64,000 nucleotides of DNA from Promethearchaeota archaeon (GCA_019058245.1 JAHPZJ010000013.1:361166-425165), one strand, 5' to 3'. Numbered from the stretch's first letter, positions 1-64,000 are shown. Translations and numbers: made by a program. The notes: a model not told the origin generated them from the sequence alone.

Positions 1-303
1 TCGAATGATTCTATTGAAATAAACTCCTGGATTTAATACAATAAATTCATAAATGAGTTTTCTTTTTTGATTTTTTAAGATATCTTCCCTTGACAATTTT
101 GAACCTTCAACAATTATCTTTTTTCTAACTAAAGATCTCAAAATTTCCTCGATACCACTTATATTAATGTTTCTTGAAGCTGTTCTAAATCGAGTAATAA
201 TAAAAGGAATAATTTCATTTATATTGAAATATCTATTTTTGTCTAAATATTCCTTAACAACATCTAAAACGAGTTTTTCCTGTTCTAATAATTCAATAAG
301 CAT
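1..303 (-). CDS. Winged helix-turn-helix transcriptional regulator (5' part; runs off the window edge)
   Basis: Not in the ORF track. Manual translation from ATG at 303 gives MLIELLEQEKLVLDVVKEYLDKNRYFNINEIIPFI...EGSKLSREDILKNQKRKLIYEFIVLNPGVYFNRIIR, open to base 1. 'KRKLIYEFIVLNPGVYF' is the typical start of an archaeal ArsR/HTH_24-like domain. It lies 32 bp downstream of the 336..1676 gene. Confidence 0.75.
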   Translation of the reverse strand, partial: MLIELLEQEKLVLDVVKEYLDKNRYFNINEIIPFIITRFRTASRNINISGIEEILRSLVRKKIIVEGSKLSREDILKNQKRKLIYEFIVLNPGVYFNRIIR

Positions 304-335
304 AACTTAGAAAGCCTCTACTAGTTTCACCTATT

Positions 336-1676
336 CTAATATGAGTTTAAATTTGATTTTTCAATCATTTCATCTAGAATAGATTGTCTTTCTTTAGGAG
401 TCAACGCAAGCATTTCCATAATAAACTCACTTCTATCAACACCCTCCCAATTAAATCGGTTTAATTTTTCAAAAAATTCCTCCGAAATCACAGTTATATT
501 TATATCCTTTATCAAACTGAGTTTTTCAATAGAATTTTCCATCGTAAGAATCTGGAGAGCTAATTTGCCATCATATGGTTCTTCTTCAATCTCATTTTCA
601 AATATTTCACCAAGATATGCTTCTCTATCTCTTTTTAACTTTAATGTCGTTCCTCTATGTTTTACATAATAATGTATTACATAAGCAGAGCTTGCAACAA
701 CTGCTCCAATAACGGATACCAAAACTATAAGAGGTATTAAAGAATCTGGTTTTTCTAAGGGGATTAATAAATTTTCAATTCCTATTTTAGGATCATGATA
801 TATGTGTTCACCTTTAGGATAAATAAAAAATAATCCTTTTCTATACTCGTGGTGTTCATCTTCAACAATTTTATTTACTCCTATAGTTTCCATATTCTTA
901 TTAATTATCGCATAATCTTTCCATGAAAAAAATCCAGTAAAATCATTTGTAGTAAAAGTAACTCCACTTTCTTTTTCAGCATAACCTTGCTTTTCATCAT
1001 AAGTTTCTTCTTGTATTTCAAAATCTCCCTCATGTTCTATTCTAGTATAAACCGCAAGTAAAGAATTCTCACCAATAAATTCAAAATTTGAGATTTCAAT
1101 TTGAATCTTAGCTTGAGTGGGATTAATTAAGGAATCTTCAATATATACAAAATCTTCAACAAAATAGATATGTGCTGTAAAAACATTATTTACAGTTTGA
1201 ATTTTAAAGTAATGCAAAGAAGAATCCTCTGAAATATTAGAGGATTCATAAACTACAGATTTAAAATCACTTAATCGGAATGTTTGAATGGTGTGATCAA
1301 TTTGAGGGTCAAAAATTCCATTTTGATTAGTATCATTAAATTCAATGATTGAACGAAATAAAACTCCAAATTCTAATTCCCAATCCGATTCAAGATTAGA
1401 TTTATAATTTAATCCTATATAGAACCCATCTTCATCAAAAAAAATATGACCTTTTATTTCATCTCTATTAATCTCACTTTTTCTGATGGATTCAATTCCA
1501 ATTTCATTTTCACCAATACCTACTTCGATAAATCTTTTATTTTTCTCTTTAAAATCATCATTTATACCATCATCCTGTTCTTTACCTAAAACGCTTATAA
1601 GAGTAATACTTATATTTAAAATCAATATACCTAAAAGAAAAAGACTAATCAAATAATAGTGTTTTTTCATCTTCAA
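336..1676 (-). CDS. Type I membrane protein: signal peptide, acidic extracellular beta-rich domain, TM helix, ~110-aa cytoplasmic tail
   Basis: Hydrophobic N-terminus; Ca-binding-like DTNQNGIFD; HIYHDPKIG followed by a TM helix (LIPLIVLVSVIGAVVASSAYVI). Paralogous to 1808..2986. Confidence 0.75.
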   Translation of the reverse strand: MKMKKHYYLISLFLLGILILNISITLISVLGKEQDDGINDDFKEKNKRFIEVGIGENEIGIESIRKSEINRDEIKGHIFFDEDGFYIGLNYKSNLESDWELEFGVLFRSIIEFNDTNQNGIFDPQIDHTIQTFRLSDFKSVVYESSNISEDSSLHYFKIQTVNNVFTAHIYFVEDFVYIEDSLINPTQAKIQIEISNFEFIGENSLLAVYTRIEHEGDFEIQEETYDEKQGYAEKESGVTFTTNDFTGFFSWKDYAIINKNMETIGVNKIVEDEHHEYRKGLFFIYPKGEHIYHDPKIGIENLLIPLEKPDSLIPLIVLVSVIGAVVASSAYVIHYYVKHRGTTLKLKRDREAYLGEIFENEIEEEPYDGKLALQILTMENSIEKLSLIKDINITVISEEFFEKLNRFNWEGVDRSEFIMEMLALTPKERQSILDEMIEKSNLNSY

Positions 1677-1807
1677 AACCTCATTTATTTAAATTTTATC
1701 CTTAAAACTAAATTCCATTAATTAGATATCCTTATTCTTATTTTTTTAAAGTAATATATAAAAAATAAAAGAAATAAATTTATTCTTTTCAGGGAACCTT
1801 ATTAATT

Positions 1808-2986
1808 CTATCTGATCTTCTTTTTTGAGATAAAAACTCCTATTGCGATAACACTAAGTCCAGCAACACCAGCAATTGGACCGATAATAATCATTGGAAA
1901 TTCCGAGCTACTAATCTCTCCAAGCACAATTCCAATTTTTGGATCATGATAAATATGATTTCCTCGTGGATAGTTGAATAGTAATCTCTGGATTTTATCT
2001 TCTTCTTTTTCAAGTTCAAGTTTATTGGTTAAGACCGGCATTTCAACTCCATCAATCATTGCTGTTTCTTTCCAACTAAAAATTCCTGTATATCCTTCAT
2101 TGTCAGTAAAAATTTCTTTCTCATTTGTAGCTTTTCCAGCTTTTTCATCTTCAGTTTCTTCTTTTTCTTCATAAAAATCCTCGGAAAAGAGTTTTGCGAG
2201 GAGTGCTAATTGAGAATCTTCTTCGATATAATCATAATCAGTAATTTCGATGTCTATTTTAATTTGAGTAGGAGCAACTATATTTCCGTCAAGTATTATA
2301 AATTCCTCTGGAAAATAGATATGAGCTGCAAATACGCCATCTGTTGTATTAATCAAGAAATAATGTAAAAAGCTATCAGTTGAAATGTTTATTCGTTCAT
2401 AAATTACATCTTGAAATGAATTAATCCCATAATCTTCTATAGCTGTATCATTTTCATGCTCAAAAATCCCATTATCATTAAGATCAACATATTCAATCAA
2501 TGCGGGAAATTTCACCTCAAAATTTAATTTTAATTCATGTATCCATTCTTCACAAGTATCCTCATCACCATCTCCACCAGCTATCTCAAGTCCAGATTCA
2601 TCTTCATCTTGAACTGATTCTTCTTCTTCACAATTTACTTTCCTTATAGTTCTAAATGAAACTCTAATATCTAATCCACATTCACTATAACCAATCCTTA
2701 AATCCATGATGTCTTTCTGATCATCAGATCTTTTGATCGAAGCTATTTCAACTACCCCTTCTCCAAACCAAATATCAACATATCTTTTATTTTTTTCTTC
2801 AAAATCATCATCAACACCATCTTCATCAGCATCTTTGGGATTCTCTTCTTTTTCTTCAACTTTTGATTTTTCTTCCTCTTCTTCTCCTTCTTCACCATCA
2901 GCATAAGCTATGTTCATTCCAACACTTACTGTGAATAATAAAATTCCTAAAAAAAACAATCCTATCATATATTGTGTTTTTTTCAT
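1808..2986 (-). CDS. Acidic membrane-anchored surface protein, paralog of 336..1676
   Basis: Signal peptide; DADEDGVDDD and DLNDNGIFE motifs; shares DDFxEKNKR, VFxAHIYF, PTQxKIxIEI, TGxFSWK and HIYHDPKIG with the neighbour; C-terminal TM plus KKKIR. Confidence 0.75.
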   Translation of the reverse strand: MKKTQYMIGLFFLGILLFTVSVGMNIAYADGEEGEEEEEKSKVEEKEENPKDADEDGVDDDFEEKNKRYVDIWFGEGVVEIASIKRSDDQKDIMDLRIGYSECGLDIRVSFRTIRKVNCEEEESVQDEDESGLEIAGGDGDEDTCEEWIHELKLNFEVKFPALIEYVDLNDNGIFEHENDTAIEDYGINSFQDVIYERINISTDSFLHYFLINTTDGVFAAHIYFPEEFIILDGNIVAPTQIKIDIEITDYDYIEEDSQLALLAKLFSEDFYEEKEETEDEKAGKATNEKEIFTDNEGYTGIFSWKETAMIDGVEMPVLTNKLELEKEEDKIQRLLFNYPRGNHIYHDPKIGIVLGEISSSEFPMIIIGPIAGVAGLSVIAIGVFISKKKIR

Positions 2987-3349
2987 TAAATTTTCTCTAT
3001 TTATATAATTTTACCTAAATTGGTTTAATATCATAATTTTTATGCTATTATTTAAAATAAAATGGTAAATTTTTGAATATATTTAAGATGTAAATAAGAC
3101 ATTAACTTTAGACTGACTTCATTTTTATAAAATGGATTATAAAATTATCCGAGTTCATATATAGGAAAGAGTTATATAATTTATATAAGAAAAAAAGAAT
3201 TATATTTATAACAAACAATATTAAATCTTTTATTATTATTGCGATAACCTTTTAGATCTCATTAAATTGAATTATAAAATATATCTAATGAATATCATAC
3301 TATAGGATAAATTTGTTCTATTTAAACATTAAATCAATAAAAAGAATAT

Positions 3350-3433
3350 TGGAGCCAGCGGTGGGATTTGCACCCACGATGCTGAAAGCAACGGCTCTGC
3401 AGGCCGCCTCCTTAACTACTAGGATACGCTGGC
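3350..3433 (-). tRNA. tRNA-Cys (GCA), CCA encoded, long variable arm
   Basis: Reverse complement folds as GCCAGCG TA TCCT AGTAGTTA AGGA G GCGGC CT-GCA-GA GCCGT TGCTTTCAGCATC GTGGG TGCAAAT CCCAC CGCTGGC T CCA. All four stems pair, and U73 is the Cys discriminator. Confidence 0.9.
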
Positions 3434-3782
3434 TTTAAATTATAATTTTTATTAAAGAAAATTTTTACTATTTATTTATGTATAGATTTATTATGGATTT
3501 TTATTTAGTTTTTCCATTATAACTATTATAAAAACATGCAATATAATAATAAATTCGCAATTAAATCTATAAATGCTTAATATACGTATTTAAATTATAA
3601 TTCCCGATTATTTGTTTAAGGAGATTATATATAAAAGAAGCCAATATAGTTAATTGGGTAATGATCAGGGAATGTTAGGAGAAAATATAAATCTAATAGG
3701 AGATTTATAATAAATTAAAGAAAATAATAAATGAATTGAAATTTTAAATTATTCCTAAAAGAAATTTTTTCCTTTCAGTACC

Positions 3783-4811
3783 ATGAATGATGAAAAACTT
3801 GAAAAAGAGAAACAAACTATAGCTCTTGGATTAATATCGGGGGGATTAGATAGCTTAATTGCTTCTCTTATACTAAAATTACAAGATATTAAAATAATTG
3901 GATTAAATTTTACTTCCCCCTTTTGCCAATATAATATGAATTCTGGTCAAAGAGAATGTAATTTAAAAATATTTAAGGAAAAACTCGGAATACAAATAAA
4001 ATATTTACCTTTTGAAGATGACTTTCTGGAAATTATCAAGAATCCTAAATATGGATATGGAAAACATATTAATCCTTGTATTGACTGTAGGATTTATACT
4101 TTAAGGAAAGCAAAAGAATTTAAAAAAAAAATATCAGCTGATTTTATTTTTACTGGTGAAGTTCTTAATCAAAGACCAAAATCCCAACATATAAATGCGT
4201 TAAAGATCGTTGAAAAAGAATCGGATTTAGAGGATAAGCTTCTAAGACCTTTATCAGCGCTTCATTTGAAACCAACAATTTATGAACAACAAGGATTAAT
4301 TGATCGTACAAAATTATTAGGAATTAAAGGAAGAAGTAGAAAGATACAAATGGAAATAGCTAGAAAGTATGGGATACTGAATAATTATTATGCATGTGGA
4401 GGGTGTTTATTAACAGATGAGCATTTTACCAATCGTATGAATGATTATCTTAAATATAATGATCATCTAAAAATGGAGGATATCCATATCTTAAAAATTG
4501 GTCGTCATTTCCGATATAAGAATACAAAGATTATTGTCGGGAGAAATGAATTAGAAAACAATCAATTAATTACTTTTAAAAAACCAGAAGATTTAATTAT
4601 AGAAGCTAAAGATGTTCCTGGACCAATAACAATTGTACAGGGAAAAATCAATAATGTATCATTAAAATATGCCGCAATGTTAACTTTACGCTATTCTGAT
4701 TTAAACCAATTAAGAGGTTATGTTAAGTACGGAACTGATTATAATAATTTGAATAATACTGTTAGTATTGAACTAGAAAAGGATCTGAATTTAAAAAAAT
4801 ACATTTTATAG
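3783..4811 (+). CDS. PP-loop tRNA sulfurtransferase (ThiI/MnmA-like) with C-terminal DUF814/NFACT-R-like domain
   Basis: SGGLDS PP-loop; NPCIDCR; TGEVLNQRPKSQ; LLRPLSA; GGCLLT; GRHFR...IIVGRN. Confidence 0.85.
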   Translation: MNDEKLEKEKQTIALGLISGGLDSLIASLILKLQDIKIIGLNFTSPFCQYNMNSGQRECNLKIFKEKLGIQIKYLPFEDDFLEIIKNPKYGYGKHINPCIDCRIYTLRKAKEFKKKISADFIFTGEVLNQRPKSQHINALKIVEKESDLEDKLLRPLSALHLKPTIYEQQGLIDRTKLLGIKGRSRKIQMEIARKYGILNNYYACGGCLLTDEHFTNRMNDYLKYNDHLKMEDIHILKIGRHFRYKNTKIIVGRNELENNQLITFKKPEDLIIEAKDVPGPITIVQGKINNVSLKYAAMLTLRYSDLNQLRGYVKYGTDYNNLNNTVSIELEKDLNLKKYIL

Positions 4812-4963
4812 CACTAATAAATTTCATTTGTACTTGCCTATATACCGAAAATATCATATTAAAATAAGATATAAATAGAAGAACACTTATTTTGGATTTA
4901 GAGTTACAATATTCTAATAATTTTATTTAATTTTCAAATTCATAAGATATTAGTGTTCAGTAT

Positions 4964-7900
4964 ATGATTTCCAAAAAGAATAATCAACTTACTAATTTTA
5001 AAAATATTTTTCCCCATTTAATGAAAACAGTAGATGATTTAATCATCATTGTTTCGATGTATAATTCTTATAAAATTGAATATGTTCATAAAAGTAAATA
5101 TTTAAAAAAATTGGGTTATTCAGATGGTACTTTACAAGGAAAGTCTTTATTTGATCTAGTTGATTTCGGAGAAATCACTCCAGAAACCGACATTTTAGGT
5201 ACTTTAAAAAGCAACGGAAATAATATGGAAGTCAAAGTAATCAATAAAAATGGAAACTTAACTTGGGCATTACTAAAATCGTCTATAATCACTGATGAGC
5301 AAGAGCAACAAAAACTTTTACTCGTTTTGAGAGATATTTCAAGAATTAAAGATTTAGAAATAAAATTAGAAGAATCAGAAAAAAAAATAGAAAGAATTTT
5401 AAAAAATGTTCCAGAAAACAGATATGGGGATAAATTTACACATGAGAAATATCATAATGCACTTAAAGAAAGTGAAGTCCTCCTTAAAACAGCAATAGAA
5501 TCTTTACCATTTGATGTATTTATGATTGATAAAAATGGTTTATATGCTATGCAAAACTCAGTTTGTAAGCAACATTGGGGGGATGTTATAGGGAAACGTC
5601 CTAATGAAGTTGCTAATAACCAAAAAACTCTTGAGGTATGGGAAAATAATAATTCAAGAGCATTTTCTGGTGAACTAGTTACTGGTGAAGAGAGTTTTAA
5701 TATAAATGGTAATATTCATCACTTTTACAATATAATAAATCCAGTATATATTAATAACGAAATTCAATATATCTTTGGAATAAATGTTGATATTACAGAA
5801 AAAAAAGATGCAGAACGAAAACTTCAAGAATCTGAAGAAAAGTTCAGAACGATTGCTGAACAATCATTAATGGGAATATGCATTATCCAAGATTTTGTTA
5901 TTAAATATTCAAATCAGCAAATATCTGAAATCTATGGATATTCATTTGAAGAAATTAAGCAATGGAAACCTAAAGAATTATTAAAAGTAATCCACCCCGA
6001 TTCTAGAGATATGGTTGAGAAGTATTTAAAAAGAAAGCAACAGGAATCAGATGAGATAGCAATACACTATATTACAAAAATAATTACTAAAAATGGGAAT
6101 ATCAGGCATATAGAAAATTATTCAAAACCAATAAGATATCAAGGGAAAATAGCGAACTTAATAATGCAGGTTGATATAACAGCTAGAATAAATGCTGAAC
6201 AAAAAATAGATTCTGCTGAAGAAAAATATCGAAGCATTCTCGAAAATATGATGGATGGATATTATGAAACAGATCTAAATGGTAGGTTGCTTTACGCAAA
6301 TGATGAATTTTGTAATATTTTGGGATATTCAAAAGAAGAGTTAATAGGAAAAAATAATCGATCATTTTATGATAATGAGTCAAGAAAAATTTTATTTGAT
6401 ATATTCTCCCAAATTTATAAAACAGGAATTCCTCGTCCTCCCCTAGGATTAATTAAATTGATGACACTTAAGAAGAAGCTTATCTATTTTGAGGGTACAA
6501 TTGATTTATTGTACGATTCTGAAGGAAAAAAAGTTGGATTTTTTGGTCTTGTTCGTGATGTCACACAAAAGAAAATTGCAGAGCAACAATTAAAAGAATC
6601 TGAAGTAAAATATCGACATTTATATGAAAATTCTCCTAATTCGATTATTTTATTTAATTTGAAAGGAGAAATGCTAGATTGTAATTTAATTACAGAATCT
6701 CTTTCTGGTTTTAAAAGAGAAGAATTAATTGAAAAAAAATATAGAAAAGCTAATTTTATCCATAAAGATTATCTTCCAATTCTTTTAGAAGAATTTAAAT
6801 CGCTTTTAAAAAAGAAAATTATGGGACCATTAGAAATTCAACTCTATACAAAAAAAAGGGTGTTAATATGGGCTAATGTCCAAGCATCATTATTTGATTA
6901 TCAGAATGAAAAAATAATTCAAGTTATCATTCAACCTATTGATGATATAAAAAAAGCAGAAGAAAAATTTAGAAATATTACAGAACAATCGTTAATGGGG
7001 ATATTTGTGCTCCAAAATGGTTTCTTTAGATATTTCAATGATAAAATAGTTGAAATTACTGGTTATACGAGAGAGGAAATGAAAAATTGGGTTCCTTATG
7101 AATTTATGAAACTTGTCCATCCTATAAATAAAGAATTTGTGAGAGAACAAGCACGTAAAAAGCAAGTAGGTGATGCTGATGTTATTGATCAATATAACTT
7201 TAGATTAATTAGAAAAGATGATGAAATTAGATGGATTGAAATTCTTTCGAAATCAATTAATTATGAGGGATCTCCAGCAGATTTAGCAATGATATATGAT
7301 ATTACGGATAAAGTTGAGACTCAGAAAAAATTAAAGGAGTCAGAAGAAAAATATCATTATTTATTTAAAACTTCTCCAGAGGGAGTCATTCTAACAGATT
7401 TAAAAGGAACTATAATAGAATGTAATTCTGCGATTAGAAATATAACAGGATATGCTCCAACAGATCTTATAGGAAAAAGATTCATGGAATTTGATCGATA
7501 TCTTGAAAATGGATTAGAAAAATTACTAGAAGGTTATAGCGATTTATTAGAAGGTAATAAATTAAAACCTCTAGAATTTCCAATTAGAAATAAAGATAAT
7601 CAAATTAGATGGGTTGGGATTAGATCTACTCTGATAACTATGAAAGGTCAATCCTATATTCTAGCTATTATACTTGATATAACAATGCAAAAAGAAACAG
7701 AAAACATTATAAAACGAAATGAAAAAAAATTTCGTGATATATTGGAAACCTCATCTGTAGGGGTAGTTGAATTTGATGTTGTTAATAATAGAATTAAGTA
7801 TATTAATCCAAAACTAATGGAGATAATTGGATATACTGAAAATGAATTAATAGATGAGCAATTTTACAATAAAATAATTCACCCAAAAGATTTACGTAAG

Positions 7901-9283
7901 ATTTTGGAATCAGCTAAAGAATCAGAATTAGAATTTAGGATATTCGATAAATATGGGAAGCTAAAATGGTTATCTGGGAAAAAAATTCCTCACTATGATG
8001 ATAATAAACAATTTATTAGTATGAGAATTTGGGTTGAAGATATAACAGAGAAGAAAATCTATGAAAACTTGATATATGAATTAAATATAAATTTTCTAAG
8101 TTTCACTGCTGATATTAAGAATAATATTCAACTACTACTTAGTACATGTTTAAAATTACTTAATGGAGATTTTATCTTATATATTAAAAAAACAGAATAT
8201 GAAAGAGAGGAATCTTATCAAGTATTAACATCTGACAATAAGTCCTTTAATTGTAATGCCGAATTCTTTGCTAGTAATTTGTTTGCTAGTGCATTGTTTT
8301 ATGAATCGCATGATTTTCCTCAAACCTTTTTTGATATAAATAGAATGAGTTTTGCAAATACAGATCCATTCATAGCAAAATATGATTTAAAAGGATGTTT
8401 TGGAAAATTAATTAAATCACAGAATGACCTAGATAGTGCTGTCTGTGTTTTTTATAGAGAAAATCCTGTTATTAGTAATCAAGATAAATTAGTAATGTTT
8501 TTAATATGTGATGCAATTGAAATTGAACAACGGCGTTGGCAAGTTCAAAAAGGTTTAGAAGAACAAAATATCACATTAAACAAAATAAATAATCTTAAAA
8601 CTGAACTTTTTTCAAGAACTTCACATGAGTTAAAAACGCCTCTCATTTCAATCAAGGGTTTTACAGAACTTTTATTAACACTCCATAAACCTAAATTAGA
8701 TAATGAAATTATATCTATTTTAGGAGAAATTAAAGATGGGAGTACTCGTCTTGAAAAAATTATTAATCTATTATTGGAAAGTACAAAATTAGAAGCAGGG
8801 CAATTAGATTTAAATCTATCCAAGGAGGATTTAAGTTTCTTAATTAATTTTTGTGTTAAAGAATTAAAAGGGTTAGCAAAATTACGAGATCAATCTATTA
8901 TTCTTCAATTACATAATAAATTAGAAACACAATTTGATAAAGAAAGGATTTATGAAGTATTTTCTAATTTACTTGTAAATGCTATTAAATATACACCCCC
9001 TGGAGGAATTATTACTATTAAATCAACCATAAACGATGATTTTTATATAATTTCTGTGAAGGATACCGGAATTGGATTCACTAAAGAGGAAAAAGAACAA
9101 GCTTTCAAACAATTTGGAAAGATAGAGAGATATGGACAAGGTTGGGATGTTTCTATTGAAGGAACAGGTCTTGGGCTTTATATTACAAAAAAGTTGGTAG
9201 AATTGCATGGTGGTAAAATTTGGCTTGAATCCAACGGAAGAAATAAGGGTACTACTTTTTATTTCTCTATACCAAAGAAATAA
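4964..9283 (+). CDS. Cytoplasmic multi-PAS (about 8 PAS/PAC) sensor histidine kinase with no receiver domain
   Basis: Repeated 'DIT..K.AE..LKESEEKY/FR' PAS linkers; H-box SHELKTPL; N-box NLLVNAIKY; G boxes DTGIG and GTGLGL; no TM segments. Confidence 0.93.
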   Translation: MISKKNNQLTNFKNIFPHLMKTVDDLIIIVSMYNSYKIEYVHKSKYLKKLGYSDGTLQGKSLFDLVDFGEITPETDILGTLKSNGNNMEVKVINKNGNLTWALLKSSIITDEQEQQKLLLVLRDISRIKDLEIKLEESEKKIERILKNVPENRYGDKFTHEKYHNALKESEVLLKTAIESLPFDVFMIDKNGLYAMQNSVCKQHWGDVIGKRPNEVANNQKTLEVWENNNSRAFSGELVTGEESFNINGNIHHFYNIINPVYINNEIQYIFGINVDITEKKDAERKLQESEEKFRTIAEQSLMGICIIQDFVIKYSNQQISEIYGYSFEEIKQWKPKELLKVIHPDSRDMVEKYLKRKQQESDEIAIHYITKIITKNGNIRHIENYSKPIRYQGKIANLIMQVDITARINAEQKIDSAEEKYRSILENMMDGYYETDLNGRLLYANDEFCNILGYSKEELIGKNNRSFYDNESRKILFDIFSQIYKTGIPRPPLGLIKLMTLKKKLIYFEGTIDLLYDSEGKKVGFFGLVRDVTQKKIAEQQLKESEVKYRHLYENSPNSIILFNLKGEMLDCNLITESLSGFKREELIEKKYRKANFIHKDYLPILLEEFKSLLKKKIMGPLEIQLYTKKRVLIWANVQASLFDYQNEKIIQVIIQPIDDIKKAEEKFRNITEQSLMGIFVLQNGFFRYFNDKIVEITGYTREEMKNWVPYEFMKLVHPINKEFVREQARKKQVGDADVIDQYNFRLIRKDDEIRWIEILSKSINYEGSPADLAMIYDITDKVETQKKLKESEEKYHYLFKTSPEGVILTDLKGTIIECNSAIRNITGYAPTDLIGKRFMEFDRYLENGLEKLLEGYSDLLEGNKLKPLEFPIRNKDNQIRWVGIRSTLITMKGQSYILAIILDITMQKETENIIKRNEKKFRDILETSSVGVVEFDVVNNRIKYINPKLMEIIGYTENELIDEQFYNKIIHPKDLRKILESAKESELEFRIFDKYGKLKWLSGKKIPHYDDNKQFISMRIWVEDITEKKIYENLIYELNINFLSFTADIKNNIQLLLSTCLKLLNGDFILYIKKTEYEREESYQVLTSDNKSFNCNAEFFASNLFASALFYESHDFPQTFFDINRMSFANTDPFIAKYDLKGCFGKLIKSQNDLDSAVCVFYRENPVISNQDKLVMFLICDAIEIEQRRWQVQKGLEEQNITLNKINNLKTELFSRTSHELKTPLISIKGFTELLLTLHKPKLDNEIISILGEIKDGSTRLEKIINLLLESTKLEAGQLDLNLSKEDLSFLINFCVKELKGLAKLRDQSIILQLHNKLETQFDKERIYEVFSNLLVNAIKYTPPGGIITIKSTINDDFYIISVKDTGIGFTKEEKEQAFKQFGKIERYGQGWDVSIEGTGLGLYITKKLVELHGGKIWLESNGRNKGTTFYFSIPKK

Positions 9284-9296
9284 TATAAAAATTACT

Positions 9297-9397
9297 ATGG
9301 TTGAAACTAATTTAACATTAAAAGATTTTTAGAGGAAGGTTAAACTTATAATATTAACGCTGGAGCAGGATGAACTATTGATGCACCTTCTTGCATA
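9297..9397 (+). pseudogene. Decayed 5' remnant of a SIR2-like gene
   Basis: Reads MVETNLTLKDF, then after a frameshift LEEG*TYNINAGAG*TIDAPSCI, which resembles the sirtuin-like 'LxGAGxSxxxPSxLP' motif. It has one frameshift, two stops and no continuation. Confidence 0.45.
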
Positions 9398-9678
9398 AAC
9401 AATTATAATTTAGCTTCATCTTTTTAATTTTGATATAGTTTGATAATAATGTTATCTTTTTTCCCCATAATCAAAATTTGGATAATCAGTTCATCTTTTA
9501 TTCAATATATAAAACTATCTAATTTATTATGTAATTATACAAAATCTGCAAATATATTATTAAAACATCGAAGAATTGGACTCCATATATTTTATTATAG
9601 AATCAGGTTATATAATATTTAGAAGAATTTAAGATCAAAAAATCAGAGTATTATGAAAAATATAAAAAATAGTTAGAT

Positions 9679-9933
9679 TTGGTGATAATAATAACTGGAG
9701 ATACAAAAGAAAAAGAAGATTTAGAAGATATTCCAGAAATAAAGAAATATTTTATGAGGATTTACAGTGTTTTATCAAAAGAGATTCGAGATAAATTAAA
9801 GCAGTTAGAGTTAGATAAAGAAAAGAAAAAAAAAATCAAAAAAGAATTAGCATTTCTCCCGAAAGAAAAACAAGTAGAATATTTAGAGGAACTTAATAAT
9901 AAAACGTATAATAGAATAAAATCAAACAACTAA
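9679..9933 (+). CDS. Small charged helical protein; standalone copy of the cytoplasmic-tail domain of 336..1676
   Basis: Purine-rich 84-codon ORF with a 43-aa ungapped similarity to the C-terminus of 336..1676 (see findings). Confidence 0.6.
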   Translation: MVIIITGDTKEKEDLEDIPEIKKYFMRIYSVLSKEIRDKLKQLELDKEKKKKIKKELAFLPKEKQVEYLEELNNKTYNRIKSNN

Positions 9934-10020
9934 TTCACTGAAAAAAAAGAAACCATTTGATTTTTGATTATACATCAGAATTTTTTTTAACCCATATAAA
10001 AAGGGTATATATAAGAAATA

Positions 10021-10102
10021 ATTGATAATCTTTATTTTGTTATTAATTATCGATAACAAATTTTTTTAAGAAAAATACTTTTTCCTTCATAAGATTATCA
10101 AT
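10021..10102. promoter_or_regulatory. Inverted repeat and palindrome upstream of hdrC
   Basis: ATTGATAATCTT (10021-32) and AAGATTATCAAT (10091-102) form a perfect 12-bp inverted pair, with the palindrome TTATCGATAA at 10047-56 between them. Confidence 0.3.
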
Positions 10103-10196
10103 CGATTTGTTTGATCAAAGATATTAAAGAAAATATACTGCTTTTTTACAAAATTGCAAATCAATTTTTAAACAATATAGGGGATTCAAGATAATT

Positions 10197-10799
10197 ATGA
10201 GCGAAAATGTAGAAAAATATATTAAAAGAAAAGTCTATAAATCCACAAGTTCCAGGATTGCACAAAAATTTGTTGATGCAGGATTAGAAAAAATAAGAGC
10301 TTGTATAAATTGTGGAACCTGCACTGGAAGTTGTCCAAGTGGTCGTAGAACAGCATATAGGACTCGTTCTGCGATCCGTCGTGCGTTAACTGGCGATGAA
10401 TCAGTATTAAAAGATGTTGATATTTGGTTATGCAGTACTTGTTATTATTGCTATGAAAGATGCCCTCGAGATATTCCTGTAACTGATATGATTATTAAAC
10501 TTAGAAATATAGCTGTAGAAGAAGGTTATATTTTAGATCCTCATTTTAGTTTAGCTAAAAATATTTTCTATGCTACAGGGCATGGTGTTCCTGCTAATGG
10601 AGAAGGCAATAAAAAATGGAGAGATTTAAGGGAATCCTATGGGTTACCACCATTACCTCCAACTGTTCATTCGTATCCTGAAGCTGTTAAGGAATGCCAA
10701 GATTTAATGGATGCTGTAGGATTTAAAAAACTATTGGATAATGCAGAAAAATTAAAAGAAGAAAGGAAAAAAAAAGAGAATAAAGAAAAGGAGGAATAA
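10197..10799 (+). CDS. hdrC: Heterodisulfide reductase subunit C
   Basis: CINCGTCTGSCPSG and IWLCSTCYYCYERCPR (two 4Fe-4S clusters); TGHGVP; operon with hdrB and hdrA. Confidence 0.93.
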   Translation: MSENVEKYIKRKVYKSTSSRIAQKFVDAGLEKIRACINCGTCTGSCPSGRRTAYRTRSAIRRALTGDESVLKDVDIWLCSTCYYCYERCPRDIPVTDMIIKLRNIAVEEGYILDPHFSLAKNIFYATGHGVPANGEGNKKWRDLRESYGLPPLPPTVHSYPEAVKECQDLMDAVGFKKLLDNAEKLKEERKKKENKEKEE

Positions 10800-10801
10800 A
10801 T

Positions 10802-11752
10802 ATGAGTAAGGATTATAAATGGAGATATGGATTTTTCTTAGGATGTGTAATTCCCAATCGTTATCCTATGATTGAAGCTTCAATTAGAAATGTTTTTGAT
10901 CATCTTGGAGCTGAGATTTTAGACTTACCAGGAGCATCATGTTGTCCTGCTCCAGGCGTTTTTAGGGCTTTTCATATACCAACTTGGTATGTTATTGCGG
11001 CTAGAAATATCTCAATTGCAGAGGAATTAGAAGTAAGTCCTCTCACTGGTTGTAATGGTTGTTATGGGACCCTTAGAGATGCTTGGTATGAACTTGAACA
11101 TGAATATGAAAAGAAAAAAGAAGTTAATGAATATCTTGCAAAAATTGGTCGGAAATATACTGGTACTTTTGAACCAAAACATGTTGTTCAAGCATTATAT
11201 CTCGATATGGGCTTAGATTATTTGAAAGATTTCATTAAATTAAAGTTCTCAGATTTAAAGGTAGGTGTGCATTATGGATGCCACATCGTAAAACCAAGTG
11301 AAAAAAGACCTTGGAATGGAGAATATGAAGCTCCAGAATTTCTTGATGAGATTGTTGAAATAACAGGTGCAAAAAGTATAGATTATAAAGATAAATTTAT
11401 GTGTTGTGGTGCAGGAGGAGCAGTTAGAACTGCAGTAAAAGAAGTTGCAGCAGATTTTACACGAGAAAAATTAGTAAATATGAGAGATGCTGGGGTTGAT
11501 ATTATAGTAGATTGTTGTCCCTTTTGTCATCTTCAATTGGATTTAGGTCAAGTTGAAGTAAATAATTATTATGGAGATATTATTGGAGAACCATTCCATA
11601 TACCTGTTATATATATAACTCAACTATTAGGAGTTGCATTTGGAATGGATCCTAATTTATTAGGTTTAGTTAAAAACCATGAATTATCAGGTGTTTCACC
11701 TTTTATTTCTATTGACCCATTTTTGAATATAGTTAAAGACCAATTAATATAG
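10802..11752 (+). CDS. hdrB: Heterodisulfide reductase subunit B
   Basis: FLGCVIPNRYP, CCPAPG, CNGC, HYGCH, CCGAGG, CPFCHLQLD (two CCG domains). Confidence 0.95.
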   Translation: MSKDYKWRYGFFLGCVIPNRYPMIEASIRNVFDHLGAEILDLPGASCCPAPGVFRAFHIPTWYVIAARNISIAEELEVSPLTGCNGCYGTLRDAWYELEHEYEKKKEVNEYLAKIGRKYTGTFEPKHVVQALYLDMGLDYLKDFIKLKFSDLKVGVHYGCHIVKPSEKRPWNGEYEAPEFLDEIVEITGAKSIDYKDKFMCCGAGGAVRTAVKEVAADFTREKLVNMRDAGVDIIVDCCPFCHLQLDLGQVEVNNYYGDIIGEPFHIPVIYITQLLGVAFGMDPNLLGLVKNHELSGVSPFISIDPFLNIVKDQLI

Positions 11753-13780
11753 GTGGAAAAAATGACAGAAACCAAGAAAAAAATTCAAGAAACTAAAAAA
11801 GAAATTATAGTTACTGGTAATGAAAGACCTAGGATTGGAGTTTACGTATGTCATTGTGGTATAAATATTGGTGGTGTTGTTTCAGTTCCAGATTTGGTAG
11901 AATATGCAAAAACTCTTCCAAACGTAGTATTGGCTAAAGAATACAAATTTATGTGTTCTGATAATGGTCAGAAAATGATCAAGGAAGATATTGAAGCAGG
12001 ATTAGTAAATAGAGTAATAGTTGCTGCATGCTCGCCAAGAATGCACGAACCTACTTTTAGAATTGCATGTAAGGAAGCTGGATTAAATCAGTTCTTATTT
12101 GAGATGGCAAACATTCGAGAGCATTCTACGTGGGTTCATATGAGAGAGCCAGAGGGTGCATTTGAGACTGCAAAAGATCACATTAGAATGGCTGTAGCAA
12201 AGGCACGAGAATTAGTCCCATTAGAAGTTCAGAAAGTAAAAGTTGAGCCATCTTGTTTAATCATTGGAGCAGGGATAGCAGGTATGAATGCTGCATTAGA
12301 TTTAGCTACAGAAGGGTATAAAGTATACTTAGTTGAAAAAAGTCCGACTATTGGTGGTCATATGGCACAACTTGATAAAACTTTCCCAACAATGGATTGT
12401 AGTAGCTGTATTCTTACACCTAAAATGTCTGAAATATCACGAGAGAAAAATATTGAACTTTTAACCTATTCTGAAGTTACAGAAGTTTCTGGGTATATCG
12501 GAAATTTTGATGTTACCATACTAAAGAAACCTCATTATGTAGATCAAGAAAAATGCACTGGATGTGGAGTATGTGTTGATTATTGTCCTGTGACTATTGG
12601 AAATGAATTCGATTTAGGAATGGCTACTCGAAAAGCAATATATATTCCATTTCCTCAAGCAGTTCCTGGACAATATACAATAGACATGGATCATTGTATA
12701 AAATGTGGAATTTGTGCTAGACAAGATGTATGTGAACCTGAAGCCATTAAATATGAAGATGAACCTGAATATATTAACATTAAAGTGGGTACAATAATCG
12801 TTACAACAGGTTGGGATTTATATGATCCAACAGAACTCAAACAATATGGATATGGAAGATATCCAAACGTGATTACAGGACTTCAAATGGAACGTTTATT
12901 AAGTTCTTTTGGACCCGTCACAGGTAAACCAGTAAGACCATCAGATCTTAAGGATCCTCATAGTATTGCATTTTTACAATGCGTTGGAAGCAGAAATTTT
13001 AGAGAAGGAGGGAATCAATACTGTTCTAGAGTGTGTTGTATGTATGCAACAAAACAAGCGAGACAATATAAGGAAAAGCACCCTGATGCAGAAATTTATA
13101 TTTTTTATATGGATATTCGAGCTTTTGGTAAAGGATATGAGGAATTCTACGAGTCTGCTGGTAGAAACTATGGAATTAGTTATATGAGAGGTAGAATTGC
13201 AGAAGTAACTGAAGATGAAGAACACAATATTATTATTCGATCTGAAGATACTTTACTTCAGCAACCTATTGAATTAAAAGTTGACTTGTTCGTACTATCA
13301 TGTGGAATAGAACCACGAGCAGATGCAGATATAATCACTTCTCTTTTAAGAATTCAAAGATCTGCAGATGGATTCTTTTTAGAAGCACATCCAAAATTAA
13401 GACCAGTTGATACTTTAACGGAGGGTATTTTTATTGCTGGTGTCGCTCAAGGTCCTAAGGATATTCCTGATTCGGTAGCTCAAGCAAAAGGAGCAGCATC
13501 AAGTGCCGCTGCTTTAATGGCTAAAGGAGAGGTTGAAATAGAACCTTTCTTCGGTGTTGTTCAGCCTGAAAGATGTATTGGATGTGGGATGTGTGTTGAG
13601 AATTGTGCCTATGGAGCAATTGAACTTGTTGAAGATCGACGGTTTGGTACCGTAGCTAAAATAAATGAAGCACTCTGTAAAGGATGTGGGGCTTGCTCTG
13701 GAAATTGCAGATGTTCAGCAATAGATATCAAAGGATTTACAGCTGAACAAATTTATTCAATAATCACAGATAGATTATAG
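11753..13780 (+). CDS. hdrA: Heterodisulfide reductase subunit A (Cys form; start may be ATG 11762)
   Basis: GVYVCHCGINI, AACSPRMHE, NIREH, GAGIAG FAD motif, LDKTFPTMDCSSCI, QCVGSR, YCSRVCCM, E.HPKLRPV, C-terminal ferredoxin. Confidence 0.96.
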   Translation: MEKMTETKKKIQETKKEIIVTGNERPRIGVYVCHCGINIGGVVSVPDLVEYAKTLPNVVLAKEYKFMCSDNGQKMIKEDIEAGLVNRVIVAACSPRMHEPTFRIACKEAGLNQFLFEMANIREHSTWVHMREPEGAFETAKDHIRMAVAKARELVPLEVQKVKVEPSCLIIGAGIAGMNAALDLATEGYKVYLVEKSPTIGGHMAQLDKTFPTMDCSSCILTPKMSEISREKNIELLTYSEVTEVSGYIGNFDVTILKKPHYVDQEKCTGCGVCVDYCPVTIGNEFDLGMATRKAIYIPFPQAVPGQYTIDMDHCIKCGICARQDVCEPEAIKYEDEPEYINIKVGTIIVTTGWDLYDPTELKQYGYGRYPNVITGLQMERLLSSFGPVTGKPVRPSDLKDPHSIAFLQCVGSRNFREGGNQYCSRVCCMYATKQARQYKEKHPDAEIYIFYMDIRAFGKGYEEFYESAGRNYGISYMRGRIAEVTEDEEHNIIIRSEDTLLQQPIELKVDLFVLSCGIEPRADADIITSLLRIQRSADGFFLEAHPKLRPVDTLTEGIFIAGVAQGPKDIPDSVAQAKGAASSAAALMAKGEVEIEPFFGVVQPERCIGCGMCVENCAYGAIELVEDRRFGTVAKINEALCKGCGACSGNCRCSAIDIKGFTAEQIYSIITDRL

Positions 13781-13796
13781 AATTTAAGAATAAGTC

Positions 13797-13805
13797 TTTT
13801 TTTTT
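13797..13805 (+). terminator. Oligo-T archaeal terminator after hdrA
   Basis: T9 run 16 bp after the stop codon. Confidence 0.5.
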
Positions 13806-14282
13806 GTTATACCAAAATTTTCAAATTTTGAGCTATATATTGATTAATTGATTCAAATATTAATAATTATTTTTCGAAAGCCAATTTTAAGTCTATAATT
13901 GATTAATATATTTTGATTGGTATTCAGGGGAATGATTACACTAATATCTTTCTATTAGAAATGTATGATTAAATATAATTCAAAATGTCGTTGAAAATCC
14001 ATAAATCCTAGAATATCAGAAAGATTTCTTTAAGATATTATTGTGCAAATATTCTTTTTTATATTAAATTCTATTAAATTAATTATTTCTAAAGTATTTT
14101 TCAAATCATTATTTAAGAGTCAGGAAATTAATTAACACATGGATATAAAAAGGAATGTAATTGTTTATAATTTGATAGTACCCTTACCCCACAATTTTAT
14201 TCTTTGGAGCTATCTTATAGGATTTTAGGGGATAATTTCAAAGAATAAATATTGTGCTATGAGATAATTTATCTAATAACTG

Positions 14283-15473
14283 GTGGTTGATATTATAAAT
14301 AAAAGTATTTTTTTCGAAGAAGAGATTGAAAAAAGTTTCAGAATTGAGATAGTTTGTCCAGTTTGCAAAAAATATGGACAGGTTGATGTACCTAAAAATA
14401 TTTTAAAAAAAGAAGGAATAACAACAATATCAATTCCAAGTAATTCTTTGTGTGAACATAATTTTCAAGTCTTTTTAGATCCACATAATGCCGTTCGTGG
14501 ATATCAGAGAGTTGATTTTGAAATTGAAGCGAGTAGTTCTAATTCAACTGAGTTCACTTGTTTGATGTGTGGTGCTGAAGTTAGATTTAATATTAATGAT
14601 GAGAACTCATATCTTAAAAAACAAGAGAACGAGAAATTCTTTGGTAAAGAGACATGTTCATATGAAGTTGCCCATTACTTTAAAGATGAATTACATGTAA
14701 ATAATGTTCTCGTTGAAAATGATGGTCGATTCCAAGATTATCTGAATACATATAAAGTAAAACTTGAAAATTATAAGACTGTAGAAGATAAGACTCAAAA
14801 ATTATATAAATTAAGTAATATAAGTCAAAAACCATTAGAATCACATCCTATCTTTAATATCTTTCTAATTTTCAATACATTTAATAATTGGGTATCTGAG
14901 CTTGTAACACCATCTCAAATTAATATAATGGAATTAATAAATCTCATTGATGCTAAAATGCAAGAAACACGAAAAGTATATTCCACTTTACCTGAATACT
15001 TGAATATTTCAATAGCGGAACGAGACTTTCACATCTGGAATTCTGGTGATAATTTCATCTGTCTTAATTTAAATGAAGAAATTTCAGAGATTCCGTGGTT
15101 AATTAAATTAATCTCAAATCTGAATAGTCAAATTAATTCTGATGCACAATTAATTTCAAAAAGCCCTAGAATTTTATTGATATCAGAGTTTTTGAATCAT
15201 TCGAATATCGATAAAAAGAAAGAAGCTTTAATAGATCGGTTAATATTTGATGATCTACTTTATTCGAAGATTGAGATTAGATATAAAGACAGAATACCTC
15301 GAATTATAGAAAAAGTAAGTCCTATGTTTTCTATTGATCAAGAATATTTAGTTTCATACTTTAATACAAATCTTAGTACCATAGAATTTTTAAGAAGCAC
15401 AGGTAGTATTGATTCATTTGAGAAACTTTTAAAAGTTATTGATTTTGTAAATAGGAGAAATTTACTCATGTAA
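14283..15473 (+). CDS. Hypothetical protein with N-terminal Zn-ribbon-like modules
   Basis: CPVC...CEH.F.V..D....VRGYQ.VDF, and a second CLMC...H...H cluster. Confidence 0.7.
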   Translation: MVDIINKSIFFEEEIEKSFRIEIVCPVCKKYGQVDVPKNILKKEGITTISIPSNSLCEHNFQVFLDPHNAVRGYQRVDFEIEASSSNSTEFTCLMCGAEVRFNINDENSYLKKQENEKFFGKETCSYEVAHYFKDELHVNNVLVENDGRFQDYLNTYKVKLENYKTVEDKTQKLYKLSNISQKPLESHPIFNIFLIFNTFNNWVSELVTPSQINIMELINLIDAKMQETRKVYSTLPEYLNISIAERDFHIWNSGDNFICLNLNEEISEIPWLIKLISNLNSQINSDAQLISKSPRILLISEFLNHSNIDKKKEALIDRLIFDDLLYSKIEIRYKDRIPRIIEKVSPMFSIDQEYLVSYFNTNLSTIEFLRSTGSIDSFEKLLKVIDFVNRRNLLM

Positions 15474-15571
15474 AATGATATTTGTTTAGTTAAAAATGGA
15501 CTATTAAATAATTATTAAAATTTGAATTGAGAAAAATTTATAAAAAAACAGAAAAGGAGGGAAAAATAATA

Positions 15572-16615
15572 ATGGCAAATTTAGGTAAACGTATAAATGC
15601 ATGGAAAAATCTAATGAAAATAGGATCATTGAGAAAATTCTTAAAACAATTTAGTAAATATTGGCGAGACATTGTAATAGTAGGATTGAAAGATAATTTT
15701 CTTAATTTCCTCCAACATCCACATACATTCTCGGAAATTAAAGAACAATTTAAAGTAACAGATGATAATTTTCTTTATCTTTTATTAGATACTCTTTTAA
15801 GTGATAATACAATTGAAAAAACTAATTATGGATTCTTATTAAAGAAGTCCTTAGATTTTGAAATTGTAGCTCCAAGTATTCAAAATGAATCACTCTGTGA
15901 TTTAATGGAGAGTATGGCAAAAGCTATTTTTAATCGCCTTTTTCATGAATTTCATGACATATCATCTGGATTCAATTTATTTGTTTTTGATGATGCTTTA
16001 CATCTAAAAATATATGATACTGTACGTCGTGCATCAGTTTCATTTGTTCCTAATTCTTTAAAAAATCCTGGAATGTTTCTTGATTTAGGATGTGGAAGTG
16101 GAGCTGAAACAGCAGATTTATGGGTTCAAATGATGGAGAAATGCAAATTTAAACCTAAAAATGGCTTTAAACTAATAGGTGTAGATATCAATGACAATTT
16201 TATAGATATTGCAAACAATGAGTTTTATGAAGTTTTAAAAGATTTTACAGATCTATCAGAGGAAGCTTATTTAGATCTAAAACCATATCATCCTGAATTT
16301 AAGACGGGAACAGCAACCAAGATTCCATATCCTGATAATTATTTTGATTATATTTATACTTCACAAGTACTACACTGGACAAATTTAAAATCTTCTTTAA
16401 AGGAAATATATCGTTGTTTAAAACCTGGAGGTATATATTTCGGAACAAATGCGTTAATTCCACATGCAAATCCTTATTTAAATCTAATATTACACACTAT
16501 TGAAGGAGCTAGAGGATTTTTTTCTAAAGAGGAATTTATAACAGAGGCAAAACAGGAAGGTTTTACTGATTTCAGGTTCGTTACTCCAAGTACGGTATTT
16601 AAATTTAAAAAATAA
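15572..16615 (+). CDS. Class I SAM-dependent methyltransferase with N-terminal wHTH-like region
   Basis: FLDLGCGSG; GVDI; IPYPDNYFD; QVLHW; RCLKPGG. An SD (AAGGAGG) precedes ATG 15572, while the ORF track starts at TTG 15527. Confidence 0.85.
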   Translation: MANLGKRINAWKNLMKIGSLRKFLKQFSKYWRDIVIVGLKDNFLNFLQHPHTFSEIKEQFKVTDDNFLYLLLDTLLSDNTIEKTNYGFLLKKSLDFEIVAPSIQNESLCDLMESMAKAIFNRLFHEFHDISSGFNLFVFDDALHLKIYDTVRRASVSFVPNSLKNPGMFLDLGCGSGAETADLWVQMMEKCKFKPKNGFKLIGVDINDNFIDIANNEFYEVLKDFTDLSEEAYLDLKPYHPEFKTGTATKIPYPDNYFDYIYTSQVLHWTNLKSSLKEIYRCLKPGGIYFGTNALIPHANPYLNLILHTIEGARGFFSKEEFITEAKQEGFTDFRFVTPSTVFKFKK

Positions 16616-16619
16616 TACC

Positions 16620-16633
16620 TTTTTTTTTTTTTT
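16620..16633 (+). terminator. Oligo-T terminator
   Basis: T14 run just after the methyltransferase stop. Confidence 0.55.
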
Positions 16634-16938
16634 ATCTACAAAAATTAATCATTTAGAAAAGTATTACTAAAAAAGTTCAATTTACTTAAAGAATATCAAA
16701 TTTGAAATAGTTAGATTAATTAACAAAGAAAATACTATAGGTGCGTTAAAATTTTATAGCTAAAAATTTACAAATTTTAATTTTGATTAACAATGAAAAA
16801 TAGCTTTTAATTTTCTTCAAATAGGTTTGTATGACATTCATTTTTATAGTTAGTTTTTTATATAAAAGCGCAAGTTAACAAAATTTATTTAACTCATATA
16901 TCCTTAAAACTCATTAATACTCATATTCCTAATAATTT

Positions 16939-17937
16939 GTGGGGGATTTTTTTAAATTGTTAAAAAATATTTACATAAGAGATTTAACTAAAGATGATTC
17001 TGAAAAGATAATTAATTTAATTAAAAAGGTTTATGGAAAGTTCTATTTTGAAGAAGAATATTATGATATTGATTTTATACAAAAAAAATTAAGAGAAAAG
17101 TACACCTACTGGAAAGGAGCTGTTTTAAATGATAAATTAATTGGACAGATGCTTTTTACTCTTGGTCATGGCGCAGGTTACCTAAAATTGACCATGACTG
17201 ATCCCGAATTCCAAGGAAAGAGAATTATCTCGCAAATGGGTTTAGAAATGATGAAAGTAAAAAAAAATATGAATTCCTCAATTTTTAAATGTGCCTATGC
17301 TATCATTACTGAGAACAATTTCCCTATGAAAAAAATTTTGAATAATTTTAATTTTAGATATCTAGGTCGAATTCCTTATCATGAAAACAACAAAGGGTTG
17401 ATAATTTTTGGTCGTGTTATGTATGATCTCAATTGGAAAATAATAAGACCACATTTAAAGCTAGGTCCTTTAATATACGAATCAATTCGATCTGCAGGTA
17501 TAAAAAGGATTATGTCTACCTCAAATTTGAATGATAATTCCCTTTTCCATATAAAGAATAACATCGAAATTTTTAGATCAAAAGTAAAATACGGTGATAC
17601 TAACATAGTCCAAATTCATAATAAAAAAAGAGAAAAAATTGCAGAATTCGTTGAGAATCAATATCAAAAATGTTGGTATGATTTTAGGTTTCTAAGAAAT
17701 AACTTAGATCTAGTAAGTAAAAAGAAAATAATTAATAAGGTGTTACAAGAATATTCACAAAACAAAAGTATAAACGCTATTTCATTTCCAATACATGTTG
17801 ATGATGTAATTAGCCAAAATATGTTAATAAATCTGGGAGCAAAATACTATGCTTATCTTCCATTTTATTTCAAGGATTATGATTCAATTTTACTTGGATT
17901 TTCAAAAATTGAAAAAAGAGGTGTATTTAGAAATTAG
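16939..17937 (+). CDS. GNAT-family N-acetyltransferase (possibly with a second degenerate GNAT domain)
   Basis: IRDLTKDD; motif A TDPEFQGKRI; N...KILNNFNF.YLG. Confidence 0.7.
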   Translation: MGDFFKLLKNIYIRDLTKDDSEKIINLIKKVYGKFYFEEEYYDIDFIQKKLREKYTYWKGAVLNDKLIGQMLFTLGHGAGYLKLTMTDPEFQGKRIISQMGLEMMKVKKNMNSSIFKCAYAIITENNFPMKKILNNFNFRYLGRIPYHENNKGLIIFGRVMYDLNWKIIRPHLKLGPLIYESIRSAGIKRIMSTSNLNDNSLFHIKNNIEIFRSKVKYGDTNIVQIHNKKREKIAEFVENQYQKCWYDFRFLRNNLDLVSKKKIINKVLQEYSQNKSINAISFPIHVDDVISQNMLINLGAKYYAYLPFYFKDYDSILLGFSKIEKRGVFRN

Positions 17938-19462
17938 AACAAAAATAATGTATATTAAATCTCTTCCACCAAATTTAGGTTCTACTGAAGATTTCGCATT
18001 AGAAGTTTTGAATAATCCAAAATATGATGCATATCCTCAATATGTAAATAAAAATGATATCCAAAAAGCTTTTGATGAATTTGGGCATAAACTTAATCCA
18101 TTTAATTCCATGATTTATAGTAATAGTTTAAACTCTCCAAATATTGAAGGGCGTTTTTTATCTATAAATACTCCTGAAATTGATTCTATTATCATTGATG
18201 ACGCTATTACTGAAGAAAAACTTAGAGAAATTATTGATAGAGAAGATGATATCACTCATATAGGCTTAAGCGTATATGCTAGTAGATTAGAAAACGCCAT
18301 TAAAATAATTGAAATTATCAACAATGACTACCCTGAGCTAGAACTGTTTATAGGTGGTATTGGGGTTATATTTGAAAGAGTGAGTAGATTGGTTAAGAAA
18401 AACAACATCTGCCTAGGGAATGGTGTTGTTTGGTTAAGAAAAAAATTTAATTTATCTGAACTCAAAATAAAAGACTATAAGATTTCTACTGTAATCATGA
18501 ATACGCGGCTATTTCCTGTAAATTTTAAAACAGCTTATATGGTAACTCAAATTGGTTGTCCATATAGTTGTGATTTTTGTGTGACAGCGAAACAATTGCA
18601 ATATTCACCTTTTTCAAAATCAAAAGAGATTATAGAAAACTTAAGAAATTTATTAGAAATGGATCGAAGGGACAAAATTTTATATTTGTGTGAACCTAAT
18701 GCACTATTTCCGGAACGAGATTGGAATGAGGTTTTTAATTATTTCATGAATTATAAGGGCAGTTATGATAATTATTTGTATATTTTTTGTCTGATTTCAT
18801 TAAATCATTTATGTAATTTTAACCTCAGAAGAATACAAGAAAAATGTAGAGTTAAATTTCTTATGGTAAATTTCGGTATAGAATCAACACTTGAAGGAGG
18901 TTATGAAAAAAATTACGGGATCTCTAAAGATTTCGTGAAAGGTTTGTCTGATATGGGAATTACTACAAACCATAATTTTATTATTGGATTACCTCATCAT
19001 ACAACTAAAAATATTGATTTAGAAATTAAAGGAAACTTGGAGTATAATTCTAATTTATATTTCATCTCAACACTTAAAGCTGTACCTCGAACTTATTTAT
19101 ACGAACTCCTTAAGAAAGAGGGAAGGATTTTTGGAGATGATTTACCTGCTGAATTAGTATACCAAGATGGATTTCTTAATTTTAATCATAAAGCACTTGG
19201 AGGAGGATTTTCTGTACTAAAATATGCATTTAAAGCATATCATCAGGTTGAAAAAAAAGTTATCGACGTATATTCAAATATGGCTGACACCTTATTAAAT
19301 TCTCCTTTAGCAAATAAATCATCTATTTTAAAAAAAACAATTAATGTATTATTAAATCTTAGTGCTCATAACTTTAACCTATTTAAACCGAGAATGCCTA
19401 AAGATCTTTCTAATATTTATCGTGCTAAAATCCGGATGTTAACCCAAAAAAATATTCAATGA
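17921..19462 (+). CDS. Radical SAM protein, probably B12-binding (start uncertain: GTG 17921 or ATG 17948)
   Basis: GCPYSCDFC triad; N-terminal HIGLSV...LFIGG Rossmann-like B12 region; FGIES; FIIGLP; P.T.LY..L..EGRI. Overlaps or abuts the GNAT gene. Confidence 0.85.
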   Translation: MYLEIRTKIMYIKSLPPNLGSTEDFALEVLNNPKYDAYPQYVNKNDIQKAFDEFGHKLNPFNSMIYSNSLNSPNIEGRFLSINTPEIDSIIIDDAITEEKLREIIDREDDITHIGLSVYASRLENAIKIIEIINNDYPELELFIGGIGVIFERVSRLVKKNNICLGNGVVWLRKKFNLSELKIKDYKISTVIMNTRLFPVNFKTAYMVTQIGCPYSCDFCVTAKQLQYSPFSKSKEIIENLRNLLEMDRRDKILYLCEPNALFPERDWNEVFNYFMNYKGSYDNYLYIFCLISLNHLCNFNLRRIQEKCRVKFLMVNFGIESTLEGGYEKNYGISKDFVKGLSDMGITTNHNFIIGLPHHTTKNIDLEIKGNLEYNSNLYFISTLKAVPRTYLYELLKKEGRIFGDDLPAELVYQDGFLNFNHKALGGGFSVLKYAFKAYHQVEKKVIDVYSNMADTLLNSPLANKSSILKKTINVLLNLSAHNFNLFKPRMPKDLSNIYRAKIRMLTQKNIQ

Positions 19463-19471
19463 ATTTGTAGT

Positions 19472-20536
19472 TCACTTTAAATATATAGAATTATCAAATT
19501 CCTCAAATTCAATTTTTAATTCATTAAAAATTATTTTTAGAATATTGTATTCTGTTGTATTTTTTTCTATAAGTAACTGGAAAGATAATTTTGATTTATC
19601 AATTAGATTAATCCATCTAAATTTTCTAAATAATTCTAACAATTTAATTCTAAATTTTCTTGGTGGTATCCATTTGTTTAAATCATCAATTATTTCTCTT
19701 ATTAAAATTAAACCATCATCAATATTTTTAAACGCTATTATTGGCAATTTAGAATTATTAATTCTTATCCATAAGTGTAAATCATCCTCATCCTCTAAGA
19801 TCTTATTAAAATTTGTAAAATATGCTGTATTATACTCAAAAAGTTTTTCTCTCTCCTCTAAAGCAGCTTCATTTAATTTGAATAAATCAGTCATTTCAAA
19901 ATCTATTCTAGTATAATTATTTGAATGAGATACTTTATCAATTTTCATACCTATAAATCCAAAGACCCCAGCAATAAATTTAGAAAAATCATAATGCATT
20001 TCAGGATAAATTCCAAAATATTGAAATATGTACTTATTTCCACTAAGTTCAATCGTTACATCTTTGGTGATATTGTTTCTTATCATGAAGTTCTTGAATC
20101 TATTTAAAGTTATTATAGCTTCTTCTTCGTTAATAGTTTTTCCACCAGTGAAAAAATTGTGATACAACATAAATACATTTAGCAATTTTTTCAGATCAAG
20201 CTTTTTATACTTATCATTTCCAACAATTAATTCATAATACACAGTTAAAGCTCTAAATGTAATTTTCTCATAAAATGATTTCACTTTAGTATCGACTGCA
20301 AGCTCTAAATCTTCGAAAGTTTTACCTTTTAAAAAGAGGTTCATTATTTTTTCTAAAACCTTGGTTATAAACGAAGAATATGATTTTATATTATCATTAA
20401 TTGCATTGCCTTTTTCTTTCTGTCGTTCTTCTTCGTATTTTAAATACCTTTTAATCCAGTCATCAAGATATTCAGGTAAAGTAATAGATCTTCTTATCTT
20501 TTTCTTAGATAATCTTCTTGGTTTTGGAATTGGCAT
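19472..20536 (-). CDS. Ribbon-helix-helix DNA-binding protein with a large C-terminal domain
   Basis: N-terminal RRSITLPEYLDDWIKRYL...SYSSFITKVLE matches the RHH pattern. Confidence 0.6.
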   Translation of the reverse strand: MPIPKPRRLSKKKIRRSITLPEYLDDWIKRYLKYEEERQKEKGNAINDNIKSYSSFITKVLEKIMNLFLKGKTFEDLELAVDTKVKSFYEKITFRALTVYYELIVGNDKYKKLDLKKLLNVFMLYHNFFTGGKTINEEEAIITLNRFKNFMIRNNITKDVTIELSGNKYIFQYFGIYPEMHYDFSKFIAGVFGFIGMKIDKVSHSNNYTRIDFEMTDLFKLNEAALEEREKLFEYNTAYFTNFNKILEDEDDLHLWIRINNSKLPIIAFKNIDDGLILIREIIDDLNKWIPPRKFRIKLLELFRKFRWINLIDKSKLSFQLLIEKNTTEYNILKIIFNELKIEFEEFDNSIYLK

Positions 20537-20582
20537 AAATACTCAAAAAAATGCAATTATTAAGAAATATATCCTATATTAT

Positions 20583-20875
20583 TAAATCGAATTAATTATT
20601 AATAAATAAATCGTTGATTAGAATTACTAATTTCCCAAGATGAAATAAACGTAGTAAAATCCATAGATGAATTAAAGGAGATAGTTATTAAAAAAATAAA
20701 AAATTTTGGGTATAGAAAAAATCATTCTATTTCTTTATTTTAAGAAAGTTTTTTAACCAATTATTTAAAGATTAAGTGTTAATCCTTCTTATCCTATATC
20801 CAGAATCTTTTATATGAGAATTCATAAAAAGATTCTACAATATTAGTGTGATAACTAATAAATCGAATTAATTAT
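20583..20875. repeat. 17-bp direct repeat plus hairpin in a divergent intergenic region
   Basis: TAAATCGAATTAATTAT at 20583-99 and 20859-75; 15-bp stem with one bulge at 20802-20836. Confidence 0.4.
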
Positions 20876-21048
20876 GTGGGTTAATTATCAGTGATCTTTT
20901 TTTAGAATTTGATAATAATAGTATCTAATAGAAATATTTAAATAATTGATTTAATATTTTCTTTAATTGATATTATATTAAAATTAAATTTTCTCAAAGT
21001 ACTAATAAAAAAGAGGTTAAATTAAAAAAAAAAATAGAGGATATTAAA

Positions 21049-21144
21049 ATGGTAAATAAAAAAAGTTTAGAAGATGATTGGGATGATGACGACGATGGGG
21101 ATAATGATGGCGATTGGGAAGATGAGGATTTAGATGATTATTAG
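21049..21144 (+). CDS. 31-aa hyperacidic Trp-containing peptide
   Basis: MVNKKSLEDDWDDDDDGDNDGDWEDEDLDDY*; AGAGGA SD just upstream; G-rich GAT/GAC periodicity stands out from the AT-rich flanks. Confidence 0.6.
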   Translation: MVNKKSLEDDWDDDDDGDNDGDWEDEDLDDY

Positions 21145-21233
21145 ATTCTAAAGTCATATTATAAAAAAATAAATAGATTTTTTAAATCTCCGAAATTAAT
21201 TCCTCTTTAGTAAACACAAAAATTAGCTAAATA

Positions 21234-23315
21234 CTATTTGGATCCCCATTCCTCATTTAGAAATTCAATTACTTTTAATGGATCTGAAGTTGGAGATTTA
21301 CAAGTTTTATTTATACATACATAAGCTGTAGGCCTACTTTCTATATCATAAAAAAATTCAACAAAATTAGAATAGTTATCAATTTCAGGAACTTTTTGTT
21401 CCATTTTTCTTAATATAAATACTTTATTAGGAATATATTCATTTGAAATTGTACTTATTAGTTTTTTTGTATATTCCGCGTCTGAATTACCTGCTATAAC
21501 TAATGAATATGTAGGACCAATTGCAAAATTAACAGCAACTAAAAATTGAGTATATACTAAAGGATTCAACTTAACTTTATCAGCAAATACTCTGCTTAAA
21601 ATATCTGCTTTTTCTTCTAATTCATGATTTCCTGTAACAATACTCAATCTTAATAAGTTCAACATCGCGATAGAATTACCTGAAGGAATAGCTCCATCGT
21701 ATATTTCTTTTTGTCTAGTTAGTAGACTTTCGCTATTGTTAGAAGTAAAATAAAAACCCCCTATGTTTTCATCCCAAAAATCCTCAATTTGGATTTTATG
21801 CAATTCTAAAGCAGTTTTTAAATAAAAAATATCAAAAGTTGCTTCATATAATTCTATGAGCCCCCAAATTAAAAAGGCATAATCATTTAAATAGCCTTGA
21901 ATTTCTGAAGAACCATCCTTATATCTATGTAATAATCGCCCATTAACTTCGCGCTGATGAGATAATAAAAAATTTAAAGAATTTTTCGCAACATTTAAAT
22001 ATGAAGTATCTTGGAATGCTATAGAACCTTTGGCTAAAGCTGCAATCATTAGGCCATTCCAATCTGTTAAAATTTTATCATCCTTGTGAGGGTGAATCCG
22101 CTTTTTTCTCAAATTAAGTAGTTTTTTACGGACTTTTTCTATTCCATCTTCAATTTCTTCGGCAGGAATACTTTTCAGATGAATTATATTTCTCCCTACT
22201 TTTTTCCCAGAAGATTCTTCTAAGTAATTACCAGATTGCTCAATATTGAAAACTTCAATAGCTAATTTTAACTCTTCCTCTCCTAAAATATTTTCTAATT
22301 CCTCTTTTGACCAAGTATAATATTTACCTTCTTCTCCTTCACTATCAGCATCTTCAGCAGAAAAAAAACCATCTTCCGGTGATTTCATATCTCTTATAAC
22401 ATATTCAAATATTTCCTGAGCAGATTTCTTATAAATGTTTTTTTTAGTAGCTTGATAAGTCTCAATATAAGCTATTGCAATTAACGCTTGATCATAAAGC
22501 ATTTTCTCGAAATGAGGAACAAGCCATTTTGAATCTGTGGAATATCTATGAAATCCAAATCCAATATGATCATATATACCTCCTTTTCTCATTGATAGAA
22601 GAGTATTTTCAACCATTTCTAGTGCTTTTTTATTACCTGTACGTTTCCAATACCGTAGTAAAAATAGAAGATTATGAGGAGTTGGAAATTTCGGGCGATC
22701 TCCAAAACCTCCATTAAAAGAATCGTATTGTATAGATAGCTGTTGGAATGTTTTTTTGAGAATTTTCTCAGTAATCTTATCACCTGGGGATTCTTGATCT
22801 ATATTTTGAAGGCTGAAAGTAATTTTTTCAGCAGAATCCAATAACTCTGATCTTTGGTTATTCCATAAATCTTTAATACGTTTAATTAGATCTATTAAGC
22901 CTATTCGTCCAAATCGAGTCTGTTTCGGAAAGTATGTTCCAGCAAAAAATGGTTTTTTATCAGGAGTCATAATTATCGTAAGTGGCCATCCTCCTGATCC
23001 TGTCATCAGTTGACATACCGTCATATATATATTATCTATATCTGGACGTTCTTCTCTATCAACTTTTATTGAAATAAATATTTTATTCATCAATTCAGCA
23101 ACATCTTTATCTTCAAAAGATTCATGTGCCATAACATGACACCAATGACAAGTTGAATATCCTATTGATAAAAATATCGGTTTATCTTCTTGATAGGCTT
23201 TATTAAAAGCTTCTTCTCCCCATGGATACCAATCCACAGGATTCTTAGCGTGTTGAATTAGATAGGGACTTTTTTCATTAATTAATTTATTATACTCAAT
23301 CTCCATCATAAACAC
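21234..23315 (-). CDS. Thioredoxin-domain protein of the YyaL/SPATA20 (DUF255) family
   Basis: [70 protein letters not shown]. Confidence 0.93.
23213..23275. repeat. Left copy of a 63-bp imperfect direct repeat (within the yyaL 5' end)
   Basis: Ungapped match to 26298-26360; 52/63 identical by manual count. Confidence 0.85.
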
Positions 23316-23882
23316 GTATTATTAATAAATTGAAAATATATGTAAATCGCTTTTATAAACTATTAAATTTCCTAAAAATAATCTTAATTTTATGAATAAA
23401 AAGCTAACTATCAATTGTAATTTATAAGAAATAATATATTAATTTGTATAACTTAAACCTAGTTAAATTTAAACTTAATTTCTTCTAATTTATTTGATTT
23501 ATAGATTAATCAATCACCATTTATTAAAAAATACTAACTATAACTAAAAAAACTAACTTTATAATAAATCATTAAATTATCACTCTTCTTATTTAAAAGG
23601 AAGTTGAACTTAATTATAATATTCAAAAACCTTTTAATAGTTATCATAGATTTATTTTTATAATTTATGTATATTAGTGAACATTATTCACTCACATCAA
23701 CATATTATTAACAACTTAATAAGAGTATTAAAATATAGATATTTTATCATTCTTATATTCTAATTTCATTGAGAAGAGGTTAGTTGACTCAGAATGTTTC
23801 CATCTCTTTTTAGATATATTTATAAGTATTCATGCTTATAATATGATTAAGAAGAATTTTTTATTAAAAAGGATTCAATAAA

Positions 23883-25226
23883 ATGAATGAAGTCACAATA
23901 CCTTATGTTCAGATTACGCAGGTTAATGAAACTATTAAAGAATTTCCAAAAGAAAAAAATTGTACTAGAGATGAGTTATCTAATCGATTTGGTCAAAGCA
24001 AAATATCCAATATAATTCCCACGTTAGAAATCCTAAAACTTATAGATTATGATAAAGAAAATGGAGTTTTATCATTATCTAATCTAGGCAAAAATTATAA
24101 AATTGCTCTTATCACTGGCAGTGATGACGAGGCTGGGAGAATGTTAAAGCCTATTGTTATGAATTTGGAGTTTATAAAATTGATATATAATTTGTTAGAA
24201 AGAAAAAAAATGTTAACAAATGAAGAAATTGGAAAACATATCGCATATAAGTATTCAAAAGATTGGTCTACAAAATCTATGAGAGCTTATGGAGGATCAA
24301 TAGGAAGCATTCTTGGATTTTGTAGATTAGGTATATATTCGAGAGGAACAATAAGAATATCAACTAATACTTTTAATAATAAAAAAATACCTTTCTATCC
24401 CACAACAGGATTTAATAAAATCTTCAGAATTACTAAACTCATTTATGATTTTAAAGAAGCAGAATTGGATGACTTAGAAAAGTCTTTAGGAAAAAATGTA
24501 GGTAATGATTTAGGACCATGTATTGAGCTCGAATTGATAGAAAGACTAGCACCAAAAGTTTATACAATCACCGATAAGGGTGCTGAGCTTGTTAATATTT
24601 TTAATAAAGAAAAAATTTCAGAAAACTGGAAAAATATTTTATTTGAAAGCAAATATGGAGATTATATAATAGAATTAGAAGGAAAAACAATTAACATGGA
24701 AATCTTAGGTGAATTTTTGAATAACAAATTAGGAGGGAGTTGGAAATCAAAAATGACAGCAATTACATACGCAAAGAAATTTAATACATGGCTTAAAGCT
24801 GCTGAACTTGTCGAAAAAAAAGGAAAAGGTGAATACTTTGTTAAAAAAGGTGATAATAACTTAAATATAGCTGAATTGATTTCAGAATCTTCTGATAATA
24901 AAAGTCTGAATAATATAGTAAAAATAACAGAAAGTACTAAAAACTTACAAAAAGTCAATGATGGGAAGGTTAATGATGAAAATTTAAAACCTTTTGGCAT
25001 AAAAAATAAAAACATTTTTCAATTGATAGTATTTTTTGCTAGTCAATTAAATTCTGCAGAAATATCTTTAGATGAAATATCACAGATTATATATCAAGAT
25101 AAAGATTTGAGCCATACAAAAATAGCTTTTGAAATATTGAAAAATGATATAAAAAAGAATTTAATTGAACAAGATAAATTACATATTCTTTTAAAAGCAA
25201 TAATGCAAGATTTGAATATAATATAA
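23883..25226 (+). CDS. Protein with two tandem bipartite winged-helix modules (AAA-associated-domain-like)
   Basis: Internal repeat: TLEILKLI...LSNLGKNY vs PCIELELI...ITDKGAEL, and EEIGKHI...W...AY vs EILGEFL...W...TY. Confidence 0.6.
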   Translation: MNEVTIPYVQITQVNETIKEFPKEKNCTRDELSNRFGQSKISNIIPTLEILKLIDYDKENGVLSLSNLGKNYKIALITGSDDEAGRMLKPIVMNLEFIKLIYNLLERKKMLTNEEIGKHIAYKYSKDWSTKSMRAYGGSIGSILGFCRLGIYSRGTIRISTNTFNNKKIPFYPTTGFNKIFRITKLIYDFKEAELDDLEKSLGKNVGNDLGPCIELELIERLAPKVYTITDKGAELVNIFNKEKISENWKNILFESKYGDYIIELEGKTINMEILGEFLNNKLGGSWKSKMTAITYAKKFNTWLKAAELVEKKGKGEYFVKKGDNNLNIAELISESSDNKSLNNIVKITESTKNLQKVNDGKVNDENLKPFGIKNKNIFQLIVFFASQLNSAEISLDEISQIIYQDKDLSHTKIAFEILKNDIKKNLIEQDKLHILLKAIMQDLNII

Positions 25227-25241
25227 TAATAGATTAAATTT

Positions 25242-26168
25242 TTGAATAATATGGATCAGATACATTTAAGGCCCGTTAGTATACAATTAATGAAAAATAT
25301 TGTCAGATGTATCTTCTTTGGTCAGAGAAATAGGTCTATATTACCTATAGAGAAAATAGGTATAATTTTAAATAAAAGTCTTAAGTCAATTAAAAATGGA
25401 ATTTTTATGTTAAAAGAATTAAAAATTTTATTAGATTATCAAAACTTTCAATTGAATGAAGAAGTATATGAAAAATTGAATAATAATTGTCTAGTAGAAA
25501 AGATTTTATTTGAATATATTTCAAGATTTCCATTATTTTCTGAATATCTTTATTTACTTAGAAGAAAATTGCAAGATGTTGAACCTTCGATTTTATTGAA
25601 AAATATATTTAATTTAAAAATATCTGAGAACGTAATCAAATCAACATTTAATGGTTGGATTAAATTTTTTGAAATTGAAATAGAACAAAATACAGCAAAT
25701 GAATTATTAACTCCTATTAAATCAATAAAGGATGAAACAATGGCTATTTTATTTATCAGAGAAAATTTATACCATAATTTATCGATAATCCCTAAAACTG
25801 TCATAAATGATTTGATTGAAGGTATAATAAATGCAGAAAATCATCCTGATAATTCATTAACTGATACTGGACGTGCAATAGAAAATTTTTTAAGAATAAA
25901 TTATGGAAAAATTATCGATTTAAAAAATTGCAATGGGATTACTCAAATTTCTAATAAACTACGTGGACATAAAATGATATCACGTAAACATCATAACATA
26001 TTAGTTGGACTTGGTTCGATTAGATCTATAGGCGACGCTCATGGTTTAGATAAAGAAGAAAACAAGCTATGGGAAGTATCGAAAAATTCAGCACTACTTT
26101 TTTCTGCTCTTACAATTAAAACTATTAATAGCATTCAAAACTATAATGATGGTTCTCTTTCATTTTAA
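25242..26168 (+). CDS. wHTH module plus C-terminal HEPN/Abi_C-like domain
   Basis: C-terminal GRAIENFLR (conserved-Glu helix) and IRSIGDAHG (R-x5-H, like Abi_C RNxxxxAHG); 15 bp after the upstream gene. Confidence 0.65.
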   Translation: MNNMDQIHLRPVSIQLMKNIVRCIFFGQRNRSILPIEKIGIILNKSLKSIKNGIFMLKELKILLDYQNFQLNEEVYEKLNNNCLVEKILFEYISRFPLFSEYLYLLRRKLQDVEPSILLKNIFNLKISENVIKSTFNGWIKFFEIEIEQNTANELLTPIKSIKDETMAILFIRENLYHNLSIIPKTVINDLIEGIINAENHPDNSLTDTGRAIENFLRINYGKIIDLKNCNGITQISNKLRGHKMISRKHHNILVGLGSIRSIGDAHGLDKEENKLWEVSKNSALLFSALTIKTINSIQNYNDGSLSF

Positions 26169-26297
26169 AATTTGTAAAATAATATTGATTACTTAAATAT
26201 ATAATTGACCTAAAATTAGAAACGAAAAAGAATAAATTTATTAATTAAAATATTGTATAAATAAATTTGCCTACTACTTATTCTTCAATGATAGTCA

Positions 26298-26376
26298 CTT
26301 CTCCCTATGCATACTAATCTATGGGATTCTTAGCGCACTGAATTAAATAAGGACTTTTTTTATTTGATAATTCCCT
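26298..26376 (-). pseudogene. Decayed duplicate of the yyaL 5' end (right repeat copy)
   Basis: Reads RELSNKKSPYLIQCAKNPID*YA*GE against the intact [26 protein letters not shown]. Both Trp codons have become TAG. It directly follows the nitroreductase stop. Confidence 0.85.
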
Positions 26377-26946
26377 TCATTTTAAAAACTTATTATCGTA
26401 CACATTTAAATACACAAAATCTTCTATTTTTTTTCTAGGTGGTCGTTGTTTTTCTCCTAATTTCATTTTTTCAGATAAAACAGGATTAATAGTTTTTGAA
26501 TGTTTACCAACAATTACAAGCGTAATTAATCTCATACCAGATGGAATTTTAAGAATTTTTTTAGCTTGATCTTCATTAAAACCAGCTATTGGATGAGCAA
26601 TCAATCCCAGTTCGGTTGCTCGTAATATAATAAATGCTATAGCCATTCCTGTATCAAATAAATAATATAAACGATTACCAATTATACAATCATTTTCAGG
26701 TTTACTAAATACAGCAATAATCATGGAAGCTTTTTCAACCCATTTATTTCCTTCCGATAATATCGAAAATAATCTATCTAATTGCTCATTCTCATTAACA
26801 AAAATGAGTCTCCATGGTTGTTTATTAGCACATGATGGTGCAATTTGGGCTTTTTCAGCTAAGTCTTTTATTAAATCATCTGAAACATCAAATAAGTCGA
26901 GGGAACGATAAGCCCTCCTTTTTTTAATTGCCTCATTAACATTCAT
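26377..26946 (-). CDS. Nitroreductase family protein
   Basis: AIKKRRAYR, APSCANKQPW, DTGMA...LRATELGL.AHPIAGF. Likely start is ATG 26946 (track: 26976). Confidence 0.9.
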   Translation of the reverse strand: MNVNEAIKKRRAYRSLDLFDVSDDLIKDLAEKAQIAPSCANKQPWRLIFVNENEQLDRLFSILSEGNKWVEKASMIIAVFSKPENDCIIGNRLYYLFDTGMAIAFIILRATELGLIAHPIAGFNEDQAKKILKIPSGMRLITLVIVGKHSKTINPVLSEKMKLGEKQRPPRKKIEDFVYLNVYDNKFLK

Positions 26947-27001
26947 TTTTTGATCACTTATTAATTTCAATAACACTATAAAAAATAAAATAAAAATATA
27001 A

Positions 27002-27487
27002 CTAATTCGTTAATTCTTTTAATGCTCTCTCAACATCTTCAGGATGTCCTTTGACAGATACTTTAGGCCAAATATGTGCTATTTTCCCTTCAGGATCTAT
27101 CAAAAAAGTGCTTCTAATAACACCTATATATTCTTTTCCTCTGAATTTATTCTTTCCCCATTTACCATATTTTTTGATTACCTTTTTGTCAACATCACTC
27201 AATAAAATAACACTTAGATTTTTCTTTTCAATAAATTTTGCGTGAGATTCAGGTGTATCGGGACTAATGCCGATAACTACGGCATCTAATTTTTGTAGCG
27301 CTGGTAACATTCCTGTGAACCCAATAGCTTCGGTAGTGCATCCTGGAGTATTATCTTTTGGGTAAAAATATAGTATAACATACTTTCCTTTAAAATCTTT
27401 TAAAGAAATTAGTTTATTATCTTTATCTGGAAGACTAAATTCAGGAGCATTAGTTCCTACTTTTAATTCAAGTACTTGTTGGACCAT
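27002..27487 (-). CDS. bcp: Peroxiredoxin BCP/PrxQ (1-Cys type)
   Basis: LYFYPKDNTPGCTTEA; GISPD; RSTFLID; V.VKGH. Confidence 0.92.
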   Translation of the reverse strand: MVQQVLELKVGTNAPEFSLPDKDNKLISLKDFKGKYVILYFYPKDNTPGCTTEAIGFTGMLPALQKLDAVVIGISPDTPESHAKFIEKKNLSVILLSDVDKKVIKKYGKWGKNKFRGKEYIGVIRSTFLIDPEGKIAHIWPKVSVKGHPEDVERALKELTN

Positions 27488-27705
27488 TGTTTATACAACT
27501 TATTTATTTTCGTTTTTTTGGATTATAAATTATTATAATTAGATATTTTTTTGAAATTATCAATATAAGGATTATAATCTATTAGATTTCCGTAAAAATA
27601 GTTTAACAAACTAATCTTTAAAAACATTAAAATTAATAAATTATAAAACCAAGTGATAGATTACTTTTTATGAATAGCTTTTACTAAAGTATAAGAGTTA
27701 ACAAA

Positions 27706-28131
27706 TTGACCGAAAAATTAAAGGAATATACTGTGGTTGAAAAGATACCCGTTCGCTGGGGCGATATGGATGCTAGAGGCCATGTAAATAATACCATCTA
27801 TTATCGTTATTTTGAGAGTACTCGGATTGCATTATTTCGATTCTTCGATATTTATGAAGAACCTACAGCTGCCACTATTGGTCCTATATTATCTTATCAA
27901 GATTGTTACTATAAAGCACCATTGACGTATCCGGACACTGTATATGTAGGAGCAAAAATATCTAACATAGAAGGTTCAAAGATAAAAATAAAGCATTCTA
28001 TATTTAGTGAGAAATTAAATAGAATTGTTGCTGAAGGAGAAGCTCATATTATTTGGTATAACTATAAAAACAAACAAAAAGTAAAAATTTCAGAAAATCA
28101 AAAGGACAAACTATTAGGAATTAAAAAATAA
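27706..28131 (+). CDS. Hotdog-fold acyl-CoA thioesterase (4HBT/YbgC-like)
   Basis: VRWGDMDARGHVNNTIYYRYFESTR; YKAPLTYPD. Confidence 0.9.
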   Translation: MTEKLKEYTVVEKIPVRWGDMDARGHVNNTIYYRYFESTRIALFRFFDIYEEPTAATIGPILSYQDCYYKAPLTYPDTVYVGAKISNIEGSKIKIKHSIFSEKLNRIVAEGEAHIIWYNYKNKQKVKISENQKDKLLGIKK

Positions 28132-28260
28132 GGTTAAAAAAAATAGAAGTTTTTCAAAATTCAATAAATTAGAAAATTTTAGTGAATACCTTTCTTTAAT
28201 TAATTATATATTAGATGAAGAAATAATAGTATAGAGTAGAAAATATTGATGTGAAAAAAT

Positions 28261-29235
28261 ATGATTAAAACAAAAGTAACTGAAATGTTAGGATGTAAAT
28301 ATCCAATAATTGTAGGAACAATGGCTAATATTACTAATCCAGAATTTGTAGCTGCATGTAGCAATGCGGGTTCTTGTGCTGTGTTAGCCAGTGCGAATTA
28401 TAAAACTCCTGACGAATTACGTGAAGCAATCAGAAAAACAAAATCATTAACAAATCAATCTTTTGCTGTAAATATAAATTTATTTCCTGCCTTAATGCCA
28501 CAAGACAAATTAGAGGATTATGTTGAAGTAACTTTAGAGGAAGGAGCAAAAATTATTGAAACAAGCGGTCATAAAGCTCCAGAACATCTAGTGCCTAAAT
28601 TTAAAGATGGTGGTGCTATATGGATTCATAAATGTGCTGGTGTTAAATATGCAATAAAAGGAGCTTCATTGGGGGCTGATTTGATAACAGTAGTAGGATA
28701 TGAAAATGGAGGTGCAACTGGAATTTTAGATATTGGAACTCTCGTAATGGTACCAAGTGTAGTAGATGCTTTGAATATTCCTGTAATCGCAGGTGGAGGA
28801 GTTTCAGATGGGAGAGGAGTTGCAGCTATTTTAGCACTTGGCGCTGAAGGTGTAATTATGGGTACAAGGATGATGGCAACAAAAGAATGCCCTATCCATG
28901 ATAATTTAAAACAGGCATTAGTTAAGGCAAGTGAAACTGATACATCTTTAGTTATGAGGTCGATTCGCAATACTCATAGAGTATGGAGAAACAAAGCTGC
29001 GGAAAAGATCATTGAATTAGAATCAAAAAAGGCATCTCTCAAGGAGATCGTACAAGTAGCTTCAGGTCAAAATGCTTTAAAAATGTATAAAGAAGGAGAT
29101 CTTGACGTAGGGATGGTAAGTTGTGGTCAAGGTGTAGGAATAGTAAAGGATATTCCTACGGTAAAAGAGTTATTGGATCGAATAATGAAGGAAGCAGAAC
29201 AAGTAATCCAGAAATTAGAAAATATTTCAAATTAA
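28261..29235 (+). CDS. Nitronate monooxygenase / FabK-like FMN oxidoreductase
   Basis: KYPII.G.M; G.E.GG; PVIAGGGVSDGRG; LGAEGV.MGTR; GQGVG. Confidence 0.88.
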   Translation: MIKTKVTEMLGCKYPIIVGTMANITNPEFVAACSNAGSCAVLASANYKTPDELREAIRKTKSLTNQSFAVNINLFPALMPQDKLEDYVEVTLEEGAKIIETSGHKAPEHLVPKFKDGGAIWIHKCAGVKYAIKGASLGADLITVVGYENGGATGILDIGTLVMVPSVVDALNIPVIAGGGVSDGRGVAAILALGAEGVIMGTRMMATKECPIHDNLKQALVKASETDTSLVMRSIRNTHRVWRNKAAEKIIELESKKASLKEIVQVASGQNALKMYKEGDLDVGMVSCGQGVGIVKDIPTVKELLDRIMKEAEQVIQKLENISN

Positions 29236-29244
29236 AATTTGAAA

Positions 29245-30732
29245 TTAAGGATCATTCCTAAAGGGGTGTCTAGCATTTTCTACGTTTTCAATCCCATCAT
29301 CTACAGTTGGTAGTCCTTCCATTGCTTTTCGGATTGCATTACGAGTCGCTTTATAATTATTGATAAATACTCTTTTTCTTGCGCTAGCACTTGGATGTAC
29401 AAAAGCATTCACAATTATTACTAACTCCTCAGCTAGTGCCTTTGGAAGAATTCCATCTTCAATACAATGCATCACTGCCTTAGCAATTGCTGCTTGAGCA
29501 GGTCCATATGTAAGGCTCGCATGACGAAGTGATGTCGGACGTACGGTAGGGATCATAATAGTAGGCGGTTTTACTTGCATGTTTGGTTCAAGAATAACTT
29601 GAAGTCCTTCGCGTCCTTCTTCTGGATTAGTTAAAGCTTGAGCATAAGCAGTACCAACAGGTCCATCTTTTTTCCCAATTAATAGGTCAATATGAGCAAG
29701 CTCTGCTCGTTCTCCTACAAGTGATTCCCCTACTTTTAATTCGAAATCAGTAATTTTTTTAGGTGTAATTCCAACGGCATAAAATCGACTAGTTAATGGT
29801 TTTTCTCCAAGCTCAAATTGAATTTCTGATTTTTCGATTAATCCTAATTTTTCAAGTTCAACTCGTAATTCGTCTTTAATTTCATAAGAAAGAGTATCTC
29901 CTAAAATAATAGGTTGACGAGTTTTTCCTACAGGTACTTTCATCATATTTAAACAAGATTTTACTCCCAAAGCACCTGAATTTATCAAAAGTCTTGCCAA
30001 TTTCTGTATTTTTTTTTGAAGGATTTGAGCTTCTTCTAAACGATTATTTTTCACGTGATTATAAATTTCAATCCAAATATTTGGAATTACATTTGCTGAG
30101 CCTAAAATACATCCTGCTGCACCCCCTGCTAGAGCCCCCAAAACGTTTTCATCCCAACCTATAAGAACTGAAATCTTATCACTAACCTTTTCTAATAAAG
30201 CTGAAAAATATTTATAATCTCCACTTGAATCTTTAATGCCTACAATATTTTCGATATCTACAAGATCTTCAACAACCGTCCAAGGTAATTCTACTCCTGT
30301 ACAAATTGGAATATTATATAAAATAATGGGAATGTCTGTTTTTTCTGCGATAGTAAAATAGTGATCATATAATCCTTTCGCTTTTGGTTTTAAAAAATAA
30401 GGAGTAACAATTAAAACAGCATCAGCACCAATATCAGTTGCTGCTTTAGTATTATTAATTACTAATTTAGTTCCAGTATCGCCAGTTCCCGCGATAACAG
30501 GGACTCTACCATTTGTTTCATCTACGACAATTTTAATAACCTTTAAGCGTTCTTCAATGGTCATATTTACAAATTCTCCCGTAGTTCCAACGGGAACTAA
30601 TCCTGATACTCCTTGATCAATAAGATGATTTACAAGATTTCTTATATTCTCTTCATTTATAGATTCATCCTTATTAAAGGGAGTTACCATGGCAGGCATA
30701 ACTCCCGAAGGTCGAAAATTGAATTTAGACAT
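29245..30732 (-). CDS. Fusion of a DapA/NAL-family class I aldolase and a formaldehyde-activating enzyme (Fae) domain
   Basis: Residues 1-295: VTPF, GTTGE, TPYF, LYNIP, GIKDSSG (Schiff-base Lys). Residues ~330-495: VGESLVG...AHIDLLIG...GPVG.A...GPAQAAIAKAV...NYKATR.AI..A...HPF, which is the Fae signature. Confidence 0.9.
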   Translation of the reverse strand: MSKFNFRPSGVMPAMVTPFNKDESINEENIRNLVNHLIDQGVSGLVPVGTTGEFVNMTIEERLKVIKIVVDETNGRVPVIAGTGDTGTKLVINNTKAATDIGADAVLIVTPYFLKPKAKGLYDHYFTIAEKTDIPIILYNIPICTGVELPWTVVEDLVDIENIVGIKDSSGDYKYFSALLEKVSDKISVLIGWDENVLGALAGGAAGCILGSANVIPNIWIEIYNHVKNNRLEEAQILQKKIQKLARLLINSGALGVKSCLNMMKVPVGKTRQPIILGDTLSYEIKDELRVELEKLGLIEKSEIQFELGEKPLTSRFYAVGITPKKITDFELKVGESLVGERAELAHIDLLIGKKDGPVGTAYAQALTNPEEGREGLQVILEPNMQVKPPTIMIPTVRPTSLRHASLTYGPAQAAIAKAVMHCIEDGILPKALAEELVIIVNAFVHPSASARKRVFINNYKATRNAIRKAMEGLPTVDDGIENVENARHPFRNDP

Positions 30733-30759
30733 TTTTTATTAACTCCTTTCAAGTAAGTC

Positions 30760-32040
30760 TTATTTATGCAAATTTTGTGCTGCAATAATATCAATACCAT
30801 TTTCAATAAGTACTTTTGCAGTAGTATTGATAGCATCATATCTATCAAGAAGTCCTTGTCGCATAAACTCCCATTCTCCAGAATCAATTATTTCTTGTTT
30901 ATCTCTAAAATAATCCAGAATATCGGTAGGATATTCCCTTGTTTTTTCTACATCAATATTACCGCCTTCGTGTTTAGCACTAATATTTTTAACCTTTTTA
31001 GCAACTTCAATTAACTCGTTTCTTCGATCATAAGGTTGTCTTACGATGCTTTTCCATGTTTCAATAATATGGTGCTCTAATCTAACAACATCTTCAAAAT
31101 CAAATGCTTTTCTAATATAAGCAGATAATTCAAGGGTTTCATTATTTACTGAATTTGAAAGATTAAATCCTATTAGTGGACTTGAACCATCTTCTCTAGC
31201 AAATAATTTAGCAGTCATCAGAGTCCAGAGGCACGAATAAGGATTGTCATTACCCATATATACTGAAATCTTGAACTCATTATTTATTCCTAGTTTATGA
31301 ATAAAGTATCCAAGTAACACAGTTCCAGGATTAACATTTAGAACTTGCCTAATCCCATAATTAGTATAATAATAAAGAAATTCATCAATCCACTTTAAAG
31401 CAAATTCATTAGGTTGACCAACTCCGCCAAAATATCCAGTAATGGTATCAGATCCTCCTAAATGGATATTCACAGGCATACCATCAGGACCAGGGGTGGT
31501 TCCCTTAGTATCGAGAGTTTCAACATATGTTGCTCCTATTATTTGCATAGCAGCGGTCATTGCTAATAAATCACCATCTTCTTCTTGTTCTTCCATTTTT
31601 CTGACACGAATTATTCTTCCTGGCATTAAATTTTTATCTTTGATCGCTGCTTTAGCCATATCGATAAGGAAGGGAAAATATTGACAAGATGAAAGTTCTA
31701 GAGTTACCGCATGGTCCTTATCAAATTTAATATCCGATGATTTTTCACCTAGTATTTTTTTTTTAAAATCTGACATACTTATAAAAGCATCGTTGTCTCT
31801 GCTTTTAATTAACCAATCTAAATCTCTAATGTATTCAGGTTTTTTATTAGCAAGTCTATTTAATATAATATTTAATTTCCCTGCTTCTTCAGCTTTTTTA
31901 TTAATTTCATCAACTCCACCATATTCTTCGATGATTTTGAGTAAATAATTTATAAGGGGATTCTTCTCATCCAATAAAAATTCATTAATAGTCTGTAAAG
32001 CATTTTCATTAATTTTTAATTTTTCTCTTAAATTTTTCAT
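30760..32040 (-). CDS. Conserved-looking hypothetical enzyme, co-transcribed with the aldolase-Fae gene
   Basis: 426-aa ORF with Gly/His/Asp-rich motifs (VETLDTKGT, NIHLGG.DTITGYFGG.GQPN, SAKHEGG); 27-bp gap containing an AAGGAG SD for the downstream gene. Confidence 0.75.
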   Translation of the reverse strand: MKNLREKLKINENALQTINEFLLDEKNPLINYLLKIIEEYGGVDEINKKAEEAGKLNIILNRLANKKPEYIRDLDWLIKSRDNDAFISMSDFKKKILGEKSSDIKFDKDHAVTLELSSCQYFPFLIDMAKAAIKDKNLMPGRIIRVRKMEEQEEDGDLLAMTAAMQIIGATYVETLDTKGTTPGPDGMPVNIHLGGSDTITGYFGGVGQPNEFALKWIDEFLYYYTNYGIRQVLNVNPGTVLLGYFIHKLGINNEFKISVYMGNDNPYSCLWTLMTAKLFAREDGSSPLIGFNLSNSVNNETLELSAYIRKAFDFEDVVRLEHHIIETWKSIVRQPYDRRNELIEVAKKVKNISAKHEGGNIDVEKTREYPTDILDYFRDKQEIIDSGEWEFMRQGLLDRYDAINTTAKVLIENGIDIIAAQNLHK

Positions 32041-32491
32041 TTTAAGATTTCTCGTTATTTCGTAATTAATTATGAAAGCTTATAAAAACTAGACCCATTG
32101 TACTACTGTGGGTTTATAGAATAAATGAGGTTTTTCATAAATTTAATACTATTTTCTTATTATAATAAATTTTTCTTACTTTATATCAAAATAATAAATT
32201 GTCATCTTAAAATCGGATATTAAAATGTTAAGATAATTTATAATTCCGAATCATTTAGAATATTTATTCCAATAGATAATTATCAGAAATGTGGAAATAA
32301 TTAATCAGATATGGAGCGCTACAATGAGTACTAGGTATATTATTTAATTAATTTGAATTTAAATATTTTTAGAGAAATTAGTTAAAAATCGACCTTTATT
32401 CCATTTTAAATCTTTAATATTATAAGGTTATTAAGGAAAAAATGAAAAAAAATAAATTATTAAATTTTAAATTTTATATTATTTGTTAGTT

Positions 32492-34783
32492 CTATAAGTA
32501 TCTCTTTTTTCTCATCACTATGTAAACAATTCCTAGAAAAGCAATTAATGACGCAGATAAAACGATTCCAACTGAAAATCCTGGAATTGGTTCTGCAGCA
32601 GTAGGAGTATATTTTACTAAATCAAAATGCAATACTAAAATCCAATTCCATGCAGTTTTCCAATTCTTATCTACTGCGCGTCCGGTTAAATCATTTCCTA
32701 AATAGAGCATTGGATATTGATAATTCTGAGTCCAATCTGCCAATTCACTATAATACCTTTGGTTTCCAGTATCGTTTTGGAACCATAGTTTTGCAATCAA
32801 ATCATCACACGTAGCATTGTAACTAAAACCCATATTAGAACCTCCTTTATACGGGAATGCATAGGGATATGAAACCATATTGTAATCTGCTATGAATCTA
32901 GTATAAGGTTGATATGGGAAGGCAGCACCTGTTGGAGTTCGCTCAATAACTCCAGTGCTTTGATAATATGCTTGAAGGAATCCAAGATCACCAATACGGT
33001 TGTGATAAGGTTTAATTGCAAATCCATCACAGGATAATAAAGGAAGTTCCCCAGCTAATATTGCAGGATAAGTACCACCACTAACTGTATCGTCGGTATC
33101 ATCAATGTCACAACCAATATCCGCAAGAGAAGATATCAACACCTGATAAGATTCAACATGGGCTTGATCATAATGATCTTCAAATGTGTAAATAGGATTA
33201 GTACTTGCTACAGTGTTCCAATCCTCTGTTGTGCTAGTGCTATTCAAACTACGATTTGTACAAACTGCTCCCCAGACAGGATCATCTAGTAAGGTTTGTC
33301 GCGCTAACGTGAGGTTTGTATCAGGTAAAGGTACAGAGGGGTCATAATATTCGTGAGTACCTGCCAAACATCCCCCAGAACGCACTACCCGACCATCGTA
33401 TAATGCTAAATATGTGTCGTAATCATAGGCATAAGAAAGCGCTTTTCTAAAGGTCCGATCAACTCCATTTGTTGGCTTTAAACTTCCATTTGCGTACTTA
33501 ATATTAGTGGAGGACAAAATTCCATATGCACTCAAATTTAAGCCTATATCATACCAATAACGTAAATACGTCTCATCAACACAGTTTAAAACGATAACTT
33601 CTCCGTAATTTTCCTGACCCATATCTATATATTTCAAGTTAGAAGCGGTAGCTACATCACTATAAGTTAGTGGTTCCCATGAATGATCATAAGCAAAGTC
33701 AATATCACCTGTCACCAATGCAGTTGTCCTTGCATTATATCCTGATGTATCATGACTAAACGTAACTACTGCCACCTTTGGAAGCATATGCCACCCTCTA
33801 GCCTGTTGAGCTGAAGCGTTCCACCAATTATCATATCTTGTCATAGTACCTGAATCTAATGTGAAATTATCATACATATAGGGACCTGTACCAATTAAAT
33901 GTCCAGGGAAAGGAGATGATGCGTTATTTTGGGGAAATGCTGGAACATCTCCATATCCCATGATTGGAACATCAAAATAGTCCTTATAAGCATCCATGGA
34001 GATAAATTTTACCCACGCACCCCCTAAATATTCTGGACCGGTACCCCAATCATTAAAGTATACTCTAACTGTTCCTCCTGATTGCTGATTATCCAGTATG
34101 GTTATATTTGTGAATCGAGGGAATCTATTATAACCATATGGGACATCATATAGACTAGAATATCCAAATCCAGGATACACATTAAGATATCCATATGTAT
34201 AAGGACCAGGACCATATAGTTTAGAAACATTCCATGACGCAGTAGCATAAGGAGCCCAATCCTTAACACTCATCCAAAAAATTGGTCGATTATTAGACAC
34301 AGCGGAATCAACTGAACTACCTAGACAAAAATTGATACTTCCCAATGTATACATGAGCCTATCAAGATTCCATTTGCAAACTGTGGCGTTCCAATCTGAG
34401 CCATCCTGAAACGTAACGTTTTCTCGAAGAGTGAGATCCATATAATCAACTCCATCATAATTCATAAAACCTTGAGCGTTCATTTCATTTGGTCGGGAAT
34501 GTATTGTCCAATTGGTTGCAAGTAGTGGTACTAAATTAGCATAATCTCCGTTTTCCGCACCATATGGTAATTCAAATAATCCTTCAAGAGAATTATACCT
34601 GAAATAATCGCCAGTAGTAGCTGCAAAATTTATACCGTCCCAATTACCTATGGGGGCAGGTCCGCAAGCTCCTACAGTAAAAGTGGGTATCGTAGTTTGA
34701 GCTTTGACACTAAAAGGTATAATTGGTAATAACATAGAAATAATAAATAGAGCAAAAATTAAAGTTTTTGACCATTTTCTCAT
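32492..34783 (-). CDS. ABC substrate-binding protein, family 5 (peptide/nickel type), with IPGF C-terminal sorting signal
   Basis: Signal peptide; PLLATNW; LRENVTFQDGSDWNATVCKWN; GTGPY; FRKALSYAYDY; more than a dozen NxS/T sequons; ends IPGF-TM-RKKR. Confidence 0.88.
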   Translation of the reverse strand: MRKWSKTLIFALFIISMLLPIIPFSVKAQTTIPTFTVGACGPAPIGNWDGINFAATTGDYFRYNSLEGLFELPYGAENGDYANLVPLLATNWTIHSRPNEMNAQGFMNYDGVDYMDLTLRENVTFQDGSDWNATVCKWNLDRLMYTLGSINFCLGSSVDSAVSNNRPIFWMSVKDWAPYATASWNVSKLYGPGPYTYGYLNVYPGFGYSSLYDVPYGYNRFPRFTNITILDNQQSGGTVRVYFNDWGTGPEYLGGAWVKFISMDAYKDYFDVPIMGYGDVPAFPQNNASSPFPGHLIGTGPYMYDNFTLDSGTMTRYDNWWNASAQQARGWHMLPKVAVVTFSHDTSGYNARTTALVTGDIDFAYDHSWEPLTYSDVATASNLKYIDMGQENYGEVIVLNCVDETYLRYWYDIGLNLSAYGILSSTNIKYANGSLKPTNGVDRTFRKALSYAYDYDTYLALYDGRVVRSGGCLAGTHEYYDPSVPLPDTNLTLARQTLLDDPVWGAVCTNRSLNSTSTTEDWNTVASTNPIYTFEDHYDQAHVESYQVLISSLADIGCDIDDTDDTVSGGTYPAILAGELPLLSCDGFAIKPYHNRIGDLGFLQAYYQSTGVIERTPTGAAFPYQPYTRFIADYNMVSYPYAFPYKGGSNMGFSYNATCDDLIAKLWFQNDTGNQRYYSELADWTQNYQYPMLYLGNDLTGRAVDKNWKTAWNWILVLHFDLVKYTPTAAEPIPGFSVGIVLSASLIAFLGIVYIVMRKKRYL

Positions 34784-34969
34784 TCTAACGATTCGCCTTA
34801 TTTTTCTTTAAATTAATTTTTAATTTTTTTGTAAAATTTTTGTAACAAATAAATTTACGATGTAAATTTATTTAAAGGTTGTGTAATTATAAATTTAAAC
34901 ATTTGTGAAACTTATAACAAATATTAATTTTTAAGTTAAATTTAATGTCATAAAATCCGATTTTGGATA

Positions 34970-35506
34970 ATGTTGCTAGACGAGGAAAATCAAAGTAAAA
35001 GAGTTAATAACAAGAAAGGCAATATAAAGATCGATCTTGGGCGCCAAGGTGGTATTTTTATTGCTTACACGATTATATTACTAGGATATTATGGAATTGT
35101 TGCTAACATCATTATGATTGATGAGTGGATCTCTTTTACTGAACAAACTTGGATAAGTTTTACTGAAATGGACAGAACGGTATTATTTTGGACATTTGAA
35201 GTGTATGTAGATACGTTTTTCTTGCCCGTAATATTATTATTTGTTACTTGCTTTTTATTAACATATAAGGAGGAAATTCCTCACTATGGAATAAAAGCGT
35301 CAATCTGGCTTGTTCCTTTTATAATTATCGAAGCCTTTATTTTATATGCGGTCATGTATGGGTTTAGCATAGAGCCAATTATATTACAATTTGGAAATTG
35401 GAAGGGTTATTTGCATATTTGTATCTTAATTGCAACCACACTCTCTGGTGCTATAGGTGGTATGAAAGTCAAACAATTAATTAAATCAAGAAGAAATATA
35501 GAATAG
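34970..35506 (+). CDS. Small ~4-TM membrane protein heading the ABC operon
   Basis: Four hydrophobic segments; 42 bp from the next gene. Confidence 0.7.
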   Translation: MLLDEENQSKRVNNKKGNIKIDLGRQGGIFIAYTIILLGYYGIVANIIMIDEWISFTEQTWISFTEMDRTVLFWTFEVYVDTFFLPVILLFVTCFLLTYKEEIPHYGIKASIWLVPFIIIEAFILYAVMYGFSIEPIILQFGNWKGYLHICILIATTLSGAIGGMKVKQLIKSRRNIE

Positions 35507-35548
35507 GAGAATTAAAAAGATATTATCGGTAGAAAAAAGGGAAAAAAC

Positions 35549-36826
35549 ATGGCTAAACAACCAAAAAATATGATAAAATATATCATAAAGAGGATATTAA
35601 TAATGTTTCCAATGTTGTTATTAGTTCTAACTCTTTCTTGGATAATATCATATTTTATGGTACAACAAAATTTAGTTAACCCGGTTGCCGGTAGATTGGG
35701 TAATACACTCGATCCTGATATTATTGAGGCAGAATTACGGAGAATTAGATACTATGATCCTTGGTATATTCAACTCGCTATATATTTTAAGAATTTTTTT
35801 ACTGGAAATTGGGGTACTTCTTATGTAATCATACGGGATAAACCTGTAATAGATTTAATTTCGGAAATATTTCCAAGGACAATAGAATTGATGATGATCC
35901 CGATAATCTTAAGTCCTATTATCGCAGTTAAACTGGGAATAGCTTCTGCAACTCATAGGGATAAAATAAAAGATGTAGGAGTTAGAATTATTGCAATCTT
36001 AGGGGCAGGATTCCCTGTCTTTTGGATTGCTGACATGCTCCAACGCTTTTTTGGTTATTATTTGAGTAATTTTACATATCAGGGCATCGATATACCGGCT
36101 TTTTTCGCAAATTCACCTGGATTACAAGGTCCTCAGGTAATTAAAACTCCACCTTTAATTACCATAAGTTTTTTTGGTGCTATAATTTTAGCCATTATTG
36201 CCATCCTTCTAATTTATAAACAATATACTAAATTTAAACAATATAATAAGTTCAAGCACATTGGTTGGATACTAGGATCACTTGTTATATTGATTATTTG
36301 TATAATCCGAATTTGTTTCCTAGCAGTGATTTCAAATATAAATTCTTATGGTACAGGATTTCGAATAATCGATAGTATAATGACTAATAACCAAATTTAT
36401 TTGTGGGACACAATATCACACCTAATTATACCTGGTATTTGTTTAACTTTTGTTTCATTAGCAAGTATGACAAGACAAACGCGTTCCAGCATGTTGGACG
36501 TTTTAAATCAAGATTATATTAGAACTGCTCGAGCTAAAGGTGTATTAGAAAAAGATGTTATAAATAAACATGCTATCCGCAACGCACTGTTACCAGTCAG
36601 TAATCTAATCATTGGGGGTACAGCTACAGCATTATTAGGCTCTTTTTTCGTCGAAATTGTCTTTAATTATAAAGGATTTGGTTATTATATGGTTATATCT
36701 ATATTAGTAGGAGATTACCAAGTTACTCTCGGACTCCTAGTATTTGCTACCATAATAATCATTTCTGGGACTTTAGTAGCAGATATACTTTATACGATTA
36801 TAGATCCACGAATTACTTACACTTAA
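35549..36826 (+). CDS. dppB: Peptide ABC permease, DppB/OppB-like
   Basis: KYIIKRIL; GNWGTS; PRTIEL; TRSSMLDVLNQDYIRTARAKG; ADILYTIIDPRI. Confidence 0.9.
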   Translation: MAKQPKNMIKYIIKRILIMFPMLLLVLTLSWIISYFMVQQNLVNPVAGRLGNTLDPDIIEAELRRIRYYDPWYIQLAIYFKNFFTGNWGTSYVIIRDKPVIDLISEIFPRTIELMMIPIILSPIIAVKLGIASATHRDKIKDVGVRIIAILGAGFPVFWIADMLQRFFGYYLSNFTYQGIDIPAFFANSPGLQGPQVIKTPPLITISFFGAIILAIIAILLIYKQYTKFKQYNKFKHIGWILGSLVILIICIIRICFLAVISNINSYGTGFRIIDSIMTNNQIYLWDTISHLIIPGICLTFVSLASMTRQTRSSMLDVLNQDYIRTARAKGVLEKDVINKHAIRNALLPVSNLIIGGTATALLGSFFVEIVFNYKGFGYYMVISILVGDYQVTLGLLVFATIIIISGTLVADILYTIIDPRITYT

Positions 36827-36837
36827 ATAATGGTAGG

Positions 36838-37848
36838 GTGAAGAAAATTATAGAAAAAGTTATAGAAAAAAAATATGTAGAAGAGCAGATTTCATCGAAA
36901 TCATTAAGAAAAATGAAATTTCTTCGCTTCTTAAAGTTTTATTTAATTCCCGGTTGGCGAGACCCTGAATTTTCGGCGCAAGAATATGATATTGAAAAAA
37001 TAAAATCTAAAAGGAGATTGTTTCGACACCTTGTTAAACCTCTAACAATAATAGGACTGCTGATGATCTTATTTATTTCAGTATTAGCAATATTTGCACC
37101 TTGGCTTACCATATATCCACTACAAGAGCTAGTAGTACCAAATGTTCCACCTAATCCAGAGGTTTTTGCTCCTCCATCAGCTGATCATCCATTTGGGACA
37201 ACATATAACGGATATGATGTTTTAGCTAGAATTATTTGGGGAGCCAGAACTACAATTTTATCGTCGTTAATACCTTCAATAATATCCATTGGTGGAGGCC
37301 TTGTTTTAGGCATTTTTTCTGCTTATTTCGGTGGGGTTATTGACTATCTCATAATGCGCTTTGTAGACTTATTCTATGCTTTTCCAACACTGATACTTAT
37401 TATTATAGTTACTCCTCTGCTTGGTACTGATTTATTAACCACTCTTATTATTTACGGACTTCTTTTTATACCATATAATATTAGATTCATGCGATCACTT
37501 GTTTTCCAAGTAAAACAACTTGAATACATTCAAGCAGCGAAAGTAGGTGGTGCCCAAAAGTTTAATGTTATGTTTAAACATATATTACCAAATGCAATAT
37601 CCCCTATGTTAGTACTTTTTTTTGGAGGAGCTGCTATCGCAATAATAGGTTTAGCAGGTCTTGCATTTGTAGGATTTTCAGATAATACTGTAGCCAGTTG
37701 GGGTCTTGATATTTTATGGGCTCGAGGTAGGTATAGTAATATCAGTGCTGCTGTTTGGCCAGGATTATTTATTGGAATTGCTGCCATAGGATATATACTC
37801 GTTGGAGATGGATTTCGAGATGCATTAGATCCACGATTAAAATTATAA
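36838..37848 (+). CDS. dppC: Peptide ABC permease, DppC/OppC-like
   Basis: PPSADHPFGT..GYDVLARIIWGAR; EYIQAA..GA; KHILPN; GDGFRDALDPR. Confidence 0.9.
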   Translation: MKKIIEKVIEKKYVEEQISSKSLRKMKFLRFLKFYLIPGWRDPEFSAQEYDIEKIKSKRRLFRHLVKPLTIIGLLMILFISVLAIFAPWLTIYPLQELVVPNVPPNPEVFAPPSADHPFGTTYNGYDVLARIIWGARTTILSSLIPSIISIGGGLVLGIFSAYFGGVIDYLIMRFVDLFYAFPTLILIIIVTPLLGTDLLTTLIIYGLLFIPYNIRFMRSLVFQVKQLEYIQAAKVGGAQKFNVMFKHILPNAISPMLVLFFGGAAIAIIGLAGLAFVGFSDNTVASWGLDILWARGRYSNISAAVWPGLFIGIAAIGYILVGDGFRDALDPRLKL

Positions 37849-37888
37849 AAAAGAGGGATAAAAAGTTTTAAATACTATATATCAAACT

Positions 37889-39766
37889 GTGTTTGGATTA
37901 AATTACGGAAATGCATTAGTTGACTCAATTATTATTGTATTAGTTTTATATTTAATTTCAAACATTGTCAATAGTCAAATTCCTGAGGATCAGCAACTCT
38001 CAAAGAAATTATTTAGGAGAAGTTCAGGAAAAATTTGTATTATTTTATTAGGCATTATCTTTGGCGTTAAATCTCTTTTTGAAACTTTATGGCTTTTCAA
38101 TTCCATATTTTTAGTTTTCAATAATAATGCTGTATCATTCGCTATTATAAGTACAATCTTTTATTTTCTATATAGGAAATTAGAAGAAAAGGATAGTCAA
38201 TTTATTAAAATATTTAAAATTTTTGTTGTAATAACTTGGATAATTGCGATAATTTTTATTTCAATTCCTCTCTTAGGTCTTGAAAGACTTCAAGGGGAAG
38301 AACCAGTACTTATTGACATTTTTTACCTTGGATTTATATTTGCCGGTTTTACAGTTGCGGGGGATATTCTTATCACAATTCTAATTAATAATATTCGTTC
38401 AATTGAGAAGCGAATTCCTAAATTACCTTTAAAGTATTCCATGTTTACTGGTGGACTTATCTCATTTGGAATTTGGTCTATACAATTAATAATCGTTGAA
38501 TTATATTTGAATAGATTATTTGGAGTAATAATATATACTCAAGATATTCGTATATTAATTGGTGTAGTTAGTGGTCTTTATGGTTTCATATGCTATATTT
38601 CGTTGAAAAAGAAATTTATGCCAATTGAAAAGGAAAAAAGTAAGTTAAAAGTTCAAAAAGCATTAGAAATAGTGAAAGATCAATCTTTTAAAGTATCTAA
38701 ATTAAGTAGCAATCACATTATACTTGATGTGAAGGACCTCACTACATACTTTTATACAGAAGAGGGTGTTGTTCGTGCAGTAGAAAATGTTTCTTTTAGA
38801 GTGTACGAAGGTGAAGTTCTTGGTCTTGTAGGTGAAACTGGTTGTGGTAAATCTGTTACTGCATTATCTATTGTTCAACTAATTCGCCCTCCAGGAAAAA
38901 GAGAAACAGGAAAAATTGTTTTCAGTGGAGAAGATCTAGCTTTAAAGTCTGAATTTGAAATACTAAAATATCGTGGAAAGGATATAACTATGATATTTCA
39001 AGATCCACTTAGTTCGCTTAACCCAGTTTTTAAGGTAGGTAAACAAATATCTGAAGTATTTTTATTGCATATGGAAAATGAACTACTTGTCGAAACTACT
39101 AAATTTCCTAATAAAGGTTTATATAGTATTGCTCGAGAATGGAGTATTGCCCTTTTAAAAGATTTAAATATACCATTTCCTGAAATAATTTTTGATAGAT
39201 ACCCTCATGAACTAAGTGGTGGTATGCGACAAAGAGTTCAAATTGCGATGGCATTGGCATGTAGACCTAAATTACTAATTGCTGATGAACCAACTACTGC
39301 GTTAGATGTTACTATACAAAATCAAATTCTTAAACTTATGAAAGAACTTCGTAAGAAATATAATACTAGTATATTATATATCACTCACGATTTAGGCCTT
39401 ATCTCTAAAATGTGTGATCGTGTTGCTGTAATGTATAGTGGATCTATTGTTGAATATGGAGATATAAAGAAATTATTAATTAACCCATATCATCCATATA
39501 CCCGAGGACTTATAGCTTCTGTTCCTGTTATTGGAAAAAGTCAAAAACGGCTTGAAGTGATATCAGGAATGGTTCCAAATCTAATTTATCCACCTTCAGG
39601 ATGTAGATTTCATCCTAGATGCAAATATTGTTTCGAACCTTGTAATTCAATAGTTCCAAAACAAAATAAGGTTGATGAGGATTATTTTGTGGCATGTCAT
39701 CTATACAATCCAGAATATAAACATTTAGCAGAAATTGTTATAGAAAAAGTAGAAGGAGAAATTTAA
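37889..39766 (+). CDS. dppD: Peptide ABC ATPase, DppD-like, with an N-terminal ~270-aa multi-pass membrane domain
   Basis: GETGCGKS; YPHELSGGMRQR; IADEPTTALD; PSGCRFHPRC; about 7 hydrophobic segments before the NBD. Confidence 0.85.
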   Translation: MFGLNYGNALVDSIIIVLVLYLISNIVNSQIPEDQQLSKKLFRRSSGKICIILLGIIFGVKSLFETLWLFNSIFLVFNNNAVSFAIISTIFYFLYRKLEEKDSQFIKIFKIFVVITWIIAIIFISIPLLGLERLQGEEPVLIDIFYLGFIFAGFTVAGDILITILINNIRSIEKRIPKLPLKYSMFTGGLISFGIWSIQLIIVELYLNRLFGVIIYTQDIRILIGVVSGLYGFICYISLKKKFMPIEKEKSKLKVQKALEIVKDQSFKVSKLSSNHIILDVKDLTTYFYTEEGVVRAVENVSFRVYEGEVLGLVGETGCGKSVTALSIVQLIRPPGKRETGKIVFSGEDLALKSEFEILKYRGKDITMIFQDPLSSLNPVFKVGKQISEVFLLHMENELLVETTKFPNKGLYSIAREWSIALLKDLNIPFPEIIFDRYPHELSGGMRQRVQIAMALACRPKLLIADEPTTALDVTIQNQILKLMKELRKKYNTSILYITHDLGLISKMCDRVAVMYSGSIVEYGDIKKLLINPYHPYTRGLIASVPVIGKSQKRLEVISGMVPNLIYPPSGCRFHPRCKYCFEPCNSIVPKQNKVDEDYFVACHLYNPEYKHLAEIVIEKVEGEI

Positions 39767-39863
39767 TTAAAACTATTTAAGTAAATGAAATTTGAGGTTG
39801 TATCATTATCTTGGCATTCTTAATAAAAATTAGCGAATATAAATATAAAGTTGAGGAGATCTT

Positions 39864-41219
39864 ATGATTTTTCAATTTATTAGATTTTCAACCATTTTAA
39901 GATTAGCGTTAGTTATACCCATTGTAGCTCTTTTTTGTTTAGCTTTTGTTATTTCTTTTTTTATCATAAATTGGGATCCTCGATCCCAATTAATTAGAAG
40001 AAGATTCCCTCTATATATAATTTCATCACTTATTTGTATTATTTTTAGCTTTATTCCTCTACCAGAAATTATAGTAGGTAACTTTTGGTTATTTTTTATT
40101 GCATACTGTTTAATAGCAGTGATTACTAGTTTTGCTATTAAGTATATTACATTTAAAGTAGTTAGGGTCGAAAAATTTTATCAAATTAGTGATCTTGAAA
40201 GAAATAAGAATCTGCTTGAAGTTAAAAATCTTAAAGTACATTATCCACTTATAGGAGGATTTTTAAAAAGAAAAATAGGTGCTGTTAAAGCAGTTGATGG
40301 AGTTTCATTTGATATAAAGTTTGGTGAAACCCTTGGATTAGTGGGAGAAAGTGGATGTGGAAAAACAACTATTGCAAAAGTGTTACTCGGTTTAGTTGAA
40401 AAAACAGAAGGAGAAATGCTTTTCCAAGATATGGCAATTCCTCCCAATTATTCATGTTATTTAAGACAAAAAATTCAAATGATTTTCCAAGATCCAGATG
40501 CTTCCTTAAACCCTCGTAAAAAAATCGTTGATATTATAGCGGATCCTCTCAAAAATTTGCTTGGCATAACTAATGAAATAGAAATAAGAAGAAGGGTTTT
40601 AGATTTGTTAACCCAAGTGTCATTAAAGCGAGAACATATGGATCGTTATCCTCACGAATTTTCAGGTGGACAAAAGCAAAGAATTGTTATAGCTAGAGCG
40701 TTAGCTTGCAATCCAGCGTTGATAATATTGGATGAACCCACTTCTGCACTTGATGTATCAGTTCAAGCACAAATTCTTAACCTTCTTAAAGATTTACAAG
40801 AAAAATATGGCTATGGATTTTTGTTTATTACCCACAATTTAGCTGTTGTCTCCCATGTTGCTGATCGCGTAGCTGTTATGTATCTTGGTAAATTTGTAGA
40901 GGTTGGAAGTAAGGAACAAATTTTTTCAAATCCAACTCATCCCTATACTCGAGCGCTCCTTGCCTCACGTTCTGAAATAGATCCTTACAATCAAGAAATC
41001 AAATTTGTTATAAAAGGTGAAGTCCCAAGCCCTATAGCACCGCCACCTGGTTGTACTTATAATCCACGCTGTTCTTCTGAGTTTCGTACAAAAGAGTGTG
41101 AAATTGAATTGCCTCATAAGATTAAGATTGAAGATGACCACTTTATTTGGTGTGTAAATCCTCCTAAATCAATGCAATCAACAATTCAAAAATCTGAAGA
41201 GAGTTTATCTGCTAAATAG
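39864..41219 (+). CDS. dppF: Peptide ABC ATPase, DppF-like, with an N-terminal ~3-TM domain
   Basis: VKAVDGVSF; GESGCGKT; YPHEFSGGQKQR; DEPTSALDVSVQAQ; GEVPSP; hydrophobic first ~100 aa. Confidence 0.85.
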   Translation: MIFQFIRFSTILRLALVIPIVALFCLAFVISFFIINWDPRSQLIRRRFPLYIISSLICIIFSFIPLPEIIVGNFWLFFIAYCLIAVITSFAIKYITFKVVRVEKFYQISDLERNKNLLEVKNLKVHYPLIGGFLKRKIGAVKAVDGVSFDIKFGETLGLVGESGCGKTTIAKVLLGLVEKTEGEMLFQDMAIPPNYSCYLRQKIQMIFQDPDASLNPRKKIVDIIADPLKNLLGITNEIEIRRRVLDLLTQVSLKREHMDRYPHEFSGGQKQRIVIARALACNPALIILDEPTSALDVSVQAQILNLLKDLQEKYGYGFLFITHNLAVVSHVADRVAVMYLGKFVEVGSKEQIFSNPTHPYTRALLASRSEIDPYNQEIKFVIKGEVPSPIAPPPGCTYNPRCSSEFRTKECEIELPHKIKIEDDHFIWCVNPPKSMQSTIQKSEESLSAK

Positions 41220-41395
41220 TTTTTTATATTTTTGAACTTATTTTAATTCTATAACTTAGAATCTATGAAGAATCATAGATAAGATGAGAGAAGTAATATT
41301 TTTTCATCCTTATAAATAGATTATTCAATAAATAATATGTCATACCAGAATATTCAAGCAAAAGTTTTAAATATACGATGATGATTTAATAACGT

Positions 41396-43846
41396 ATGGT
41401 AGTTCGAAGTTTTAAGTTGAGCCCTATCCCAGGGACACCCTCGGAAAGGGTTCTTAAGATTAGAGATAGAATGCTATCTATGCCTAGAGAACTTGACATT
41501 GAGAGAGCTCGGTGTTATACAAGAATTTACAAACAAATGGAGGATGCTCCTCCATGTATAAAAAATACTAAAGCATTAGAGGAATTTTTGCGATGCATTC
41601 CAATAAGAATTGAAGACGATGAGCTACTTGTCGGTGTAAAATCTAGTAAAGTAAGAGCAGATCCAATGGAAATAGAACGTGGAATGCGTGCTGCAATTTT
41701 TGGGTTTCTTTATAATGATTCAATAGATCAAAAAATAAGAGATGCATTTGCTCAAAATTTTTCATGGGTTAATCGGTATGTTCCCTTAACAGAACAAGAA
41801 ATTGATGAAATGAAAAATGAAATTCTTCCCTACTGGAAAGATAGGACCGTAGAGGCTCGACAGAGAGAATATTATAAAAATGCAGGTTTGATTGAAGAAC
41901 CGAAGGAATCTAAGAGTCCAGCAATTCCCTTTATGAGTTATATAGGTGGTACTGATATGTTTGCAGTTGCTCATGGTCAGGGTCATGTCATTCCAGGATA
42001 TCGGCGAGTACTTAAGATGGGATTCGAAGGAATCGAAAAGATGGCACAAGAAGGACTTGTGAAACTCAAGGAAACTGACGAAAATTATGACCAACGCAAG
42101 GATTTTTATGAATCAGTTGTGGTGGCAGCACAAGCAGTCATCGAATATTCCAATCGCTATGCAGATCTCGCAATGGAAATGGGTCAAAATGCTCCAGAAG
42201 CAAGAAAGGTTGAACTTCTGGAAATCGCTGAACGTGTAAGAAGAGTGCCCGCTCAGCCCCCTAGAACATTTATAGAAGCACTCCAATCAATTTGGATGAC
42301 GAATGTTGTTATGGAAATGAGTTATGGCGATGGAAATATATTTTCTCAAGGACGAGTTGACCAATATCTTTATCCATATTACGCAGTAGATTTAGCTGAA
42401 GGACGTATTACATATGAAGAGGCTCTAGAAGCAATTGAGGAATATTTAGTGAAACTTGCTTCAGTCGTTATAGCAGGACAGAATAATATTACTATTGGAG
42501 GATTAGATTATGATGGAAATGATGCGACTAATGATGTGTCTTACATGTTTCTCGAAGCAATTGCAAATGTAAAAAGTCTATTAAACACCTTATCAATTAG
42601 GATATCTTCCAAGACACCCCATGAATTTGTTAAAAGATCGATTGAAGCTTTTAAATTTACCGGTGGAATGGCTATTCATAATGATGACATTTTGGTACCT
42701 CAACTTAATAATACAGGGTATTCCTTAGAAGATGCCCGTGATTATTCACTTGTAGGATGTGTAGAACCTGCTGGTACTGGAAATGATTTTTCATATACGG
42801 CTGGTAATATCGTTCAGATTTCAATCCTTTTTAATATGGCATTAAATGAGGGACGTACTATTTTTTCAGGAAATAAAACTGTCGGCGCGAAAACACCCCC
42901 AGCCAGTACTTTTAAATCTTTTGAAGATATGAAAAAAGCATTCGTCGACCAACTAAAGTTTGCTATAGATCTTACTGTGAGAAAAGCGGAATTAAAGGAT
43001 AAAGCCTTTGCTGATTATTTACCTTCCCCATTGCTTTCATCTTCAATAGAGGGATGTCTCGAGAGCGGAATGGATGGAACCCGAAATGGAGCAAAATACA
43101 ATAATAATCCTATGGGTTCACAAGGATTAGCAACGGTCACTAATTCCTTAGCTGCAATTCGTTGGGCTGTATTTGAAGAGAAATTAGTAACAATGGAAGA
43201 ATTGGTTAAGTATATGAATAGTAACTTCAGAGGCACCGAAGATCTTCGAGAAAAATTACGAAATAAGGCTCCTAAATATGGAAATGGTGATGAAAGAACA
43301 GACGAACTTGCTAAATGGGTAGCAACTACCCTTTGTGAACTTACAAGGACATATAAAGCAAGGGGTGGTGATGGTATTTATCATAATTGCCTCGTATCTT
43401 CAGGAACTCAGATTATGGAGGGGCAAATGTTAGGGGCAACTGCTGATGGAAGATTAATGGGTCAACCCGTAGCGAATGGTATTTCTCCTGCAAATGGTAC
43501 AGAAAAGAATGGTCTTACTATGGCTCTTAGATCCGTAGCTTATGCTACAACTGAACCTCATCTAACTAATGGAGCCGCCATGAATATCAGAATTAATCCC
43601 ACCTTATTAGAAACAGACGAGGGAATCGAATATATGACTTCCATAGTAGAAGCTTATCTTGAATTAGGAGGAAGGGAGCTTCAGATAAATCCTATAAGTT
43701 CAGAAACACTTAGAGACGCACAAGCCCATCCAGAAAAATATCCTGACCTTTCAGTTAAAGTTTCAGGCTACTCTGCTCGATTTATAGATATAACAAAAGA
43801 GCTTCAGGACGATATTATCGACAGAACTGTTTTCAATGAATTATAA
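41396..43846 (+). CDS. Glycyl radical enzyme (PFL-like family), copy 1
   Basis: GRVDQYLYPYY; active-site GCVEP; APKYGN; GATADGR; C-terminal HPEKYPDLSVKVSGYSARF. Confidence 0.92.
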   Translation: MVVRSFKLSPIPGTPSERVLKIRDRMLSMPRELDIERARCYTRIYKQMEDAPPCIKNTKALEEFLRCIPIRIEDDELLVGVKSSKVRADPMEIERGMRAAIFGFLYNDSIDQKIRDAFAQNFSWVNRYVPLTEQEIDEMKNEILPYWKDRTVEARQREYYKNAGLIEEPKESKSPAIPFMSYIGGTDMFAVAHGQGHVIPGYRRVLKMGFEGIEKMAQEGLVKLKETDENYDQRKDFYESVVVAAQAVIEYSNRYADLAMEMGQNAPEARKVELLEIAERVRRVPAQPPRTFIEALQSIWMTNVVMEMSYGDGNIFSQGRVDQYLYPYYAVDLAEGRITYEEALEAIEEYLVKLASVVIAGQNNITIGGLDYDGNDATNDVSYMFLEAIANVKSLLNTLSIRISSKTPHEFVKRSIEAFKFTGGMAIHNDDILVPQLNNTGYSLEDARDYSLVGCVEPAGTGNDFSYTAGNIVQISILFNMALNEGRTIFSGNKTVGAKTPPASTFKSFEDMKKAFVDQLKFAIDLTVRKAELKDKAFADYLPSPLLSSSIEGCLESGMDGTRNGAKYNNNPMGSQGLATVTNSLAAIRWAVFEEKLVTMEELVKYMNSNFRGTEDLREKLRNKAPKYGNGDERTDELAKWVATTLCELTRTYKARGGDGIYHNCLVSSGTQIMEGQMLGATADGRLMGQPVANGISPANGTEKNGLTMALRSVAYATTEPHLTNGAAMNIRINPTLLETDEGIEYMTSIVEAYLELGGRELQINPISSETLRDAQAHPEKYPDLSVKVSGYSARFIDITKELQDDIIDRTVFNEL

Positions 43847-43849
43847 TAA

Positions 43850-43860
43850 TTTTTTTTTTT
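43850..43860 (+). terminator. Oligo-T terminator after GRE copy 1
   Basis: T11 run 3 bp after the stop. Confidence 0.55.
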
Positions 43861-43900
43861 ATTCTATTTTTTCATTCGTGATACTCCGTGGAAATAAAAT

Positions 43901-43942
43901 ATTATAAAAACATTTATTAATATATAATGTCTATTAAAATTC
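43901..43942 (+). promoter_or_regulatory. Putative BRE/TATA promoter for a leaderless transcript of GRE copy 2
   Basis: AAAAACATTTATTAATA about 25 bp before the ATG; 39/42 nt identical to 46589-46630. Confidence 0.6.
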
Positions 43943-46393
43943 ATGGTAGTTCAAAGTTTTAAGTTGAGTCCTATCCATGGAACACCATCGGAAAGGGTTC
44001 GCAAGATTAGAGATAGAATGCTATCTATGCCTAGAGAACTTGACATTGAACGAGCTCGCTGTTATACAAGAATCTATAAACAAATGGAAGATGCATCTAT
44101 ATGTATGAAAAATGTTAAAGCATTAGAGGAATTTTTACGATGCCTTCCAATAAGAATTGAAGAGGATGAGCTTCTTGTAGGCGTAAAATCTAGTAAAGTA
44201 AGAGCAGATCCACTTGAAATTGAACGTGGAATGCGTGCTAAAATTTTTGGGTTTGTCTATAATGATGCAATAGATCAAAAAATAAGAGATGCATTTGCCC
44301 AAAATTTTACTTTTATTAACCGATATGTTCCCTTGAAAGAAGAAGAAGTTAATGAATTAAAAAATGAAATAATTCCTTACTGGAAAAATAGAACAGTAGC
44401 AGCCCGAAAGGAGCAATATTTTAAAGAGGCAGGTCTGGTTGATGAATCGAAGAAAAAAATGGATGGAACAATTCCCATGAGGGGTTCAGTGGGTGGTACT
44501 GATATGTTTGCAGGTGCCAGTGGTCAAGGTCATACCATTCCTGGTTATAGACGAGTTCTTAAAATGGGATTTAATGGAATCAAAAAGATGGCACAAGAAG
44601 GGCTTGAAATACTCAAGGAAACAGATGAAAATTATAACTATCGAAAGGATTTTTATGAATCAGTTGTGGTAGCTGCACAAGCGGTTATCGAGTATTCCAA
44701 TCGCTATGCTGATCTTGCAATGGAAATGGCACAAAATGCATCAGAAACAAGAAGGGCTGATCTTCTGGAAATTGCTGAACGTGTAAGGCGAGTTCCAGCC
44801 AACCCCCCAAGAACATTCATGGAAGCACTTCAATCAATATGGATGACGAATATTGTTATGGAAATGAGTTATGGTGAAGGAAATATCTTTTCTCAAGGAA
44901 GAGTAGACCAATACCTTTATCCATATTACGCAGCAGACTTAGCAGAAGGGCGTATTACATATGAAGAAGCTGTAGAGGTAATCGAAGAATATTTGGTGAA
45001 GCTTTCTTCAGTCGTTATAGCAGGACAGAACAATGTTACTATAGGAGGATTAGACCATGATGGAAATGATGCAACTAATGACGTGTCTTATATGTTTCTT
45101 GAGGCTATCGCAAATGTAAAAAGTTTATTAAACACTTTATCAATTAGGATTTCTTCCAAAACACCCCATGAGTTTGTAAAAAGATCGATTGAAGCTATTA
45201 AATTTACTGGTGGTATGGGTATTCATAATGATGATGTTTTAGTACCACAGCTCAATAATACAGGATATTCATTAGAAGATGCCCGAGATTATTCACTTGT
45301 AGGGTGTGTAGAACCACATGGTACTGGAAATGATTTTTCATATACGGCAGGTAATGTCGTTCAGATTTCAATCCTTTTAAACATGGCATTAAATGAGGGA
45401 CGTACTCTATTTTCAGGAAATAAAACTGTCGGCGCGAAAACACCCCCAGCCAGTGATTTTGAATCTTTTGAAGATGTGAAAAAATCCTTCGTCGACCAAC
45501 TAAAGTTTGCCATAGATCTTACTGTAAAAAAAGCGGAATTAAAGGATAAAGCGTTTGCTGATTATTTACCTTCCCCATTGCTCTCATCTTCAATAGAAGG
45601 ATGTTTAGAGAGCGGAATGGATGTTACTCGAAATGGGGCTCGCTATAATAACAATCCTATGGGTTCACAAGGATTAGCAACAGTGACTGATTCCTTAGCT
45701 GCAATACGCTGGGCTGTATTTGAAGAAAAAATAGTAACAATGGAAGAATTGGTTAATCACATGAATAATAATTTTAAAGGAGCAGAAACCCTACGAGAAA
45801 AACTACGAAATAAGGCACCTAAATATGGTAATGGTGATGAAAGAACAGATGAACTTGCCAAATGGGTAGCAACTACCCTCTGTGAACTTACAAGGACTTA
45901 TAAAGCAAGGGGTGGTGATGGTATATATCATAATTGCCTCGTATCTTCTGGAACTCAGATTATGGAGGGTAAAGTACTAGGAGCAACTGCAGATGGAAGA
46001 TTAATGGGTCAACCCGTAGCAAACGGTATTTCTCCTGCAAATGGTACAGAAAAAAATGGCCTTACTATGGCCCTCCGATCAATAGCTTATGCAACAGCTG
46101 AACCTCATCTCACTAATGGAGCCTCAATGAATGTTAGAATCAATCCCACCTTATTAGAAACAGATGAAGGAATTGAAAAATTTACTTCTATTGTAGAGGC
46201 TTATTTAGAGTTGGGAGGACGAGAACTTCAAGTAAATCCGATAAGTTCAGAAACACTTAGAGATGCACAAGCTCATCCAGAAAAATATCCTGATCTTTCA
46301 GTTAAAGTTTCAGGCTACTCTGCTCGATTCATAGATTTAGCAAAGGATCTTCAGAACGATATTATCGACAGAACTGTTTTCAATGAAATATAA
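43943..46393 (+). CDS. Glycyl radical enzyme, copy 2
   Basis: Same motifs (GCVEP; KVSGYSARF); highly similar to copy 1. Confidence 0.92.
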   Translation: MVVQSFKLSPIHGTPSERVRKIRDRMLSMPRELDIERARCYTRIYKQMEDASICMKNVKALEEFLRCLPIRIEEDELLVGVKSSKVRADPLEIERGMRAKIFGFVYNDAIDQKIRDAFAQNFTFINRYVPLKEEEVNELKNEIIPYWKNRTVAARKEQYFKEAGLVDESKKKMDGTIPMRGSVGGTDMFAGASGQGHTIPGYRRVLKMGFNGIKKMAQEGLEILKETDENYNYRKDFYESVVVAAQAVIEYSNRYADLAMEMAQNASETRRADLLEIAERVRRVPANPPRTFMEALQSIWMTNIVMEMSYGEGNIFSQGRVDQYLYPYYAADLAEGRITYEEAVEVIEEYLVKLSSVVIAGQNNVTIGGLDHDGNDATNDVSYMFLEAIANVKSLLNTLSIRISSKTPHEFVKRSIEAIKFTGGMGIHNDDVLVPQLNNTGYSLEDARDYSLVGCVEPHGTGNDFSYTAGNVVQISILLNMALNEGRTLFSGNKTVGAKTPPASDFESFEDVKKSFVDQLKFAIDLTVKKAELKDKAFADYLPSPLLSSSIEGCLESGMDVTRNGARYNNNPMGSQGLATVTDSLAAIRWAVFEEKIVTMEELVNHMNNNFKGAETLREKLRNKAPKYGNGDERTDELAKWVATTLCELTRTYKARGGDGIYHNCLVSSGTQIMEGKVLGATADGRLMGQPVANGISPANGTEKNGLTMALRSIAYATAEPHLTNGASMNVRINPTLLETDEGIEKFTSIVEAYLELGGRELQVNPISSETLRDAQAHPEKYPDLSVKVSGYSARFIDLAKDLQNDIIDRTVFNEI

Positions 46394-46588
46394 ACAGTAC
46401 TATCGAATTAATATAATTAATATTAAAAATTTTTATTTTCTTTTACTATATTATCGTATTTATGATAAAACTTCGAAATTAATTATTAATTAAAAATCTT
46501 TTAGCTAGAGAAATAATAATTCAGATCTATTTTCAATTCAAAAGCTTTCGAAATCTAAAAGAAAAAAAAGTCAAATATTTATTATTCT

Positions 46589-46630
46589 ATTATAAAAACA
46601 TTTATAAATATATATTGTCTATTAAAAATC
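46589..46630 (+). promoter_or_regulatory. Putative BRE/TATA promoter for GRE copy 3
   Basis: AAAAACATTTATAAATA; near-duplicate of 43901-43942. Confidence 0.6.
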
Positions 46631-49072
46631 ATGGTAGTTCAAGATTTTAAGTTGAGTCCTCTCCAAGGAATACCTTCTGAGAGGGTTCGTAAAATAAGAG
46701 ATAAGATGTTATCAAATCCTTTTGAATATGATCTTGAGCGAGCACGATGCTATACAAGAATTTACAAACAATTTGAGAATTCTCCTCCTTGTATGAAAAA
46801 AGCTAAAGCACTAGAGGAATTCTTACATTGTCTTCCTATAAGAATTGATGAAGATGAGCTTCTTATAGGCGTAAAATCAAGTAAACCAAGAGCAGATCCT
46901 ATTGAAATAGAACAAGGGCGACAGGTTAAATTATATGATTTTCTCTTAGACGATACAATTGAAGAAAAAGCTAAAAATACTCTCCGTAGATATCACCCCA
47001 CTATTAGACGTTATGTTCCTTTTACAGAAGAAGAACTTAAGGAGTGGAAAAATGACATTATACCTGTCTGGAAGGGAAAAACAATGATGGATAGGAGGAA
47101 TGAACTTTTCAGGGAAGCAGGTTTGATTGAAGAGAACGTGGGACACGTCCCTCCATCAATGTCAATGTTACCAGGAAATTCATATGTATATTCTGTAATG
47201 CAGGGTCATACCATTCCGGGTTATCGACGAGTTCTTAAAATGGGATTTAGAGGAATTGAAAAAATGGCGACAGAAGGGCTTAAAAATCTTAAAGAGACCG
47301 ATGAGAATTATGATCAACGAAAAGATTTTTATGAATCGGTACAAGTAACTTCAAAAGCAGTTTGTAATTATTCCAAGCGCTATGCTGATCTAGCAATGGA
47401 AATGGCCCAAAATGCATCAGAAACAAGAAGGGCTGAACTTGCAGAAATTGCTGAGCGTGTAAGACAAGTACCAGCAAACCCTCCAAGATCATTCATGGAA
47501 GCACTTCAATCAATTTGGATGACGAACGTTGTTATGGAAATGAGTTATGGTGAAGGAAACATTTTTTCTCAAGGAAGAGTAGACCAGTATCTCTATCCTT
47601 ATTATGCAGCGGATTTAGCGGATGGTCGTATTACTTATGAAGAAGCTTTAGAAACAATTGAAGAATATTTAGTGAAACTTGCTTCTGTTGTTATAGCAGG
47701 ACAGAATAATGTTACTATTGGAGGATTAGATAAGGATGGAAATGATGCAACTAATGAGATATCATATATGTTTCTTGAAGCTATTGCAAATGTCAAAAGT
47801 TTATTAAACACCTTATCAATTAGGATCTCTTCTAAGAGCCCTCGAAATTTCGTAAAAAGAACTATTGAAACTTTTCGACATACGACAGGGATGGGTATTC
47901 ATAATGATGAAATCTTAGTACCACAACTTCAAGAAGATGGTTATTCACTTGAGGATGCCCGAGATTACTCACTCGTAGGTTGTGTTGAACCTCATGGTAC
48001 AGGTTTTGATTTTTCATACACTGCAGGTAATGGTGTTAGGTTTACACTAGTGCTTGGTATGGCATTAAATGGAGGACGAATGCTTTATTCAGAAGATCGA
48101 GTTGTTGGAACAAAAACACCTGAACCTAGTACTTTTAAAACTTTTGAAGACGTAAAGCAAGCTTTTGTTGATCAACTTGTTTTTGCTATAGATAAATGTG
48201 TACAAATGTCTGAATTAAAAGATAGAGCGTTTGCTGAATATTTTCCATCTCCATTACTTTCCTCTACAATAGAAGGATGTCTTGAGAGTGGAATGGATGC
48301 AACTCGAAATGGAGCTCGCTATAATAACAATCCTATTGGTTCACAAGGCTTAGCAACTGTTGTAAATTCATTAGCAGCTGTTCGTTGGGCTGTATTCGAG
48401 AAAAAACTAGTGACTATGGGAGAATTGGTTGAACATATGAACAATAATTTTAAAGGAGCAGAATTGCTTAGAGAAAAACTTAGAAATAAGGCTCCTAAAT
48501 ATGGTAATGGTGATGATAAAACAGATGAATTAGCACGTTGGGTTGCAAATACTTTTTGTGATATCGTGAGAAAACATTCTGCCAGAGGTGGTGTTGGTAT
48601 ATATCGTCCTTGCCTTGTCTCTGCGGGAGGCCAACTAGCAGAGGGAAGAATGTTAGGAGCAACTCCAGACGGAAGACTCTCTGGTGAACCTGTATCAAAT
48701 GGTATTTCTCCAGCAAATGGAACCGAGAAAAATGGTCTCACCATGGCACTCCGATCTGTTGCGGTATCAACCCGGGAAGCTCTCCTAACTGATGGTGTAA
48801 CAATGAATATCAGAATCACTCCTAGTATGATAGAAACAGATGAAGGCATAGAAGAAATGACTTCTATTTTAGAGGCTTATTTTGAATTGGGAGGAAAAGA
48901 ACTTCAGATTAATGCTATAGGATCAGAAACCCTTAAAGATGCGCAAGAGCATCCTGAAAAATATACTGACTTATCAGTCAAGGTTACTGGCTACTCTGCT
49001 CGCTTTATAGACATCAGTAGAGGTCTACAGAATGATATTATTAATCGTACAGAATTTAATGAATTTGATTAA
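46631..49072 (+). CDS. Glycyl radical enzyme, copy 3 (more divergent)
   Basis: GCVEP; KVTGYSARF. Confidence 0.92.
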   Translation: MVVQDFKLSPLQGIPSERVRKIRDKMLSNPFEYDLERARCYTRIYKQFENSPPCMKKAKALEEFLHCLPIRIDEDELLIGVKSSKPRADPIEIEQGRQVKLYDFLLDDTIEEKAKNTLRRYHPTIRRYVPFTEEELKEWKNDIIPVWKGKTMMDRRNELFREAGLIEENVGHVPPSMSMLPGNSYVYSVMQGHTIPGYRRVLKMGFRGIEKMATEGLKNLKETDENYDQRKDFYESVQVTSKAVCNYSKRYADLAMEMAQNASETRRAELAEIAERVRQVPANPPRSFMEALQSIWMTNVVMEMSYGEGNIFSQGRVDQYLYPYYAADLADGRITYEEALETIEEYLVKLASVVIAGQNNVTIGGLDKDGNDATNEISYMFLEAIANVKSLLNTLSIRISSKSPRNFVKRTIETFRHTTGMGIHNDEILVPQLQEDGYSLEDARDYSLVGCVEPHGTGFDFSYTAGNGVRFTLVLGMALNGGRMLYSEDRVVGTKTPEPSTFKTFEDVKQAFVDQLVFAIDKCVQMSELKDRAFAEYFPSPLLSSTIEGCLESGMDATRNGARYNNNPIGSQGLATVVNSLAAVRWAVFEKKLVTMGELVEHMNNNFKGAELLREKLRNKAPKYGNGDDKTDELARWVANTFCDIVRKHSARGGVGIYRPCLVSAGGQLAEGRMLGATPDGRLSGEPVSNGISPANGTEKNGLTMALRSVAVSTREALLTDGVTMNIRITPSMIETDEGIEEMTSILEAYFELGGKELQINAIGSETLKDAQEHPEKYTDLSVKVTGYSARFIDISRGLQNDIINRTEFNEFD

Positions 49073-49297
49073 ACCTTTTTGGTTAATCTTTTTTTTTTAA
49101 TTTGAAAATAAGATCAACTTTATTATTTTTAATATGCATATTATAAAGGACATTTATTTTAAGAATCTTTATTGATAAATATTGGATATATTTATCTCAT
49201 TATCGAGATATATATCTAAAGTTAATATTTATGTGCAAAAATTAAGAAAAATGGAGCTACGTTATTTATGTCTATATTGATAAACTATTTTTTCTAC

Positions 49298-50245
49298 TTA
49301 GCGAGTTAACCCAGACCACTTTACATTTTTAGCTCCAGTACTTTTAGCAATTTCAAGATAATTTTCCATTTCCTCTTTTGTCATTAATGGTTCATCTCTT
49401 AAAGACCATGGCTTGCCTAATCTTGTATATTTAATTTCACAGAGTTTGTTAAAGGCTAATATATCCCATTGTTCAGGAATATTATCTAATTCTTTTACAA
49501 TGAATTCTCCAATACCTCTAATATTCTCTTCCGTGGCAGTATAGTGTGGTATTATTGGTGTTCTTATCCACATCAATTTTCCATTATCTTTGGTATAAGT
49601 TGAAATCCATTTAGCATTTTCTAAAATTGTTTTATTTGAAACACCTGTATATTCTTCATGTTGTTTAGGATCAATAACCTTTATATCAAAAAGGACAATA
49701 TCAACGTAAGGTAATAAATCTTGATAAACTTTTTTACTTGAATATCCACATGTATCTAAAGCAGTAGAAATATCATTTTCCTTACATAATTTTAAAAATT
49801 TTAAGAGAAAATCTGATTGTAATGTGGGTTCACCACCAGAAACCGTTATTCCTCCTTTTGTTTTAGTAAAAAAGATTTTTTCTTTTTCAACATCATGAAT
49901 AAGATCTTCTAAATTCCACCACTGTCCCCACATGCTTAATGCAGTAGTAGGACAAGCTTCTACACAATCTCCACAACTGGTACATCGCTCTCTATTAATA
50001 TGTAAGCCATCTTCTTCAAAAAATAGAACACCTTCTTCTTGACAGGCCTCTATGCAACTATTACACCCGATACATTTACGATCCATCCAATAGAGCTGAG
50101 GTTGTCTTGGAATTGATTCTGGATTATGACACCATGCACAATTTAAGAGACATTTATTAAAAAAAATTGTTGTGCGAATACCAGGCCCATCATCAGTAGA
50201 CATTCTCTCAATTTTAAAAATTAATCCCTTAGATTTTGACTCCAT
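49298..50245 (-). CDS. Glycyl-radical activating enzyme (radical SAM with ferredoxin insert)
   Basis: DGPGIRTTIFF; CLLNCAWCHNPES; CIGCNSCIEAC and CTSCGDCVEAC; GGITVSGGEP; DTCG. Confidence 0.93.
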   Translation of the reverse strand: MESKSKGLIFKIERMSTDDGPGIRTTIFFNKCLLNCAWCHNPESIPRQPQLYWMDRKCIGCNSCIEACQEEGVLFFEEDGLHINRERCTSCGDCVEACPTTALSMWGQWWNLEDLIHDVEKEKIFFTKTKGGITVSGGEPTLQSDFLLKFLKLCKENDISTALDTCGYSSKKVYQDLLPYVDIVLFDIKVIDPKQHEEYTGVSNKTILENAKWISTYTKDNGKLMWIRTPIIPHYTATEENIRGIGEFIVKELDNIPEQWDILAFNKLCEIKYTRLGKPWSLRDEPLMTKEEMENYLEIAKSTGAKNVKWSGLTR

Positions 50246-50540
50246 AACGCACCTGCATATTAATTTCTAATATATTTTTTGGAATAAAAAGAAATTTAAT
50301 TTATTCTTAAAATTATTTATTTCTTAAAATTTTTATGAATTATATACCTACTCGATGTAAAATAAATAATAGTCTTCGAAATGAAAGATTAAAATCTTAT
50401 AATAGAAATTTTTTACTAGACTTTTTTAAAAAATACAACTATGATTGATATCACGAGGTTTGACCTTATATCTAACGAAAACTTTATACCTAAATCGAAT
50501 ATTTCTCTTATTATCAAAAAAAATAAAGTTTTGAACAAAG

Positions 50541-51899
50541 ATGTATAAATATAAGGTCTCAATTTTAGGTACAGGATTTATAGGATTATGCTCTGCTGCC
50601 TGTTTTGCTCAAAAGGATATTAAAGTATTAGCTTCTACACATAATGAAAAAAAGGCAAAAATAATAAACGAGTATAAATCACCTTTTTTCGAGGAAGGAT
50701 TAGAGGAAATGCTTATTGACATTAAGCAGAAAAACCCAGAACTTCTCAAATGTTTAACTGATCCTGTTCAAGCAGTATTAAATACAGATATTATAATGAT
50801 TACTCAAGGAACTCCAATGCGAATAGATGATTCAATTGATTTAAGTTATATTGAAAGTACTGCTAAAGAAATTGGGGAAGCTTTAAAACAAGATGATAAA
50901 TATCGTTTGATTGTCGTTCGATCTACTGTTGTTCCGGGAACCTCAATGAATCTTGTAGGAAAGATAATTACAGAAATTTCTGGAAAAGTTCCAGGAAAAG
51001 ATTTTGGGTTATGTATGCAGCCAGAGTTTTTAGCTGAAGGGAGATCAATTGAAGATACGCTCAAACCAGATAGAATCATTATTGGATCAATAGATAATAA
51101 AAGCGGAGATATGCTTCAAGAGTTCTATGAGTATTTTTATGGTGATCACTTGAAAAATTGTCCGATAAAGAGAATGAATTTAGAAAGTGCAGAATTCGTT
51201 AAATATGGAAATAATTGCTTATTATCAACAAAAATATCTTATGCCAATGAATTCGCTAACTTAGCCGAATTAGTTCCAAATGTTGATATCGTCCAAGTAA
51301 TGGAAGGTGTAGGATTGGATTATAGGATTAATCATAGATTTCTTCGTGCAGGTGTAGGATTCGGGGGTGCTTGTTTTCATAAAGATGTTAACGCTATAAC
51401 GAAATGGGCAAGATCTAAAGGATATGTTTCAAAATTACTAGAGGCTGTTTTGGAACGTAATGATCTCAGAGCAATTCGAATTGTTGATATTGCGGAGGGT
51501 TTGGTTGGAAAATTAGAGGGTAAAAAGGTAACTTTACTGGGTTTATCTTTTAAACCAGGTACTGATGATATGAGAGAGGCTCCAAGTATTAGAGTTATTA
51601 ATGAATTGATCAAAAGAAAAGTAACTGATATTGTTGGATACGATCCTAAAGCTAAAGAATCTGCTGAAGAAGCAATCGGAGATAAGATAAAATATGCTAG
51701 TAGTATTGAGGAAGCACTGAAAGATTCTGAGTGTACTTTACTGATAACAGATTGGGATGAATTTAAAAAACTTAATCCTGATGATTTCAAAAAACATATG
51801 AAATCTCCAAATCTCGTTGATGGCAGAAGGATTTATAATTATGATGAATTTAACAATTCTTTAAATTTTCGAGCAATGGGTCGTATAAATTTAAAGTAA
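50541..51899 (+). CDS. UDP-glucose/GDP-mannose dehydrogenase family
   Basis: GTGFIG; RSTVVPG; PEFLAEG; K...N...STKIS; GFGGACFHKD; GLSFKPGTDDMREAP. Confidence 0.93.
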   Translation: MYKYKVSILGTGFIGLCSAACFAQKDIKVLASTHNEKKAKIINEYKSPFFEEGLEEMLIDIKQKNPELLKCLTDPVQAVLNTDIIMITQGTPMRIDDSIDLSYIESTAKEIGEALKQDDKYRLIVVRSTVVPGTSMNLVGKIITEISGKVPGKDFGLCMQPEFLAEGRSIEDTLKPDRIIIGSIDNKSGDMLQEFYEYFYGDHLKNCPIKRMNLESAEFVKYGNNCLLSTKISYANEFANLAELVPNVDIVQVMEGVGLDYRINHRFLRAGVGFGGACFHKDVNAITKWARSKGYVSKLLEAVLERNDLRAIRIVDIAEGLVGKLEGKKVTLLGLSFKPGTDDMREAPSIRVINELIKRKVTDIVGYDPKAKESAEEAIGDKIKYASSIEEALKDSECTLLITDWDEFKKLNPDDFKKHMKSPNLVDGRRIYNYDEFNNSLNFRAMGRINLK

Positions 51900-51995
51900 T
51901 AATTATTGCTTGAAATAAAATTATAATAAGTCTTTCAAGAATCTTTTTATATCTTATAAATTATTTGTAAAGCATTAAGTAAAAAATTATTTTAT

Positions 51996-53252
51996 TTATA
52001 AAATTGTTTTCCTTATTAATTCTGAGAGGTCAAATGCTTGAATCTCATTATTTTCAATATTATTTTTGAATTGATTTAGACAGAAAGGACAACAAGATAC
52101 GATCGCTTCTGCTGTTGTTTCTTTTGCTTCCTTTATTCTTTCTTTCGCTGCAAAGGCAGAAAATTCTTTAAATGATGACCTTACACCCCCTCCCGAACCG
52201 CAACACCATGCATTATGTCTATTTCTCACCATTTCTATTAATTCAATACCAGGGATTTTTTCTAATACTTCTCTCGGTGCTTTATAAATTCCCATATGGC
52301 GCCCTATATGACAAGGATCGTGGTATGTAACTTTCATTTTCAATTCTTTGTCAAATATTAATTCTCCATTTTTTAATTTACTTCTCAAAAATTCAGGTAG
52401 ATGTTTAACATCTATTCCATGATCAAAACCAAACTTATTAGGATAAATATCTTTCCAAGTTCGGTAACACCCAGCACAAGATGTTATAATATTTTCGATT
52501 CCAGCGTTTTTAAAATAATTAATATTCTTTTCGGCTAAATTTTTAGCTTTTTCTACTTGACCTGTCATATAGACAGGAGATCCACAACATCCTTCATCAT
52601 TAAGAATTCTAAAATCAATATTTAAGGTATTTAAAATTTCTGCTGTAGCAATGGCAACAGTTTTTTCTCTATAGCTTGAAGTACAACCGACGAAATATGC
52701 TAAATTTGCATCAGGAGTCTGTTTTATATGAGAAGGTAGCCATTTAAGCCGATCTTCATGTTTTTCCATATAGGGATTTTTTTCTTCCATAATATTTTTT
52801 GTATATAGTTGTTGTTCAGGCATAGGTCCATAACCCAGTTTAACTGCTTCTTCTCTCATTGCCATTAACCATTCACCAGCAAAACTATGGATTTCTGGTA
52901 TCTGGCATTGTTCAATACAAGCCATACAAACTGAACATTGATAAAAAATCTTAGCAACTTTCTTTGTCCAATTTAATTTATTAGAGGTTAATGCCCATAC
53001 TAGAAGATTTTTCCCCCCAAGATAATATGATTCAAACTTTCCAAATTCCCCTGATGGACAAACACAAGACCAATAAGCATCTTTATATACAGTTCTGCAA
53101 GTACCACACTTTCCACACTGGTAAAATACATCTTTGTAATGTTCTAAATTCTGATATCTTTTAAGATTGTGAATTTCATATGATAATCTTGCTTGAGATA
53201 TTCCATGCCCTCTAATATATTTAACTTTTTTCTCTCTCTTTTTCTTCGCCAT
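51996..53252 (-). CDS. Fe-S oxidoreductase (HdrD/GlpC-like: 4Fe-4S plus two CCG domains)
   Basis: CGKCGTCR; CSVCMACIEQC; FVGC; CCGSP; SCAGC; YHDPCHIGR; CCGSGGG; CPFC. Confidence 0.88.
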   Translation of the reverse strand: MAKKKREKKVKYIRGHGISQARLSYEIHNLKRYQNLEHYKDVFYQCGKCGTCRTVYKDAYWSCVCPSGEFGKFESYYLGGKNLLVWALTSNKLNWTKKVAKIFYQCSVCMACIEQCQIPEIHSFAGEWLMAMREEAVKLGYGPMPEQQLYTKNIMEEKNPYMEKHEDRLKWLPSHIKQTPDANLAYFVGCTSSYREKTVAIATAEILNTLNIDFRILNDEGCCGSPVYMTGQVEKAKNLAEKNINYFKNAGIENIITSCAGCYRTWKDIYPNKFGFDHGIDVKHLPEFLRSKLKNGELIFDKELKMKVTYHDPCHIGRHMGIYKAPREVLEKIPGIELIEMVRNRHNAWCCGSGGGVRSSFKEFSAFAAKERIKEAKETTAEAIVSCCPFCLNQFKNNIENNEIQAFDLSELIRKTIL

Positions 53253-53253
53253 A

Positions 53254-54681
53254 TTAATCCTCTCCGATTCCTTGTCCTGGATTCATAATATTATTTGGAT
53301 CAAGAACTTTTTTAATTTTATTTATAAGTCTGGTAGTGGAAGGAAGTGTTTTATCTTTATAGTACTTCACCGCCCAGAGAGGGGGTTTATACATGACAAC
53401 ACCATCTAATTTTTGAACGGCTTCATGAATTTCTTGTAAAATCTTTCTTGTAGTTTTTATATCCTCAGGATCATTTTTATTGAAATTAACATTACTTCTC
53501 GCTACTACATAATGACCACCAAACATTAATCTACTATAAAACTGAGGAGGTTTTCCATATTTAAGACAAATTTCTCTAGATATGTTATAATATTTTACAA
53601 CATCTCGCGTGGAGCAATAACTTCCTATCCATTGTCCTCCACCTCCCCTAGTAAAGTTCCAAAAATTCCAATATTGGACTGGAGGTGGTTTTACTCCTTC
53701 TACACCATCTGAAGCAGATAATAATCTCATTTTACCTTCATTACATATATCGATGATAGCTTCGCATTGGGCAATATGTTGTTTTTCTGTATAAGCCTGT
53801 GTGGTAATTAGTGAAATACAATCTGGTTTTTTATCTTTAACAGCATCAATAACAACATTTTTTTCATACAATTCTTGGATTGATTGACTCCATCCAAAAT
53901 TCACAAGAAGAAGATCGCATATTCCTAGACCTGCTTTAGAAAGTTTAAGTAGGACTGGAAACCCTTGATCAACTGTACGAGCAAATCCTGTATAATCTTC
54001 CCTAAATGGTAATTTTGGCCACAATTTTATCGAAGCTTTTGTTACTATACCTGTTGAACCTTCCCACCCTATAAATAATCCCGCTAAATCAGGTAAAGGC
54101 TGTCTACCATACCAATAGTTTGAAAGACTACATGAACCGACTTTAATTAAATCACCAGACCCAAGTACGACCTCTAAACCATTTATAAACTCAGCACCTG
54201 AACCCCCAATCATCCCAAGATCAAACATTCCATAACATAAGCATGATGGAATAACTCCTGTCCCAGGAGGAGACCAAGTTATCCCTGCTCTTAAATTCGG
54301 ATGATATTTCTCGAGAAAACCTTGTAAACCTGCCCATGTAATTCCTCCCTCAATTACAGCATACATATCATCTTCATTCACTTCAAGTACTCGATTTAAT
54401 CGCCTTAAATCAACAACAATCCCTCCTTTTCGAGGAGTTGCAATAGAACCAAAATTAATTCCAGTGACCCATGGAACTATTGGAATTTTATATTTATTAG
54501 CAATCTTGACAATTTCTTGTACTTCTTCAGCAGAACCAGGAATAATCACAATATCACATCTGCCCTCTGGTTCAGCAGTAATAAAATCATAATGATAAAG
54601 ATAGGTTAGTTCAGGTTGATCGGAAACATATCTTTCTCCAACTACAATTTCCAATTCCGAAATAATTTCATTATTGCTCAA
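53254..54681 (-). CDS. FAD-binding oxidoreductase (GlcD/VAO-type fold), partner of the Fe-S protein
   Basis: P.SAEEVQEIVK.AN; IVVDLRRLNRVLEVNE; GLEVVL..G; GLFIGWEGSTGIVT; IKKVLDPNNIMNPG. Confidence 0.88.
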   Translation of the reverse strand: MSNNEIISELEIVVGERYVSDQPELTYLYHYDFITAEPEGRCDIVIIPGSAEEVQEIVKIANKYKIPIVPWVTGINFGSIATPRKGGIVVDLRRLNRVLEVNEDDMYAVIEGGITWAGLQGFLEKYHPNLRAGITWSPPGTGVIPSCLCYGMFDLGMIGGSGAEFINGLEVVLGSGDLIKVGSCSLSNYWYGRQPLPDLAGLFIGWEGSTGIVTKASIKLWPKLPFREDYTGFARTVDQGFPVLLKLSKAGLGICDLLLVNFGWSQSIQELYEKNVVIDAVKDKKPDCISLITTQAYTEKQHIAQCEAIIDICNEGKMRLLSASDGVEGVKPPPVQYWNFWNFTRGGGGQWIGSYCSTRDVVKYYNISREICLKYGKPPQFYSRLMFGGHYVVARSNVNFNKNDPEDIKTTRKILQEIHEAVQKLDGVVMYKPPLWAVKYYKDKTLPSTTRLINKIKKVLDPNNIMNPGQGIGED

Positions 54682-54940
54682 TTTTATATCACCTATAGTG
54701 AGATAGATATTGATTTTTTGATAAATAATGGATATTATATTAACAAAAAATAAAATAACATTAAGTATTACAATTATGACTTATATTTTCCAATGATATA
54801 AATATTCATTATTTGAATTCAAAAATTTTATCAAATTTTGATCTCTAAATCATTATTATTCATCAAAACAATATTATACAAAAATAGAACAAATATTTAA
54901 AATTTAATTTAAAAAAAAATGGTTTATTTAAATAATCCCA

Positions 54941-55510
54941 TTATTTTATTTCGATTTTCTTCTTTTCTGGTTGTACAGGTTCAACTTTGGGGATAGTAAC
55001 TGTTAAAATTCCTTTATCCAATGATGCATCGATTTTGTCTTTATCAATATTTTCAGGCATACTAAAGCATCGATAATAACTTGAAGAATGATATTCTCTC
55101 CTAACTAATTCTCCTTCTTTCTCTTCCTTTTTCTCTTCTTTTATTTCTCCTTTAATTTCTAAATTACCATCTTGGATTGAAATCTCAATATCACCTTTTT
55201 CAAGCCCAGGTAATTCAGCACTAATTTTGAAAGAATCTTCAGTTTCTGTTATATTTGATAACGGAGTTCTAAAAATTGGTTCCTCATCTCTTATAATCAA
55301 GGAAAAAGGTCTACGACGTCTTCTTCCAAATGGCCAATTCCAATCATCAAAAAAATTTCGTTGCATATCATTGAATAAGCGATCCATTTCTTGAAATAAA
55401 GAAAATGGACTTTCCCTTCTTACAGTAATCTCTCTTGATTTTTGATCTTCTTTTTTCTCTTCCTCACTTTTTTCCTTTTTCTTAATATCAATTTTATCTT
55501 TTTCAGCCAT
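54941..55510 (-). CDS. hsp20: Small heat-shock protein, Hsp20/alpha-crystallin family
   Basis: AELPGLEK.DI.I; RRE....YYR.F.MPE; A....GILTVTIPK. GAGGTG SD before ATG 55510. Confidence 0.93.
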   Translation of the reverse strand: MAEKDKIDIKKKEKSEEEKKEDQKSREITVRRESPFSLFQEMDRLFNDMQRNFFDDWNWPFGRRRRRPFSLIIRDEEPIFRTPLSNITETEDSFKISAELPGLEKGDIEISIQDGNLEIKGEIKEEKKEEKEGELVRREYHSSSYYRCFSMPENIDKDKIDASLDKGILTVTIPKVEPVQPEKKKIEIK

Positions 55511-55561
55511 TAAATCCACCTCTTATTTCAGTTTTTAATAATAATATATTATATGATTTTA

Positions 55562-55623
55562 TGTCAATCAATGATTGACAATACTTGATTACATAATATC
55601 AATTGACATATATAAATCTTTCG
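55562..55623 (-). promoter_or_regulatory. hsp20 promoter with palindromic operator(s)
   Basis: On the minus strand, CGAAAG-ATTTATATA (BRE/TATA) is directly followed by TGTCAATTGATA. A perfect 9-1-9 palindrome TGTCAATCA-A-TGATTGACA lies at 55562-80. Confidence 0.6.
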
Positions 55624-55893
55624 TTTTTTTCATCTAAATGAGATTTTACCTGTTATTACTCTTCAATATTATGGAGGATATATAACGAAGTATATATCAT
55701 CAAAAATATTTTGTAAAGTTAATTTATTTTGTCAATTCAGAAATTGATATTACTAATCTAAAGGACTATTTAATTAAAGATAACTTTATCGGATTTAATA
55801 AGATCCTATTACTATCTAAATATAAAAATAAAAATCTTTAATATAGAAAAAAATATTATAAAGAATGCTTGAAAATTAATGATGTAGATAAAA

Positions 55894-56685
55894 ATGGAAT
55901 ATAAATTCATAAAAGTAGAAAAAAAAGAACATATAACAATTGTTACATTAAATAGACCAGAGGTATTGAATGCAATTCACCCTTATATATCACTAGAACT
56001 AGGTCATGTGATTAATGAATTTGAGGTTGAAACTAATGCATGGGTTGCAATTATAACAGGCGCAGGGGAAAAAGCGTTTTCTGCTGGTTTTGATTTAAAA
56101 TGGGCTGCAGCAACTAGTGTTGAAGAACAGAGAACAGCTTATGAAGAGGTAAGAAAGCAGAATGCTTCTTTAATAAGAAATTTTAAAATTACCAAACCCT
56201 TAATCGCTGCAATAAATGGTCTTGCCTATGGAGCAGGTTTTGAGCTTGCTTTAAGTTGTGACCTTATTATTGCCGCTAATCACGTTACTTTTTGCTTACC
56301 AGAACCTGTAGTAGGGAGAATTCCTTCAGGAGGCGGAATTCATCGATTAGTCAGATACCTTCCTTACCATCTAGCAATGGAAATTCTCCTTACACGTAAA
56401 AGAATCACTGCTCAAGAAGGTCTACAATATGGTTTTGTAAACCAAGTAGTTCCTTTCAATCAATTAATAGATGAAGCAGAAAAAATCGCAAATCTCATAA
56501 TGGAAGGTTCTCCTCTGGCAATCCGAACAATCAAACAAATGGCTATTGAAGGGCTCCAAATGTCTTTAAAAGAAGCTCTTTTTGCAAGTTTTCCACTTTA
56601 CACGAAATTTCTTCAGTCTTATGATTTTAGAGAAGGCCCAAAAGCCTTTAGTGAAAAAAGAAAACCTGTTTGGAAGGGAGAATAA
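55894..56685 (+). CDS. Enoyl-CoA hydratase/isomerase (crotonase family)
   Basis: LNRPEVLNAI; AFSAGFDL; KPLIAAING.AYGAGFELAL; LPE; EGPKAFSEKRKP.W. Confidence 0.92.
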   Translation: MEYKFIKVEKKEHITIVTLNRPEVLNAIHPYISLELGHVINEFEVETNAWVAIITGAGEKAFSAGFDLKWAAATSVEEQRTAYEEVRKQNASLIRNFKITKPLIAAINGLAYGAGFELALSCDLIIAANHVTFCLPEPVVGRIPSGGGIHRLVRYLPYHLAMEILLTRKRITAQEGLQYGFVNQVVPFNQLIDEAEKIANLIMEGSPLAIRTIKQMAIEGLQMSLKEALFASFPLYTKFLQSYDFREGPKAFSEKRKPVWKGE

Positions 56686-56888
56686 TTTTAAACTAATTTG
56701 AAGTAAATCTTCTCTTTTCTTTTTATCTGTTTTATAAATAGTCAAGTTACTATTTTCTAAATAAATTTATTTTAAATTAAAGTTAATAACAGAAGAATTC
56801 TTCAATAACTTTAATAAAGCTATAAATTTTCAAATAACAGAATTATTAATAAAAAAATTAAGTTATCAAAAATCTATTGGTAGATAGT

Positions 56889-59204
56889 ATGGTAAGTCAA
56901 GATGAAAATGTAGAGGAAGAAGGAATTAAAATAGTAAGATCTAGTTCTGCATTTGATTGTGGAGGTCGATGCCCTTTAAGATTTCATGTTAAAGATGGAA
57001 AGGTGATACGAGTAGAAGGTGATGATTTTCCAGATCCAGACAAACAACTTAGAACATGTTTAAGATGTAGAGCAATTAGACAGTATATCTATCATCCAGA
57101 GAGATTAAGATATCCATTAAGAAGAGCTGGTCCTAAGGGTTCTGGGAAATTTGAAAGAATTTCATGGGATGAAGCTTATGATATTATCGCAGAAAAACTA
57201 AAAGAAACTATAGAAAAATATGGAAATCAAAGTATATTATTGGTTACTGGAGGAGGTTATCTTGCAGCACTACATACTCCAGGAGCGGCTTATTCTAGAT
57301 TATTAAACCAATTAGGTGGATTTTCATCATTTTATGGTAATATTTCTTCCCAAGGAGCAATTTTTGGAACTCAGGCATCATATGGTTTTGGACAGATCTT
57401 TGTTGGTAACAGTCGGGAGGATTGGATGAATACAAAATTAATTATATGCTGGGGTTGGGATCCTGCACGTCAGATTTCAGGAACAAATACATTGTGGTGG
57501 TTAATTAAAGCAAGAGAAAATGGCGTAAAAGTGATTGTTATTGATCCACGCTATTCGGATACTGCCTTAGTAGCTGCTGATCAATGGATCCCAATAATTC
57601 CCGGAACGGATACAGCTATGATGGCTGCTGTCGCACATGTAATTCTTAGAGAAAATCTGCAAGATCAAGAATTTCTCGACAAATATACTCATGGTTTTGA
57701 TAAATATAAAGCATATGTAATGGGAGATGAGGATGGAATTCCTAAAACACCAGAGTGGGCTGAAAAGATATGTGGAGTGAAAGCATCTGTCATAGAAGAT
57801 TTAGCAATTGAATATGCTACAACCAAGCCTGCTGCGTTAGAAGATTGTCAAGGTCCTGCCCGTTCAGCTATGGGAGGGCAATATAATCGAGGTGCTATAA
57901 CACTCTCTGCAATGACGGGAAATATTGGAAAACATGGTGGTAGTGCCTGTGGTGGTCTTCACGGGATTCCATATGGCCATATGTTTAGAGGAATAATAAT
58001 TCCATCTGGTACAAATAAAGCTTATCCAAAAGGTAAGTCTTTAAGAGGCAATATTAATCCTAGAGATCGTTTAGACACTAGAATGCATGTAAATAAAATC
58101 TTTGATGCAATTCTAAACGGAAAATCAGGAGGTTATCCTTCAGATATAAAGTTTGCCTGGTTCTGTCAATGCGATTTCCTCAATCAGATAGGAAATACTA
58201 ATAAATCAGCAAAAGCTATGAGCCGAGAGGATTTGTTTACCGTAGTTCCAGAACTATGGTTAACACCCACTGCTCAATATGCCGACATCGTCCTTCCTGT
58301 GACGGGATTTCCTGCAAGGAGTGACCTTTCAAGACCTTGGCCCTCAGGACCTTATTTTGGTTACATGAATAAAGCAATCGAACCCATAGGTGAATGTAAG
58401 GATGATATACAAATAGCAGAAGAATTAGCTGAAAGACTGGGGATTAAAAATTTCAAAAGAGAAGAACTTCTTGATCAGTTTTTAAACAATCCTCAATTAG
58501 CTCCAGCAAAACCTCTTATAGATAAATACGATGATATTAATGATAAATGGCTTCGTTTATTAGCTGTTATGGCTCAAGATCTACGAACGAATATAAAAGA
58601 TTATGAGAAGTATAAAAGAGAAGGGATCCATAGAGTTGAGCTTAAAGAACCTTATGTTGCATTCAAAAAGAATATAGATGATTTGGAAAACAATCCTTTC
58701 CCAACACCTTCGGGAAAGATAGAAATATATTCTGATCAGATTGCGAGTTGGAATAGACCTCTATGTCCTCCAATTGCAAAATATATACCAACATGGGAAA
58801 ATCGTGATGATCCATTAGTAGAAAAATATCCCCTTCAATTAATTTCACCTCATCCAAGGCAACGGGTGCATTCAGAATTATATAAGATCGAATGGTTAAT
58901 GGAAGCAATTCCACACAGAATGTGGATAAATCCAGTTGACGCTGAACTTCGAGGTGTTAGAAATGGTGATATGTGTTTAGTCTTTAATGATAGAGGAACT
59001 GTAGCAATTGAAGCTTTTGTAACGAAAAGAATTATACCTAGAGTAGTATGCATTTATGAAGGTGCATGGTATAACCCAGATGAGAACGGAATTGATAGGG
59101 GTGGATGTCCAAATACCCTAACTAAGGATGCCATGGCCGAGGGAGGTGCCGCTGCATTAAAAACCTGTTTAGTTCAAGTTAAATTGGAAAAAGGAGATGA
59201 TTAA
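56889..59204 (+). CDS. Mo/W-bisPGD oxidoreductase catalytic subunit (DmsA-like, no Tat signal)
   Basis: DCGGRC...CLR; RLRYPLRR...F.RISWDEA; IDPRYSDT; PGTD.A; TPSGKIEI; RVHS; WINP.DA. Track starts at TTG 56877. Confidence 0.9.
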   Translation: MVSQDENVEEEGIKIVRSSSAFDCGGRCPLRFHVKDGKVIRVEGDDFPDPDKQLRTCLRCRAIRQYIYHPERLRYPLRRAGPKGSGKFERISWDEAYDIIAEKLKETIEKYGNQSILLVTGGGYLAALHTPGAAYSRLLNQLGGFSSFYGNISSQGAIFGTQASYGFGQIFVGNSREDWMNTKLIICWGWDPARQISGTNTLWWLIKARENGVKVIVIDPRYSDTALVAADQWIPIIPGTDTAMMAAVAHVILRENLQDQEFLDKYTHGFDKYKAYVMGDEDGIPKTPEWAEKICGVKASVIEDLAIEYATTKPAALEDCQGPARSAMGGQYNRGAITLSAMTGNIGKHGGSACGGLHGIPYGHMFRGIIIPSGTNKAYPKGKSLRGNINPRDRLDTRMHVNKIFDAILNGKSGGYPSDIKFAWFCQCDFLNQIGNTNKSAKAMSREDLFTVVPELWLTPTAQYADIVLPVTGFPARSDLSRPWPSGPYFGYMNKAIEPIGECKDDIQIAEELAERLGIKNFKREELLDQFLNNPQLAPAKPLIDKYDDINDKWLRLLAVMAQDLRTNIKDYEKYKREGIHRVELKEPYVAFKKNIDDLENNPFPTPSGKIEIYSDQIASWNRPLCPPIAKYIPTWENRDDPLVEKYPLQLISPHPRQRVHSELYKIEWLMEAIPHRMWINPVDAELRGVRNGDMCLVFNDRGTVAIEAFVTKRIIPRVVCIYEGAWYNPDENGIDRGGCPNTLTKDAMAEGGAAALKTCLVQVKLEKGDD

Positions 59205-59206
59205 AG

Positions 59207-61213
59207 TTGCAAGTTGGATTTTATTTTGACCAAACGAGATGTACAGGTTGTAACGCATGCAGAATAGCTTGTAAGGATTGGCATGACCAGCCTTCAGGTC
59301 TAGCATCTTGGATGAGAATTAATTACCATGAAGAAGGTCCCTTTCCTAATATCTTAGCTAGTTATCTTATCTCAAACTGTTATCATTGTGAAGAACCAGT
59401 ATGTTCATACATTTGTCCTAATGAAGCAATTACTAAACGCGAGAAAGATGGTATTGTAATTGTTGATAAAGAAAAATGCCGCGAGGAACATTCTTGTGGT
59501 ATAATATCAAAAGAAGCCATGGGTCCTAATTACCTTTATGGTGAATCTGAAGCACCCTGTCAAATAGCTTGTCCTGTTCACCTTCATATCCCTGCTTATA
59601 CTGCATTAATCGCAAAAGGAAGATTTAAAGAATCACTAAATTTAATTAGGCGTAGGATGCCGCTACCTTCCGTTTGCGGTCGTGTATGCTTGCATCCGTG
59701 TGAAGAAGTCTGTAGTCGAAAAGAAGTGGATCAAGCTATTGCTATTGAAGCTCTTAAAGGTTTTGTGTCCGATAATGTTCCTATCGAACTTCCAAAACGT
59801 CTTCCACAAACACAATCAGATAAGGTAGCTATTATTGGCTCTGGTCCTGCTGGTTTAGGTGCAGCTTATGATTTAATAAGATTAGGATATGGTGTAACCA
59901 TTTTTGAAGCATTTTCCAAGGTTGGAGGGATGCTAACATTGGGGATCCCAGAACACCGTTTACCTCGTGATATTCTCAATCGTGATATTGATTACATTAA
60001 GGCTCTTGGTGTTGAAATTAAAACTAATAGCCCTGTTGATTTAAATTCTGGGTTAGATGACCTTTTGAATCAAGGTTTTGGTGCTGTACTAATAGCAATT
60101 GGTGCTCATAAAGGAAAGAGACTCGATATTCCTGGTGCAGATTTGGAGGGAAATCTAGTAGGAACTTCATTCATGCGAGATGTCAATCTTGGTAAAGAAG
60201 TAAAATTGGGTAATAAAGTTCTTGTAATCGGAGGTGGTAATGTTGCCATGGATTGTGCTCGTACTGCTCGTCGACTTGGAGTTTCTGAAGTAGGCGTTTC
60301 GTGTCTTGAATGTTGTGATGATATGCCTGCAGATGTTTCTGAAGTTGAACAAGCTCGTGAGGAGGGAATTGAGATCTATGATTCACGCACTTTTACAAAA
60401 ATTCTAAGTAATAAAGGAAGAATAACTGGAGTAAGTTGTCTTGAAATTACAGGATGTACCTTTGATGAAAATGGAAAAGCACATTTTGATGTTGTTGGTG
60501 AAGAAGAACAAATACTTGAAGCTGATACCATTATTTTCGCAATTGGTCAAACTCCTGATATTGAGAACAACGAGAAAATAAAGCTTAGTGCAATGGGAAC
60601 AATTGAAGCAGATTTGGAAACTATGATGCTTGATAACAAGGGAATCTTTGTAGCTGGAGACTGCTTTAGTGGTATAGCAAGTATAATAGATGCAATAGCT
60701 AGTGGACAAAAAGCAGCTTCAACAATAAGTCGTTTTCTTCAAGGTGATGTGCTTCGAGTCAGACCTCAACCAATTATCAAGGCAAGTGATATAAAATTAG
60801 AGATCCCTCCAGAAACTCAAAAACAGGATCGCCAACCAATGCCTTTATTATCCCCCTCCGAAAGAGTTTCTAATTTTAAAGAAGTTACTCTAGGTTTTAC
60901 AGAAGAAGCTGCGATTGCTGAAGCTGAACGATGCCTCAATTGCGCTGGACATCTATGTAAAGATGTTTGTCCATACTCTGCACCTCAGTTTGTTGAAGAA
61001 GGGAAAGCTAGAATGCAAAAGTGTAATTATTGTGTTGATCGATTTGATATTGGGAAATTACCTATATGTGTTGAAGCTTGTTATGCACGAGCTCTTGATT
61101 CAGATACTTTAGAAGAATTAAAAGCGAAATATGGAGATGTCCAAATAGCTCATGGATTTAAATATTCTGATGGAATAAAACCTGCAATAATATTCAAGTC
61201 AAAACAGAAATAA
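59207..61213 (+). CDS. DmsB-like Fe-S protein with an inserted GltD/NfnB-like NAD(P)/FAD oxidoreductase domain
   Basis: N-terminal GFYFDQTRCTGC.AC..AC and CYHC..P.C..ICP; middle APCQIACP, CGRVC.HPCE..C, GSGPAGL, GGGNVA.D, EAERCLNC; C-terminal C..VCPY.AP, KC.YC, P.CV.AC..RAL. Confidence 0.88.
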   Translation: MQVGFYFDQTRCTGCNACRIACKDWHDQPSGLASWMRINYHEEGPFPNILASYLISNCYHCEEPVCSYICPNEAITKREKDGIVIVDKEKCREEHSCGIISKEAMGPNYLYGESEAPCQIACPVHLHIPAYTALIAKGRFKESLNLIRRRMPLPSVCGRVCLHPCEEVCSRKEVDQAIAIEALKGFVSDNVPIELPKRLPQTQSDKVAIIGSGPAGLGAAYDLIRLGYGVTIFEAFSKVGGMLTLGIPEHRLPRDILNRDIDYIKALGVEIKTNSPVDLNSGLDDLLNQGFGAVLIAIGAHKGKRLDIPGADLEGNLVGTSFMRDVNLGKEVKLGNKVLVIGGGNVAMDCARTARRLGVSEVGVSCLECCDDMPADVSEVEQAREEGIEIYDSRTFTKILSNKGRITGVSCLEITGCTFDENGKAHFDVVGEEEQILEADTIIFAIGQTPDIENNEKIKLSAMGTIEADLETMMLDNKGIFVAGDCFSGIASIIDAIASGQKAASTISRFLQGDVLRVRPQPIIKASDIKLEIPPETQKQDRQPMPLLSPSERVSNFKEVTLGFTEEAAIAEAERCLNCAGHLCKDVCPYSAPQFVEEGKARMQKCNYCVDRFDIGKLPICVEACYARALDSDTLEELKAKYGDVQIAHGFKYSDGIKPAIIFKSKQK

Positions 61214-61856
61214 TCAAATACAGAATAATTTTATAAATAAAAAAAGAATTGTGTAGTCTTTCAACTCTCTTCGTTTATAAAATCATTCTACTGGCTTTTT
61301 TTTATCATTTAATTTTAATTAATAAATATCCAATATTTATTGCACAAATCGGGAACGTGATAAAATCCCGTTTGAATCCAAGCAGTCCCAACCATAATTG
61401 GGTGAGATTTTACGATTTTTTAACTATAGCGGGATAATTTCTTTCAAGACTTCTAAAGTAATTCAAAAGGCATTACTCATGAAGTATGTCTTGAACTCGA
61501 TGACGAGAGACCAATCTGATAACCTTAAGGATGATCTTTCCTCTTAAGGAAAGATTGATGATTGGCATAAATAATGGAATTTTCGAGAAATTATTAATTG
61601 TTTATAAATAATTCGAAAGTTGTTTATAAAATTTACCAATATTAGAACTAAAAATGGGTTAATGGGATTATCACTTGAACATTCACTTGGTAGAGTAATA
61701 TAGATAAATTTTAAATTCGCAAGGATCGAAGAATAGATAGTTATAAAAAAAATTTATTGAATAAATATTTCATAGAATTGATTTACGACTTACATATTAA
61801 TACTTAAATCAAAAAATCAACTAGATAAATTAATTTACATGAAAATCTAACATACT

Positions 61857-62621
61857 TTATAAAAGATCTAGAATATTCTGCACATCAAAGCCATAGGTTA
61901 ATAATTGGATTAATAAACCAATTAAACCAGCAGCAATTGCTGCAGCTAATGCCCAAAAACTCCAAGTAGGCCAAGGTTTGTTTTGAAAATTATATCCCAT
62001 TTTAAATTGTTCATATAGAACTAAAACACCCCATACAATTAGAGCTATATCAAAAGCCCATGTGGAAATTTCATGTAATTCAGGGGGGTAATTTTTTAAC
62101 CAGCCAGCACGTGAACCAATCATCAAAAGATCTATCTCCTGGGGTGCACGCACGACTAAAAATAAAAATCCTATATGGATAATAAATAACCACGCAAACA
62201 CCAATAAATGCATATTAAGCCATGTCCATGTACGTTTTTGCAACTTGTCTTGGAGCAGAAATTTACCTCGTTTTCGTTCAAAAGTAACAACAATTCCAAA
62301 CAAAACTAAGAGAATAAATACGATGATTACAATTACAAACGGATTTACCGATCCTGATGCTAGAATAGGAAGTAGAAAAGACTGAACTAATGCGATTGAG
62401 CGAGGGATAGGGCTTTTTTGATACCATGCTAATCCTACAGTAAGAAAAATCAAACTATACGCCCAATTATGGATGTATAAAGGTTTTCCTTGAAGAAAAT
62501 CAAGACTGAATGGCATAATATACCAAATGAAATAGATTAATCCTAATGCAATTAACCCTAGACCAGGTCCAACAAGTTTATTATGTTTAATTTCTTCAAG
62601 TTTTTCTTTTTCTTCTTTCAT
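61857..62621 (-). CDS. Multi-pass membrane protein of unknown function
   Basis: About 7 hydrophobic helices with polar intramembrane residues (HNW, H, HE). Confidence 0.75.
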   Translation of the reverse strand: MKEEKEKLEEIKHNKLVGPGLGLIALGLIYFIWYIMPFSLDFLQGKPLYIHNWAYSLIFLTVGLAWYQKSPIPRSIALVQSFLLPILASGSVNPFVIVIIVFILLVLFGIVVTFERKRGKFLLQDKLQKRTWTWLNMHLLVFAWLFIIHIGFLFLVVRAPQEIDLLMIGSRAGWLKNYPPELHEISTWAFDIALIVWGVLVLYEQFKMGYNFQNKPWPTWSFWALAAAIAAGLIGLLIQLLTYGFDVQNILDLL

Positions 62622-62743
62622 TTTAATTCACAATTTTAATTTTTTAATCATTACTTAGTTGATAAATCATAATTAGATTACAAGATATTTAGTAATTTAG
62701 TTTTTAAAATAAAAATCAAGCTTCATATAATCACTCATACTAT

Positions 62744-63559
62744 TTAATATCGTGGATTTTCTTTATATCTATTAAATAAAACTTTTAATCGATCTTGAGG
62801 CATTCCAAGACGCCATAGTAACGACATTAGTATCCATTTCCAAATAGTTCTGAAGATTCCATATTTTTCAAATCGACGAGTGGAATTATATATCCCGATG
62901 CGGTAGATACATGCAATCCCTTTACCTCCACGCCAATTACTTATACTTTTAGGCAATACTCTTTTTGCAAACTTCATTAGACGTCGACCAAAATCGAAAC
63001 CTTCACAAATCCACATTGGTGCGAATCCATTTAGAGCTTCAAAAACCCATTTCCTTACAAATATAGCATTATCTGCGGGATATGCTTTAAAAGTTTGAAA
63101 TAGTATGTTTCCAACCCAACCAAATGTGTAAACTGCCGTTCGCATAAAGCTATTTGGATTTGAATTATTATCCCATTTCCATTTCTTTGTAAAAGCTCCA
63201 CCAAGTATTAAAGGATTTCTAAGACGGCCAAAGAGCAAAAATAACGTACCAGGTCGAAGTTTTATATCTGCATGAAGAAATAAGAGAATATCAGATTTTG
63301 CAATCTCACCACCAAGATTTGATTGTAGTACTCTTCCTCGAGGAGACTCAATTACGATATCTGCTAACTTTCTCGCGATTTCTTTTGTATTATCAGTAGA
63401 TCCCCCATCACTTACAATAATTTCAATAGGAATGGAAAGACCAGAAGGAAATAGAGCAGCTCTTTTAACTGAAGCAATTGTATCAGCTATATAATTAGCT
63501 TCATTAAGAGTAATAATTATTATACTAATCTTTGGTGAAGTCTTGAACTGAATAGTTAT
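62744..63559 (-). CDS. GT2 glycosyltransferase (TIGR04283-like), probable ATA start
   Basis: The frame stays open 107 codons upstream of the track's TTG and encodes KISIIIITLNEA...IIVSDGGSTDNT...RGR.LQ.N.G...LLFLHAD; downstream are AIFVRK..F..L.GF and STRRF.K.G. Confidence 0.8.
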   Translation of the reverse strand: MTIQFKTSPKISIIIITLNEANYIADTIASVKRAALFPSGLSIPIEIIVSDGGSTDNTKEIARKLADIVIESPRGRVLQSNLGGEIAKSDILLFLHADIKLRPGTLFLLFGRLRNPLILGGAFTKKWKWDNNSNPNSFMRTAVYTFGWVGNILFQTFKAYPADNAIFVRKWVFEALNGFAPMWICEGFDFGRRLMKFAKRVLPKSISNWRGGKGIACIYRIGIYNSTRRFEKYGIFRTIWKWILMSLLWRLGMPQDRLKVLFNRYKENPRY

Positions 63560-63570
63560 AAAGATCCTCC

Positions 63571-64000
63571 CTAATCTGGTAATTCGAAACTAATTTTATT
63601 TGATAATTTAGAATTCTTAAGGTCATCGAGTACATCAATATCGGAAAGAGTTGGTAATAGAAAATATTTTATACCAAGCTTATTAATATCTGCTATAGTA
63701 TCAGAAAATACGGAGGATGTACTCCACTTTTTATTTATAAACAATTCTTGATGTATTTCTTTAAGTCCCATCAAATAGTATCCTCCATCTTTTGCTGGTC
63801 CCAGTACAACATCATAATTTAGTAGTTGGTCAAATGCTTCATTAATAATCCTAGCAGTTAATTCCAAACAATCGCTTCCTATTATTACAGCTTTACGGTA
63901 TCGTTGTAGCGTGATCCTAAAGGCTTGCAGCATCTTTTCTCCAAAATCAGAACCTTTTTGTAAAAATTTTATAAAGAATTCTTTTTCCCAAAGATCATTC
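63571..64000 (-). CDS. DUF2064/TIGR04282-like (CofC-fold) transferase, 3' part; 5' end outside the window
   Basis: Frame open to the window end: QKGSDFGEKM..AF; VIIGSDC; VVLGPAKDGGYYLMG; L.DID..DD. Confidence 0.85.
   Translation of the reverse strand, partial: NDLWEKEFFIKFLQKGSDFGEKMLQAFRITLQRYRKAVIIGSDCLELTARIINEAFDQLLNYDVVLGPAKDGGYYLMGLKEIHQELFINKKWSTSSVFSDTIADINKLGIKYFLLPTLSDIDVLDDLKNSKLSNKISFELPD

Follow-up and report, generated by a model that had tools for sequence, protein, structure and literature searches.

The archaeal Fae-Hps protein (PRK13307, NF009833) consists of an aldolase joined to Fae, and formaldehyde is captured on H4MPT; the fusion protein studied here resembles it in both respects. 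The pyruvate aldolases of the DHDPS/NAL family (DapA, NanA, KDG aldolases and the HpaI-like enzymes of TIGR02313) have in common with this fusion the fold, the GxTGE motif and the catalytic Tyr and Lys. In the synthetic homoserine cycle, a 4-hydroxy-2-oxobutanoate (HOB) aldolase and a HOB transaminase lead from pyruvate and formaldehyde via HOB to homoserine; promiscuous enzymes were used in this cycle and HOB was called a non-native metabolite (PMC8879981).

Judged from sequence, two adjacent genes of a Promethearchaeota archaeon look like an undescribed natural route from a four-carbon keto acid to pyruvate and a C1 unit; until now, this reaction has been known chiefly from pathway engineering. 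We propose that these genes, encoding an aldolase-Fae fusion and a 426-aa protein, may form a module leading from HOB to C1, and we give this reading as a whole a probability of about 0.6. In the literature searched, which covered few subscription journals, neither the fusion nor its two partner families were found described; in a paper on the complete genomes of Atabeyarchaeia, Fae-Hps is mentioned but the fusion is not.

The locus and the aldolase-Fae fusion

The window is the whole stretch of 64,000 nt that was analysed (GCA_019058245.1 JAHPZJ010000013.1:361166-425165). The two genes lie on its minus strand, the 426-aa gene first and the fusion second, with the following features:

32041..32491, no strand assigned: AT-rich intergenic region of 451 nt 5' of the 426-aa gene, which presumably contains the promoter
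30760..32040, minus strand: 426-aa gene, unassigned TIM-barrel family, distant homologue of the 315-aa U32-like family, proposed HOB-forming enzyme
30733..30759, minus strand: spacer of 27 nt between the 426-aa and fusion genes with a Shine-Dalgarno-like AAAGGAG, read from the sequence
29245..30732, minus strand: gene of the 495-aa DapA-like aldolase::Fae fusion
29854..30711, minus strand: class I aldolase (DHDPS/NAL family) domain of the fusion, aa 8-293
30301-30303, minus strand: Cys144 codon of the fusion (position of the DHDPS Arg)
30232-30234, minus strand: codon of the Schiff-base Lys167 of the fusion
29260..29733, minus strand: Fae domain of the fusion, aa 334-491, C-terminal HPF kept
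29692-29694, minus strand: His347 of AHIDL in the Fae domain

The AAAGGAG sequence precedes the ATG of the fusion, and the spacing of the two genes and the conservation of their order suggest a putative operon. The operon linkage asserted in the sequence-only reading recurs elsewhere, the fusion following the 426-aa gene by 60 nt or less in 54 of 80 genome loci. A scan of 32041..32491 for bacterial-type promoters gave no signal above chance. Convergent with the module, a gene for a nitronate-monooxygenase/FabK-like flavoprotein (28261-29235, plus strand) ends 9 nt from the fusion stop; since it adjoins the module in only 3 of the 80 loci, it is probably unrelated to it. Upstream of the module, a peptide/nickel-type ABC system (family 5 binding protein, permeases, ATPases) occupies 32492-41219. 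A tandem trio of glycyl-radical (PFL-like) enzymes, each 813-816 aa long, is encoded at 41396-49072 (plus strand) and, convergent with this trio, a radical-SAM activase at 49298-50245 (minus strand); at several Lokiarchaeia loci, relatives of these PFL-like and activase genes are found close to the module. The window also contains two ORFs of low GC content (447 and 308 aa; 23883-26168, plus strand) which have no Pfam match and interrupt an otherwise conserved gene run; they are possibly defence or mobile cargo.

Pfam domains and alignment with M. extorquens Fae (1Y5Y) bear out the initial description of a DapA-family TIM barrel fused to a complete Fae domain with the His of AHIDL kept. The aldolase part matches PF00701 (DHDPS) at aa 8-293 (E 6.5e-78) and keeps GTTGE, Tyr139 and Lys167, which are features of the DHDPS-family barrel. 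The Fae part matches PF08714 at aa 334-491 (E 2.3e-54; model positions 1-158 of 159), the protein exceeds the TIGR03126 cut-off (184 vs 118 bits), and both His347 of AHIDL and the C-terminal HPF align with 1Y5Y. The Fae domain is predicted to form methylene-H4MPT. In tandem aldolase-Fae pairs (L182-L186, L203, L116, L130 and L164), the first copy is devoid of AHIDL and of the HPF tail; unlike these first copies, the single fusion of this window has both.

In DHDPS, the Arg after the YNxP motif binds aspartate semialdehyde. Alignment to PDB sequences places Cys144 of the fusion (YNIPICT) at the position of this Arg in solved DHDPS. The earlier statement that the Arg is replaced by Cys holds in its first half for the whole set of 25 aligned fusions from Asgard archaea, Bathyarchaeia and metagenome contigs, from all of which the Arg is absent; its second half does not generalize, Cys being common with Val or Leu in some. 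Other changes are also family-wide: G-W/H-D-E and ILASA replace GDD and ISV, and NPxPV is lost. The databases nevertheless treat the aldolase domain as true DHDPS, which would make its fusion to Fae incidental. The fusion does pass the TIGR00674 DapA cut-off (247 vs 206 bits), its best PDB sequence matches are DHDPS, and NCBI and JGI records label members of the fusion cluster DapA. Against this, neither the Arg nor the NPxP motifs remain in any fusion aligned, the fusion is strictly tied to H4MPT genomes, and a lysine-pathway neighbour of the module was found in none of about 170 loci inspected. The question raised earlier, whether the fusion is the genome's DapA, is answered in the negative by a separate, asd-linked DapA in the same genome, which keeps the Arg (YNSPHRTG) and scores 329 bits with TIGR00674. 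Identity with DHDPS is thus hardly credible: the Arg lost in 25/25, the altered DHDPS motifs and a true DapA beside asd argue that the fusion is not the lysine enzyme and that its database name is a mislabel. Correction of this systematic mislabel is worthwhile, because it would otherwise inflate predictions of lysine synthesis.

The genome carrying the window has Mch and Ftr, and it also has PanB and Fae-Hps. The latter protein (L170:8582-9883, C26) consists of 433 aa, about 40 aa more than its family model, and scores 516 bits. Co-occurrence of the 426-aa gene, the fusion and H4MPT genes, which had been put forward as a check, was profiled in Asgard genomes and an association was found. As the genomes are related, the counts are descriptive and not independent tests: Mch is present in 65 of the 68 fusion genomes and a 426 or 315 gene (see below) also in 65 of 68; among genomes with a 426/315 gene, the fusion occurs in 62/70 with Mch vs 3/22 without it, and among Mch genomes without 426/315 in only 3/31.

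The 426-aa family and its 315-aa homologue

The 426-aa protein has no Pfam (PF01136 included), NCBIfam, PDB sequence/profile or ESM Atlas feature match, and PF02548 (PanB) matches neither this protein nor the fusion. Its family is very large and tight: clustering at 90% identity gives at least 8000 clusters (each of the 8000 candidates that were scored proved to be a match), nearly all full-length members are at least 40% identical, and in a search at the 1.8-billion scale distant full-length paralogues with less than about 40% identity were not found. The gene is present in 63 of 151 Asgard genomes, and the family extends to Anaerolineae, Deltaproteobacteria, cyanobacteria, gut bacteria and a Polaromonas plasmid; the named closest relatives of the protein are mostly labelled Promethearchaeota, so that the host is most likely an Asgard archaeon of the Lokiarchaeia type. 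The present proposal offers a testable function for this very large conserved family without annotation.

The predicted structure (pLDDT 93) consists of a TIM barrel preceded by a helical extension at the N-terminus. The Foldseek comparison recommended earlier gave no match that assigns a reaction, the PDB fold matches being generic TIM barrels of low identity in a flat ranking (best VIA Z about 12), with 5D88 at Z 11.2 tied with many other barrels. Invariant polar residues of the family include E115, R142, R147, H193, K257, S259, E322, H324, K356, H357 and E358, and an alignment of 140 sequences contains no conserved Cys.

An Atlas shape search with the 426-aa model retrieved 316-aa U32-annotated proteins (TM 0.76 by target), and this same family (315 aa) adjoins the fusion in those Asgard groups that do not have the 426 gene. 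The profiles of the two families match in HHalign (92%, E 5e-7), and both families have the strand-1 Glu, the K-x-S of strand 5 and the K-x-E of strand 8. None of the 151 genomes has both genes (63 and 29 carriers; about 12 expected if independent), and this exclusion holds even within one genus. The 315-aa family is a distant homologue of the 426-aa family which takes its place in other lineages, and the 426 partner is not obligate. Other partners of the 315-aa gene are PanB (Anaerolineae), tandem fusions and the 4-hydroxy-2-oxovalerate aldolase DmpG. Compared with 5D88, the 315-aa homologue reaches Z 14.3 (rmsd 3.1, 186 aligned), a Z in which CutC and class II aldolases tie; its alignment likewise contains no conserved Cys. 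On an Enterobacter plasmid (L200:8901-20505), a 315-family member lies amid genes for a phosphotransferase, a 2-hydroxyacid dehydrogenase, an aminotransferase, two iron-containing redox enzymes, an M14 peptidase and an MFS protein, a cluster which looks biosynthetic, perhaps for an unusual amino acid. In Thermomicrobium and Streptomyces (L197, L198), the 315-family gene is accompanied by sugar ABC, galactonate-dehydratase-like and lactonase genes, and no recognised aldolase was found in the stretch read.

Partner genes and the proposed pathway

In the scheme that we propose, the aldolase domain would hold the keto acid as a Schiff base on Lys167 and split HOB into pyruvate and formaldehyde, and the fused Fae would combine formaldehyde with H4MPT to methylene-H4MPT, which would enter the H4MPT Wood-Ljungdahl branch. 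In net terms, the fusion would be an H4MPT-using functional equivalent of a PanB-type hydroxymethyltransferase. This step is better supported than the HOB-forming step ascribed to the 426-aa protein. HOB is probably the substrate of the fusion, and the pathway probably runs in the catabolic direction. An aldolase acting on a 4-hydroxy-2-oxo acid, with HOB as an example, had already been suggested from the sequence, and genomic context now speaks independently for it and for HOB in particular, PanB or a set of aminotransferase, homoserine dehydrogenase and aldehyde:ferredoxin oxidoreductase (AOR) being swapped for the fusion as partner.

The gene next to 426 is that of a class I aminotransferase in 21 of the 80 genome loci; homoserine dehydrogenase occurs in 18 and AOR in 16, and this set was never found in the same locus as the fusion (0/80). 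It belongs to genomes labelled Hod- or Heimdallarchaeota, and neither Mch nor the fusion was found in the genomes with the set (families f5, 0/13, and f22, 0/7). The operon often ends there in the PatB C-S lyase. Homoserine is aminated HOB, and the three enzymes could provide a sink in which HOB would pass via homoserine and aspartate semialdehyde to aspartate. Five Hod-/Heimdall genomes, 88-96% complete, contain no aspartate kinase or intact Asd over the cut-off, and threonine-synthase homologues are present in Hod/Heimdall genomes without aspartate kinase. These homologues leave the anabolic direction open and count against the catabolic one. The same enzymes would then convert methylene-H4MPT and pyruvate to HOB and homoserine, or the 426-aa enzyme would add a thiol at C4 to give the methionine keto acid, in a natural C1-assimilating 'homoserine' route. 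In principle every step can also run backwards, the addition of a thiol to an enone is favoured, and thrC lies close to the 426 gene in family f7. We still consider the anabolic direction unlikely: ordinary homoserine synthesis is provided for in the genome of the window by asd, hom and dapA, Fae draws formaldehyde to methylene-H4MPT, and the transporters, amino-acid dehydrogenases and TyrR/Lrp/IclR-type regulators nearby suggest catabolism.

In 88 further 426 loci, which are mostly metagenomic and partly redundant, near-duplicates included, PanB is the commonest partner (30/88) and tandem fusions occur in six; a UxaA/AOR/DapA-like cluster convergent on the 426 gene (L087-L104) was left out of the partner counts. 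PanB is a partner also in a 40%-identical gut subfamily of the 426 family. A 100/99 branch separates the 426-linked PanBs from 15 canonical PanBs (a small outgroup sample), and no panC/panD motif was found near the linked ones in those loci. All 24 of 24 linked PanBs have Ile at the position of E. coli Val214. This residue belongs to the pocket that is enlarged by V214G and I212A (PMC7610986), so that altered, probably smaller substrates are suggested. PanB has partially complemented for HOB aldolase in P. putida in vivo (10.1101/2025.02.17.638773). The linked PanBs would convert HOB to pyruvate and methylene-THF, where the fusion would give pyruvate and methylene-H4MPT.

PanB, IlvD, PanE-like and Leu/Val dehydrogenase neighbours also fit ketoisovalerate and pantoate chemistry, which counts against the HOB module. 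The substrate would then be ketopantoate and the fusion an H4MPT-dependent ketopantoate hydroxymethyltransferase of CoA synthesis or pantoate breakdown, the 426-aa protein acting in the same route; a few fusion-bearing groups (g3, f13) in which PPS is present and PanB was not found agree with this. It appears improbable, as an ordinary PanB is present in the genome of the window and in most fusion genomes and PPS in 120/151, as the separate branch, changed pocket and missing panC/panD set the linked PanBs apart, and as the homoserine-dehydrogenase route does not fit pantoate. A role of the module in filling a gap in CoA synthesis was rejected, PanB and PPS being generally present.

Since all three partner sets plausibly share HOB, the 426 gene should make or use this compound. 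Its partner varies with the C1 carrier of the host, the aldolase-Fae fusion being the partner where H4MPT exists and the homoserine-dehydrogenase set that of hosts in which no H4MPT marker was found. Directly before the 426 gene, an Asgard genome without Mch (L193:6085-7131) and Calothrix (L221:4577-5635) have a divergent DapA-like protein of about 350 aa without Fae; this stand-alone protein is a possible fourth sink. At L111 and L119, the 426 gene lies inside a Wood-Ljungdahl cluster, directly 3' of AcsE-like methyltransferase and CooC genes, and an Ldh_2 dehydrogenase follows.

The 426/315 neighbourhoods include Leu/Val-type dehydrogenases, aminotransferases, a LIV transporter, the PatB C-S lyase, a keto-acid decarboxylase and a PanE-like reductase, which suggests the keto acid of an amino acid. 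A 2-oxo acid can readily lose a leaving group at C4 and then take up water. The 426-aa barrel might act in this way on a 4-substituted 2-oxobutanoate, eliminating the C4 group and re-adding water to give HOB; the chance that it is such a C4-lyase/hydratase falls a little short of even. The most economical substrate, at a guess, would be 4-methylthio-2-oxobutanoate formed by transamination of methionine, which would yield HOB and methanethiol, and one aminotransferase could, again at a guess, recycle the amino group between methionine and HOB. Methionine as the source of HOB is tentative. Anti-correlation with methionine gamma-lyase offers no contrast, as no genome passes the TIGR01328 cut-off. 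Equally tentative is the wider idea that methionine, or another C4-substituted homoserine skeleton, is degraded via HOB in a widespread, undescribed natural pathway of Asgard archaea, Bathyarchaeia and anaerobic bacteria, with a new, cofactor-free family of TIM-barrel lyases and three interchangeable sinks set by the C1 carrier of the host. If it is true, HOB would be a native metabolite, and methanethiol and C1 units in sediments would have a biological source not recognised before.

The genes around some 426/315 members form sugar-acid clusters (dehydratase, lactonase, Dak), a setting in which methionine would be hard to explain; these clusters favour either subfamily-specific substrates or another origin of the keto acid. 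HOB or another 4-hydroxy-2-oxo acid could arise from tetronate or sugar-acid dehydration or from homoserine lactone, and the 426/315 protein would then be a 2-oxo-lactone hydrolase or a new pyruvate aldolase and not a C4 lyase. IlvD, DgoD-like and UxaA-like dehydratases, lactonases and Dak kinases flank some members, class II aldolases rank first in Foldseek for both the 426-aa and the 315-aa model, and HOB is sold as its lactone. This origin is nonetheless quite unlikely, given that a dehydratase is linked in no Asgard locus, that the fold ranking is flat with low identity and that a second aldolase beside an aldolase would be redundant.

Comparison with known systems

The architecture of the fusion resembles that of Fae-Hps. 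In contrast to it, the fusion has the aldolase N-terminal, this aldolase is a DapA-family Schiff-base barrel and not Hps, and its proposed substrate is a keto acid instead of a sugar-phosphate. The fusion scores below the PRK13307 cut-off (148 vs 274 bits); only its Fae part matches and it has no Hps domain. It differs from the DHDPS/NAL family in the loss of the DHDPS Arg and in being joined to Fae, and its scores do not reach the cut-offs for NanA, KdgD, archaeal KDG aldolase or TIGR02313.

PanB (PF02548) moves a hydroxymethyl group between a 2-oxo acid and a C1 carrier of the pterin type, which is also the net reaction proposed for the fusion, and a branch of PanB takes the place of the fusion beside the same partner genes. 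The analogy is functional only, because PanB is an unrelated, THF-using class II metal aldolase with ketoisovalerate as its canonical substrate. On the side of the partner protein, the U32 family (UbiU/V, TrhP, RlhA; Mk0906, PDB 5D88) is a described group with some likeness, the 315-aa homologue being annotated as U32 in some records and having 5D88 among its top fold matches. U32 hydroxylases typically carry a four-Cys Fe-S motif (PMC10990095), whereas the 426 and 315 families, having no conserved Cys, do not have it.

The proposed chemistry is that of the synthetic homoserine cycle, with the difference that dedicated conserved genes are proposed for it in the Asgard module. If HOB is the substrate, Asgard amino-acid fermentation would be joined directly to the H4MPT Wood-Ljungdahl branch, and nature would have dedicated versions of the promiscuous aldolases that engineers borrow for C1 assimilation.
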